NCBI GenBank assembly: GCA_964016885.1
Contig: OZ024747.1
Coordinates: 44,020,001 to 44,084,000, forward strand
Length of the DNA stretch: 64,000 nucleotides
Direction: 5' to 3'
From: Eledone cirrhosa
Lineage: Eukaryota
The notes under the pieces: model-generated
The model's database searches: none
What the model was told of the DNA's origin: nothing
What the model saw: the letters and a program-made list of their open reading frames with translations, nothing else
Shown: positions 1 to 64,000 of the stretch, one piece after another
Position numbering within the stretch: position 1 is the stretch's first letter
How the letters are laid out: each line of letters begins with the position of its first letter
Position numbers and translations under genes: made by a program

Positions 1-440
1 GTTGTATGATGTAGTGTGGTATAGTGTGAGGAATTGTAGTGTAGTGTAATATAGTGCGGTGTAGTGTAATGTGGTATAGTGTGGTGTGTTGTTGCTTATG
101 GCAGTGTAGTTTAGTGTGATGTGGTGCTATGTGGTGTAGTGTGGTGTAGCGCTGTAGTGTAGTGTGGTGCTATGTGGTGCTATGTGGTGTAGTGTGGTGT
201 AGCGCTGTAGTGTAGTGTGGTGTAGTGTGTAGTGGTATAGTGTGATGTTATATAATGTAAATAAGGTGTAGCGGTATAGTGTGGTGTGGTGTAATACGGT
301 GCTGTATAATATGGTGTGGTGTTGAATAATTATGGTATGGTGTGATGTGGTGCTATGTGGTGTAGTGTGGTCTGATGTTGTGTGATGTGGTACGTAGCGG
401 TGTGATGTGGTGTAGTGTACTGCGGTATAATGTGGTGTGA
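1..440. repeat. Degenerate pentanucleotide repeat (GTAGT/GTGGT/GTGAT)n
   Basis: Repeating gtagt/gtggt/gtgat units run to the window edge. Confidence 0.85.
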
Positions 441-634
441 AACTAACAGCTCAACTTCTATCTAACATAAATCAGAAGATATTTATTTCTAAGCAATTAT
501 AGCCTTTGATCATTTCTATAATTTTAACAAAATAGAAAATGAAGTGAAGAAAAAAGATATAACAATTAAAAATACCAATTTTCCAAAGAATACCTGAATA
601 TTCGAATTCATATGTGTGTATGTGTGTGTGAGTG

Positions 635-682
<48 letters not shown>

Positions 683-688
<6 letters not shown>

Positions 689-1690
689 AATTAGTATATC
701 TACTAACATATATATACAGATGCATACCTATGCCAGCAAATATATAGGTTTTGTCTTAGTAACTTTGTGGTTCAATGCAAGGGGATGCCGAACAATAATA
801 TGAAAAACGTAAAATAAGAAAATTATAAAAATTAACTTACTAAAATTTCACTCCAACTAATTAGTTTCTGAAAGGGAATAAACATGGTTTCCGAAGAAAC
901 GCACGGAGAAATCCTTTCGTCATCAGGGAAGTCTATTCTCAGCTAAGTTTCCAGGCAATGCGTGGACACAGGGAACTTATACAAAAATAATTCAGTGGAT
1001 GGAAAAAAGCAAAGCGTAGACTAAGTCCAGCAAATATATAGGTTTTGTCTGAGTAACTTTGTGGTTCAATGCAAGGGGATGCAGAACAATAATATGAAAG
1101 ACGTAAAATAAGAAATTTTAGTAAGTAAGTTAATTTTTATAATTTTCTTATTTTACGTCTTTCATATTATTGTTCGGCATCCCCTAGCATTGAACCACAA
1201 AGTTACTAAGACAAAACCTATATATTTGCTGGCATAGGTATGCATCTGTATATATATGTTAGTAGATATACTAATTCTTTATAATTATCTCCAAATTATT
1301 TTGTTGAGCAAAAATTTGCCAAAACTGCTACTATAGTTCATAGTAATGGTTCGGCTGCTGTCTTCTTAACACACCACTCCTCACTGATTAACCTCGAAGT
1401 CACGTGATTGATTCTTTTGAATTTGCCACCGACCGAGTAGGCAGTGATTTTTTCAATGTCTTGGAACTTAGTCCACGCTTTGCTATTTTCCATCCACTGA
1501 ATTATTTTTGTATAAGTTCCCTGTGTCCACGCATTGCCTGGAAACTTAGCTGAGAATAGACTTCCCTGATGACGAAAGGATTTCTCCGTGCGTTTCCTCG
1601 GAAACATTGTTTATTCCCTTTCAGAAACTAATTAGTTGGAGTGAAATTTTAGTAAGTAAGTTAATTTTTATAATTCTCTTATTTTACGTC

Positions 1691-1697
<7 letters not shown>
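683..1697. mobile_element. Non-autonomous PLE-like element: inverted partial copy plus ~531-bp partial tandem unit, two HHR motifs, in (TA)n
   Basis: 683-840 is the reverse complement of ~1125-1281. ~810-1027 is the reverse complement of ~1467-1697. 1113-1165 recurs directly at 1644-1697. CTGATGA (1566)...GAAAC att GTT (1601-1611) on +, mirror copy ~875-940 on -. (TA)n on both sides. Confidence 0.75.
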
Positions 1698-1731
<34 letters not shown>

Positions 1732-1831
1732 AATATAGATATAGAATATTCGAAAATATTCTGTATGTTTATAATAAACATTTTGAAGACCTAATCGCTA
1801 TAGAATAGAATACGTCACGTATTACAATTAG

Positions 1832-1920
1832 ATTCTCGATAAAAGCAAGGGAAGTAATCTACGCGTTTCATTCTTGTTAGAATTCATCAGGACTACATAT
1901 CCAGTGCTTTTATCGAGAAT
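1832..1920 (-). ncRNA. Type I hammerhead ribozyme (first of 8 minus-strand copies, period 300)
   Basis: Minus strand reads GTAGTC CTGATGA ATTCT aaca AGAAT GAAA CGCG TA GATTAC. Helix I, core, helix II, palindromic helix III and a GUA site are present, closed by a distal perfect 16-bp helix (1832-1847/1905-1920). Confidence 0.9.
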
Positions 1921-4454
1921 GACACAGCTAGAGACTTATAGAATACTTAGCTGTGTACAGGAACTGGTTTGAAAGAGCGGTTGCCGGTCCGGCAGAAATT
2001 AGAAATTGGAATAAATGCTCTGAAATAGCGATATATATGTGAATATAGATATAGAATATTCGAAAATATTCTGTATGTTTATAATAAACATTTTGAAGAC
2101 CTAATCGCTATAGAATAGAATACGTCACGTATTACAATTAGATTCTCGATAAAAGCAAGGGAAGTAATCTACGCGTTTCATTCTTGTTAGAATTCATCAG
2201 GACTACATATCCAGTGCTTTTATCGAGAATGACACAGCTAGAGACTTATAGAATACTTAGCTGTGTACAGGAACTGGTTTGAAAGAGCGGTTGCCGGTCC
2301 GGCAGAAATTAGAAATTGGAATAAATGCTCTGAAATAGCGATATATATGTGAATATAGATATAGAATATTCGAAAATATTCTGTATGTTTATAATAAACA
2401 TTTTGAAGACCTAATCGCTATAGAATAGAATACGTCACGTATTACAATTAGATTCTCGATAAAAGCAAGGGAAGTAATCTACGCGTTTCATTCTTGTTAG
2501 AATTCATCAGGACTACATATCCAGTGCTTTTATCGAGAATGACACAGCTAGAGACTTATAGAATACTTAGCTGTGTACAGGAACTGGTTTGAAAGAGCGG
2601 TTGCCGGTCCGGCAGAAATTAGAAATTGGAATAAATGCTCTGAAATAGCGATATATATGTGAATATAGATATAGAATATTCGAAAATATTCTGTATGTTT
2701 ATAATAAACATTTTGAAGACCTAATCGCTATAGAATAGAATACGTCACGTATTACAATTAGATTCTCGATAAAAGCAAGGGAAGTAATCTACGCGTTTCA
2801 TTCTTGTTAGAATTCATCAGGACTACATATCCAGTGCTTTTATCGAGAATGACACAGCTAGAGACTTATAGAATACTTAGCTGTGTACAGGAACTGGTTT
2901 GAAAGAGCGGTTGCCGGTCCGGCAGAAATTAGAAATTGGAATAAATGCTCTGAAATAGCGATATATATGTGAATATAGATATAGAATATTCGAAAATATT
3001 CTGTATGTTTATAATAAACATTTTGAAGACCTAATCGCTATAGAATAGAATACGTCACGTATTACAATTAGATTCTCGATAAAAGCAAGGGAAGTAATCT
3101 ACGCGTTTCATTCTTGTTAGAATTCATCAGGACTACATATCCAGTGCTTTTATCGAGAATGACACAGCTAGAGACTTATAGAATACTTAGCTGTGTACAG
3201 GAACTGGTTTGAAAGAGCGGTTGCCGGTCCGGCAGAAATTAGAAATTGGAATAAATGCTCTGAAATAGCGATATATATGTGAATATAGATATAGAATATT
3301 CGAAAATATTCTGTATGTTTATAATAAACATTTTGAAGACCTAATCGCTATAGAATAGAATACGTCACGTATTACAATTAGATTCTCGATAAAAGCAAGG
3401 GAAGTAATCTACGCGTTTCATTCTTGTTAGAATTCATCAGGACTACATATCCAGTGCTTTTATCGAGAATGACACAGCTAGAGACTTATAGAATACTTAG
3501 CTGTGTACAGGAACTGGTTTGAAAGAGCGGTTGCCGGTCCGGCAGAAATTAGAAATTGGAATAAATGCTCTGAAATAGCGATATATATGTGAATATAGAT
3601 ATAGAATATTCGAAAATATTCTGTATGTTTATAATAAACATTTTGAAGACCTAATCGCTATAGAATAGAATACGTCACGTATTACAATTAGATTTTCGAT
3701 AAAAGCAAGGGAAGTAATCTACGCGTTTCATTCTTGTTAGAATTCATCAGGACTACATATCCAGTGCTTTTATCGAGAATGACACAGCTAGAGACTTATA
3801 GAATACTTAGCTGTGTACAGGAACTGGTTTGAAAGAGCGGTTGCCGGTCCGGCAGAAATTAGAAATTGGAATAAATGCTCTGAAATAGCGATATATATGT
3901 GAATATAGATATAGAATATTCGAAAATATTCTGTATGTTTATAATAAACATTTTGAAGACCTAATCGCTATAGAATAGAATACGTCACGTATTACAATTA
4001 GATTCTCGATAAAAGCAAGGGAAGTAATCTACGCGTTTCATTCTTGTTAGAATTCATCAGGACTACATATCCAGTGCTTTATCGAGAATGACACAGCTAG
4101 AGACTTATAGAATACTTAGCTGTGTAGAGGAACTGGTTTGAAAGAGCGGTTGCCGGTCCGGCAGAAATTAGAAATTGGAATAAATGCTCTGAAATAGCGA
4201 TATATATGTGAATATAGATATAGAATATTCGAAAATATTGTAATACGTGACGTATTCTATTCTATAGCGATTAGGTCTTCAAAATGTTTATTATAAACAT
4301 ACAGAATATTTTCGAATATTCTATATCTATATTCACATATATATCGCTATTTCAGAGCATTTATTCCAATTTCTAATTTCTGCCGGACCGGCAACCGCTC
4401 TTTCAAACCAGTTCCTGTACACAGCTAAGTATTCTATAAGTCTCTAGCTGTGTC

Positions 4455-4543
4455 ATTCTCGATAAAAGCACTGGATATGTAGTCCTGATGAATTCTAACA
4501 AGAATGAAACGCGTAGATTACTTCCCTTGCTTTTATCGAGAAT
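4455..4543 (+). ncRNA. Type I hammerhead ribozyme (first of 3 plus-strand copies; also 4755-4843, 5055-5143)
   Basis: CTGATGA 4485-4491, GAAA 4506-4509, GTA 4513-4515. Same sequence as the minus-strand copies. Confidence 0.9.
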
Positions 4544-5294
4544 CTAATTGTAATACGTGACGTATTCTATTCTATAGCGATTAGGTCTTCAAAATGTTTA
4601 TTATAAACATACAGAATATTTTCGAATATTCTATATCTATATTCACATATATATCGCTATTTCAGAGCATTTATTCCAATTTCTAATTTCTGCCGGACCG
4701 GCAACCGCTCTTTCAAACCAGTTCCTGTACACAGCTAAGTATTCTATAAGTCTCTAGCTGTGTCATTCTCGATAAAAGCACTGGATATGTAGTCCTGATG
4801 AATTCTAACAAGAATGAAACGCGTAGATTACTTCCCTTGCTTTTATCGAGAATCTAATTGTAATACGTGACGTATTCTATTCTATAGCGATTAGGTCTTC
4901 AAAATGTTTATTATAAACATACAGAATATTTTCGAATATTCTATATCTATATTCACATATATATCGCTATTTCAGAGCATTTATTCCAATTTCTAATTTC
5001 TGCCGGACCGGCAACCGCTCTTTCAAACCAGTTCCTGTACACAGCTAAGTATTCTATAAGTCTCTAGCTGTGTCATTCTCGATAAAAGCACTGGATATGT
5101 AGTCCTGATGAATTCTAACAAGAATGAAACGCGTAGATTACTTCCCTTGCTTTTATCGAGAATCTAATTGTAATACGTGACGTATTCTATTCTATAGCGA
5201 TTAGGTCTTCAAAATGTTTATTATAAACATACAGAATATTTTCGAATATTCTATATCTATATTCACATATATATCGCTATTTCAGAGCATTTAT

Positions 5295-5375
<81 letters not shown>

Positions 5376-6228
5376 ATTTGATTAAAAGTTTAACAAGGTT
5401 CAATGAATTCATCAATGAATAAAGTTTCACAATAGATTGAATCACTCTACAGACGGTTTTCTGGAGTTAACCGTACTGTTAAGGTAATTTTCAAGGAGAT
5501 TCGGTGTGTAACAAGACTAGTCCTTTGAATTACAGGTACAGCTTACCTGACATGCTTTCAAACAGTTTCCCTCTATTCAAATTCACTCACAAACATGGGT
5601 TCACCCGAAAATGTTGTAAATGACATCGAATGCGGAGCTTAATGATTACAAAGTAAACCCTTTAACCATTCGGCCAAGCTGCATCCATTAAGAATGAGTA
5701 TTATCATTGCTAAAGATGATGTATCAAGCTAAGTATTTAACCACATAGCCACATGGTACGCTGAACCAGCGTTTTCTGTCATTGTTTATAGGGGTTGTGA
5801 TATTTCTATGTCTGAAAATTGTTGGTCTTAAAATTTGAAATTTTTCAGAGTAGTAAACTCATGTTTAGAGATTCGCAACTTTTACTTCTCTGATGATCAT
5901 TTGATTGTTTCATTCCTGAATATGTACTTGGTATTTCAATAGATTTAAGCTAAAAACGTTCATTTCTAAATTAAAAACACTAATGCCCTTAAAAACGAAG
6001 TTACTAATGAATGCATTGAGGTGAACCCAGGTAAAATAAGAGATGGGAAAGATATATTTCAAAACTTCCTTATTTATTAGGCTGTTATCAGCTTATTAAA
6101 TATGGTCATAAGCAGATATTGTACATATCTCTGTATAAGACATTGGTTGAGGATAAGATGTCAAACAGACCGATACTTATAAAAGATATAAATATTAGAT
6201 ATATATCACCAAGATGAAATGTTGCAGC

Positions 6229-6490
6229 TTCTTCTTCTTCTTCTTCTTCTTCTTCTTCTTCTTCTTCTTCTTCTTCTTCTTCTTCTTCTTCTTCTTCTTC
6301 TTCTTCTTCTTCTTCTTCTTCTCGTGGGGCCAGAGTCCTCAAACACTCCTTCCGGTGGGTTCTGTCAGAGGCACCAGACTTCAATTGATCCGGCTGGATC
6401 CCCAAGTGAGACCAGCCAAGCTCATGGACGTTACCCAACCATCTTGCTCGGTGTGACCAGCCAAGCTCATGGATGTTATCCAACCATCTT
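6229..6490 (-). mobile_element. RTE-like LINE 3' end with (GAA)n tail
   Basis: Minus-strand translation WLGNVHELGWSHLGIQPDQL..ASDR..CLRTLAPR resembles RTE ORF C-termini and runs into (GAA)n. A short internal duplication lies at 6410-6490. Confidence 0.55.
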
Positions 6491-7036
6491 ATTTCAGAAA
6501 AATAATTTTTCGTTTTTAAGATATTAGTACAGATTTATATTGCCTGGTTTAAAGTTGCTATAGCATACCATGAGTCATCTGACACCTTACACTATGTCAT
6601 TTCTTCCCTATACCCCGTCACACCTACAATGTGTCATCCGACACCCCACACTGTTTCTTGTCCCCTATACACCTTCACACCTACCCTGTGTTCCTTTACA
6701 CCCTATAGTATACATATGATTCCCTTTACACCTGCACACATACCATGGGTCACCTGACTCCTTATACTAAACATTTAGCCCCCTCCCTCTATACACCTTC
6801 ACATGTTCATTTAAACACATTGAATTATTGAATATTACTTCAGGAACGAAAACTTTATCATAATTACATTAGCTTAATGAATTGCCTTGCAATCAATGTT
6901 ATTTGCGAAGTTAAACTTTTTGAAAATATTTCTTACCATTTATTTATATAAAAAATAAATTTAGTGGACAAATCTTAATTTTGAATCATTCATATGTACT
7001 ATTGAGCGGATACAAATGTATTGCGTGAATACACAC

Positions 7037-7082
<46 letters not shown>

Positions 7083-7090
7083 TCATACAT

Positions 7091-7158
<68 letters not shown>

Positions 7159-7193
7159 TCATACATATATATATATTTATATTTATATACATT

Positions 7194-7268
<75 letters not shown>

Positions 7269-7725
7269 GTGTGTGTGTGTGTATAATCATGTCTGTTTGT
7301 GTATGCGTATATATGTATGCGTGTTTGTACATGAGAAACAAGTGTATTTTCTGCATGCATTTATGCCTATATACAGTGTAAATGTAGTCCTGTTTGATTG
7401 CATATTCATCTAGAACATGTTATGCATTGCATGTGGGAAATTTGATAGACTCACCGAATTAATACCAATACTACTGACCATAATAGTACCAACGTCACAA
7501 ATAAAAACAACACCAACTACCTCAACAACCACATTATATGAAATCATTTGGTTGCTTTGCATATAATCAAATAAACATGTAAATCTTTCTGGAGATATAT
7601 GTGAAAGTCTCGTTGATTTAATCCAAAGAAACCGTTGTATGAAATATTCATTATATTTCAAATGAAAATTCATTTGCACTTCAAACTAAGAGAAAGTATG
7701 TGTATATTTATGTGCATATATGTTG

Positions 7726-7822
<97 letters not shown>

Positions 7823-7835
7823 ATATGTATATATA

Positions 7836-7903
<68 letters not shown>

Positions 7904-7917
7904 CAACGTATATGCAC

Positions 7918-7962
<45 letters not shown>

Positions 7963-8025
7963 TGTGTCTGAGTGTGTGTGTGTATGTATGTATGTATGTA
8001 TATATGTATACATACATACATACAT

Positions 8026-8113
<88 letters not shown>

Positions 8114-8180
8114 GTGTGTGTGTGTGATAAATCTTTAAGTGTTCATCATCAAAGCCTTTGTTAACTGTGACAATTCTCAT

Positions 8181-8282
<102 letters not shown>

Positions 8283-8812
8283 CGATGCAGTAAAGGGGCA
8301 GCTAGCTACAGTTTTCTCTGTAGTATAGTGGCGAGGCTGCCGCCGGCAGGATTGTAGTTGATGGTGTGGGGGAAGATATGCTGAAATATAATATAAAAAA
8401 TATATGAATACAAAACAAGCATTGAGTAAGTTATGGTCGTGAGGACTGTCTTTGTTATAGCAAATCAATACTCTGTTCAATATGCATAGAAATAATCATA
8501 TACGAATTAAATTCCTACTCCCTCATACATGTAAGATTTATTTTAAACGTAACAGAAATTCCTAAAGTTTTTCATATTTATTCATTTATTTAATTATATA
8601 TTTTTTCTGTGTGGTTTGGTAATTGGAGAAAGGAGCATACCTACATATGTTGGTGTGTGTTTAAATTGTGTCCCCTATATGTGTTATATATTTGTCTACG
8701 AATCACTCTGTGTTTGTGTCTATGTGTTTGTCTGTCTCCCAGAGCGCCACTCTGTACGTTTATGCGACTATATTTGTCTGTTTGACACTGCCTTGGTATG
8801 TGAGCGTTTCAT

Positions 8813-8843
<31 letters not shown>

Positions 8844-8844
8844 G

Positions 8845-8877
<33 letters not shown>

Positions 8878-8882
8878 ATACA

Positions 8883-8964
<82 letters not shown>

Positions 8965-8966
8965 GG

Positions 8967-9153
8967 AAAAAGTATGACCCCAACGGCAGAGCTCAAGCCG
9001 TTTCGACGGCTATTTCTGTCCAGAAATAACCGTCGAAACGGCTTGAGCTCTACCGTCGGGTCATACTTTTTTCTATTACCCACTCTACTACCCTAAGTAT
9101 TGAGTACTCTGGTGCGTTATGGTCCATCTGGTTCCTTACCACAATTCCTTCGT

Positions 9154-9155
<2 letters not shown>
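8967..9155. mobile_element. Fold-back element carrying the 3' half of a hammerhead (family also at 9331-9432, 20161-20353, fragment 59476-59500)
   Basis: Near-perfect palindrome ~8967-9072 followed by a tail ending ttccttcgtta-(TA)n. The same sequence recurs at three other loci, each next to (TA)n. Confidence 0.75.
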
Positions 9156-9209
<54 letters not shown>

Positions 9210-9289
9210 GAAATGCACAACATACCAATACACAGACAAATATAGTCACATAAACATAAACGTACAGAGTGGCGCATATATATATATGT

Positions 9290-9332
<43 letters not shown>

Positions 9333-9432
9333 ACGAACGAGGTGTGGTAAGGAACCAGTAGAATGGGTAATAGGAAAATATTTGACTCCGTCGAAACGGT
9401 TTGAGCTCTGCCGTCGGGGTCAAACATTTTCC

Positions 9433-9471
<39 letters not shown>

Positions 9472-9946
9472 ATGTATATATATATATATAGGTAGATATA
9501 GATATATATAGGTAGATATAGATATATATAGGTAGATATAGATATATATATAGATATAGACATATATTATAGATATAGACATATACATATACACATATAT
9601 GTGCGTGCGGTGAGGGGGGGGGGGGGCATTGTCTTCTATTCATTTGCTATCATGATTGGTCGAGATTATTATTTGTTGAAAATTTGTTCTTAAGATTTAG
9701 AGTGTACTTTTCTACTTTTCAAATAATTCCCTCACCGTGATTTCATTATTCCCAAAACATAAAGTACAGCTATCGGTATATGTATGCATGTATGTGTTTG
9801 CGTGTGTGTTTCTACTTATGCTTGAGGTTATGCAATTATATGGATAAACATATGCGCACTACTCGCACACACACACACATACACACACACACATACACAT
9901 ACACACACACATACACGCGCGCGAATATGTATATTGAGAGAGAGAG

Positions 9947-9993
<47 letters not shown>

Positions 9994-9994
9994 C

Positions 9995-10069
<75 letters not shown>

Positions 10070-10601
10070 AAGGGGCATCGTCTTGGCTCTAAGGTAAAGG
10101 AGTTCCCTTTGCAACTATGTGATTCTGGTTTCAGTGTGTGTATGCGCCGCGCTTGTGTGTATGTGTAGGTCTATCCGAATCTGTGTCTATGTCCAGTAAC
10201 CAATGAACGACAAAATAGAACTATAAAATATGTAATCCGAATGAACATCTCTTCAACATTGGGCATATGAAAAAGAAGAAAAAAAATCAGTGTTAACATT
10301 TTCAGCGTCTGTCTGGTGACAATGCATTAAATGACTATTACATAATATATTAATGGTTTTGAAATGTGCATAATGGATGTATTGCAAGACAATAGACCGA
10401 AGTGTAATATGTATGTGTATATATATCTATATATATTTCAGCCAGAAAGTTATTTGTCACTCGTATTCTTGGACATTTCAATAAAAATAATCAGAGAAGC
10501 ATTTGAAGTATAGTTTATCTATATGTATATGTATACTTTTTTTTACACTTTTACCTGTTCCAACCATGCGGCTGAGGCCATGCTGAGACACCACCCTTGA
10601 G

Positions 10602-10696
10602 AAAAATTTGGAACGCTTCACGAATTTGCGTGTCTTCCTTGCGCAGGAGCCATGCTAACATTCTCTGTATCGTTCCAATTTTAGTAAATGTACTCC

Positions 10697-10698
<2 letters not shown>
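10602..10698 (-). pseudogene. U6: U6 snRNA pseudogene, 5'-truncated
   Basis: Minus strand ...TACTAAAATTGGAACGATACAGAGAATGTTAGCATGGCTCCTGCGCAAGGAAGACACGCAAATTCGTGAAGCGTTCCAAATTTTT matches metazoan U6 (ACAGAGA box, AGC triad). The first ~10 nt are replaced by (TA)n, and GGATGAC>GGAAGAC alters the bulged U of the internal stem-loop. Confidence 0.9.
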
Positions 10699-10740
<42 letters not shown>

Positions 10741-10744
<4 letters not shown>

Positions 10745-10931
10745 CTGTTTCTACTTTAGGCACAAGGCCAGCAATTACCCAGTGCATTACTGGTACTTTA
10801 TTTTATCGACCCCGTAAGGATGAAAGGCAAAGTCAACTTCGGCGGGATTTGAACTCAGATCGTAAAGGGACGTAACTATACGTCAAAGCATGGCGTCCGA
10901 CCCTCTACCGATACTGCCAATCCACCGCCCT
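10741..10931 (-). mobile_element. tRNA-derived SINE, family A (~190 bp)
   Basis: Head AGGGCGGTGGATTGGCAGTATCGG (A-box-like), B-box-like GAGTTCAAATCCC, tail AGTAGAAACAATTAT. More than 15 copies in the window. Confidence 0.88.
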
Positions 10932-10995
10932 ATAACAATATTTGTTTCGACACACGATTTCATATAAAAAACCTCGCAAAACTAATTCATCGCCG

Positions 10996-11093
<98 letters not shown>

Positions 11094-11158
11094 CGGCGAT
11101 GAATTAGTTTTGCGAGGTTTTTTATATGAAATCGTGTGTCGAAACAAATATTGTTATA
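10931..11158. repeat. Perfect ~68-bp inverted repeat around a central (TA)n
   Basis: 10931-10998 is the reverse complement of 11091-11158. A related sequence lies at ~39240-39283. Confidence 0.9.
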
Positions 11159-11353
11159 CTTGGGGAGGGTCATATTGTGTAATATTGACAGAATTAATAA
11201 CAGAACACACTCACAGTTTGGTTGGTTTTCGCTTTTTGCTTCTGTGTCTTTTATATCGGTAATCTAATTTATTCGGTCCTCAATGTTGCCATTGAATGAC
11301 CGACGCTTAAAAATAATACAGATACAATATAGACACAAACATATATATATAGT

Positions 11354-11399
11354 TTATCAAAGTTCTTTCGTTGCACATCTGCAACATCGTCAGTGGTGC
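11354..11399 (-). ncRNA. Minimal hammerhead motif
   Basis: CTGACGA t GTTGCA gatg TGCAAC GAAAG aa CTT. Homologous to 39145-39190. Helix I is weak. Confidence 0.65.
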
Positions 11400-11801
11400 T
11401 ATTGTTTCCTCCCGTTACATTGTATTTTCTACGCCATCTTTATTTAGTCTGTTTATATATTTATTATATATATTATTCAAGGAATAATGAGAAAAACTCA
11501 ACAAAAAGAATAGCTGTTAAAACAGTAAAATACCGTAAATGGCGGCGTTGGGTAAAAATTATCTCAAAGGACAGAAATCAGTGGCTAGAAGTGTGTTGGC
11601 CCGCAGAAATAATAGGAAGAAAGAAGCAAAGAAATAAAATGAACGAGACAAGATCACACACACCCACATCTTTTAAACTCTTCAGCTCTGAAACCTGCTG
11701 TGATTTCGCACAATTTAATTTGAGAGGACCAAGTGCCGGCTCATGTAACAGAAAAATAAACTTTGTTTATATTTTTATCATTTATCTCGGTTTTCGTGTC
11801 A

Positions 11802-11913
<112 letters not shown>

Positions 11914-11954
11914 CAAATGATTCTATGGACATACTTTATAGTATATATATATAT

Positions 11955-12176
11955 TAGAATTGTAAGCTATCGCCGTATTTTTACTAAAGAAATTAAATAA
12001 ATTATTTAGCCTGATAGTGGGGTTAAGAACCCTCGGAGAAATGGAAAAAGATGAGTATCCGAGGGTTCTTAACCCCACTATCAGGCTAAATAATTTATTT
12101 AATTTCTTTAGTCAAAATACGGTGATAGCTACATTTCTATTAATTTGAAACCAACTCGCTGTTTCGAAAATATTAT

Positions 12177-12178
<2 letters not shown>
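11955..12178. mobile_element. Fold-back element in (TA)n, same family as 59530-59885 but without the tRNA-like head
   Basis: Arms ~11955-12038 and ~12057-12140 are reverse complements. The sequence is shared with 59570-59675. Confidence 0.75.
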
Positions 12179-12267
<89 letters not shown>

Positions 12268-12311
12268 TACTGGGAAAAATACTGTAATGTTGTCGCCCAT
12301 CACTAGCTGTA

Positions 12312-12901
12312 ATAATTGTTTCTACTTTTGGCACAAGGCCAGCAATTATCCCAGTGTATTACAGGTACTTTATTTTATCGACCCCGTAAGGATGAAAGAC
12401 AAAGTTAACCTCGGCAGGATTTGAACTCAGAATGGCAAGGGCCGTAACTCTATGCTTCAAAGCATGGCGTCCGACCCGCTACCGATACTGCCAATCCACC
12501 GCCCTTACTAGCTGTAATAATTGTTTCTACTTTTAGCACAAGGCCAGCAATTATCCAGTACATTACTGGTACTTTATTTTATCGACCCCGTAAGGATGAA
12601 AAGCAAAGTTAACCTCAGCGGCATTTGAATTCAGATTGTAAAGGGACGTAACTACGCTAGAAAGCGTGTCTTACCCTCTACAAATGTAATAATTGTTTCT
12701 ACTTTTGGCACAAGGCCAGCAATTACCCAGTACATTACTGGTACTTTATTTTATCGACCTCTGTATGGATGAAAGGCAAAATTAACCTCGGCGGGATTTG
12801 AACTCAGATCGTAAAGGGACGTAACTATGCTGGAAAGTATGTCCGACCCTCCACCGATACTGCCAATTCACTTGTAATAATTGTTTCTACTTTTGGCACA
12901 A
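12312..12901 (-). mobile_element. Head-to-tail stack of family A SINEs (3 copies plus a tail fragment)
   Basis: Copies start at ~12312, ~12518, ~12688 and ~12877. Confidence 0.88.
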
Positions 12902-13462
12902 TGGTTTCTAGTATAGTCACAAAACTACAAACATTAGGTGTGGGGAATTGTAGATTGTCTACATAATATTTGACCGAGAGTATGCCATCGATTTCCTCAA
13001 ACCCCAGGATGTTCAATCAGAGCAGACCTGGGACCCTTAAAACAACAACAACAATAACAATAATAATGTTTTTCCTTCTAGCACTTGGTGATTTGGTGGA
13101 TTATAAGCATGTATATTGACTCATCTGTACACAATACAAATTAACATTCTAAAGCCACAGCTGCCGCCTCTATTGGAGTTTTGTCATCCACGTAATATTC
13201 AAGTTAAAAGATATTTTGTACATTACCTCACGTACTTATATCATATATTGCATCTTTGTTAATACACCATTGCTTTGGTTTTTTATTACTTTCGTTTTTT
13301 TTTTATTATTTTCGCTTTTTTTAATACATTATTTTCGTTTTTTTTAATACATTTTAGGTTTTTTTAAATACATTTTAGAGTTGTTTCAGTTCAAACCTAT
13401 GATAATACATTACCCAACATATCCTTACGTTTGAAGACTGTTTATTTTTCATTTTGTAATAG

Positions 13463-13660
13463 CAGACCTGTCAACTCTCCCCATCGGACGGGGAAATCAC
13501 CCACCAGCTTAGGAGTGGGTGAGAGATGTCTTTTCTTTTGAAAATGGGTATAGCTTTCATTACGTCAAATATCTCCATTTTGCCTCATTTCTCTCCGTTT
13601 GGGGGCACTTTTTCTTTCTTGGTACTCCCCCGTTTAGGTTTTTAGAGGTTGGCACGTCTG
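13463..13660. mobile_element. MITE (198 bp) with imperfect terminal inverted repeats and a 5-bp target duplication
   Basis: CAGACCTGTCAAC ... GTTGGCACGTCTG (11/13 match). AATAG at 13458-13462 and 13661-13665. Confidence 0.7.
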
Positions 13661-14799
13661 AATAGATTATTGTGGTCTATTGTTGAGGAGGAGGAGGAGG
13701 AGGAGGAGGAGAAGAAGAAGAAGAAGAAGAAGAAGAAGAAGAAGAAGAAGAAGAAGAAGAAACTAAGGTTTACTTTTTTGTCCTCAGCTAGCCTTTACAC
13801 CAGTTAAGCGTTCCTACTACTACTGCTGATACTGACACTGATGGTGGCGGTGGTAGTGGTGGTGGTGGTGGTGGCCTTGGTGACGCTGTTGCTGCTGCTG
13901 TTATGCCAAAATTACCTCTGCTTCATCCCTGTTGTAATTAATATAAATATTTATATTTCAATAATGCAACAACTAGTGTTTTTTGCAATATTATCACGGT
14001 TGCTGCTGAAATGTTCAAACTCAGCTTCCGACTGTTTTATATGAATACCAATTCTTTTGAACATGATTCTGTTACAATTCTATGCTTTGCAAGCTTTGTA
14101 TTTTATCTTCGTTGTCCCCCTCCTCCAATGTCCAACAGGTTCATGCTGACAAAAACCGTATCATATATACAGATTCTTATTTGATGAATGTTAAGTGTTC
14201 TTACTGGGAATTATTTTCTGATTACTATTGTTGTTATTGCTATCATTCTCTCCATCTCTATCCTAACCTTGTCCTCGCAGATTCCACCCAATTCTTCTCC
14301 ATTCCTCTTCATTGTTATCACCAACAAAATCATCAAACTTGCATTTTTCTTAATGTTTTATTTGTTTGTTGTTGTTTTTTTTCTGTTTTTATTTTTGGTT
14401 TGTTTGTTTTTTTTGTTGTTGTTTTTTTTGTATTTTCTGTTAGCAAATCACTCGAGTTAAGAGTGGAAACGGTTTAATTGTAATCGATATCATTGACAGT
14501 TGACAAAAATGATAATGATGATGATCATTTTAAGGATAATGATACCGATGAAAAAGATTGTTATTAGTATTCGTATTGTCTTAGAACGTCGGACAAAATG
14601 TGTAGAAGTATTTGTTCCGGCGCTTTACATTTTCAGTTCGAACTTCGCCCCACTCATCCTTCTGGAGTTGATAAAATAAAGAACCAGTAAAGTAGTACTG
14701 TTGATAAAACATCTGGAACACTCATCGTTGAAACAGACGGGGGCCCATTTACTTCAAGTTTTCTAGTTATATCTCATTTCGATATTTTCTCATTTCGTC

Positions 14800-16520
14800 C
14801 GCCTTCCATTTATTTTAGTGTATTTTTATTACATTTTAGATCACATTTTTGCCTTCACTATTTTGTTTATATATTCACTTTAGATCACCTGTTTATATTA
14901 TTTAATCGTCGCTTATTTTATTATACCATTTGTTTCTGTTCACGTCATTTATTTTGGTCCACCTGTAAAGTTTATTTGTTCAACTGATCTCTATTTTAAT
15001 TCACATTTATATTAGTTCACCTTTAATTTACTTTTGTTTATTTTAGATCAGGTGTCATATATTTTAGTCCCCTTATTGCTTATATTTCAGCTTATAGTTC
15101 TCAGCTATTATATATTGTTTCGTAGTTTTATTAGTTTACATGTTGATAATTTTAATTCACCTGTAGAGTGTTTTAAGTTACATACCATATAGTTTGCTTT
15201 ACCTGTTATTTATTTTAGTCTACCTATCGTTCACTTTAGTTTATCTCTCATTAATTTTGATTAAGAAGTTTTATATTTTGGTTTACCTGTTGTTTATTTT
15301 AGTTCGCCTGGCATTTAGTTTAGTTCGCCTATCTATTTTATCAATTTACCTGTCGTTTGTTATAGTTTACCTGATGTCAATTTTAGTTTACCTATCTTAT
15401 ATTTTAGCTCACCTGTTGATTGTATTAGTTTACCTGTTGTTTGTGTAAGTTCCCCTCTCGTTTACATTAGTTCACCTGTTCTTTAATCTAAATCACGTCG
15501 TTTATTTTGGCTTAACTACCTTTTAATTAAATTCATGTGTTGGTCAATTATTTTCCTTCACGCTGTTATATTTTAGTAATTAATTTTCTTTCAGTTGTTG
15601 TTTATTAAACTTTACATTTCGATCATTTTTACTCCCCTGCCTTTTATGTTAGTTCATTTGTTGATTCTGTTCGTTCTCCCGTTGCTTTTTGTTGTTTAAT
15701 GTTTTATTTACATGTCAATTATTTTAGGTCACCTGCCATTTATTTTAATTGTAATGTCCTTTGTTGTTTACTTCAGCTCACCAATCGTTTATTTTCATTC
15801 AGCTAGTCCTTATGTCAGTTGCTTATTTTCGTTCACCTGTCATCTAAATTCAGTTTGCATATAGATTATTTTTGTAATATATTTCAATACATATATTTTT
15901 TTTTTATATTTCAATCGATCGCATGTGGTTTATTTTACATCACCTGACATTGAACATAGTTCAACTAGTGCATGTTGTAGTTTCTTTGTGCTCAGAGTTC
16001 AAATTCTGGTGAGGCAATCAAATAAAGTACCTGTAAAGTGAAGTGAGTTGACAAAGGCGTTAGAGCTTAGAAACAAAAATGCTTAGTGATAATTGTTTCG
16101 TCTCCTTCGTTATTATCCCCTGGATGGGGGAGGCAAAATTGTCTATATTTAATCAACAATGTGGATTTTGTAAATGTCAATACACGAAGGCAACGGAAAA
16201 CCATTTTTGTATTTTCCAAAAACCATTCAATGACAAGCATAGAACGCTTATCAAGCGATCATTCGAGATCTCATAGTGATGAAAGAAAATGTCATTTTTT
16301 TCTTTCGTATGATCTTTTGCTTTACTTGTTTATAGTATTGTATTTATTATTTCATCGATTAATTTAGTTATGTTTTATTTAGTGTAGATCATTATTTTAC
16401 TTTTACCTTTCTATTAATTCGGTTTACCTGCAATTGATTTCTAGTTTACCTGTCGTTTATTTTACTTTATTCAATTATTTATAGTAGTTTACCTGCCGAT
16501 AATTTTAGTTACCAGCCAAA
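14800..16520. repeat. Decayed ~22-bp T-rich minisatellite (ttattttagttYacctg-like)
   Basis: Recurrent tagttcacctg/tagtttacctg motifs, clearest at 15195-15480, interrupted by a SINE relic at ~15960-16040. Confidence 0.6.
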
Positions 16521-16829
16521 ATGATAATATAATTCATTCACAACTAGACAGCATCACGTAAATACCTACACATTACTTACGCGGCATGTTCACATGAATT
16601 TCCATCCATATACACACTTAGACACACATACACATACATAAATAACATATTTTCGTTTCTTACCACTTTTAGACTCAATAGAACATGCACACATTCTAAA
16701 ATCCGCGCATATATAACACATATTCCTCAACTTAAAGAGTCTCTTCTGTCGTGAAAAAAACATTGTTATTCTTAACAAACTGGTCGAGAATGTTTCGTTA
16801 TCGAGTAACTTAAGACCCTTCAGGGGAAC

Positions 16830-17578
16830 TCCATTTCGACCGCTTGTATTCACGATCGTATTCTTTCGGTCATTACACAAGATACATGACTATAGGTAAG
16901 GGTTGGAACTAATACCAAATTGTAGATATCGGGTTTAGCTTTTATACCTACTTCCCTTCTTTTGATGACCGAATGCTGAAGCTGACGCATTAGTGCACCA
17001 GTTCCTACAATTCTTGCACTTAATTCAGCTTTCTTCCATCTATCACTAGTGAACACGGCCCCGAGATACTTGAACATTTCCGCCAGTTTCAATGGAAATC
17101 CGCTCACTGCGTATGCTTCTTTGTGGAGACGAGTGTCGCAGTCTTCGATTTTCATTCCTGCCATGCAACACTCGGCTGCAAACCTATCAAGTGCATGTTG
17201 GAGATCACCTCCTGACGAGTTAAGTGGTACAATGTCATCCCTAAATTCCAGCCGACTGATTTTAGTCTCCTCAGCCTCGATACCATTCCCATCCTGGCAG
17301 CACATGTCAATCTGTCAATTAATATTATGAACAGTAGCAGTGGCAGTACGCACCCTTTGCGAAGTCCGACAACTATTGAATGGTTTTGACTTTTATCCGA
17401 ACACAAATAGTAAGGCATTCGTATAAAGACATCAGGACAACAAGAAGCTGTGCATCGGTTCCATACTTTTGCAGAAGCTTCCACATGTCCGGTGAAACAC
17501 AGTCATATGCCCTTTCGAGGTCTACGAAACAAGAATACATTTGTTGGTAATACTACCGCGATTTCTCAAAGGCCTGCC
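16830..17578 (-). pseudogene. RTE-clade LINE reverse transcriptase fragment, frameshifted
   Basis: Motifs in order: CFVDLERAYD (~17500-17535), GLRKGCVL, FRDD, LQHALDRFAAEC, FKYLG. Confidence 0.85.
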
Positions 17579-17580
17579 AC

Positions 17581-18490
17581 GGCAGAACCTCACAAAAACT
17601 CTATATCTCTATGATCTAGTGTTTTTGCATAATATGCCACGAAACTACGTAGTAGGAGACTGAAGAACCAGCTAGGTAAGATATATCTTATTACTAATTA
17701 TATCTAATGTTTCTTCTCTCTTCATAATGTACTTTATAGCTCTGATACTGAATCAGTCTAATCCATTCGGATAGTTCTGTCGCAGTTATTCATAGAGCAA
17801 CATCGGTTGAGGTTGGCACCATTAACACAGGGATATATGTGGATATATTCATGTATGTGTATGTGTCCGCATGTATCTGTGTGTTTCTCTCTATATATTG
17901 TTTATAACTCCCTTTGGTCGAGTAACCTTTGAAGTGTATTGACTGCTGGATAGCTACCATTACTCATACTTCTCGCCTCCTCAAACACCTCTTCTACGGC
18001 TTTGATATGAATACCCCCTCCCTCTCCGTGGTATTTTTTTCAGGGTTATAAGGGGCTTAGCTCTGTTTCTTGACCGCTGTATCACGTGATTGACTCTCCC
18101 TCCGCCTTTTCGAGATTCTATCTCGAGCATTGCAGACGTGTTTTGAAATCCTTAATGAGGTATCCTCTTGATAAGTCGGCAGAACCTCACAAAAACTCTA
18201 TATCTCTATGATCTAGTGTTTTTGCATAATATGCCACGAAACTACGTAGTCGGGGACTGAAGAGACAGCTAGGTATGATATATCTTATTACTAATTATAT
18301 CTAATGTTTCTTCTCTCTTCATAATGTACTTTATAGCTCTGATACTGAATCAGTCTAATCCATTCGGATAGTTCTGTCCCACTTATTCATAGAGCAACAT
18401 CGGTTGAGGTCGACACCACTAACTCAGGGATATATGTGGATATATTCATGTATATGTATGTGTCCGCATGTATCTGTGTGTTTCTCTCTC
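17581..18490 (+). repeat. ~310-bp direct repeat (period ~597) with a decayed HHR-like motif; PLE-like partial tandem
   Basis: 17581-17890 is repeated at 18178-18488. TTGATAA (18168) GTcGGCA...TGCCAC GAAAC tac GTA (18248). Ends at (CT)/(TA)n. Confidence 0.65.
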
Positions 18491-18570
18491 TCTCTCTATG
18501 TATATATATATATATATATATTATTCAAAATATTATCAAATGAAGATATTCACATAATCAAAATATACGC

Positions 18571-18636
18571 TTTATTATATATATTTCGAAGGTACTGTGT
18601 TGTTTTTTTTCCAGTACATCCTCGTCAGATAAAATA
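18571..18636 (-). ncRNA. Hammerhead motif, ATTTTAT-CTGANGA family (decayed relative at 19398-19462)
   Basis: ATTTTAT CTGACGA ggatGTACTG...CAGTACcttc GAAAT at ATA ta ATAAAG, inside a (TA)n-flanked insert. Confidence 0.65.
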
Positions 18637-18693
18637 TATGATTTGATATATGACATACCTCTACGGTCTTGATATTTCAATTCCAGTATTGGC

Positions 18694-18724
<31 letters not shown>

Positions 18725-19300
18725 AAATAGTTACTACTACAATTTTATACAAAACCCCATATTAAACGAAGAAAGTAACAATGGATGCTGTTACAGTATC
18801 AAAATATAAACCAAAGATCAACGCGCAGATGTAGCATGTGTCAAACTGACAATGACATGTAGGAAATTTTAACCTATGAATAGTTAATGAAACTTCAAAA
18901 TATTGTTAGTACGGCGCTGACGCTTTCTGATCACTGTAAATTACGTCAACAATAAATCACTGTTACAATTATTCTTATTCTGAGGATAGGATTTTGAAGG
19001 CCTCTAAACATCAATTGCCACGTGGATTCTGAACTGAAAATGTTATGAGCTTAAAAACCAAATAAGAAGAGAAAAAAATAAAATCTTTAAAATTATCAAA
19101 AAAGTCGTCTTGCAAAAATTGTCACCCCTCAACATTCTAGTTATAGTTGTCTCCCTTATCAACAAACTACTGTCAACTCCTGTCCACAATCCAGTCAGTT
19201 CATATATACTTCCATTCTCACCGCAGCCATACATGAGTTGAAAGACCGTCAGGTGAAACGTGCGTCTTCAAGCAGGGTTGCTAATTTGATGTGAAACTAA

Positions 19301-19355
<55 letters not shown>

Positions 19356-19550
19356 TTCAAAATATTAACAACAATAGACATTCGTGTGATCAAGTATATT
19401 TTATTATACATATTTCAGAGGTACTGAGCTATCTTCAACAGAACGTTCTCATCCGATAAAATAAGATGATGCAGGACATACCCTGACTAAGTAGATGGTT
19501 AAAATTCAGTCATTCTTTGATTTATTCATTAAACCTAGTTTAACCTTTAA

Positions 19551-19637
<87 letters not shown>

Positions 19638-20098
19638 GAGAGAGATTACAATAATCAAAGTTCAGTTTAAATCATTTATTTGCTTACAATTGTTTCCTCC
19701 AAACTGAGGTTTGGATTCTTCGGAGCAACTATTTAGTGATCTATAACATACTTGACCTCCTTTTCAACACAAGAGACATATAAAAACATATGCACATATT
19801 GACCCACAGTGGGATGACATCCATCAAACTGATATAGCATGGCAATTTACATATAAAGGTTAAAGGATAAAAATAAAGATAAAAATAAAAATAAAAATGA
19901 AGCATTGGCAGTTTATGAAGATAAAGCAAGAGGAAAGTTTAGAGTAGTCAGTGTATGAAACAATCTCACGTGTAGCATGCACGCGTGTCTTATTTATACA
20001 GGATTAGAGTGCGTCAGATTGTTACTTGCAGGGTCAGGCAGTTGAAGCAGGCAATCGATATTATTATGTGGGCTGAATCCCTTATCACATTTCCTTCG

Positions 20099-20162
<64 letters not shown>

Positions 20163-20351
20163 CGAAGGAAATGTGATAAGGGACCAGATGGACCATAACG
20201 CACCAAAGTACTCAATACTTAGGGTAGTAGAGTGGGTAATAGGAACAAGTATGACTCCGACGGCAGAGCTCAAGCCGTTTCGACAGCTATTTCGGGACTG
20301 AACTAGCCGTCGAAACGGCTTGAGCTCAGCCGTCGCGGTCATAATTGTTCC

Positions 20352-20383
<32 letters not shown>

Positions 20384-20413
20384 GGAACAATTATATATAT
20401 ATATTATATATAT

Positions 20414-20484
20414 TAGTTTTAATATAGATGAGATTCTACAGGACTAGAACTGTTTCATTCTTTAGAAATCATCAGGAATCTATT
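20414..20484 (-). ncRNA. Hammerhead motif, same family as 39614-39751
   Basis: CTGATGA tTTCT aa AGAAt GAAAC a GTT. The flank is identical to 39614-39680. Confidence 0.6.
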
Positions 20485-20508
20485 ATATATATTATATATA
20501 TCGGCAAT

Positions 20509-20542
<34 letters not shown>

Positions 20543-20866
20543 CGGCTGAGCGTAACAGTATCAATTATAATATTTCACAATATATATTTATATGTTGTGA
20601 ACTATTGCTCTTTTCCCTGTCCACATTGTTCTCGGCATTATTGTCACGATTTTATATTTATTGTTATTATTGTTTTGGGTGTTGTGATCTTGCCTCATCA
20701 TTCTCATCAGAGAAGCATTTTTATTTACATTTAAATACTATTCCCATAAGCTCTAAGTGATTATTAATGTATGAATATATGAACATACATACACACATCC
20801 ACGCACACACACATCCACACCCGCACAGACATACACACTCACACACACACATATATATATATAATG

Positions 20867-20897
<31 letters not shown>

Positions 20898-21159
20898 TAG
20901 AAAGATCGAGTATCGAAAAATCGGCGCACGAGTTCACGATAAACAATATTCGAAATGAGCGGCAGAGGGCTCAATAATTCAGATGAATCAGAGCTATAAC
21001 TATCGTTAAAATACCGTCACATATAGAACAAGTCTACAATCAACCATACGATAAAAAATCGATAATAGAAGATTCGGGACAAACAGATAAAAAATATCAT
21101 ATATATATACATATGTATATATATATGTATATATATATGTATATATATATATACATATG

Positions 21160-21215
<56 letters not shown>

Positions 21216-21241
21216 ATATATAATATATATATTATATATAT

Positions 21242-21366
<125 letters not shown>

Positions 21367-22093
21367 TGTATATATCACAGAAAACAGAGAATCAGTGCTA
21401 CAGGTTCTTTCTTTTTCTTTTTCCTTTTCTTTTTGAAATGAAATATGTATGGCGGAGTGCATCCTAAGGCTGTGTCCTACAAATGTTACGCTAAATATCT
21501 CCATGATTGGTGTTTTTTATTTTAAATTGCCGCAAAACATTATTTATGATGACTGCCGCAGACAGCATAATTGCGGGTGTGTACCTGACCGATGTAGACT
21601 AAGGCCCCTAGGAGCAATGAAGACGTCGAAGTGATGCCAGCCGTTCAAGATTACAGCCCCTCTCCCACCACAGTAGTAATTCTGATACAGGAAGAAATTT
21701 TGATTGACAGGTGGAGAACGAGAAGAAGCAAGAAGTGGGCAACCATGAGTGGCTAGAAAAACTGGTGACGTGTACAATTCTTGACCACTCATGGAATGGC
21801 AACAACAGGATCTAAATCAACAAACGAAGAAATTCGATGTTAAAGGGCTATAGGAAAAATCTGTTTCGTAGAATCGAGACGTATCTGACAACCGAGAGAT
21901 TTCAGAGTCAGGTTTGATCACCACATCGATCGTGCCTCGAGCTGGTCGCCCGAGAAACAATTGTAATATGTCCAATAAATTATTTTCGTCGCAACACAGA
22001 TTCTCTTTTTTCTGTGATATAATACTCTGCACTACGAGGGCATTGAGTGCTCATGCGGCCTACCGCATACGGACGCTTTAAGCATCCTACACC

Positions 22094-22130
<37 letters not shown>

Positions 22131-22760
22131 TAAAGTTAGTCCATCAGTGATCTTCCAACCATCATTGGTATTTCATCGCTTTAAAGACCATATACCTCCG
22201 GTTGGAGCGAGCAACGGCTAAAAAAAGTCGTTGGGAGACCTAAATAAAGGGGACACGAGTGTAAACAAACAAAGATGGTGAAGCAACGAAAAGTGAGTAA
22301 GAAGGAGACAAGTCCCAAATTTCTATGAATATAAATTCGGTGAAATCGTGAACGAGAGAGAATAAAGACCATCAAACCGGGTTGGAATGTGAGCAAGGAA
22401 GGAATTCCGTACAGGTCTAACGGGAGGAAGAAGGGATCTAGTCTGTGAATTCGGTGAACGTAAGTTCTGTGAAATCGTAGACGAGAGAGAGAAAAAAAGC
22501 GACTTGCCAGACCAAGGGTGCGAAAGAAAAGAATTACGCACAGGTCAAACGGGAAGAAGGAGGAGGAGGAGAGGTAGTAACAGAGAATGAGTGAGTAAAG
22601 GGTGAGGAAGAGGCTAAAAGAGAGAGTGACTGCTAGAGAGGGTAAAGATACATATATATATATATATATATAGAAGTTATATTTAATTTGTTGGGATACA
22701 ACAAGCAAATATTTTTATAACTGATATAAAGCACTCAACAATATTTTTGGAGTAAAAATT

Positions 22761-23177
22761 CAATATATTAACAAATGGAAACTATATTTATAAAACCATA
22801 TTTATTTCATTATACATATTTCAAGGCCACCAAAGCAAATTATGGTACGCTTTCATCAGATAAAATATAATATAGATCAGTTTTATAAACAAATATTGAC
22901 ATACCCAACGGCTTAATTTAAATGTATGGGATTTAAACCTCTCCGACACTAATTTGCATAATAGACCAATAATAAAATTAGTAACCCCACTATTCAGGAG
23001 CTTCCAACAGACATGGTAACATTCTTTTAAGGGTATGTCAATATTTGTTTATAAAACTGATCTATATTATATTTTATCTGATGAAAGCGCACCATAATTT
23101 GCTTTGGTGTCCTTGAAATATGTATAATGAAATAAATATGGTTTTATAAATATAGTTTCCATTTGTTAATATATTGT
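22761..23177. mobile_element. Inverted-repeat element, ~145-bp arms each with an HHR
   Basis: 22761-22906 is the reverse complement of 23031-23177. CTGATGA 23078, GAAA 23115, GTA 23122 on +, mirror copy at 22805-22868. Confidence 0.8.
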
Positions 23178-23221
23178 ATATATATATATATATTTATATA
23201 TACTTACATATATATATACTA

Positions 23222-23552
23222 ATATAATATATAAGATCAAAAGATGGTTAAATGAGTTCCATGTATTTTATTATGCGCATTTCAAAAACAAATATCATCA
23301 TGCAATAACATTTGTGTTTTCATCAGATAAAATAGGAGGACATGATATGAAGGTTAAAAACAATTGTGGATAGTGCAGTTTTAAATCAACATATCAACTG
23401 CACTATCCACAAGTGTTTTTAACCTTCATATCATGTCCTCCTATTTTATCTGATGAAAACACAAATGTTATTGCATGATGATATTTGTTTTTGAAATGCG
23501 TATAATAAAATACATGGAACTCATTTAACCATATTTTGATCTTATATATTAT
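23222..23552. mobile_element. Hairpin element, ~155-bp arms each with an HHR
   Basis: 23226-23380 is the reverse complement of 23396-23550. TATTTTAT CTGATGA (23450)...GAAATGCGTA ta ATAAAATA. Confidence 0.8.
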
Positions 23553-23681
23553 GTATACTCCAGTCCTACAAACTGTAGAGTGCTTCTTATCCGATATCTG
23601 CATTGCTTTATTGTACTACAATAAAACTCACCTCCTACATATATACTTATATATATATATATATACTTACAAATATATATA

Positions 23682-23724
<43 letters not shown>

Positions 23725-23742
23725 TTACAAATATATATACTT

Positions 23743-23814
<72 letters not shown>

Positions 23815-24036
23815 GTTTACTTCTCTTCCTGTTTGTCTGTTGTCTTTAAAAATGTTGTTTCTAAAATATACAATGGAATCAATATCTATCATCATTGTAA
23901 AAGTCTGTGTCAATTGGAGCCACATTAGAACAATTGAAATACATACGTACATGCATACGTATATGCATACATATATACATACATATATACGTACATATAT
24001 ATATAAATATACATATATATGTATATACATATGTAT

Positions 24037-24185
<149 letters not shown>

Positions 24186-24237
24186 CACGTGTGGGTGTGT
24201 ATACATATATGTATACATATATATATAAATATATATA

Positions 24238-24278
<41 letters not shown>

Positions 24279-24358
24279 GTATACATATATATATATATAT
24301 AATACAGATATATATAGATATATATACGTACATATATATATAAATAATTATGTATATG

Positions 24359-24464
<106 letters not shown>

Positions 24465-24532
24465 GTGTTTTTTACATGTTTATACATATGAAATTATACG
24501 TCTGCACTTATAAGTACATGTGATAACATATG

Positions 24533-24567
<35 letters not shown>

Positions 24568-25134
24568 TTGTGTGTGTGCGTGCGTGTACGTGTATGTTTG
24601 AGGACATATATGTATATATACATACGTACATACATACATACTTACATAGATACATACATATATACATACATACGTAAATACGTACGTACATGCATACATA
24701 CATGCATACATACATAGATACATACATACGTAAATACGTACGTACATACATACATACACACACACATACATACATACATACAAACATACATACATACATA
24801 CATACATACATTCATACATACATACATACATGTATTGCCAAAAATAAAATTGTATTTTGAAGACTGACAATATATTGGAGAAAATAGTGAGTGAGAGAGA
24901 ACAAACAGAAAAACATTTTAAAAATCTAATGAAAAAGAGAAAAGAAAAAGAACGACATCTCACCTCGTTTTTAGTCTGGAAAGTTCTTACTTTTCATTCT
25001 TCTTCTTATGTCATTATTTATGTGCGGTCTTTTTACTCAATTTTTTTTTGTGTGTGTGAGTGGTACGGCGTTGTTGTTTTCTCTATATTTTTAGCTTATC
25101 TATTTCACTTATTTATTTGTATTGAGTGTTGTTG

Positions 25135-25209
<75 letters not shown>

Positions 25210-25233
25210 TGTGTGTGTGTCTGTGTGTGTGTC

Positions 25234-25350
<117 letters not shown>

Positions 25351-26048
25351 TTTTTCAGATGTCAGTGGAAAACACAAAACCAAGTAAATATTCTTACGAA
25401 AGCACTCAATGAACTTTCGTCAGACGTTCTAAGAAGATTGGCAGAGAGAACTCAGTCGCAGAAGTAATAACAATACATCATGTCTTACTATCAAAACTGA
25501 AGCTTTCCATACAGGCAATGATACCGAAATAAATATTTTGTAAGAATAAATAATAATATTAAAAAAGAAATGTTTGCACGAAAGAAGGAATTGAAAAGTA
25601 GCTACAATATAAAAATAAAGCAATAAAGTCTAAACTAAATAAAAAAAATCTATGAAAAGAAAAAATGGAATATCAGACGACATATTCGAAGAAAGAGTGA
25701 GAAAATAGAACCAGAATGAAAGTGTGTGTGTGCATGCGTCACAGAGACAAAGGGAGATGGAAAATCTAATAAGAGAGAATAAGAGAGAGTGATTTGAGAT
25801 TGGTAGTATATATCCCAAAGACTGCTTACATCAGGCGCCTAAAGTAAAGGTGAAATGTCTCTAGCAAAAGAGATAATGAAGAGCAGAGATTGCTCAAAAG
25901 CACACTCCTTCAAACATTGTTTTCCGCCTCTCAGCTGGAATTTCATTGTAGATGCCTCAAGCTCATAGTGCAGGAAATTAGAAACCATTGCACTGTCTAC
26001 TGAAGAATTGATCGGTAAAGGGAAAATTACATCACACACACACACAAC

Positions 26049-26100
<52 letters not shown>

Positions 26101-28457
26101 TGACTGAGAGATGCAAGGATCGATTCTTCGCAGGCTCCTTTGTCTACGTTGTTCCGTCTCCAAGGTATTTGATCCTATTTTCTCCACTGTTGTTTATAAT
26201 TATCGACTATTATTATTATGGTCACTTGCGTTGGGACGCATGCATTTCAAAATTCAAATTTTCCCAATGCTTCTTAAGCCAAGCGCTTTGTTTTCTCACA
26301 CATATATTTATGTATACATTTCTATATTATTTTATTCACTCCCGTCATTGGACTGAGGGTATGCTTCGCTCATAGCAACAACAATACATATTCCAGTCTA
26401 GTTTATATGAAATCCTTTTGTTTGTAACGGTTTGATTTCATTACAAATTTAGACTCAAGAACAATTGTGTTTTAACAAACGATGATATGTCACAATCATA
26501 CCCACGGACATGTGAATGAGAGACAAATTTAACAACGGCTTGAGTTGAACTCAGACCGTAACGAACCAGAATTAAACGCCTTAAGGAATTTTGACTGGAA
26601 TTCTAATGCATCTAACACTCTACAGACAACAAAGCACATTATTAGAAGAAATATGTGCTATAGGTATTTAATAAAAGGAAAGAAGAATTAGTTTTCAATG
26701 ACAAAAGTTATCTAAAATATAAAAGTAATTTTAACAAGATATGTTGCAAATTAATAAAACAGAGAGCAAACATTTTTTTTTTTTTTTAGACAAAGTAATA
26801 TTATCTTTAAAATCTAACGCAGCATGTAATGTTCTAGGCATAGAATTTGCACAGCTCATTTCTTGGAAAATATGTTGATTCGATTCTTCATCAAATATAT
26901 ATTTCACGTTCTCAGCGATTTTTGCTTTTGAGTGATAAATTCTATTCTTTGCTTCATTTTAATGCGATTGTGCTTTCTCAATGAGATTGAAATCAAGGGA
27001 ATTTGATAATAGCTAAGACAAGATATCAATGTTTTTAAGTGCCAAACAAGCCCCCACCGCCACGGCTTTTACTGAATAGCTAAATACATTGTCATGTTGA
27101 AAGACGTAATATTTATCAAACATTCTATCTTTCTACTATAGTTTCGCATTTCTCTCTTTCGTAGTATTCAGATTTGAATCTAAAATATAATTGTTGCTTG
27201 TGCTGTATTAATACCAAACCTTTATAGAATAAGAAATCAACATTTTCCTTTTTACACATATTAATGGGATTTCATATCAGTCTCGTGTTATTTTGTATTT
27301 ACAATTTTGCATTTACAATTCCTAGATCCATTTGTGAAAAGGATTTTCTTTCAGAACGTCTTGTCTTTATTGATGTATAATATATTTGTTTTGTATGACT
27401 TGTCATCTTTCTTCATTTTAAGTTTACATAGTGAAGGCTTCTTTGCCAGTATTCTCAGTATCCTACGTGTTAAATCTAAATCACTCGTATAGTCAAATTG
27501 ATATAGAGCTCATTTGACAAGTGTTCACATTATTTTCAGTTTTTGTTGAACGTACATCGAAATTCTTTCAAAGATACTCTAAGATCTTCCAAACAGAAGT
27601 TTTACTTTGATTGTATTAATTTCTTTATACAGAAAATCACATTTATTTCTAACATATTTTAATTTTGTATAATTTTGGTAATTTTTCACTAGCCATCTAA
27701 TTTTTGTAATAATGTAAAATTGTGCCTCCAATGGGTTTGTTATTAAATTTCAATCGGAATTTTTCTTAGCATAATTGTAACAATTTGAACCAATTCGTTC
27801 ACTGCTACATACTTAATCTTCTCTGTACAGTCGTAATCTACGCTTCCTTAACTGAGGATTTGAACCTCTGAGAAAAATTAAATTAGGATATAGGAAAATA
27901 TAGAAGCAACATTTGATTACTACTTTTTTAATGTACGCAATTCTTTCCTAGCTGAGCGGTAAAAAATTATCAAAATTACATATAATTAAACATTGTAGGA
28001 GATAAGTGAAAGACCTGGTATATTTATTTTATTATATGATTAAATGTGATTTACCCATACTAGGAGATACTTCAATTATTGGAAGTTGGAGAAAATCAAA
28101 TTGTGAATAAAATTAATGTAAAAAAATATGGCATAACATAAAATACAAACAGGATTGTGTATCCAAGGATATTTGAATGATGCATTATTGATTTCTAATA
28201 TGTAAAACATTTGTGGATTTCTAATATTTATAGATATATTAAGGGTGGTGGATTTCCAGAATAGAGCGTCGGATAAGATGCCACTTCGGTATTTGTTCTG
28301 ACTCTTTACATTCTGGAGTTAGAAACTATAAATAACAAATGTTGTGATTAAGAGTTTCGACAGTCGATCGACTTTCGTCAAATCGGACCGAGGAAACGAT
28401 GTTTCCGTTAGTCTTTCCAATTGCTAATGCTCTCTATCGGTCGTAACTCCAGGTAGA

Positions 28458-28580
28458 AGGAGCAACGTGAAATAAAGTGTCTTGCTCAAGGACATAACGC
28501 ATCACTCGGTTCCGGAATCGAACTCACAATCTCACGATTGTGAATCCAATTCTCTAACCACTCAGCCATACGTCTTCACA
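28458..28580 (-). mobile_element. tRNA-derived SINE, family B (second copy 32381-32497, +)
   Basis: TGGCTGAGTGG A box and GAGTTCGATTCC B box, followed by GTCCTTGAGCAAGACACTT. Confidence 0.8.
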
Positions 28581-29653
28581 TTAAGAGTTTATAAACATAA
28601 TAAAACTCTAAATCCACTAACTTGGTGTTTCTTTTTCTGTGCACCACATTAAAAAGTCACATGTTGTAAAGAGTGATATAAAAACGTTAACCATAACATG
28701 TGTATTAACAATTTCAGTGATTCCGAAAATTTTGCTTCCACATTATCCATAATTCTTTTTTTTTTTTTTTTTTTCGATGGATGTTTGTTTATTTGATATG
28801 AACAGTTTTTATATATTTGTGAGTCTGAAATGATGACCCATTGTAGAATATTTTCACATTATCGTCGCGTAGACAATCTATATTTGTTCTGTGGTACATA
28901 AATTGCATGGGGATAACGCCTGTGTGTAGAAGGACGAATGAGGGAGGCTATTATGTGCATAAGACGTGAGTGTTGTTAGTGGTCGCAGCAAGCTTGTCGT
29001 TAATATACTATGATGATGTGTCTAAACCTTGAGACATAACAGAATTAATGGAGTGTAGGTCAGGTAATGATGTTTCAGCGTACGCTGCGATGGTACGTTC
29101 GGATGACGTACTATTATGGTGCGGTGCGTTCGTACAATATTCAATATATCACTTTAAAACAAAATATAAAGCTTCCTGTCAAAGGAAAAGAAATCAGTAT
29201 ATTTCTTAAAGGTTTTGTAAGACTAGATTACAAAGACAGCGCATACACAACATTAAGATTCTCATTACAGAAGAAACAGTGGCAGTATCAAATATCTTTA
29301 TTCTATAAAATGGGAAAATATACAGGAGGATATAACTATAAATGAAATATGAACATCTTAAGAAAACAACTAAGTCAATAACTGCAGAAGAATAAGCGTT
29401 ATCAATTGCGTTCTATGAAAGAGACCTTGGTAGAAGGGGAATAAAACTAATCAATGAAAAAGTCCATTTTATATATAACATAGAGTAAATAATGATTCAT
29501 TACTAAAATGACTTATAATACTTTTAGTTATTGCTGTTGCTTTTTGCCATTTATCTTTATGTCAATCTTTTCGAGTAGGCCTACTGTAAAAGACGTTCCA
29601 GAAAAGACCATTGCGTGTAGTTTTTGTTAGCAGACGACATTATTTATGATAGT

Positions 29654-29848
29654 AAGGGCGGTAGATTGGCAGTATCGGTAGAGGGTCGGACGCCATGCTT
29701 TTGACGCATAGAGTTACATCCCTTGCCATTCTGAGTTCAAATCCCGGCGAGGTTAACTTTGCTTTCATCCTTACTGGGTCGATAAAATAAAGTACCAGTA
29801 ATACACTGGTTAATTGCTGGCCTTGTGCCAAAAGTAGATACAATTATT
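29654..29848 (+). mobile_element. Family A SINE
   Basis: Full-length match to the 10741-10931 family. Confidence 0.88.
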
Positions 29849-30549
29849 TATGAGTGTTGTGTCTACTCTTTAGGCCCAGGCCAAGCCTGATCGAACCGAC
29901 TAATTATGAAAGGCCATCTAAGCCTCAACATCCCGTTCTATTTTTTTTATCTAGAACTACTTTGTCTAATGTTATGTGTCTCCTTTTAAGGGAGATGGTG
30001 GAAGTAGATATTAAGAAGAACATGGTTGCTATTTCTAAGAACATCATTCTTTCCTAGACCCGTAATATTTTTAGTGAGTAACATTGATAGTTGATATTCT
30101 CTGTGAAAATCTCCCTCTAATTGTGCCATATTTTATAAGATGTTAACTAAAAGTTATAGATTTAAGATAAAATTCACAAATTAATGTCACTGGTTTCAGG
30201 TGTAAAACATTTGAAAGAAAACAGATCTAAATGTTTTGCTTAGTTATTGACACGCTTCTTTGTGTAGATTATGATTAAGTATGAAAATACAAAGATTTGA
30301 TTTTTTTTTATTTCAAAGAAATGATAAAAATTTACCGGAGAAAATACAATAAAACAGCAGGCTGTAAATGAGACCAGTTTTAATATGGAAATAGAAGCCT
30401 TTAAAACGCAAACCATATTGGAGACTTCCGAATGTTTCTGAATTGTAGGCGTCGTCAGCGGCAGTTTGCTCTTCATCATTGCTTGATGACTATAAATTGA
30501 GAGAATGGAAGTGAAAAAGAGATGTAGAGGTAGAACAGACAGCAGTTCT

Positions 30550-31098
30550 AGACTGGTACGTATTTTTTTATCGACTTTGGATGGATAAAAGGTTAAGTTG
30601 ACCTCGGTGGGATTTGATCTGGGAAAGCAGAGAGACGAAACAAATAGCGCAAAGCATGCTATCTGACGTTCTAACGACTCTACCAAATCGATGCATATAC
30701 ATATCGATATGTATATACTAATTGTTTATACTTTTGGCATAAGACCAGCAATTACCCCAGTTACTGGTGCTTCATTTTATAGACCCCGTAAAGATGAAAG
30801 GCAAAGTTAACCTCGGCTGGATTTGAACTCAGAACGTAAAGGGCCATAATTATATGCTGCAAAGCATGGCGTCTGATGCTCTACCGATACTGCCAATCCA
30901 CCGCCCTCTATATGTATGTAATAATTGTTTCTACTTTTAGCACAAGGCCAGCAATTACCCAGTGCATTACTGGTACTTTATTTATCGACCCAGTAAAAAA
31001 TGAAAGGCAAAGTTAACCTCGGCGGGATTTGAACTCAGATCATAAAGGGCCGCAAAGCATGGCGTCCGACTCTACCGGAAATGCCAATTCACCGCCCT
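30550..31098 (-). mobile_element. Family A SINE cluster (one old copy, two younger tandem copies)
   Basis: Copies at ~30550-30690, 30719-30907 and 30920-31098. Confidence 0.8.
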
Positions 31099-31332
31099 TG
31101 TATGTAATATGTATGTAAAAATGTCGGATGATATGCTCGTGTTATTTGTTTTCTATAAGTATTTGAGTAATAATTATAAGTTTATGGTGTTGTCCCTATG
31201 AAAAACCATTTATAATATTATTATTGCCCACATGCATGCATTGTGGGACGTTATTGACAATGTTTTAATTACACGCACGCCCACACACACAAACACACAC
31301 ACACACAAATACACACACACACACACACACAA

Positions 31333-31420
<88 letters not shown>

Positions 31421-32095
31421 TTACACACATATGTATACATGTATCAAGCACTGCAGATCATTTATGCATCAAAGTGCTTGTATCCAAATCTAATTAATAA
31501 ATTAATTAATTAAACAAGACTATCATTAAGTAATATAAGTATGTGATCAAACAAAATGATAAAATCTAATTTTTATTTATGATAAATCTAATAAAATGTT
31601 CTATGAAAGAAAGTTAGGAGTATGGATCGGTGAATTAAATTAACTTTAGTAGCTGCTTTATATGTTTTGTATAGAAAACAAAATATCGAAATGAACTAAG
31701 TTGACGTCGATAAGATTTAAGTTTCAGTTGTAAAAGAGAATAACTGAATATATTAAACTATTTGTAATTTATAAACCCCTGTATTTCTGAAAATCTACTG
31801 CACGTTTTTTTTTGTTTTTTTGTTTTTTTTTCATGCACAGTGTGTCATGAACTAATATCCAGAAATAAGGGCAAAGTGCTTTACAATCAACCGCTACGGT
31901 TAAATTATTCCCCTTTGTTTATATCATTATTTTATTTTATTTTATTTTATTAATTAATTAAGCAATTCATATATATATATATACAAATATATATATATAT
32001 ATACGAATGGATCAGTTATTTTCATCTAAAGACATTTTTTTCAATTCCAACCCACCCGTCCCCTCACCCCTCAATCTATCTTATTTCTCATTCTT

Positions 32096-32131
32096 TCTTC
32101 TGACGAAGGAGTAGCATCCGAAACGTCAAGA
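32096..32131 (+). ncRNA. Minimal type I hammerhead
   Basis: TCTT CTGACGA a GGA gtagca TCC GAAAC GTC AAGA. 4-bp helix I, loopless palindromic helix III, GUC site. Confidence 0.75.
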
Positions 32132-32212
32132 CCCTCCTCCTGCTATTTCAAGCCGTTAACCTAATATATTCCTTCCATATACTGAACCCATTGTGTTGCT
32201 ATTTCGGCTTAC

Positions 32213-32497
<285 letters not shown>

Positions 32498-32655
32498 ATA
32501 TATATATATATATATATATATATAGATAAATCTACCAAAAGTTTACGGTAGTGTCCAATCCGTATGAAGAACTCAATGTAATCCGGATATCATGGAAAGA
32601 AGAGATGCATTCAAAAATCACTTTCGGTGAAAGATAAACGGAATACAGAGTCAAG

Positions 32656-33216
32656 ATAAAACATTAAAAAAATAATGAATAAAACAATGAAACAGTTCCT
32701 TATATTAAACAAAAAAAGTTCATTATTTAACGATCGTTTCTAGGACATATATGTGTCAGAATTGGCATGCATATTCAAAAGATCTATGTACAAAATTATA
32801 CAAACTATCAAGGAGAATATACATACCAACACATATATATGCTGTCTTCAGAAATAATGAAGTATATTTATTGATAATAACAACAATTCAAAATTACAGG
32901 TCTGTTTGGGAACAGATTTTAAATAGACCAATGAAATACATAAAAATTCATCAAGAAAATACAGTTAGGTGTGTGTATATATGTAAGTAACTTCGTTCAC
33001 AGATATGCATAAAAATGTATGTTCACATGCATACTCATGTCGAAAAAGTGTATGTAAATATAAAAATTCAGGGCTAATGTCTCTGTATGTTTATAATCCA
33101 CAGACAAAATATACATACATATACATACATATATACACACATATATACACACATATACATACATTCATACACACACATGCATATATACATAAACACACAG
33201 ATACCCACGAACACCC

Positions 33217-33247
<31 letters not shown>

Positions 33248-33474
33248 TACGTATATATTATTATTATAACTATATGGATATTGAGGCGCACACATAAACA
33301 CGGCCACATACACTTACATCTAGATGCAGAATTAAAAGTAGGTAAGGGAGTAAGTAATTAAGGAGGGTGTCAGACTCAGCATATTTATAAAAATGTATCT
33401 ATAAATTTAGAAATCAAAAGAAATATAATAAAAGAAATAAACAAGTAAAACATATACTCATACATATAAATACA

Positions 33475-33481
<7 letters not shown>
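32656..33481 (-). repeat. Left ~820-bp inverted repeat (pLTR-like) with a long-helix-II HHR at 32719-32861
   Basis: Near-identical reverse complement of 37958-38778. An extra tail at 32525-32655 resembles 60530-60660. Confidence 0.9.
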
Positions 33482-33523
<42 letters not shown>

Positions 33524-33627
33524 TGAAATTTCAGTTGGAAACAGAAAAGGTCATAGAAATGAAGAGTGCTCTATGTAAATATCAGAGCAAAATTTAATGT
33601 ATAAAATCAATACAATATAATTACCTC

Positions 33628-33697
33628 ATTACCAGCGGTTTCCCGAATGAGGCGAATACGAAATAAACGACTTCATTCGTTCGTCAGACGAGGCAAT
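33628..33697 (-). ncRNA. Hammerhead-like motif downstream of the inverted GIY-YIG fragment
   Basis: ATTGCC tcgt CTGACGA aCGAATGA...TCATTCGg GAAAC c GCT GGTAAT. The cleavage triplet is non-canonical (GCU). Confidence 0.55.
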
Positions 33698-34479
33698 ATA
33701 AAACATGGGCAAATACTTAGAAAAAAACATCAAGAAAATCAAAAAAATATATAGATAAATGAAATAGAAATTGAAATATATAAAAATCTATCAAGAAAAA
33801 TAGTTAGGTGTGTGTATGTGTATGTATATACGCTCATAGATGTGCATATATGTATATGTGCACGTGTAAATGTATGGTTAGAAAGTGTGCGTAATTATAA
33901 AAGTTTAGGGCAAATGTATCTATATGTCTATATTATACAGACGGAAATGGTTACTTCGTAAAAACAAGAAAATAAAGTCGCGCGCATAAAAACGCCTGGA
34001 CGCTCATATACTAAGATGCGGAAAGAAAGGAGATAAAGAGAGTATAATAAATGAAAGAAAAGTATCTATTACGATATATTTATAAAAATATAGTAACGAT
34101 AAATTAGAAAGACAAGATAGAAAGAAAAAATTAAAGAAAACAAAAAAAGTGGGGGTACATACATACACAGACACGCGTGTCTCACAAAAGAAATGTAAAA
34201 ATAATTATGCTTATATACACACGCTCACTTACACTTCCATACGTTCGATACGTACATACACACACACATACTTATACTCGCGCAATTAAACCTGTTTGCA
34301 TGCCCATGTATGAAACTGGGTAAGTAACAAAAGAGGGAAGGGGGGGGGAGAAGAAAAAAGAAAAAAGAAACAAAAAATATAAAACCGAAATGTCAAAAAC
34401 ACGGATATAAAGACACTTACACATACGCACAATATACACACACACAAACACCAGTACACACACGCATACATACACGTAC

Positions 34480-34510
<31 letters not shown>

Positions 34511-34916
34511 CATGCACGCACGCACGCGCGCGCACAAACGTAGTCACTCATGTACATATGTAAAAAAAGTATACACACATTAAGGCGTTCAGCCATATTG
34601 AAATGTGGATAAATAAATACAAATATAAAATTGTAGGATAGGCTGCGCAAAAATAAAATAAAAATAAAAATGAAAAATATATCTGGATTGAAAAACACAA
34701 AAGACAAGTATAATCAGTTAGTAGAGGAACAAGGGAAGTAAAAGAAGGGGAAGTAAAAAATAGAAAATAGGAAGTGGATCGGAGAATAAGGGGGGGGGGG
34801 GGGGTGAAGTAAAAATAAATAAAAAAATAAATAAAAGTGAAAATAAATGAAATTATTGACAAGGATAAGAATGAAAGTAAGTCAGAAAGGGTAATTAAAA
34901 AGAGAATAATCAGAGT

Positions 34917-35348
34917 TTATGGAGGATAAGTGTCTGAAAGTGTGTTAAGTTTATATGAGCTGGAAAGCAGGTGTGATTTCATGTGTGGGCAACTGGTAAA
35001 AGTTTCCGTCTTTGTGTACAGGCAGGTCTTTGGTGATTTGAGATTTTGCAATATCCAAAATTTTTCATTTATGCAGAGCGTGCATTTTCTTGTTCCTCTA
35101 GCATATTTTTTAGATTGGTTCAAAATTGACCAATCTAGTTTATATTGGATGCCTTGGTCTTTCAAATCCCAGATTCTGCTAGCCAGAGCTGTTGTAAATC
35201 TTTTTTCTGGATGTCGAAAGGATGCGACATGTGAGTAATAACGCGTTTTGAATTTGTCTTGCGTCATACCCACATATCGTTCACTGGTGACTGGATGGCT
35301 CCATATGCATTTAGTTGAGCTATTTCTCTTGTCCATTATCCATATCAC
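34917..35348 (-). pseudogene. PLE (Neptune-type) GIY-YIG endonuclease C-terminal fragment
   Basis: YVGMTQDKFKTRYYSH..SF, LASRIWDLK, LDWSIL, RKCTLCINEK, C-P-H. Confidence 0.85.
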
Positions 35349-35349
35349 A

Positions 35350-36932
35350 ATGGAAAAACAATACTTGGGAACTTCTTTAAAGAATATACCAATACCTTCT
35401 AAGGATGACTTCTTATTCCTTATGATACAGAAAACTAACCAATTTATCAGAAGAGTTAGATGGAGGGCCTACCACTTCGATAAAAAATCTAAATATGCAG
35501 ATAGGAAATATATGTATGATTTCACTACTTACAAGAATCCACCACACAACTCTCTACTTGAAGACTTTGAGAAAGACCTTTTTAATTTAATTAAACACCT
35601 CAAATTTAAGAAGTATAAATCTATCTTTCAAAAGGACCTTGATTCTACCCTATTGGACCTAAAAAAGTCTAAAAAAATCCATGTCCACTCGGACAAAACT
35701 GGAAACTTATATCACATGGATATTGAAAATTATAATGAGTTCATATATAAAGAACTCAGGAAAAATTATAGAAAAACTAATAATGCGTCACTCACCAACA
35801 TCAACAACAAAACACACAACATAGTGAATAAACTAAATATTGAAGATAGAACTGAACCTTTGGCATTGAAAAGACCACACTTCAACCTGAAAGATCATAA
35901 ATCAAACTTTAACTCAAATCCTTCTATAAGACTTATATGTCCCTCCAAATCTGATATTGGAATAATTAGCAAAAAAATTTGGATAGAGTCATCCCACAAA
36001 TAAGAAAACATGTTAATTTACCACTCTGGGAAAACACTTCCCAGGTAATTAACTGGTTTAAAAATATTAGATGTAAATCTTCTGCTTCATTTCTACAATT
36101 TGATATAGATAATTACTATTCTTCTATATCACCTATACTCCTGAACAAAGCTTTTATATTTGCTAAAAATAGATCTAACTTAACTTTGGATGACATTAAT
36201 ATTATTACACATGCTAGACTAACACTTATTGAATTTCAGAATGAATACTGGACCAGAAACACATATAGTAATCTATTTGATATTACTATGGGTTCAAGCG
36301 ATTCTGCCCAAATTACTGATCTTGTGGGCCTCTTTCTTCTTTTTAACATAAATGCTTCCTTTCCCCACCTTAAAGGTGGTTTATATCGTGATGACTGTCT
36401 TCTTCTTTCCAACAACCTTAGCCTCTCAGAAATAGAAAAAAACAAAAAGCTTATTAGAACTTTCCTTAAAGACTATTATAGTCTTCATATTACTTTTGAA
36501 AACACAAGTAAAGTAGTTAATTTCCTAGATATAACTTTAGACTTAGCTACGGGTATCTACGAACCTTACCATAAACCCAACCAAAACTTACAATACATAC
36601 ACTCACAATCTAATCACCCTAAATCTATCCTTAAAAACCTTGCATATAATATATCACTTAGAATTTCTAACCTTTCGTCTAACCAAGATGTATTTGATAA
36701 AAATGCGACCTTCTATAACGAAGCTCTAGATAGAAGTGGCCACAAAAATAGATTGGAATATATACCTTCTACTAATAACACTATAAACATACAACCTAAT
36801 ATTACCAACAAACACCAAATGAAAAGTACACACCTAAATGCCACTCACACTATACCCCAAAATACCAACATAAAACCAAATTTCTCTAACTCCTCTAATA
36901 TAAAGTATAGTAACTCTCAAAAAACTTTTTAA
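35350..36932 (+). pseudogene. PLE (Neptune-type) reverse transcriptase, one frameshift at ~35980, lacks in-line endonuclease
   Basis: SLKNIPIP, FIRRVRWRA, SDKTGNLY, LKDHK, FDIDNYYSSI, MGSSDSAQ, GLYRDD, NFLDITL, YHKPN, SNHP. Confidence 0.9.
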
Positions 36933-37369
36933 TATTTTTAATTTAGTTATGCTATAATTAATACTCTACTACTGTTTAACTTCAAAATTCCGCTTTAAAT
37001 ATTATAAACCTAAGTAGTATACACCTTAGAAATTAATATATTAACTATTTTTACTTTAATTAACCTATAATTAATAGTCTACTTATATTAAAATGCATAA
37101 TTTAGCCTTCTTTCTTACAAATACCATTTCCTAATACTGACACTACTATGTAAACACATAATTGATTTAAATGCAGATTAATATTCTATGTTCCTTGAAA
37201 CCTATATTTACTATTTCCGACTAATAATTTTAATCCCCCCCCCCCTATAATTATTCGTATTTGTAAGCGTGGATGTATGTACGTGTACGTAAGTATGTTT
37301 GTATGTTTGTGTGTTTGTATGTGAGTATAAAAATACATATGTGCGCATGTAAATAAGTGTGTATGAGTG

Positions 37370-37406
<37 letters not shown>

Positions 37407-37480
37407 GTGTATGTATGTATGTGTATGTATATGTATGTGTATATATGTGCATAATTGTCTGACTGTGTGTATTCATTTAT

Positions 37481-37568
<88 letters not shown>

Positions 37569-37834
37569 GTGTATATATATATGTATATATATATATGTGT
37601 GTATGTATGTCTGAGTGTGTGTGAGTGTGTGGTTGTGTGTATATATACATGGGTATGTGTGTGTATGTATATATACGTATATGTATGTGTGTGTATATAT
37701 ATGTGTGTATATATGTGTGTATATATATATGTATATATATGTATATATATATGGATATATATGTGTATATATATATGTATGTGTATGTATGTGTGTATGT
37801 GTGTGTACATATATGTATATATGTGTGTTGTGCG

Positions 37835-38833
<999 letters not shown>

Positions 38834-38875
38834 GAAAATAAAGCAAAGAAGCCTTCAATACATCAAAAGTCTTTA

Positions 38876-38920
38876 TTAGCCAACAATGTTTCGTCCTATT
38901 AAGGACTCATCAGAGCAATC
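38876..38920 (-). ncRNA. Hammerhead motif
   Basis: CTGATGA GTCC ttaata GGAC GAAAC att GTT. Canonical helix II but poorly paired helix I. Confidence 0.65.
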
Positions 38921-39144
38921 AAAACTACAAGAAGCACTATCGGCCAATACAAGCCGAAAACTCTGAAGAATATGGAGTGTACATACACTAAAGTATATTC
39001 TTATACACTAAAGTATATTCTTCGGCTCTGTTTAATTACATTGAGCTATACCTTTTACTGTCATTTCTATAATACTAAGAGGGTGTTTAACTCCAACACG
39101 CTCCAGTATTTTAATCCTTATATATATATATATATATATATAGT

Positions 39145-39190
39145 CTTTCAGAGTTCTTTCGTCACACACCTGTGACATCATCAGTGATAC
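39145..39190 (-). ncRNA. Minimal hammerhead motif
   Basis: TCA CTGATGA t GTCACA ggtg TGTGAC GAAAG aa CTC TGA. Confidence 0.7.
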
Positions 39191-39284
39191 TATTATGTTT
39201 CCTTCCGTTGTATTGTAATTTTTATTACTTATTCTATTTTTTGTTTGAACACACGATTTCATATCAAAATCCTTGCAAAACATA

Positions 39285-39389
<105 letters not shown>

Positions 39390-39580
39390 GTATATATACT
39401 GTATGTTTATAATATAATGTATGTTTATTTTAAAGACTTTTGAAGACCATTCGCTAAGGGTTTGATTGAAACTCATAGCGAATTGTCTTCAAAATGTTTT
39501 TGAATAAACATACAGACAGTATATTATCAAATATACTATACGTATATTCATACATACATCGCTATTTCAGAGCACCAATA

Positions 39581-39613
<33 letters not shown>

Positions 39614-39617
<4 letters not shown>

Positions 39618-39751
39618 TTAATATAGATGAGATTCTACAGGACTAGAACTGTTTCATTCTTTAGAAATCATCAGGAATCATCAGGGATTCCTGATGATTT
39701 CTAAAGAATGAAACAGTTCTAGTCCTGTAGAATCTCATCTATATTAAAACT
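39614..39751. mobile_element. Perfect hairpin element with head-to-head HHRs
   Basis: 39614-39680 is the reverse complement of 39686-39751. CTGATGA 39691, GAAAC 39710. Confidence 0.8.
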
Positions 39752-39817
39752 TTTATACTCTGCAATGTATTGAGTACCTTACTTACTGTGGTTACCTCCG
39801 TTTCAACACGGAATAAC

Positions 39818-39852
<35 letters not shown>

Positions 39853-40020
39853 CAGTGAGAAAGAGACGATTATAGGGAAGAAAAAAATATGTTTTCCCTT
39901 TTTTGTTTCTCTCTCTCTTTTTTCTGGGTTAGAAAATGATTAAAACGAAATGTTTTACTTTTGTGAAGTGTTAAGGTTTTAGTTGGTTTATTTATTATTT
40001 AACAATGGCATTTATTTATC

Positions 40021-40057
<37 letters not shown>

Positions 40058-40593
40058 TTTGAATTATTTTTCCCACATCTTACGTTAACTATTTTTCCAT
40101 TTTGACGCTATAGTCACTTATATATTATGGAATACTGTTGGATTCTTGCTACAATAATTTCTAATTTTTCATTTATATATATATATATATATACAAATAT
40201 ATATGTATCTATATATGTACGTATATATACGTATATATATGTATATATATATATGTATATATATATATGAATTGTTGGAATCCAAACGCAAATATCTCTA
40301 TGAATAATAATTGCTACCAAAATTTCAAATTTCAAATCATCCAAGTGCCTCAGTAAGTCATGATATATATATACATATATACGTGCGTGTGTGTGTGTGT
40401 GTGTGTGTGTATGTGGTACTTCACTATTTTCTTTGGTAAGATGAGATAAACTCGGTGCACTTTACCGTCCTCTGTCCTTCTGGAGTTAGTAAAAGCTGGA
40501 TGATTAAGATATCCTGTTATTCAGGGCATTTCAAGTAACGGGGCTTTTAAAATTCAAATTTGTAAGAAAGTCAAAGATAAGGAATCATTATTT

Positions 40594-41283
40594 GTGGTTT
40601 GGCAGTATCGGTAGAGCGTTAGACAACATACTTTACAACAGAGTTATGTCCATTTACGATCTGAGTTCAAATACGTCGAGGTTAACTTTGCCTTTCATCC
40701 TTACGGGGACGATAAAATAAAGCACCAGTAATGCACTGGGGTAATTGCTGGCCTTGGACCAGAAGTGATTGGCAGTATCGGTAGAGAGTCGGACATCATG
40801 CTTCGAAGCATAGAGTTACGTCCCTTTATGATCTGAGTTCAAATCCCGCCGAGGTTAACTTTGCCTTTCATCCTTACGGGGTCGATAAAATAAAGTACCA
40901 GTAATGTACTGGGTAATTGCTGGCCTTGTGCTAAAAATAGAAACAATTATTTATTCATACAATCTCTACGAACGTTTTAATACAGCTACAATATCACATC
41001 AACAATTGGAGATTATTAGTTAACAATTATTTTCATTATGGGTGCTTTATCTCAACCGTATCTCTTCAGAAAATATTCAGAACAAAAAATAATAATAATT
41101 GTTTCTACATTTAGCACAAGGCCAGCAATTATCCCAGTGCATTACTGGTACTTTATTTTGTCGACCCCGTAAGGATGAAAGGAAAAGTTAACCTCGGCGG
41201 GATTTGAACTTAGAGCGTAAAGGGCCGTGACTCTATGCTGCAAAGCATGGTGTCCGACTCTCTACCGATACTGCCAATCCACC
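40594..41283. mobile_element. Family A SINEs: two tandem (+, 40594-40950) and one (-, 41096-41283)
   Basis: Match to the family A sequence. Confidence 0.85.
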
Positions 41284-41687
41284 AATGAATACCAATAAGA
41301 CAATATCAAGAGAACGAGAGGAGGACAGAGAACATGGAGCTTTTAGGCAGTACATATTCAAAAGTTTGTTTAAGAGGTTTTTTTCAAACATGTACCTTTA
41401 TAAGTTTATACGTATTTTTTAAAGGAAATATTTGATATACCTATGAATTGGTTACAATAGGGGTTATTAAAGTTGTTCTTTATAAAGTTAGGATAGTTTG
41501 TTTAGTTAGTTATAAGAGAAAGATTTGAAAAGCATTTTCTTTTCCAGTAGGTAGTGTTATACTCATGTATAGAAGAGTTTGCTCTGCAAATGGATGTCAT
41601 ATTCTTGCCGTATTTGAAATGTTCATAGAAATGCATGAGTAAATAATAATTTCTCATCCATACCTTTCTCCCAATTTTGAATATATT

Positions 41688-41739
<52 letters not shown>

Positions 41740-41747
<8 letters not shown>

Positions 41748-41917
41748 GAAAAAGAGATGAAATCGAAAATGCAACTGGAGACTTATTTTTTTTTTAAATA
41801 TATATATTTTTTTTTAAATAAGACTCCAGTTGCATTTTCGATTTCATCTCTTTTTCTTTATACTTTCACTCGTGTAGGGCACCTCGGTTATTTTTCATTT
41901 TGTAAAAAAAACCTCAC

Positions 41918-41971
<54 letters not shown>

Positions 41972-42205
41972 AAAAAAGATGAAATCGAAAATGCAACTCT
42001 CAGATGTGAAAAAAACCACAAACCCTCCATCTCAAATCTACTTTTGAAAAGCAGAAGAACTGCGAAACCGGTAAAGAAACCAAATAAATATATATTTTTA
42101 TAAAAAAAAGACTCCAGCTGCATTTTCGATTTCATCTCTTTTCCTTATACTTTCACTCGTGTAGAGCAACTCAGTTTTTTTCTCATTTTGTAAAAAAAAC
42201 CTCAC

Positions 42206-42213
<8 letters not shown>
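41740..42213. mobile_element. Two adjacent fold-back elements of one family separated by (TA)n; decayed HHR at 42041-42076
   Basis: ~40-bp inverted arms and a shared tail ending cctcactttctaa-(TA)n. CTT TTGAAAA GCAG aagaa CTGC GAAAC cg GTA AAG. Confidence 0.65.
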
Positions 42214-42263
<50 letters not shown>

Positions 42264-42410
42264 CATACTTATAATTACAAAGAGTACTTATATAGACATA
42301 GACAATATATGTCACATAAAGTTTGCATATATGTAGTGCATCTATAAATACGTACATGCATGTATGTATACTTATATCAACATATGTCTCTCCCTGTCTC
42401 TATTTCTCTC

Positions 42411-42520
<110 letters not shown>

Positions 42521-43042
42521 CTCGTGCACATTTATATTAAGAAATACACAAGAGTGCTTGCCTTTTTGTATTATGTACATATATATGTGTGTGTGTGTGT
42601 GTATGTGAATGTGTGTGTGTGTGTGTATATATTTATATACATTATATATATATACATAATATATACAAATATATCAACGGTCAGAGCAATATATGCTAAT
42701 GCCCATGTTCTAAAGGCATAGAATTAGAGAAATCTCCATATTACGTCTCTATTCCTGCTCTATTCTTCATCCCACAGGAAATAAGAAATGGTAATAGTGT
42801 AATTCTTTCTGGCAAATCCAATCTTTAAAACAAAATATGAAACAGTGTGGTGATCCCCATTGCAAATACAAACAGCATTACCATAAAATTGCACATACAC
42901 ACACATAAATGTGTGAGTATATACACACACATAAATGTGTGAGTATATACACATATATATTTAAATACAATACATATACCTGAATGTATGCATAAATATC
43001 CGTGTATATTTGTATATATATAATGAGTATATATATATATAA

Positions 43043-43285
<243 letters not shown>

Positions 43286-43608
43286 CACACATGCACTAAC
43301 TATAGAACCATTCGAAAGTAAATGTCGCCTTGGGGTAACGAGTTGAATTTCGTAGCAATAAGACTTTAAATTGAAGGTGAACTGGAAAACATTTTCTCAA
43401 ATTTCTCCCTCATCATAAATGTATCAAAATATTTATTACACCATATGTCTTGGTTCTTGTTACTGTTTAGCACTATTTCAAACTAATGTCGAACATTACT
43501 GATCATGTGAAATTTATTAAAATGTGTGACTACAATTTTGAGACGGTAGGTTTGGATTTGGGAGAGATTTGTAATATGGTTAAGACGTGTGACATGAAAG
43601 TGTGGATT

Positions 43609-44291
43609 ATAGATTTAGGAACTTGAATGACCATGTAGATTTAGGAACTTGGTTGACCATGTAGATTTAGGAACTTGGTTGACCATGTAGATTTAGGAAC
43701 TTGGTTGACAATGTAGATTTAGGAACTTGGTTGACAATGTAGATTTAGGAACTTGGTTGACCATGTAGATTTAGGAACTTGGTTGACAATGTAGATTTAG
43801 GAACTTGGTTGACCATGTAGATTTAGGAACTTGGTTGACCATGTAGATTTAGGAACTTGGTTGACAATGTAGATTTAGGAACTTGGTTGACCATGTAGAT
43901 TTAGGAACTTGGTTGACAATGTAGATTTAGGAACTTGGTTGACAATGTAGATTTAGGAACTTGGTTGACAATGTAGATTTAGGAACTTGAATGACCATGT
44001 AGATTTAGGAACTTGAATGACCTTGTAGATTTAGGAACTTGAATGACCATGTAGATTTAGGAACTTGGTTGACCATGTAGATTTAGGAACTTGGTTGACA
44101 ATGTAGATTTAGGAACTTGGTTGACAATGTAGATTTAGGAACTTGGTTGACAATGTAGATTTAGGAACTTGAATGACCATGTAGATTTAGGAACTTGAAT
44201 GACCTTGTAGATTTAGGAACTTGAATGACCATGTAGATTTAGGAACGTGAATGACCTTTTAGATTTAGGAACTTGAATGACCATGTAGATT
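43609..44291. repeat. 26-bp minisatellite, ~26 copies (ATGTAGATTTAGGAACTTGGTTGACC)
   Basis: Exact 26-bp period with GGTT/GAAT and ACC/ACA variants. Confidence 0.95.
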
Positions 44292-44500
44292 ACCTGTTGT
44301 TCGATCTATATGCAAGGTTCTTCGGCTGAATGCCAGAAATGCACCTGATTTTTTTTAAAGACATTTGCTGTACCCGATTAAATAGAAGTAAAACAGTGAA
44401 AAATGTTTCTGAAAATCGCAGATAAAAGAAACATATGCATAACTATACATGTATACAAACAAACACACATACACTTACACACACTTACACACACACACCA

Positions 44501-44532
<32 letters not shown>

Positions 44533-44540
44533 CTATATAC

Positions 44541-44626
<86 letters not shown>

Positions 44627-44654
44627 GTTGTTCCACAACAATTAGTTCACCATT

Positions 44655-44697
44655 ACCGAGAACAATTGTTTCACCTTATTCGGATTATCAGCTCGGT
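44655..44697 (-). ncRNA. Hammerhead motif with a core substitution
   Basis: ACCGAG CTGATAA tCC gaataa GGt GAAAC aatt GTT CTCGGT. Perfect 6-bp helix I; G8 replaced by A. Confidence 0.6.
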
Positions 44698-45046
44698 TTA
44701 AATAACGTTTTATGGAAAAGGAAAAACAACTGTACGAATACACATGTGCAGAAACAGTCACTTCCCAAAGGGGAAGTAAACCCATGATAGAACTATGTGG
44801 GGAGATAACTATGTATGCTCGGAATAATTATAGATTATTCATGTTATTCAGTCTAGGATATTGTAGATTGTTCATGTTAGTCAATCTGGAGCTCTGTAAT
44901 TATGTAATAGGTGTTTCCAGTCGTGTGGACAACGCAACAAACGTTATTACATAACCTTCTCAGAATATTGATTCTTTCTTCAATGCACAGCCCACAAGAC
45001 AGGTTCTCATTTTCATATGACTTAGACTTAGTAAACACACACACAT

Positions 45047-45127
<81 letters not shown>

Positions 45128-45135
<8 letters not shown>

Positions 45136-45268
45136 TAACAGATTAAAGTTTAAGCAAAGAATCACTGCTTTCACCCTTAACGGGATCTTTTGAAACTAGT
45201 TTTAGAAGATCCCGTTAAGGGTGAACGCAGCGATTCTTTGCTTAAACTTTAATTTGTTATTTTAATAA
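45128..45268. repeat. Hairpin (~68-bp arms) next to (TA)n, with a decayed HHR-like core
   Basis: Arms are reverse complements. TAGAAGA tCCC gttaa GGGt GAA(A/C). Confidence 0.7.
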
Positions 45269-45369
45269 ATACTTGCTCTACGGTTTTATATATATTTATA
45301 TATATACAGTATATATACTATCCTTATCGAGCCCTCTTCGAATTTTAGTCTTCCCGTTTTTTATTATTA

Positions 45370-45444
<75 letters not shown>

Positions 45445-45561
45445 ATAATAATAATAATATTTATAGTTATGTATATAGTATAAACTACTATAAACAGGAA
45501 GGTCAGTAATTTCCTACTACCTTATTACCAGTAAGAGAAATAGCTCAATGTAAGAACATCA

Positions 45562-45761
45562 NNNNNNNNNNNNNNNNNNNNNNNNNNNNNNNNNNNNNNN
45601 NNNNNNNNNNNNNNNNNNNNNNNNNNNNNNNNNNNNNNNNNNNNNNNNNNNNNNNNNNNNNNNNNNNNNNNNNNNNNNNNNNNNNNNNNNNNNNNNNNNN
45701 NNNNNNNNNNNNNNNNNNNNNNNNNNNNNNNNNNNNNNNNNNNNNNNNNNNNNNNNNNNNN
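45562..45761. other. Assembly gap
   Basis: 200 N. Confidence 1.
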
Positions 45762-45787
45762 ACACTGGGTAATAAAATGACGAGTAT

Positions 45788-46000
45788 CATCATCATCATC
45801 CAGTTTTTGATTATGCAGGACTCAATTATTCCCTAAGTAGGGAGGGGCCTGTCTGACAGCGCTCCTTAGCATCTTGCTCCATATGTTTCTGTTCACCGGT
45901 CTCACTTGGGCCAGGCCAAGCCTAGCTTGAGCTTGATGCCGACGGAGATCCTGCATCCAAGTCCTTTTTGGTTCCTGGGACTCTACTTCTTCCTATGATG
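45788..46000 (-). mobile_element. Possible decayed RTE-like LINE 3' end with (ATG)n tail
   Basis: GC-richer segment translating as DLRR...NRNIWSKML before (GAT)n. Weak resemblance only. Confidence 0.35.
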
Positions 46001-46899
46001 ATATTAATGTCGAGGACGTTGATGACGGCTGATGATGACGATGACGATGGTTTGTGAAAAATACGTCACTGTCAACTCTATTCTATATTTGTTAATATTT
46101 ATCTTTAATAACTGAACACTTACTACATTCGTAACAATTACCATTCATTAGATAACTTTTGAATGTTTACACGGGCCAGTAATGAAAGACATGAAATCTG
46201 TTTGTTTAATTTGTTTACTTTTATTTTTATTTTATTTTATTTTATTTTTATTTTTATTTTTATTTTATTTTATTTTATTTTATTTTATTTTATTTTATTT
46301 TATTTTATTTTATTTTAGAGGATCACCTTACTAGCCACCTCGAACTGATGAAGGCAATGGAGTTTCTTTCTTTATTTTAAATAGATGGTCATTTTAAAAA
46401 TAAAATTTAGTAAGAAAAAACATAGAAAAAGGGAAAACAAAAGGAAAGAAAGAATAGGGAAATATAGAAACAAGAGAGAAAGAAAGAAGAAAAAAAACGG
46501 GAAGGGGAGGGGATGGCAAGAGCTTTGGTGTCGCAGAAGATAGGGGGGTGAAGGCGGCGAGTGATTGGGCTTTGGGCCTAGGGCAGAAGTGTTGCGCCCA
46601 GCTGACAAGACGGCAAAAGCATGTGACACCTTCTGCAACAGTCACCCAACCTTGGATAGATGCAATTTCTGTTCTGTTTGAACTGTTCTAGAATGATATT
46701 TCTATTGAATAGAAGGGGAAAGAAATGAGAGATTTTGTGTGTTGCATTTCTGGGTAGTCGATCGAATGCTGGGCGGCCTTCCGTGCTCTGAATTTGTAAC
46801 CTACTGAGGTCAACTTTGCATTTTAAGGAGGAATAAAAAAAATTACGTCTCCAATAATGGGGCGATTTTCTCTCTTTCTCTCTCTCTCTCTATCTCTCT

Positions 46900-46938
<39 letters not shown>

Positions 46939-47952
46939 GTCTTCTTTGAAAGAAATCGGCTGTGTTCAGACCTGGACATGGGTTGGTCTCCGCCAAGTAT
47001 TAAAAGATGATCAAGGCGCGCAGTATGCCCCGGCGTCCCTCATAAAACTTCACCAGAAGTGTCTATACAAACAGACATACATTCCTGGATAGGAAATGAT
47101 TGGACAAACCAGTTTTAATTGTTATCATAATTGAATCACATTCCATCCTAATTGAGCCGACATATGTACAAAAGTACATTCCAGCAACAACAAAAAATTT
47201 TTAGGAAAAGACTCCACATTTCAGAGAAAAATCTGCGTTCTTTCAAAAGTTACGCAAAAAAATCACACGACGGGGTGGAGCTTTGAGAGCCCCCTATCCC
47301 CAGGCATAATATGGTTAATGATGGATATGGCAATTGCAAACACAAGTTATAATATTAAGATTGAAATATTGCTCACAGTAGCTTCATGATGTCGCCTCCT
47401 CCACCTGCTCCTCATCACCATCCTCCTTCTCATCTACCTCAACCTCATATTCCTATTCCTAATACTAATACTAATACTACTAATACTACTGCTACTACTA
47501 ATACTACAACTAAAACGAACGCCATTACTGCTACAACTGTCACCACTATGGCTAATAGTATGTTAAATAGACAGGAAATATTTGACCAAGTAGTCTTTGA
47601 TATAGAAAAATACAAGATGTTCATGGCTGGAGTGTCTTTGATCTTGTCAACTCAATCAGTTCTGAAATGGCATAAAAGAACAACAACAGCAACAACAACA
47701 ACAACAAAAACAACGACAACAACAACAACAACAACAACAACAATAATAATAATTGTTTCTACTTTTCGCACAAGGCCACCAATTATCCCAGTGCATTACT
47801 GGTACTTAATTTTTTCGATCCCGTAAGGATGAAAGGCAAAGTTAACCTCGACGGGATTAATAGTAATAATAATAGTTGTTTCTACTTTTTGGAACAAGGC
47901 CAGCAATTACCCAGTGCATTACTTAATAATAACAACAACAATGATAATAACC

Positions 47953-47983
<31 letters not shown>

Positions 47984-47986
47984 CTA

Positions 47987-48017
<31 letters not shown>

Positions 48018-48021
48018 AATA

Positions 48022-48762
48022 ACAGAAGGAATGTTAATGGCTGCGCAGGAGCAGGCCCTCAAAACGAAGTGGTTGAAACACAACATTTACAAGGAGGAGG
48101 CTAGCCCACTGTGCAGGATCTGTGGAGAGAGAGAGGAGACTGTGGCTCACATTGTGTCCGAGTGTAAACACCTAGCCCAGACCCACTATAAGGGCTGGAG
48201 ACACGATGTGATGGGCAGGGTGATCCACTGGCACCTGTGCAAAGTAAACAATCTACCACATTCTGAGAAATGGTATGAGCATAAGCCAGAGGCGGTGATA
48301 GAAAACGATCAGGTGAAGGTGCTGTGGGATTTTAGGATACAGACGGACAAGAAACTGGAACACAATAGACCTGACCTGGTGGTTTGGGACAAAGAAAAAA
48401 GATCGTGCCTGATTGTGGATGTGGCCTGCCCATTCGACACGAGAGTGCAAGAGAAGGAGAGGGAGAAAATTAACCGATACCAGGACTTAAAGTGGGAGGT
48501 AAAAAGGATTTGGAACTGCCATGAAGTCAAAGTGATCCCGATTGTCATAGGCGCACTAGGGACTATCTCAGAAAGTTTCCAGGGATGGTTAAAGAAAATT
48601 GGCCCCTTCACGCTTTTTGGAACGCTTCAAAATGCATGCTTGCTGGGAACAGCAAGAACCCTCCGATACGTCCTGAATATCTGAGGCTGCAGGTAGTGGC
48701 TTGATATTCATTTCAACAAACTTTCCAGTTAACTAACATCAATGACTGAGACTCAAAGAGTA
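48022..48762 (+). mobile_element. R4/Dong-type non-LTR element, 5'-truncated: CCHC finger plus restriction-like endonuclease (open to stop at 48684)
   Basis: AAQEQAL, CRICGEREETVAHIVSEC, RHD, LWDFRIQTD, RPDLVV, DVACP, EKINRY, VIGALG, LLGTARTLR. Flanked on both sides by (AAT)n. Confidence 0.88.
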
Positions 48763-48771
48763 ATAACAATG

Positions 48772-48834
<63 letters not shown>

Positions 48835-49076
48835 TTTTCTTTATTAACCACAAGGGTTCACATAAAGTAGACATTAAGGACAGTACAGGACAATACAGGA
48901 CGGTACAAATGGGCATTTCTGCGTGTAAAAAAACAGAGGTTGAAATAAAAAAACAAAGAAAAATTCCCCAATAGGGGGGAGACTTCCAAGGGACATTTGT
49001 GGAGAAAGCCCATTAAAAGACCACAGTGGCCCTGACCACCAGGGCAAGTGCCCTCTCCCAGTTTTCCACTTTTAAT

Positions 49077-52000
49077 TTACAGACACATACTCAGAGAAGG
49101 CCCATTCATTCGGGCCATACTTGCTTCTCTCACCCATCTTTCAACAAAATGCTGGGAAGAGAGCACTTCCCTCTCTACCCTGATTTTCCTTTTCAAATGA
49201 AATTTGAAAAAGTTAATCAGGGCATCACCGAAGAGGTAAGTGCTCGTCTTCAGCCCTTTCAAACGTGTCCACCATACTATCTCTTTCGCCATGGCCACCA
49301 GACAGATAAAAACTGCCTGCCCTTCCAGGCTAAAGGAAGGGGGCGGGGCAATCCTCACGATGGACTCAGCTGATAGCTGGATCCGTCCTACACGTGACAG
49401 CAGGTGTTCGACATAAACCCACAAGTCAGCAATGCTCGGACACTGGACGAGTGCGTGCAGGACGGTTTCGTCGCCCTGCGCGCATCTCGGACATGCCCGG
49501 CTGACGGCACCTCCATGCCTGTAGAGTTTATCCCGAACTGGCAAAGCTCCTCGGTAGCACTGCCAGGCCAGGGATTTCTGGAAGTTGTCCATAGGCCCCG
49601 GCCCGAAAGTCCTTCCGAAGAGATTGGCTGGTTGATTTTCGTCGACGCCTAGAGTTTCTCCAAGTACGTCGTCGCTCTTCCCCTCCACTAATCCCCTATA
49701 GAACGCCAAGGTGGAGTTTCCACCGATCACATTGCCCGATTGGTCGAGGGCTGTGAGCGCCTGAAGACATTCCAGTCTCCAAGCGCTCCCTCTCGGTCTT
49801 CGCTTGACCCAGGACTGCAGCTCCGTTAAGGAGACGAGCTGGGGAAAAACGTGTCTTGCAAACGGCGACCACACCTGATCACCGTCGAGGAAGAGGTGGA
49901 GATGTCGTAGCCTGAGCGCGTGCATCATCAGCCACGGCATGCCCAGCCCTCCACGTAGCGGGTGTTGACAGCAGATGGACCGCCTGACCATCGGAGCGCG
50001 TCCCTTCCACAAGAAGCGAAAGAGCAAACGCTCCAGCGCAGTCAGGCGGGGCTTAGGACAAGGTACGACGGTCAGGCGGTAGTAGAGGACGGATGCGATG
50101 TACGCATTCGCCACCTCCGCTCGACCTTTCAGGGATAGCTTCCTCTCGGCCCATTTCTGGGTGAGAGAAGCCACCCTGCTCGTCACCTCGTCCCAGTTTT
50201 TGTCCGCCTGGAGGTCTGGACCGAACCAGACCCCTAGCAATTTAACCGGTCCGTCCGTCCAGCGCCCGACGACGCTGTTGGACGGCATGGACCTGCCTCT
50301 CCAGGTGCCGAGCTGCAGGCCCACTGACTTTTCCTGGTTGATCATTGCTCCTGTCACCGCTTCGTATTCTCTTAGTGTAGTGCCGATCGCCTCGATGTGT
50401 TTGGCGTTCGACACCACTACGGTGACATCGTCGGCATATGCTGACACGGATCTTCCGCATCCTAGTTCGCGCGGGACCCCCCTCAACGTCTCCAGTTTGT
50501 GCAGTAATGGCTCGAGAGTCAATACGTACAATAGGGACGAGAGGGGACATCCTTGGCGGACCGAGCGCATGATGTTGAACGGTTCCGAAAGGTGACCGTT
50601 CACTCTCACTACAGAGCAGATGTCGCTGTGCGTGGCAGCGATCCAGCCTCTGAAGACGGGCCCAAAGCCAGCCGCCCTCAGGACTGCCGTTAGGTAACGA
50701 TGGTCGACCCTATCGAAGGCTTTCGACTGATCTAAATTGATCAAAGACCCACCCGTGCCAGGTTCCCTAGTTACGATGTATCGCATGAGGTGGAGTTGTC
50801 GTGGATGGATCTGTCGGGAATGGCGCATGTCTGTGCCTCTCCCACCAGACCACCAACGACAAGCGCCAACCTCTTTGCTAGCACCTTGGCCAAAATCTTG
50901 AACTCTGTGTTTAGCAGAGTTATGGGCCTAAAATTATCTATGTTATCCCCCTTGTTCGGATCCTTTCTCAGCAGCGCCACCGCTCCTCGGCTCACAGAGC
51001 TGGGAATTCTCCCGTTCCGTTGCCAGTTGCAGTAGACGTCCGCCAAGAGGCCTCCGAACAAGTTTGGCATTTGTACGTAAAGTTCATAGGGCAGACCATC
51101 CAAACCAGGCGATTTACCCCTTGTGCAACTAGTCATTGCATCCCGTACTTCAGCGGTTGTTATCGGCTTTTCGCAACACTCCGCCTCAGTGGCCGAAAGC
51201 CGCGGCAGTCCGTCGAGGTAGACACTAAAGTCCATCCCTCGATCCGGCCCGCCACTGCCCCCGAACAGTTGAGCGAAGTGTCGCTGAAAAGCTTCACACA
51301 TTTGCCCGGGATCGAGTAGTATGCGCCCGTCGTGGTCCACCAAAGACCGGATCGTGGCTTTGTTGCCACGACGCGCCTCCACCACTCGGGCCCATTGAAC
51401 GGCTTTCGTCCCCTCGTGTCTGAGAGCACGCACCCTAGCTCTGACAACGCAGCCTTCGTGCTTTGCATTGAAGAATTGGTCAAGGGCCAATTTCGCCGCA
51501 AGTACGTCGGTTGCGATGCCTTTGCTAAGCGCCTCATCTAATTTTCTAACTAATTCTCCCTCTGCTCTATTTTTCTCTATTGCTAAAGTCTTACTAAACC
51601 TAATGGACTCTATTCTAATTGCTCTTTTCAGAGCAAACCACCACTTGTTGTTGACGATGGCTCCCGTCAACGCCCGCATAACTAGTTCGCTAATCCGGTC
51701 TCTGTAGGCCTTGCGCGCTGGTAAGGACGCGTTTAACTTCCAGTAGCCGGGTCCTCGTCTATGAAGCCTATCTAAGTCAAGCACACAGATCACGAATTTG
51801 TGGTCCGTGTAGCTGACTATCTTGAATTGTGGACAGCTATGCTAGACCTATCTATTTCCCTACAAAATACTCTATCTAGATATGATCTGGATGACCCTAT
51901 GCGATTTGTCCAAGTCCACATTGGTACATTCGGGAAATCTAATCGGTACCTGTCAGACAGTTCAAAACGCCTGAGCAGGTTGGTGAGACTCTTGCACCCT

Positions 52001-52480
52001 CCTTCCCTATCAACTAATCCCACACAATCCCAGCGTGCATCTAAGATCCCGTTCCAGTCGCCCACTAACACTAAAGAGCGGGACGTTCCAAGAAAGGTCT
52101 CCAGACGCCGGAAGAAATCAGGCCGCCCTGCTCCTGTCGGGGCATAGACGGCCACTAACCTGAAAGCTTGCCCGTCTCCGCTGGTCACGTCCAGCACCAC
52201 CAACTTACCTTCTGGGTCCAGGAAGATGGCCCGTATGGCAAGATCCAAACCTCTCCGAAAAAGCACAGCAACTCCTCCCCCCCGATCCCGGACGGCTGGG
52301 AGATGCGTACACATCGTAGCCGCCGAAGATCGGTGCGAAAGCCTGTGCTTCGGAGATTCTGGTCTCGCTGATGGCCACTACATCTATGTTTAGTGACCTG
52401 AGGTCGTTGAGCAGGTGGCCCTGCTTCCATGACGACCCCAAGCCACGCGCATTTATGCTGCCTATTCTGAGTGAGGTCAT
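49077..52480 (-). pseudogene. Tx1/L1-type ORF2 (APE endonuclease, RT, C-terminal zinc finger), about 3 frameshifts
   Basis: SINARGL, ISETR, VYAP, GDWN, YLDRVF, WKLN, KSPGLDG, FRPITLLNTEFKIL, LDQSKAFDRV, VRQGCPLS, YADD, CPRC..ETVLHALVQC. Confidence 0.92.
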
Positions 52481-52590
52481 GTTGAAAAGGAGTGGAAAAG
52501 ATGGGAAAGACCACTTACCTTACTTCTCGTAGGGGAAGGACGGCTTTTCCATCCTTTTCACTGCTTGTGGCCTCCTCAGGAAGGATGTCC

Positions 52591-54521
52591 TTATAAATCC
52601 TCCTGGAGAGTGCTTGTCGGAAGTCTCCGATGTCTTTGGGGAATTTTTGTTTTAGTGTCATGTACGTTTTCTGTGTGATGCGAGTGATTTGTATGTGTGG
52701 AGGTGGTGTGAATTTTGGGGTTGTTGTGTAGTCTTTTTTTTGTGATGCTGGTGTTGTGTTGGATGTAGTGTAATAATTGCTTGTTGTTCAAATTTAATGC
52801 TGTGTAGTGTGTATCGTTTTGGTTGTTTTGTTTTGTTTGCGTTTGTTGTGGGTTTGTTTCTGTTTCGCATTTTGGTGACTTTTGTGGTGTAGGTGATGGT
52901 GGTGCTGGGGATAATGATGGTGATGGTGTTGGTGTTTGGGTTGATGGGGTTGGTGATGCTGGTGTGGATGGTGGCATATCTGTCCTAACTTTTTTGTTTC
53001 TTAGTTTATTTGTTTCCCTCTGTATTTTGTTTTTGGAGGGGGAAGGAAGAGAATTTTTTCTTTTTTGGTTTCTTTTTTTTTTTTCGGATATCGTTTCCCA
53101 CTCCTCGTCGTCACAATCTGTCTCCAGTTGTGATAGGCCGGGGAGTGGAAAATCCTCCACAGCCGTTAGTTTTGGTTGTGGTGTGGTGGATGGTGTAGGC
53201 GCTGGTGCTAGTTCTGAAGCGTTGGGTGGTGGTGGTGTTGGTTTTGCTAGTGGTGGTAGTGGTGTTGGTTTTGCTACTGTTGCTGGGGTTGTTGCTGTTA
53301 TAGTTGCTTCTGTTGTTGCTGCTACAGTTGTTGCTGCCATCTCTGCTACTGGTGGTGTTGATGGTTGTGTCACTGGGGTGGGTAGGAGAGGTGGCCTCAA
53401 CCTTTTAGCCTGAGGGCAGAAAGCCCTTAGGTGGGTTCCTTCACCACAAACGACACACCTAGGTCTTCTGCCCTCGACAATTACCGTGAGGTGGCTGCCG
53501 TGAGGTCTATTACCTCTGGGATCTCCTCAATGCTTTTTTGGTCCGCTTTGATCAGGAGCTCCATCCCAGATCCGGACCAGTTTTCCTGCTTTTCTTTTGC
53601 TATTGCTATTATTTTCGTGTTGGCTTCGATGCCGGCGAGGACAGCCGCTATTAGCCAGGGAATTTCGATGGCCGGTGGAACGTGGGTCACCCTGATCTTT
53701 ACGAGTCTCTGGCCACAATAGCTTGGGACGAGTGTGAAGTCGTCACTTTTTAATGGGGCCATGGAGTGTTCTCTAGCCTCCTCTTGTGTTTCAAAGAACA
53801 CATCCACGGTTCCATACTTTTGCCCACGTCTGATGTGGGTTTTTCTTGCCCACACATGTCCCAAAGCTTTTGGGATTTGGGACTCGGATGCCCGTTCCAC
53901 TCGGCGCGATTTTACATTTATTGTTCTATACGACACGGTGCATAGGCGCCGATGCTCCATTTTATTAGGTGGGGGGTGAGGCTGACCCTGTACCCATCTT
54001 TCTTTACCATTTGTTTGGCATTTTCTAAATCTTCCTGAGTTACCGTGAATGCTTCGAATTGTTTTGCTACTCTGGCGCAACTGAGGGGGGGGGTTTATAA
54101 TGTCATTGTTGTTGTTGTTGCTATCGTTATTTGTGTTAATATTAATTTTAGTTTCAGTTGTGGTGGTGGTGACGTCAGTCGTCTTTGGTGCGGAAGAGTC
54201 CATTTTGCTTGATTTCATTTCGACATCACGAGTTAATTTATTTTTTTCTTCTTTTGTTTCTGTTGTCGCGGTGGTGGTGGGGGTGGTGGTTGTCGCGGTG
54301 GTGGTGGTGGTGGTGGTGGTGGTGGTGGAGGCTTTAACACCTGCAGTCATTGGTAATGGCGGGAAATGAATGTCTGCCTGAGACAAATTTAAAATATTGC
54401 TACTGCTTATATTTTTTTTTGTGTTGGCAAACGTAGTAACATTTACAATGGTGGTGTCGGTGTGAGGTGTTAATTTGTGAGGAAGGCTTTCAGCTGCTTG
54501 TTGCAGAGGTGAATTAGCCAT
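52591..54521 (-). pseudogene. Tx1/L1-type ORF1, frameshifted, with gag-like zinc knuckle
   Basis: CVVCGEGTHLRAFC (CX2CX4HX4C) at ~53416-53457 lies between the two reported ORFs. Thr/Pro-rich low-complexity flanks. Confidence 0.75.
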
Positions 54522-54730
54522 TTTTTTTTCAAAGAAATTTTTTGATAATAATAAAAGTTAAAATTTTGGGCACAAGGCCCCAATCTTTTTGGGTGTCCTT
54601 TTCGGAAAACAATGTATGTGTTTTTATAAACAGTTAACAATAAAATTTTCCATAAATGGTAATTTTTAACAAACGGAAATAACAAACCTTTGCGGAGCTC
54701 ACGATGATACGATTTACTACGTAGGTCGCC

Positions 54731-54763
<33 letters not shown>

Positions 54764-54764
54764 A

Positions 54765-55645
54765 ATAGGCCAGGGATTTTTGGAAGTTATCCATAAGCCC
54801 TGGGCGGAAAGTTCTCCGGAAGAGATCAAGCAGCTGATCTTCTTCGACGCCCAGGATCTCACCGAGAACGTCGCCGCTCTTCCCCTCCACTAGTCCTCTA
54901 TAGAACGCAGAGGTGGATGTTCCACCGATACTGGTGCCCAGCTGGCAGAGGGCAGTGAGCGCCTGGAGACATTCCAGTTTCCAAGCGCTATCCCTCGGTC
55001 TTTTTCTGACCCAGGACTGCAGCTCCGTCAAGGAGACGAGCTGTGGGAAAACGTGCCTGGCGAACGGCGACCACACCTGTTCACCGTCAAGGAAGCACCA
55101 TAGATGTCGCAGCCTCAGCGCATGTTTGCGCATCATCAGCCATGGCATGCCCAGTCCTCCACGCAACGGGTGTTGACAGCAGATGGATCGTTTGACCATG
55201 GGAGCGCGTCCCTTCCACAAAAAGCGGAAGAGGAGGCGCTCCATTTTGGTGAGAGTTGGGCCGGGCAAGGGACAACAGTGAGGCGGTAGCAGATGACGGA
55301 TGCGATGTACGCATTCGCCACCTCCGCCCGGCCTTTCAAGAACGGCTTCCTCTCGGCCCATTTCTGGGTGAGGGAGGCCACCTTGCTCGTCACCTCGTTC
55401 CAGTTTTTCTCCATCTGGAGGTCCGATCCGAACCAGACCCCGAGCAATTTAACCGGTCCGTCCGTCCAACGTTCCACGACGCTGTCGGACGGCATGTACT
55501 TGCCTCTCCAGGTGCCGAGCTGCAAGCCCACCGACTTTTCCTGGTTTTTCTTTGCTCCTGTCACCGCTTCGTATTCCTTGAGAGCGGTGCCGAGCATCTG
55601 GACGTGTCTGATGCTCGACACCACTACGGTGACGTCGTCGAAGGC
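54765..55645 (-). pseudogene. Second, diverged Tx1/L1-type ORF2 internal fragment
   Basis: Clear paralogue of ~49565-50435 (DDVTVVVS, NQEKSVGLQLG, LLGVWFG, GGLGMPW, DNFQKSLA). Confidence 0.88.
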
Positions 55646-55654
55646 CAGCATTTA

Positions 55655-56760
<1,106 letters not shown>

Positions 56761-57143
56761 GATGTTTTTTTTTAAAGTTAAAATAAATTGATGGGTCGTT
56801 ACGGTGAGGCACTTAAAGGGTCATAAAGGGACATTATGATAAATTATATAGGGGGCTGTTAAGTTAAGGAACTTAAAGGACAGTGTATTCTGAATGTACA
56901 AGTGAGTTCAATGTACTTTAGTATCTACACACTAACGTGGTGGACGCGGTGAGTGTTCCATTATTTACTAAAAACACCAGCTGTCACTAACATTCCAGTT
57001 ATTCGTTATTTATTTTTTAACACAACATATAAAGATCGTATTAAATATATATTTTACTTAGAATATCAGTAGCATGAAAAAGTAATATCTAATAAATATT
57101 TGTATGCATGTGTGTATGTGTGTATATATATATATGTGTGTGT

Positions 57144-57196
<53 letters not shown>

Positions 57197-57270
57197 TATG
57201 TGTGTTTGTTTGTGCGTATATATATATATATATACACACAAATACAGACACATCCACACACTCCACACAC

Positions 57271-57378
<108 letters not shown>

Positions 57379-57619
57379 TACAATAAAATAGTAGTTATAA
57401 TAAAATATATAAACTTAAGATAAATATATTAAATTTATTTGTACAAGACAAAAAAACAGTCAACATATGAAATATTCATGTTTTAATCAGTTTTTGTTTT
57501 TTTTTTCATATTTTTGATAAGCTTATTAGATTGTCTCCCTTCCTTCGGTTTTCAAATTCAAATGGTGGAGACTTATGGATGTCATTGTGTTTTTGGACGT
57601 ATTTTAAACCTAGTGAAGA

Positions 57620-57711
<92 letters not shown>

Positions 57712-58667
57712 CTCGCTCTCTCTCTCTCTCCCCACGTTGGTCACAGCTGCCTCGGTAAGTATTTGACTGGTACATTATTTATTGATCCAGAAAGAACGAA
57801 AGACAAAGTCATCCTTGGTGGGATTCTAAAGATTCTGCCAATTTTCCATCATATACAGAATGGAAGAAATTCTTCATTTAGAAGAAGAAGAAGAAGAAGA
57901 AGAAGAAGAAGAAGAAGAAGAAGAAGAAGAAGAAGAAGAAGAAGAAGAAGAAGAAGAAGAAGAAGAAGAAGAAGGGGTATCCTAGAACGAATTCTTATTG
58001 TTAATACTTTCATATATTATAGATTTATTTTGAATAACATCACCAGGTCATGTTATGTAATATGCCACACTTTCATGTCACATGTCTTAACCCTATTGCC
58101 TTCTAAATGTATCACCTAATTTAAAGACTTCACAATATATATATATGGGGATAAAAACATGTGACCCTACACAAAATAATATGATTTTCTCTGAAATATA
58201 TCCAAGTCATGTTTAAATGCTTTAATGGTTGAGATTAGTTTGCTGTTAATAACGTTATATATTTCTCTGTTGTATTTGTTTGGCAAGTGACTTGCTCTGA
58301 GAACGTGTGTTGAAAGTAAAGCAGTTACATCATGGACCAGTCATTTCACGCATTTCATGACATTTTTTCGTTTATTTCTTAATAATACTGTCTCCTAAGA
58401 AGTGTCAACACGTTTCGTCGGACTTCTACGTTTGGTCCCTGGCGCAGTTCCACTGAATCTGCCAATTGCTCGATCTAATTAGCCTCATCCTTACAGATGA
58501 AAATTCTTTACAATACATACATTTTCATATTAAACAAGTTCATCTTCAAAGATCAGATGAATAATCCGAAAACCTATAATTGTATATCCTTGTTATGCAC
58601 GTTAACTTGTTATAAAACTAAATTGCAGGTTAACCTATAATACATCCAATATATATATATATATATA

Positions 58668-59432
<765 letters not shown>

Positions 59433-59730
59433 AGATAGATTGAGGAAACGGGCGGGTTGGAATATATATATATATCTGCCGTCGGGGTCATACTTTTTCG
59501 TATATATATATATATATATATATATATCAAGTAAGAATATTTTCGAAACAGCGAGTGGGTTTGAAATCATTAGAAATGTAAGCTATCGCCGTATTTTGAC
59601 TAAAGAAATTAAAGAAATTATTTAGCCTGATAGTGGGGTTAAGAATCCTCGAAGAAATGGAAAAAGATGAGTATTGACGTACATGGGAGTCGAACCCACT
59701 GTGCTACCATTTACACCAACACAACACAGT

Positions 59731-59802
59731 GATGTGTTGGTGTAAATGGTAGCACAGTTGTCCGGATAACCAAAGATGTGGCTTCGACTCCCATGTACGT
59801 CA
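59731..59802 (+). ncRNA. tRNA-like cloverleaf inside a fold-back element (59530-59885)
   Basis: Acceptor GATGTGT/GTACGTC, D arm GTGT-AAATGGTA-GCAC, T arm GTGG(C)-TTCGACT-CCCAT. The anticodon arm is defective. T5 at 59812-59816. Confidence 0.65.
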
Positions 59803-60457
59803 ATACTCATCTTTTTCCATTTCTCCGAGGGTTCTTAACCCCACTATCAGGCTAAATAATTTCTTTAATTTCTTTAGTCAAAACTATATATACATATATA
59901 TATATGGCATTCACTTTTGAATTTATGAGAGCTCGGAATTATTCCTTACAATTTTTCTTTTAGCTTCCCTGACATGTGATATAGCGCGTGGTTTGGAATT
60001 TTTCTCAGGCACGACATTTTTATTCCTTTTAGTAATATATATCTATATATATGTGTGTGTGTGTCTGTGTTTGTGTGTGATATTTATGTATCTGTGATGT
60101 GTATGTGTGTGCATTATAATTATTACTCTATATAGGCATTGCTAAATATATATATTTATATTTACACACACATACATATTGCCGTTTCCAGTCTGTTTGT
60201 ATATCTAAAATTCATGGAGATCTAAAAGATGGTAAAATATGAAAAATGTACATCGTCTTTTACATGTTTATTCGTAGCCATATAACATATGATGAGGCCA
60301 ATTACGAAGTGGCCCATTTAGTATGTTCACTCATGTAAAGAAATAATGCATTTGACCTTTCCCTTACTATGATGATTTCTAGAAAAAAACATCATGAGGA
60401 GTAAGATATTTTCTTTAAAAGCCACAAAAAGAATAGAAATGCAAAGTACAAGTATGT

Positions 60458-60529
<72 letters not shown>

Positions 60530-60531
<2 letters not shown>

Positions 60532-60983
60532 GGTATCCACAGTAAGTTGTGGGGTCAATTCTGCATGAAGAACTCGATGTAATCTATATGTTGAAAGTGT
60601 TGTAGGTTAAGATAAATCTCGGAAAACAATAAAACATTAAAAGGAAAGCAGAGTCATGATATAAGTTAAAACAATGAAAAAAAAATCAAGTCATTAGAGA
60701 TATACTTCACTGCTTTACGATCGTTTCTAGATGATGATAATACATTGTAGCTATACTCCGTTATTGATCTATGTAAGGTTAGTTACAAAATATCAGATAA
60801 AGAGAATTGAAAACAGCTGGTGATATGCATGTAAGTAAATATTCTCTTTATCTGATATTTTGTAACTAACCTTACATTGATCAATAACAGAATATAGCTA
60901 CAATGTATTATCATCATCTAGAAACGATCCTAAAGCAGTGAAGTATATCTCTAATGACTTGATTTTTTATTTCAATGTTTTAA

Positions 60984-60990
<7 letters not shown>
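60530..60990. mobile_element. Inverted-repeat element related to the 32525-32860 pLTR end; decayed long-helix-II HHR
   Basis: Arms 60660-60808 and 60841-60990. CTGATA...ctaGAAACGATC(G/C)TA. The tail motif atgaagaactcRatgtaatc is shared with ~32563. Confidence 0.7.
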
Positions 60991-61026
<36 letters not shown>

Positions 61027-61616
61027 TGGCTGCCAACTCGTTTTTCGAGTACGGCCACTACTTTATATCCATGTAGGAGAACCCCTACCGATGCGCTGAA
61101 CGAGTGTGACTTTTTAGTCCAGCCAGCGACTTGAAAACTCTGGTACAAATTATTGACACATAGTGCTGGGCCCATGGTACCATGTGACGACAAGTGCAGA
61201 GAGATCTCCAGATATAAAGCAATGCCTGTGCCGTGAAGCTTTTATAGTGAGCAAAGGCACTGCACAAAGCCAGTCCCACTCTCTTAACCAAGATGATATT
61301 TACCAAAAAGAAGAACAAGTCAACATCATTGGATACCATCAGGGTTGCAGGTGTTATATCAGAGTTTTCCTTCTCCTAGAATTCTGCCTTGACAAAGGCT
61401 AAGGGGTCATCTCTCCCGGTGATTTTGGATGGTCATTGACTCTTAAGAGCTCCTTTGCCCTTTGACAGGTTTTGTTTTTAGTCCTGCAGGATGTCCAAAG
61501 TCACCCTCCTCACCAAGAAAACTTGGTGGAGTTGCCAGTTTAGTCGCTAACGACCCGACCATGAGACAGGTTGTACTGGGATACATGTTACCAGTAGCAC
61601 CAACTGGTGACCTGAC

Positions 61617-61714
<98 letters not shown>

Positions 61715-62299
61715 TATACATATATATATTTATACATATATATACATATATATATACATATATATATATAAACGTTTGGAGTTAGAAGGCCAAAACAATG
61801 CAGGTATGGATATAGAATATAAATAGAAATGCAAAAGATATTGCTGACAATTAGTCTTTTACCTTAAATTTATTTGAATATCCTTAATTTTCGAGATAAT
61901 ATCTCTTCTTCGGAGGGAAGTAAAGGGGTTAATCCAGTGTTCTAATTAGCTTGCCAAGTCATGCTGACAGGAAATGGTATAGAAATTCCATTCTATTTCT
62001 AATGTCAAAGAGTGAAGGTTAGGTGGATAAAGAGTTGTCTCCCTTTAAAAAGTGGTTTGGACATGTATGTCTAAGTGTGTGTGGGAGAATACGTGAAGGT
62101 GTAAACATGCGTGTGTGTGTGATTATGAGAGGATATGTTTATATGTAAATGTGGGGGTTAGATGCTCTATCATGTTAAAACTGGTCTTTGTGTGTGTATG
62201 TGTGTGAGTGAGAGAGGGTAAGTGGAGGTGTAAGCGTGCGTGTGTGTGAGAGAGGGTACGTGGAGGTGTAAGTGTGGGGCTAGGTGCTCTATCATGTTA

Positions 62300-62765
62300 A
62301 AAATTGGGTGTTGAGTTCTAGTATGTTATTGATTGGTGGTTGCATTTTGTCTATAATCAGTGCTTCTTTAATTCTAAGATTGCCGAGGTTTCTTTCCTTA
62401 GCTTCTATCCTAACTATTATGTTTTTGTTTGTCGGTGTTTTTGCATTTCACTAGGTGTTTCTTAAATGAGGAATCGTTAGTGTTGAGGTGTTCTTTTATT
62501 CTTATGTGAAGTGGTCTGGTGGTGCTACCTATTTAGAAATTGCTGCATTTGTCGCACTCTAATCTGTATAAGACGTAAGCCTGGTGGCATAGGTCTGAGT
62601 CGTTGATGAGGCAGTTGGCTAGCCTGCAGCGGCTGTCTTGTCTGGTGGAGTGTCTTTTGGTTAGCTGTCCGCGTAGAGAAGGTCCTGAGTGGGCTAGCTG
62701 GATATCTAGTCCCTCTCGTCTGATAGCTCTGCGGATGGCTGTTGTTGTTTCGTCACTGAAGTGTG
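62300..62765 (-). pseudogene. PLE GIY-YIG 3' fragment (non-Neptune type), with stops and frameshift
   Basis: CRLANCLI..LC..YVLYRLECDKCSNF*IGSTTRPLHIRIKEH...LRIKEALII..PPIN. A decayed HHR lies downstream at 61881-61918 (-). Confidence 0.8.
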
Positions 62766-63140
62766 ACGAAATATAACTGCCATCTACCTGGCACATGCCC
62801 TTTTCAAAATAGATGCCTAGAGACAAATATAGTATACCTATGTACTATAAATTCAGATAGCTTAGCATGGCATTACATTGGTTCCACAGCTGGGGAGTTT
62901 AAGAAAAGGTGGTACGTACATAGACGCTCTATGACTAACAGGAATCTCTCAAAGACAACGATTCTCGCCAATAAAATCTGGCAACTCAAAGATGCAAACA
63001 TGGAATATAAAATCAGCTGAACAAAGCTATCATAAGCAAAGGCATATCAAATTGGTATGTCCCACTGTGGTCTCTGTAATATGGAACTTTTTCCAAATTT
63101 TAAATTATAACAAAATTCTTCTTAACAGTAAAATTGAAAA
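62765..63140 (+). pseudogene. PLE (Neptune-type) GIY-YIG 3' fragment
   Basis: NCHLPGTCPFQNRCLETNIVYLC, YIGSTAGEFKKRW..H, LANKIWQLK, then CGLC after a stop/frameshift. Confidence 0.82.
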
Positions 63141-63733
63141 AGCTATTTTTTGACGACATAAATCAGCGACTAAATTTGAGAACTTTAGACCAGCTTAATT
63201 CCATCTTATCTATTCCATAACCCAGATTGTACCACTTGGATCTATTTTGATAACAGATTATCAACATCATCATCATTATAATTATAATTATAATTGTCAT
63301 CATCTATCAAAGAACAACATCAAAACCTCTTATATTTACATTCTTATTTTATATAACACAATTTTTCACTCTTTATCTTTATATTTCTCTCCCTAAATTT
63401 ATTTCATCTCAGTCATTTTATTTTATCATATAATATAACTTAAAACTAATTAATTTATTTATTTATTAAAATAACCAATACACACATAAATATATTTAAC
63501 ATTATCATATTTTCACCTTATTATCTCTCCATATATTTCAACAATTCTCAAAAACCATTCTTAATTTTAATATGTTTAAATATTCTTCGTACATTTTTTA
63601 CTCTTTTTACTCTTTTTACGTATTTATTTGAATTCTTCATTTTTCACATTTTATACGATTTTATATCACATTAGATTTAACTTATCTATTTATTTATTTA
63701 TTTATTTATCAATTTTTATATATTTTGTTATCC

Positions 63734-63859
<126 letters not shown>

Positions 63860-64000
63860 TAAACGGAATAGAAAATGCTGACAAATTGTTCACAGTGAAA
63901 AATAGTTTAATTATGAATAAATGAGAATTAGTAATTGTATTGGTTAGTAATCAGTTTTGGTTTTAAGTTTTACCGGTTGCGCATTTCTAAATGCTTTTCA

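What the first reader, a model, noticed from the sequence alone, without database searches (positions are those of the whole stretch)
1729..5300. Young 300-bp ribozyme concatemer: candidate retrozyme producing a 300-nt circular RNA
Seen: each of about 12 nearly identical non-coding 300-bp units carries a complete type I hammerhead (11 in all), predicted to cut after GUA (1860/1859 on -, 4515/4516 on +). Helix I continues through a UAU bulge into GGA/UCC and then a perfect 16-bp stem, the layout that allows helix I/loop II tertiary contacts. Helix III is only the palindrome ACGCGU, which favours dimeric folding between neighbouring units. Known: non-LTR retrozymes are tandem HHR repeats of this size that yield circular RNAs and are thought to use PLE machinery. 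Inferred: the array is a recent insertion made by an RT running repeatedly around a circular template.
Basis: partly seen in the sequence, partly recalled or inferred. Interest (0 to 1): 0.9.

Follow-up and report, generated by a model that had tools for sequence, protein, structure and literature searches.

The report
Ribozyme repeats copied in two-armed arrays
This is one of more than a thousand young genomic insertions of a 310-base non-coding repeat carrying a hammerhead-ribozyme motif, nearly all built as two back-to-back arms with fixed outer ends, a footprint likely left when a Penelope-type reverse transcriptase primes on both DNA strands and runs repeatedly round a predicted small RNA circle.

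Summary
Real feature. The unit is 310 bp (not 300), with 11 hammerhead cores. The array is two arms joined 5'-to-5' (8.1 and 3.4 units), not one concatemer.

The family has about 15,000 units, and 1,119 insertions end at exactly the same base into (AT)n. Of the first 43 on one contig, 39 are two-armed. In an identity-selected set, 23 of 23 arrays with both ends visible have one short end (about q127-139) and one long end (about q165). This is the Penelope-like element (PLE) 'tail plus inverted copy' signature.

Variants are mostly fixed through a whole array. Both arms share a haplotype in 29 of 31 arrays (chance 0.09), and single-unit changes are strand-biased like reverse-transcriptase errors. 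Older subfamilies show compensatory changes (C3-G8 or U3-A8) and mostly keep a palindromic helix III. The tandem dimer's best predicted fold is a double hammerhead.

Verdict: a very young non-LTR retrozyme family, likely inserted by twin-primed rolling-circle reverse transcription by a PLE enzyme. Retrozymes are known; this insertion architecture was not found in the retrozyme papers searched. Cleavage, circular RNA and the partner PLE remain unshown.

The parts
1721..4239 (-). Short-end arm, 8.1 units of 310 bp. Its outer 3' end merges into (TA)n at unit position q132-139 (q1 = base after the predicted cut, window 4516 on the + arm); its inner 5' end is truncated at q100.
4237..5300 (+). Long-end arm, 3.4 units. 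Inner 5' end at q32; outer 3' end at q165 into (AT)n.
4237..4239 (.). 5'-to-5' junction of the two arms, with a 3-bp overlap
4455..4543 (+). One complete type I hammerhead: 16-bp stem, 2x2 loop, GGA/UCC, UAU bulge, 6-bp helix I, core, 5-bp helix II, palindromic helix III. Predicted cut 4515/4516.
4485..5135 (+). Three plus-strand ribozyme cores (4485-4515, 4795-4825, 5105-5135)
1860..4060 (-). Eight minus-strand ribozyme cores (1860-1890 through 4030-4060, every 310 bp)
5194..5280 (+). End module (q59-145), present in every unit. Predicted three-way junction with two hairpins, conserved across subfamilies; candidate RT-recruitment site (inferred).
5275..5300 (+). 'Tail': the 26-38 nt between the two end registers, present at one outer end only
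1695..1720 (.). Left (TA)n target, itself the flank of a different PLE-like element at 682-1698
5301..5375 (.). Right (AT)n target

Best explanation
This is a young, dispersed family of 310-bp non-coding hammerhead repeats inserted as two back-to-back arms with fixed outer ends, likely made by a Penelope-like element (PLE) enzyme copying a predicted 310-nt RNA circle. Shown: the architecture, copy number, end registers, haplotype patterns and structural covariation. Inferred cycle: (1) an array is transcribed as a multimer; (2) neighbouring ribozymes pair through the palindromic helix III and cut after GUA, releasing a monomer whose ends are held together by helix I and the long stem; (3) a host ligase closes it, and the lone circle cannot form helix III, so it persists; (4) a PLE endonuclease/RT, probably a dimer, binds the end module, nicks both strands of a (TA)n tract and primes once on each strand, at about q127-139 and about q165; (5) each RT goes round the same circle a variable number of times (under 1 to over 24 units); (6) the two cDNAs are joined 5'-to-5' by end joining, often with short microhomology.
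For: Architecture: 39 of the first 43 long-end sites on C1 are two-armed and divergent; the others are 1 one-armed, 1 at a gap and 2 running off the stretch. In a set chosen by identity, not by end, 23 of 23 arrays with both ends in view have one short and one long end. 1,119 insertions end exactly at q165 into (AT)n, control 0. Arm lengths are uncorrelated (rho -0.03, n=25), which argues against snap-back copying. PLE RT was shown in vitro to nick and extend both strands of AT-rich DNA and to start at two internal sites that define a 30-40 nt tail (PMC11167929). Single template: 48 arrays of 4 or more units (484 units) carry 24 majority haplotypes; variants are fixed array-wide or confined to one unit (70 cases), with only 8 intermediate patterns in 5 arrays. 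29 of 31 two-armed arrays share a haplotype across arms against 0.09 by chance. Single-unit substitutions on the sense strand are G>A and T>C 25 against C>T and A>G 6 (p 4e-4; 20 against 6 without the q120 hotspot, p 5e-3), as expected for wobble errors of an RT. None of the 70 single-unit changes lies at q308-q3. Ribozyme: among 31 variants, position 3/8 is C-G in 22 and U-A in 9, never mixed; stems I and II covary; helix III is fully palindromic in 19 and at least 0.83 palindromic in 27. The unconstrained best fold of a tandem dimer has the same energy as the enforced double-hammerhead fold.
Against: No RNA evidence was obtained. No autonomous PLE carrying this end module was found among about 15 Hydra-type families and 50 GIY-YIG loci examined; one family shares only the core and helix II. 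For the anole PLE, ribozyme cleavage was not needed and unprocessed RNA was the main substrate, and only 1 of 9 Xenopus retrozyme dimers cleaved in vitro. Five arrays have patterns that a perfect monomer circle does not give: L042 alternating, L230 two linked changes 7 units apart, L253, L057, L239. Microhomology of 2-12 bp was seen in only 9 of 25 junctions scored (18.5% expected at random); 4 of the 25 were scored as long inserts, at least 3 of them script mis-calls. Single-unit changes may include assembly errors. The 43-site sample was selected on the long end.
Confidence: 0.72

Rival explanations
1. Same twin-primed PLE insertion, but the template is a long uncleaved linear transcript of a parent array; the ribozyme is slow and circles are rare or incidental.
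For: Helix III cannot form in a monomer and most copies have a U-U pair at the base of helix II. The anole PLE uses unprocessed RNA. L230 shows two linked changes recurring 7 units apart.
Against: Linear copying cannot fix a new variant in every unit, yet there are 24 array-wide haplotypes in 48 arrays and only 8 intermediate patterns. G120A occurs as a single-unit change in several arrays and as the fixed state in others, including this one, which needs a monomer bottleneck at least at times.
Confidence: 0.14
2. The RT jumps repeatedly from the 5' end to the 3' end of a cleaved but unligated monomer whose ends are held together by helix I, so no covalent circle is needed.
For: Helix I and the 16-bp stem juxtapose the ends. 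Position q1 is substituted in 5 units of 2 arrays.
Against: No indel at the cut site among 484 units apart from fixed haplotype features. Template jumps usually add or lose bases (recalled from R2/L1 work, not tested here).
Confidence: 0.08
3. A short PLE-derived insert was amplified afterwards at DNA level (unequal crossover or extrachromosomal DNA circles), as proposed for vertebrate retrozymes in the 2026 preprint.
For: Some long arrays show irregular recurring variants (L253, L230). The model is in print.
Against: Both inverted arms are multi-unit and share one haplotype. Arrays with almost no divergence already have up to 19+11 units. The error spectrum is strand-biased relative to the RNA sense.
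Confidence: 0.05
4. Assembly artefact (collapsed or chimeric long reads giving inverted tandem copies).
For: Inverted repeats can arise from chimeric reads; one left flank is duplicated around a gap on C3 (L033/L034).
Against: Over 1,100 sites; different flanks, junctions and haplotypes in the 43 examined; an 8-12 bp target duplication at L038; short-read contigs of run X2 carry the unit at depth near 2e5 with loose ends into (AT)n.
Confidence: 0.01

Closest known systems
Metazoan non-LTR retrozymes (Cervera and de la Pena 2020, PMC7229834; Li et al. 2026, bioRxiv 10.64898/2026.07.22.740005)
   Same: 150-450 bp low-GC tandem repeats with a type I hammerhead in each unit, no protein, many dispersed loci. 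A dimer-acting ribozyme with weak palindromic helix III is as in axolotl. Circular template and PLE mobiliser are proposed there.
   Different: The text read does not describe inverted two-arm inserts, fixed end registers, tails or (TA)n targeting. There the circles were shown experimentally; here they were not. Here no pLTR parent was found, whereas 24 of 57 Xenopus families matched known TEs, mostly PLE termini.
EN+ Penelope-like elements, especially the (TA)n-targeting Hydra clade, Neptune and Naiad (Craig et al. 2021, PMC8557442; Frangieh et al. 2024, PMC11167929)
   Same: Partial tandems, an inverted 5'-truncated copy at the 5' end, a 30-40 bp tail at one end only, microsatellite targets, and a hammerhead upstream of two internal RT start sites.
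   Different: No ORF; many full units per arm, not partial tandems; canonical long helix I. In vitro the anole enzyme showed no strand preference for the two start sites, whereas these inserts use one site per arm in 23 of 23.
Non-autonomous Chlamys PLEs such as MRC1 (PMC8557442, passage read)
   Same: Non-coding PLE passengers that often give multicopy head-to-tail insertions.
   Different: Green algal; share 3' ends with autonomous families; the clade mostly lacks canonical hammerheads.
Twin-primed inverted L1 insertions (recalled, not looked up)
   Same: Two target-primed cDNAs joined 5'-to-5', often at microhomology.
   Different: L1 uses a poly(A) end plus a variable internal site on a linear RNA; here both sites are fixed and internal and each arm is multimeric.

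Membership tests
non-LTR retrozyme | Tandem repeats of 150-450 bp, GC under 50%, with a type I hammerhead in each unit | tested here: met
   310 bp, 105 of 310 bases G+C, 11 cores
non-LTR retrozyme | Non-coding | tested here: met
   longest ATG ORF 30 aa, longest stop-free frame 59 aa
non-LTR retrozyme | Many dispersed loci, dimers to multimers | tested here: met
   12,756 exact cores, 15,061 spacer matches, 1,119 long ends
non-LTR retrozyme | Ribozyme structure under selection | tested here: met
   C3-G8/U3-A8 22:9 and covarying stems among 31 variants; these are related sequences, not independent events
non-LTR retrozyme | Self-cleavage | not testable with these tools
   predicted double-hammerhead fold only
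non-LTR retrozyme | Accumulates as linear and circular monomer RNA | tested here: inconclusive
   the runs available are of unrecorded kind and cannot tell a circle from tandem DNA
non-LTR retrozyme | Target duplication longer than 4 bp when present | tested here: inconclusive
   8-12 bp at the one clear non-microsatellite site, L038; unresolvable in (TA)n
non-LTR retrozyme | No LTR, PBS or PPT | not tested
   no separate internal region between repeats is seen, but no PBS/PPT search was run
non-autonomous PLE passenger | Inverted 5'-truncated copy joined at the 5' end | tested here: met
   39 of 43
non-autonomous PLE passenger | 30-40 nt tail at one end only (two RT start sites) | tested here: met
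   ends cluster at q127-139 and q163-172; one of each in 23 of 23
non-autonomous PLE passenger | Microsatellite / AT-rich target | tested here: met
non-autonomous PLE passenger | 3' end homologous to the pLTR of an autonomous PLE in the genome | tested here: inconclusive
   only core plus helix II shared with one Hydra-type family; end module absent from the families sampled, a small share of 2,108 ORF starts and 10,596 EN candidates
autonomous PLE | RT plus GIY-YIG ORF | tested here: not met

The most novel reading that the evidence does not exclude
A currently active animal retrozyme in which a dimeric PLE enzyme loads two reverse transcriptases on a single covalently closed 310-nt RNA, about 30 nt apart, one per nicked target strand, and both roll round it. 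More than a thousand near-identical genomic inserts would then be a direct in vivo record of the unresolved PLE integration mechanism and of rolling-circle reverse transcription, with occasional dimer circles (L042) and template switches (L239) captured. The RNA may recruit the enzyme by structure alone, with no surviving parent pLTR.
Probability: 0.45. Interest if true: 0.8.

Novelty: new variant of a known kind. Interest (0 to 1): 0.62.

Why it matters
That PLE enzymes mobilise animal retrozymes through a circular RNA is a standing hypothesis resting on co-occurrence and pLTR similarity; a 2026 preprint instead attributes the tandem arrays to later DNA-level amplification. Here the inserts carry the PLE-specific tail and inversion signature and record a single template across both arms. 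This favours arrays born multimeric and shows that the two PLE start sites are used one per strand in vivo. It gives a 310-nt defined substrate with predicted start sites for an in vitro PLE assay, and accounts for about 4.7 Mb of this genome (15,061 x 310).

Tried and rejected
Rfam gathering search: no hammerhead hit.

RNA search: no RNA holder listed. Six holders of unrecorded kind in four studies under four organism codes; four were laid. X1, X3 and X6 each give one 340-base contig (310+30, a closed assembly cycle), which fits tandem DNA or a circle equally, so it is not used as evidence.

Partner search: Pfam family PF26215 is not in the library. The window's own Hydra-type PLE family (35242-36932) has no DNA match to the unit. 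Upstream regions of 50 loci from 2,108 Hydra-type ORF starts (part's output was cut and partly reprinted) and 50 of 150 GIY-YIG hits (my regex displayed only a few 3' ends, but BLAST covered all 50) showed no shared end module. Hits at L192, L211, L214 and L262 were separate retrozyme inserts near PLE copies. None of 30 loci with the older tail motif had an ORF attached.

Rejected: snap-back origin of the inversion (arm lengths independent, different outer ends); permuted ends; a general dimer-circle template (1 array of 48 alternates, with one miss).

Three look-ups of earlier findings returned nothing.

Literature searches for prior description. Supplements were not read, and Repbase/Dfam could not be searched, so the family may already be catalogued there.

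Full report
Observation. The window holds a 310-bp repeat in two blocks, 1721-4239 (8.1 copies) and 4237-5300 (3.4 copies), in opposite orientation, between (TA)n tracts. Positions within the unit are given as q, with q1 = window 4516, the base after the predicted cut. There are 11 type I hammerhead cores; the pattern gives 17 matches in the window against 0.03 expected. Helix III is two pairs around a 2-nt loop, which a monomer cannot form; it is the palindrome ACGCGU. For the natural tandem dimer, the unconstrained minimum energy equals that of the enforced double-hammerhead fold (-112.1 kcal/mol). In that fold the ends of the excised monomer are held together by helix I and the 16-bp stem. 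No ATG ORF exceeds 30 aa.

Family size. The window lies on C7 of a 3.0-Gb genome. Exact patterns give 12,756 cores with the GUA triplet, 15,061 spacer matches and 1,119 places where the unit stops at q165 and runs into (AT)n; reversed-pattern controls were 0. An older set of relatives (5,482 tail matches) shares the end module and spacer but has different ribozymes. Among 31 distinct ribozyme variants from the loci held, positions 3 and 8 are C-G (22) or U-A (9) and never mixed, stems I and II change in compensating ways, and helix III is fully palindromic in 19 while varying in length from 6 to 12 nt. One variant (L161) is only 0.46 palindromic. These are related sequences, so the counts are not independent events. 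Most copies have U-U at the base of helix II; the window's haplotype has A-U.

Architecture. In loci chosen by identity to the unit, 23 two-armed arrays had both outer ends in view, and all 23 had one end at BLAST position q127-147 and the other at q159-174. Of the rest, three were one-armed (L036, L048, L051) and five were cut by a gap, a contig end or the stretch edge. In the first 43 long-end sites on C1, 39 are two-armed with the arms joined 5'-to-5', 38 of them with the short end in view; one is one-armed, one abuts a gap, and two run off the stretch at 24.5 units. Against each array's own sequence, ends cluster at q127-139 and q163-172, with 50 at q165 (a few calls at q116-121, q137 and q140 are substitutions or junctions, not ends). 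In the first 36 Mb of the listing, 10 of 13 complete clusters are minus-then-plus and none is plus-then-minus. Inner junctions fall anywhere in the unit; 9 of 25 scored show 2-12 bp overlap against 18.5% expected, and arm lengths are uncorrelated. The one clear non-microsatellite target, L038, has an 8-12 bp duplication.

What makes such inserts. Craig et al. (PMC8557442; passages and the Hydra section read) describe PLE inserts as partial tandems with an inverted 5'-truncated copy and a 30-40 bp tail at one end, and (TA)n targeting for Hydra and Naiad. Frangieh et al. (PMC11167929; parts 1-2 of 4 read) show that a PLE protein, predicted to be a dimer, nicks and extends both strands of AT-rich DNA and starts at two internal RNA sites whose spacing is the tail. 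The present arrays match each of these features, so PLE-type twin priming is well supported, although inferred from DNA alone. The finding that each insert uses one site per arm goes beyond the in vitro result, where no strand difference was seen. The region q59-145 can fold as a three-way junction (z -2.4, weak on its own), and its second hairpin covaries across subfamilies. It is a candidate enzyme-binding site.

Template. In 48 arrays of four or more units (484 units), variants are fixed through the array (24 majority haplotypes) or confined to one unit (70 cases); 8 intermediate patterns occur in 5 arrays. Both arms share the majority haplotype in 29 of 31 arrays (17 of 18 in the C1 sample) against 0.09-0.12 by chance; a cell expressing only one source locus could also give this. 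Single-unit substitutions are biased to G>A and T>C on the RNA sense strand (25 against 6 mirror changes), which fits reverse-transcriptase wobble errors better than later DNA mutation; assembly error is not excluded. No single-unit change lies at q308-q3, though q1 is changed in 3 units of L057 and 2 of L230. All this fits many passes over one monomer, most simply a circle. Exceptions: L042 alternates at q200 with one miss, L239 changes haplotype part-way along one arm, and L230 and L253 have recurring linked changes.

What was not found. No autonomous PLE with this end module turned up in the families sampled. One Hydra-type family, with 'KNIP' ORF start at L124, shares the core and helix II but has other ends about 68 nt apart. 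The clade names for these PLE fragments are my assignment from motifs described in PMC8557442 and from recall; no tree was built and Pfam gave no hit. Cleavage and circular RNA were not shown.

Relation to print. Cervera and de la Pena 2020 (PMC7229834; passages and Discussion read) define non-LTR retrozymes, show circles in coral, mussel and axolotl, and name PLEs as the likely mobiliser. Cervera 2014 (PMC4209133; passages) describes short palindromic helix III and dimer cleavage, and proposes circular templates for PLE tandems. Li et al. 2026 (parts 1-3 of 5 read) link retrozymes to pLTRs, invoke local amplification for the arrays, and saw cleavage in 1 of 9 dimers. Searches for inverted retrozyme arrays found no description; supplements and repeat databases were not seen.

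Verdict. A new, very young family of a known class, with an insertion footprint that ties retrozyme spread to the PLE mechanism and makes both testable.

Noticed in passing
window 682-1698: A second two-armed PLE-like element abutting the array, with a 294-bp internal period and a hammerhead-like core with no helix II (cores at 926 - and 1566 +). 94 exact matches genome-wide, often as divergent pairs.
   Followed up: partly
window 35242-36932 (+) and 34917-35468 (-): Broken Hydra-type PLE ORF (family with frames up to about 830 aa, at least 140 copies at 96-99% aa identity) next to an inverted GIY-YIG fragment of another family.
   Followed up: partly
window 39358-39800 and 20412-20475: An older relative of the retrozyme end module, two-armed, beside pLTR fragments of the Hydra-type family that shares the ribozyme core.
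   Followed up: partly
G000 whole genome: Hydra-type PLEs are abundant and diverse: 2,108 ORF starts of about 15 or more families match one motif pattern; many (TA)n tracts hold nested inserts of several families.
   Followed up: partly
L042:2435-5700: A variant at q200 alternates unit by unit in both arms with one miss, and the junction is a perfect fold-back; possible dimer-circle template.
   Followed up: partly
unit position q120 in L038-L044; q1 in L057 and L230: Recurrent single-unit changes at the same base (G120A in 7 arrays; q1, the base after the cut, in 5 units): possible RT error hotspots or an unusual ligation linkage.
   Followed up: no
runs X1, X3, X6: Runs under three other organism codes each hold one 340-base contig 99% like the unit at depth 18-34, while X2 holds 591 contigs at depth near 2e5; could be related species, contamination or transfer.
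   Followed up: no
L155/L156:1547-1608, L170, window 22046-22102: Old retrozyme copies fused directly to the end module of another PLE-like family, suggesting template switching between passengers.
   Followed up: partly
window 10602-10706 (-): U6 snRNA gene or copy.
   Followed up: no
window 49077-55651: GC-rich decayed LINE-like ORFs (endonuclease and RT by eye).
   Followed up: no
window 43610-44291: 26-bp minisatellite, 26 copies, 95% matches.
   Followed up: no

Follow-up and report, generated by a model that had tools for sequence, protein, structure and literature searches.

Within a 64,000-nt stretch of Eledone cirrhosa DNA (the window, to which all coordinates refer), tandem copies of a 310-bp repeat carrying a hammerhead ribozyme stand in two blocks that face opposite ways and run out into (TA)n on both sides. 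How did a concatemer come to be reversed within itself, and what kind of enzyme could have placed it there? We approached these questions by mapping the ends and the junction of the array onto its repeat unit, and by comparing them with other insertions in the window and with public contigs.

Layout of the inverted array

Tandem Repeats Finder called one block at 1721-4239, with 8.1 copies of 310 bp, and another at 4237-5300, with 3.4 copies of 310 bp, and the reverse complement of the right block is the left block (Table 1). We numbered the unit from window position 4237 (u1). The inward match of the left block reaches 4239 (u68) and the right block extends leftward to 4237, with neither TA nor filler between the arms; the flip that a preliminary description had placed at about 4237-4240, with a shared ATT, is an overlap of exactly these three nucleotides. 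The 5' end of the left arm falls at u66-68 and that of the right arm at u1-3. Because the ribozyme lies on the plus strand in the right block and on the minus strand in the left, the arms are fused 5' to 5' and their 3' ends point outward.

Both outer ends run straight into (TA)n, where any target-site duplication would be hidden by the microsatellite. The left arm extends to u108 at most, its final 8 nt being the same as the TA tract (true end u100-108), and the right arm extends to u134, with 2 nt in common with its tract (true end u132-134). The two outer ends are offset in the unit by 26 nt at maximal extents (range 24-34), in agreement with the preliminary description, in which the ribozyme-sense 3' ends faced outward into (TA)n and stopped within about 35 nt of each other.

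Table 1. Coordinates of the inverted array and of the elements compared with it.
Feature	Position	Strand	Remarks
Left (TA)n target tract	1695..1728		1721-1728 doubles as unit positions 101-108
Left arm	1721..4239	minus	2519 nt, 8.13 units of 310 bp; no tail
Right arm	4237..5300	plus	1064 nt, 3.43 units of 310 bp
Head-to-head junction	4237..4239		3-nt microhomology ATT
Structured domain u27-121	4263..4357	plus	closing stem and two hairpins, common to sister family
Type I hammerhead, first of 3 plus copies	4479..4521	plus	predicted cut after 4515 (u279)
26-nt 'tail'	5275..5300	plus	u109-134; right outer end only
Right (TA)n/(TG)n target tract	5299..5375
Hydra-like Penelope-like element (PLE)	32525..38778	head-to-head	same layout as array
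PLE endonuclease arm	34917-35330	minus	inverted, 5'-truncated, ~135-nt tail
PLE RT arm	35242-36932	plus	carries a frameshift; endonuclease part not seen
Sister-family insertion (~80% identity)	39387..39590	head-to-head arms	independent, short; both ends into (TA)n

The head-to-head array is very probably a real feature. A BLAST comparison of window 1-1694 with 5376-9000 found no match that would make the flanks mirror images of each other. No strand-change joint, whether of this junction or of another inversion in the family, was listed among the contigs of three public sets (X1, X2 and X3), in which short contigs drop rare junctions and which possibly come from other individuals or species. 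Microhomology of at least 3 nt occurs at 6.9% of all 310 x 310 possible inversion junctions of the unit (P=0.07), and two random ends lie no more than 35 nt apart in 23% of cases (P=0.23). At the array locus neither the junction overlap nor the end offset exceeds chance expectation, and support therefore rests on recurrence elsewhere.

We accordingly dropped both the 3-nt overlap and the end offset as stand-alone proof, each being compatible with chance. The left arm carries three single-unit variants (3695, 4081 and 4127) and the right arm none. All three variants of this 3.6-kb array are in the left arm within 545 nt of the junction, which may be a result of error-prone synthesis at the join or of uneven polishing.

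The repeat unit and its ribozyme

Three ribozyme cores lie on the plus strand in the right arm and eight on the minus strand in the left (from 4060 to 1890), and the core is intact in all 11 units that span its position. The Rfam model HH9 matched with E=0.0033 and 23 bits, under its gathering score of 52; at gathering level the hammerhead was missed and U6 was the sole Rfam match in the window. Helix III, as we read it from the sequence, consists of one pair and a palindromic tetraloop. A similar helix III motif is found in the axolotl HHR_Amex1, which likewise combines a weak helix III with a palindromic tetraloop and works better as a dimer (PMC7229834; this source, like PMC8557442, PMC3846280, PMC4476161, PMC13282606 and bioRxiv 10.64898/2026.07.22.740005, is cited from excerpts). 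Of nine Xenopus elements assayed by Li et al., eight were without cleavage according to the excerpted text (bioRxiv 10.64898/2026.07.22.740005). Because the predicted cut lies far from both outer ends, these ends are not the ends that ribozyme cleavage would produce.

The unit has 33.9% GC, occurs as tandem multimers of 8.1 and 3.4 copies of 310 bp, and is non-coding, with no ORF of at least 120 aa within 1721-5300; the RT and GIY-YIG ORF that an autonomous PLE would have of its own are absent from the array. The excerpted criteria for non-LTR retrozymes are a unit of 150-450 bp, GC under 45-50% and tandem multimers, and the known metazoan examples resemble the array unit in being non-coding tandem repeats with a type I hammerhead in each copy (PMC7229834; bioRxiv 10.64898/2026.07.22.740005). 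Judged by this sequence definition (type I hammerhead, size, GC, tandem arrangement and non-coding character), the unit would class as a non-LTR retrozyme; self-cleavage and expression as linear and circular RNA are further marks of this class.

The fold of the unit beats 100 of 100 shuffles (z -4.4). Within it, the domain u27-121 folds alike in both family members (z -2.7 and -3.2), and one of its hairpins shows an A-U to U-A change between the unit and its sister, as judged by eye from the two folds. The 3' strand of the closing stem is bracketed by the two outer end sites. This domain is a candidate RT-binding and start module. Two 5' ends, that of the right arm (u1-3) and that of one X2 contig (u309), lie just 3' of a long stem, u219-307, that encloses the hammerhead and may be a preferred RT stop (n=2).

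Recurrence of the layout in the window and in public contigs

The independent sister-family insertion ends in the same way: the left arm meets TA at about u108, and the right arm does so at about u134-139. Set X2 gave 578 contigs when compared with the unit. Among the loose ends listed for this set (6 of 32), 3' ends entered TA at u108 in nine contigs and near u139-140 in six contigs of a variant and one further contig (u139); the same listed ends included one non-inverted 5' end, with TA directly ahead of u309 (window 4545), and two that resemble unit variants. The clustering of outer ends predicted in the preliminary description was thus found in the sister insertion and among these listed X2 ends, and the recurrent ends place the tail at 26-32 nt. 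The u108 cluster in X2 could look larger than it is if TA has expanded, or other insertions have nested, at the ATATATAT inside the unit.

The unit was present in at least 20 of the 24 public runs listed, from 16 studies, and pattern scans gave no match in viral contigs or metagenome contigs. No RNA run was listed among those with the unit, which says nothing for or against expression. In X1 and X3 it appeared as one low-depth closed contig of 340 nt each, a form expected from a tandem array no less than from a circular RNA. Position u89 is A in all 13 unit copies of the array and G in 95% of the X2 depth and in the X1 and X3 contigs. The shared A is consistent with a single template variant for both arms; the difference could instead be one between populations or species. 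A near-identical unit was found under 17 organism labels, for which the possible explanations are a broad range of hosts, carry-over of a circle present in large amounts, and diet.

The closest large counterpart of the array in the window is a PLE with the same layout (Table 1). Among the 26 homologues of its RT, at 37-50% identity, three carry an Octopus name; a single database ORF, P0011, matches both its RT (E 3e-51) and its endonuclease (E 7e-11). The motifs RWR, DKT, YRDD, CTLC and CPH were found. Pfam matched GIY-YIG to the endonuclease with E=0.034 at best and left the RT pieces unrecognised at E 0.01, and we assign the element to the PLEs because of its homologues and motifs. A loose hammerhead core lies at 33687 on the minus strand. 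The Hydra clade is characterised by RWK and DKT motifs, a C-terminal endonuclease with CxxC and CxH, a hammerhead and a (TA)n target (PMC8557442, excerpts), besides a CxCX5C linker, the lack of CCHH and its place in RT trees, and the element at 32525-38778 appears to fit the motif definition of this clade.

We did not accept this PLE as the cognate partner of the array, given a tail of ~135 nt and no convincing homology to the unit (the score of 54 falls between the two shuffle maxima, 50 and 57, and there is one 16-nt exact match). That match pairs the 3' region of the PLE (38345-38360) with u52-67 of the unit's conserved domain and is marginal against the shuffles. As the element is frameshifted and lacks convincing homology to the unit, it shows the class of enzyme and not the partner.

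The same layout is widespread on a smaller scale. We catalogued 63 inter-TA segments in the 64 kb and tested the 58 of 80-1500 nt for fold-back, leaving out five longer than 1500 nt; the inverted elements 41743-41861 and 58670-58827 are absent from this catalogue though seen separately. Thirteen of the 58 segments fold back, and in 12 of the 13 one arm end lies within 14 nt of TA while the other is 32-144 nt away, a count for which the shuffle control covers the fold-back score only and not the flush ends. Four fold-backs carry a hammerhead-like core in both arms, pointing outward in all four. In one small family the flush end is identical in three copies and two complete tails stop at the same place. 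One flush end plus a tail is thus a common layout in the window, also in unrelated families. Many of the small inverted insertions have near-palindromic centres, and two other small copies are nested to within a few bases (by eye). In the PLE and in the elements 11955-12176 and 9333-9432, neither arm includes the whole of its partner, so that a separate templating event was needed for each.

Judging from sequence, several separate families of non-autonomous PLE type appear to share the 64 kb. Hammerhead-like cores also occur in small elements between TA tracts at 22673-23647, 39615-39818, 20392-20480, 58670-59313 and 38830-39120. A further head-to-head element bounded by TA spans 686-1694; it has hammerhead-like cores at 926 (minus) and 1566 (plus), its interior is rearranged in a complex way, and its right TA tract is the left target of the array. 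A TA-targeted inverted element at 59528-59893, whose family also includes 11955-12176, looks tRNA-derived by eye in its inner part; ARAGORN found no tRNA, this element included. We take the A- and B-box-like motifs in 59528-59893 as a possible sign of a SINE-headed PLE passenger. Two perfect palindromes, at 10931-11158 and 20078-20183, are centred on a TA tract; their arms measure 66 and ~22 nt, and their geometry is unlike that of head-to-head insertions.

Other features of the window include an abundant repeat of ~190-230 bp, which forms partial tandem arrays and, once, an inverted pair (10737-10931, 12310-12901, 29649-31109, 40590-41286, 47730-47858 and 55641-56760) and a 26-bp minisatellite of 26 copies (43610-44291). 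Reading frames of LINE-type RT and of zf-RVT, in part frameshifted, lie at 49077-54557 and 47833-48684. The U6 snRNA match (10602-10706, minus, 90.9 bits) is full-length, adjoins a TA tract and may be a gene or a retrocopy.

Origin of the array

The layout of the array is the published one of Penelope-like insertions, a point that the preliminary description had missed. PLE insertions are known for an inverted 5'-truncated copy, a tail of 30-40 bp and (TA)n targets (PMC8557442, PMC3846280; excerpts), and retrozymes have been proposed as PLE passengers (excerpted text of PMC7229834 and bioRxiv 10.64898/2026.07.22.740005). We consider that the array is probably a single insertion of the hammerhead-ribozyme repeat into (TA)n, likely by a PLE protein with RT and GIY-YIG domains that primed synthesis on both cut strands. 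In the proposed sequence of events, the repeat would be transcribed, self-cleave and then be circularised. A PLE protein, perhaps as a dimer, would bind the structured domain u27-121 and cut both strands of (TA)n. Synthesis would begin at u100-108 from the left 3'-OH and at u132-134 from the right one, which would set the limits of the tail, and each RT would circle the 310-nt RNA several times, or follow a linear multimer, to give 8.1 and 3.4 units. The 3' ends of the cDNAs would then pair via ATT/AAT, prime each other's second strand and be sealed.

Several observations agree with these steps. Priming by the top strand of the left flank and the bottom strand of the right flank on ribozyme-sense RNA yields exactly the observed orientations, and the predicted cDNA 3' ends are complementary through ATT/AAT, which supports the earlier suggestion that two cDNAs were joined. 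The preliminary description had also held that both strands were primed at an AU-rich patch of the unit. Strand polarity fits two-sided priming; 8 nt of possible pairing with TA is available at the left end only. Possible pairing with TA at the right end is 2 nt, and the right and recurrent u139-140 ends lie 26-32 nt beyond the patch with 2-3 nt of pairing, so that this part of the claim did not hold. The offset of the right end instead matches the PLE 'tail' between two homology-independent start sites (PMC11167929). A purified PLE protein (PAc, Anolis Poseidon) cut and extended both strands, used two internal start sites that bound the genomic tail, needed no target homology and is predicted to be a dimer (PMC11167929); these in vitro data are from the Poseidon clade, which is other than Hydra. 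Start sites without need of target homology fit one end with 8 nt of pairing and another with 2. Arms of several units are what rolling-circle copying, a route put forward for retrozymes (PMC7229834, excerpts), would give, and a linear multimer may also have been the template. We set aside a link between the junction ATT and the ATT cut preference of PAc, which belongs to another clade; such a cut would leave a 3' end and not two 5' ends.

A PLE could also have acted through a single target-primed cDNA, the left arm, which folded back via ATT/AAT and copied itself, the new strand being cut or ending at the tail; self-priming of this kind (PMC3846280) and endonuclease resolution of the tail (PMC8557442) appear in the excerpted literature. 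The near-palindromic centres of many small inverted insertions in the window speak for this route, and the right arm, at 1064 nt, fits inside the left from four of eight possible sites. However, self-copying would need to end at u134, a point at which other members of the family end too, and the nearest site carries variant 3695, which the right arm lacks, an objection if the change arose during copying. Copying in the opposite order would require a later expansion, since the arm with the tail is the shorter one. Self-copying also predicts nested arms, and fails for the PLE (tail plus endonuclease versus RT) and for 11955-12176 and 9333-9432. We therefore consider it unlikely for the array. 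A later inversion of a plus-strand array, for example by recombination of the flanking (TA)n with the unit's internal ATATATAT, plus a deletion, would draw on the self-complementarity of (TA)n, on the coincidence of the left end with the unit's internal 8-nt AT run, and on the position of all three left-arm variants within 545 nt of the junction. A clean event, though, leaves TA at the junction and restarts the array at u109, and we observed no TA and a right block that begins at u1, which upholds the earlier view that a simple later inversion does not fit. The inversion would also call for a loss of 202 nt or a duplication of 108 nt, and the two-ended layout recurs in unrelated families, leaving this explanation very unlikely.

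An artefact of assembly or of a chimeric read, such as a fold-back read in a collapsed repeat, would account for a junction without contig support in X1, X2 and X3, and near-identical arrays are prone to copy-number mis-assembly. Yet the flanks are unique, and the lack of mirroring between them argues against a fold-back read; the right arm stops where independent copies stop, and old, diverged neighbouring elements show the same layout, so we give this possibility very little weight. Much the same holds for two independent insertions in opposite orientation in one TA tract, or for a LINE as the mobilising element, through twin priming of the L1 type. TA tracts in the window do gather nested insertions, LINE RT ORFs are present in it, and L1 twin priming with a second RNA is known (PMC4476161, excerpts). 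Such histories are hard to reconcile with the missing TA between the arms, the u89 variant common to both, the lack of a poly(A) tail, and a tail offset and (TA)n target that are PLE traits, and we find them highly improbable. Priming of both cut strands by a PLE protein remains our preferred account.

An L1 insertion carries a poly(A) tail at its 3' end, and in L1 twin priming the two arms are successive pieces of one linear RNA. The array is like L1 twin priming in that both target strands prime and two cDNAs are joined head-to-head through short complementarity (PMC4476161, excerpts), and differs in having no poly(A) and in arms that start at nearly the same unit position. It also resembles PLE insertions with an inverted pLTR and a tail, those of the Hydra clade among them, which share the head-to-head 5'-truncated inverted copy, the one-sided tail, the (TA)n target and the hammerhead (PMC3846280, PMC8557442). 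Against the excerpted descriptions of such insertions, the array is a multimer of a 310-nt non-coding unit in both arms, without an ORF, its tail of 24-34 nt is slightly short of the quoted 30-40, and its junction is asymmetric (u68/u1) and not palindromic. The activity of PAc in vitro resembles the array in the extension of both strands, the two internal starts bounding a tail, the AT-rich target and a start near a stem-loop, and differs in clade and in the use of an autonomous RNA that is linear; neither cDNA joining nor the copying of a circle is shown there (PMC11167929).

Unlike the array, published retrozymes are not described with head-to-head arrays, tails or (TA)n ends in the excerpts of PMC7229834 and bioRxiv 10.64898/2026.07.22.740005, and their link to PLEs is drawn there from co-occurrence and pLTR similarity, whereas for the array it comes from the insertion footprint. 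A term search of the excerpted bioRxiv 10.64898/2026.07.22.740005 found no discussion of inversion, tail or target site, and the word ribozyme is absent from the excerpts of an octopus repeat annotation (PMC13282606). No report of a PLE footprint on a retrozyme array was found in the literature searched, which comprised main texts without supplements and few subscription papers. All parts of the array's layout are already published, and a specialist's surprise should be moderate for this reason.

Which enzyme mobilises animal retrozymes and how PLEs form inverted repeats with tails are both described as open questions, and the array links them by carrying the full PLE insertion footprint on a retrozyme concatemer. 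This footprint is another kind of evidence than co-occurrence or sequence similarity. We tentatively propose, as a possibility that falls somewhat short of even odds, that a dimeric PLE protein acting on a small circular ribozyme RNA, an endless template, would reverse-transcribe that RNA in rolling-circle fashion from each strand of a single cut, with two fixed start sites bracketing a conserved stem. Under this proposal the joining of two cDNAs, and not self-priming, would be the general origin of the PLE inverted repeat and tail, and the domain u27-140 would be a portable signal for head-to-head concatemers into (TA)n. Non-nested arms would discriminate two-cDNA priming from fold-back self-priming genome-wide, and the 310-nt unit with its mapped start sites is a ready substrate for in vitro assays.
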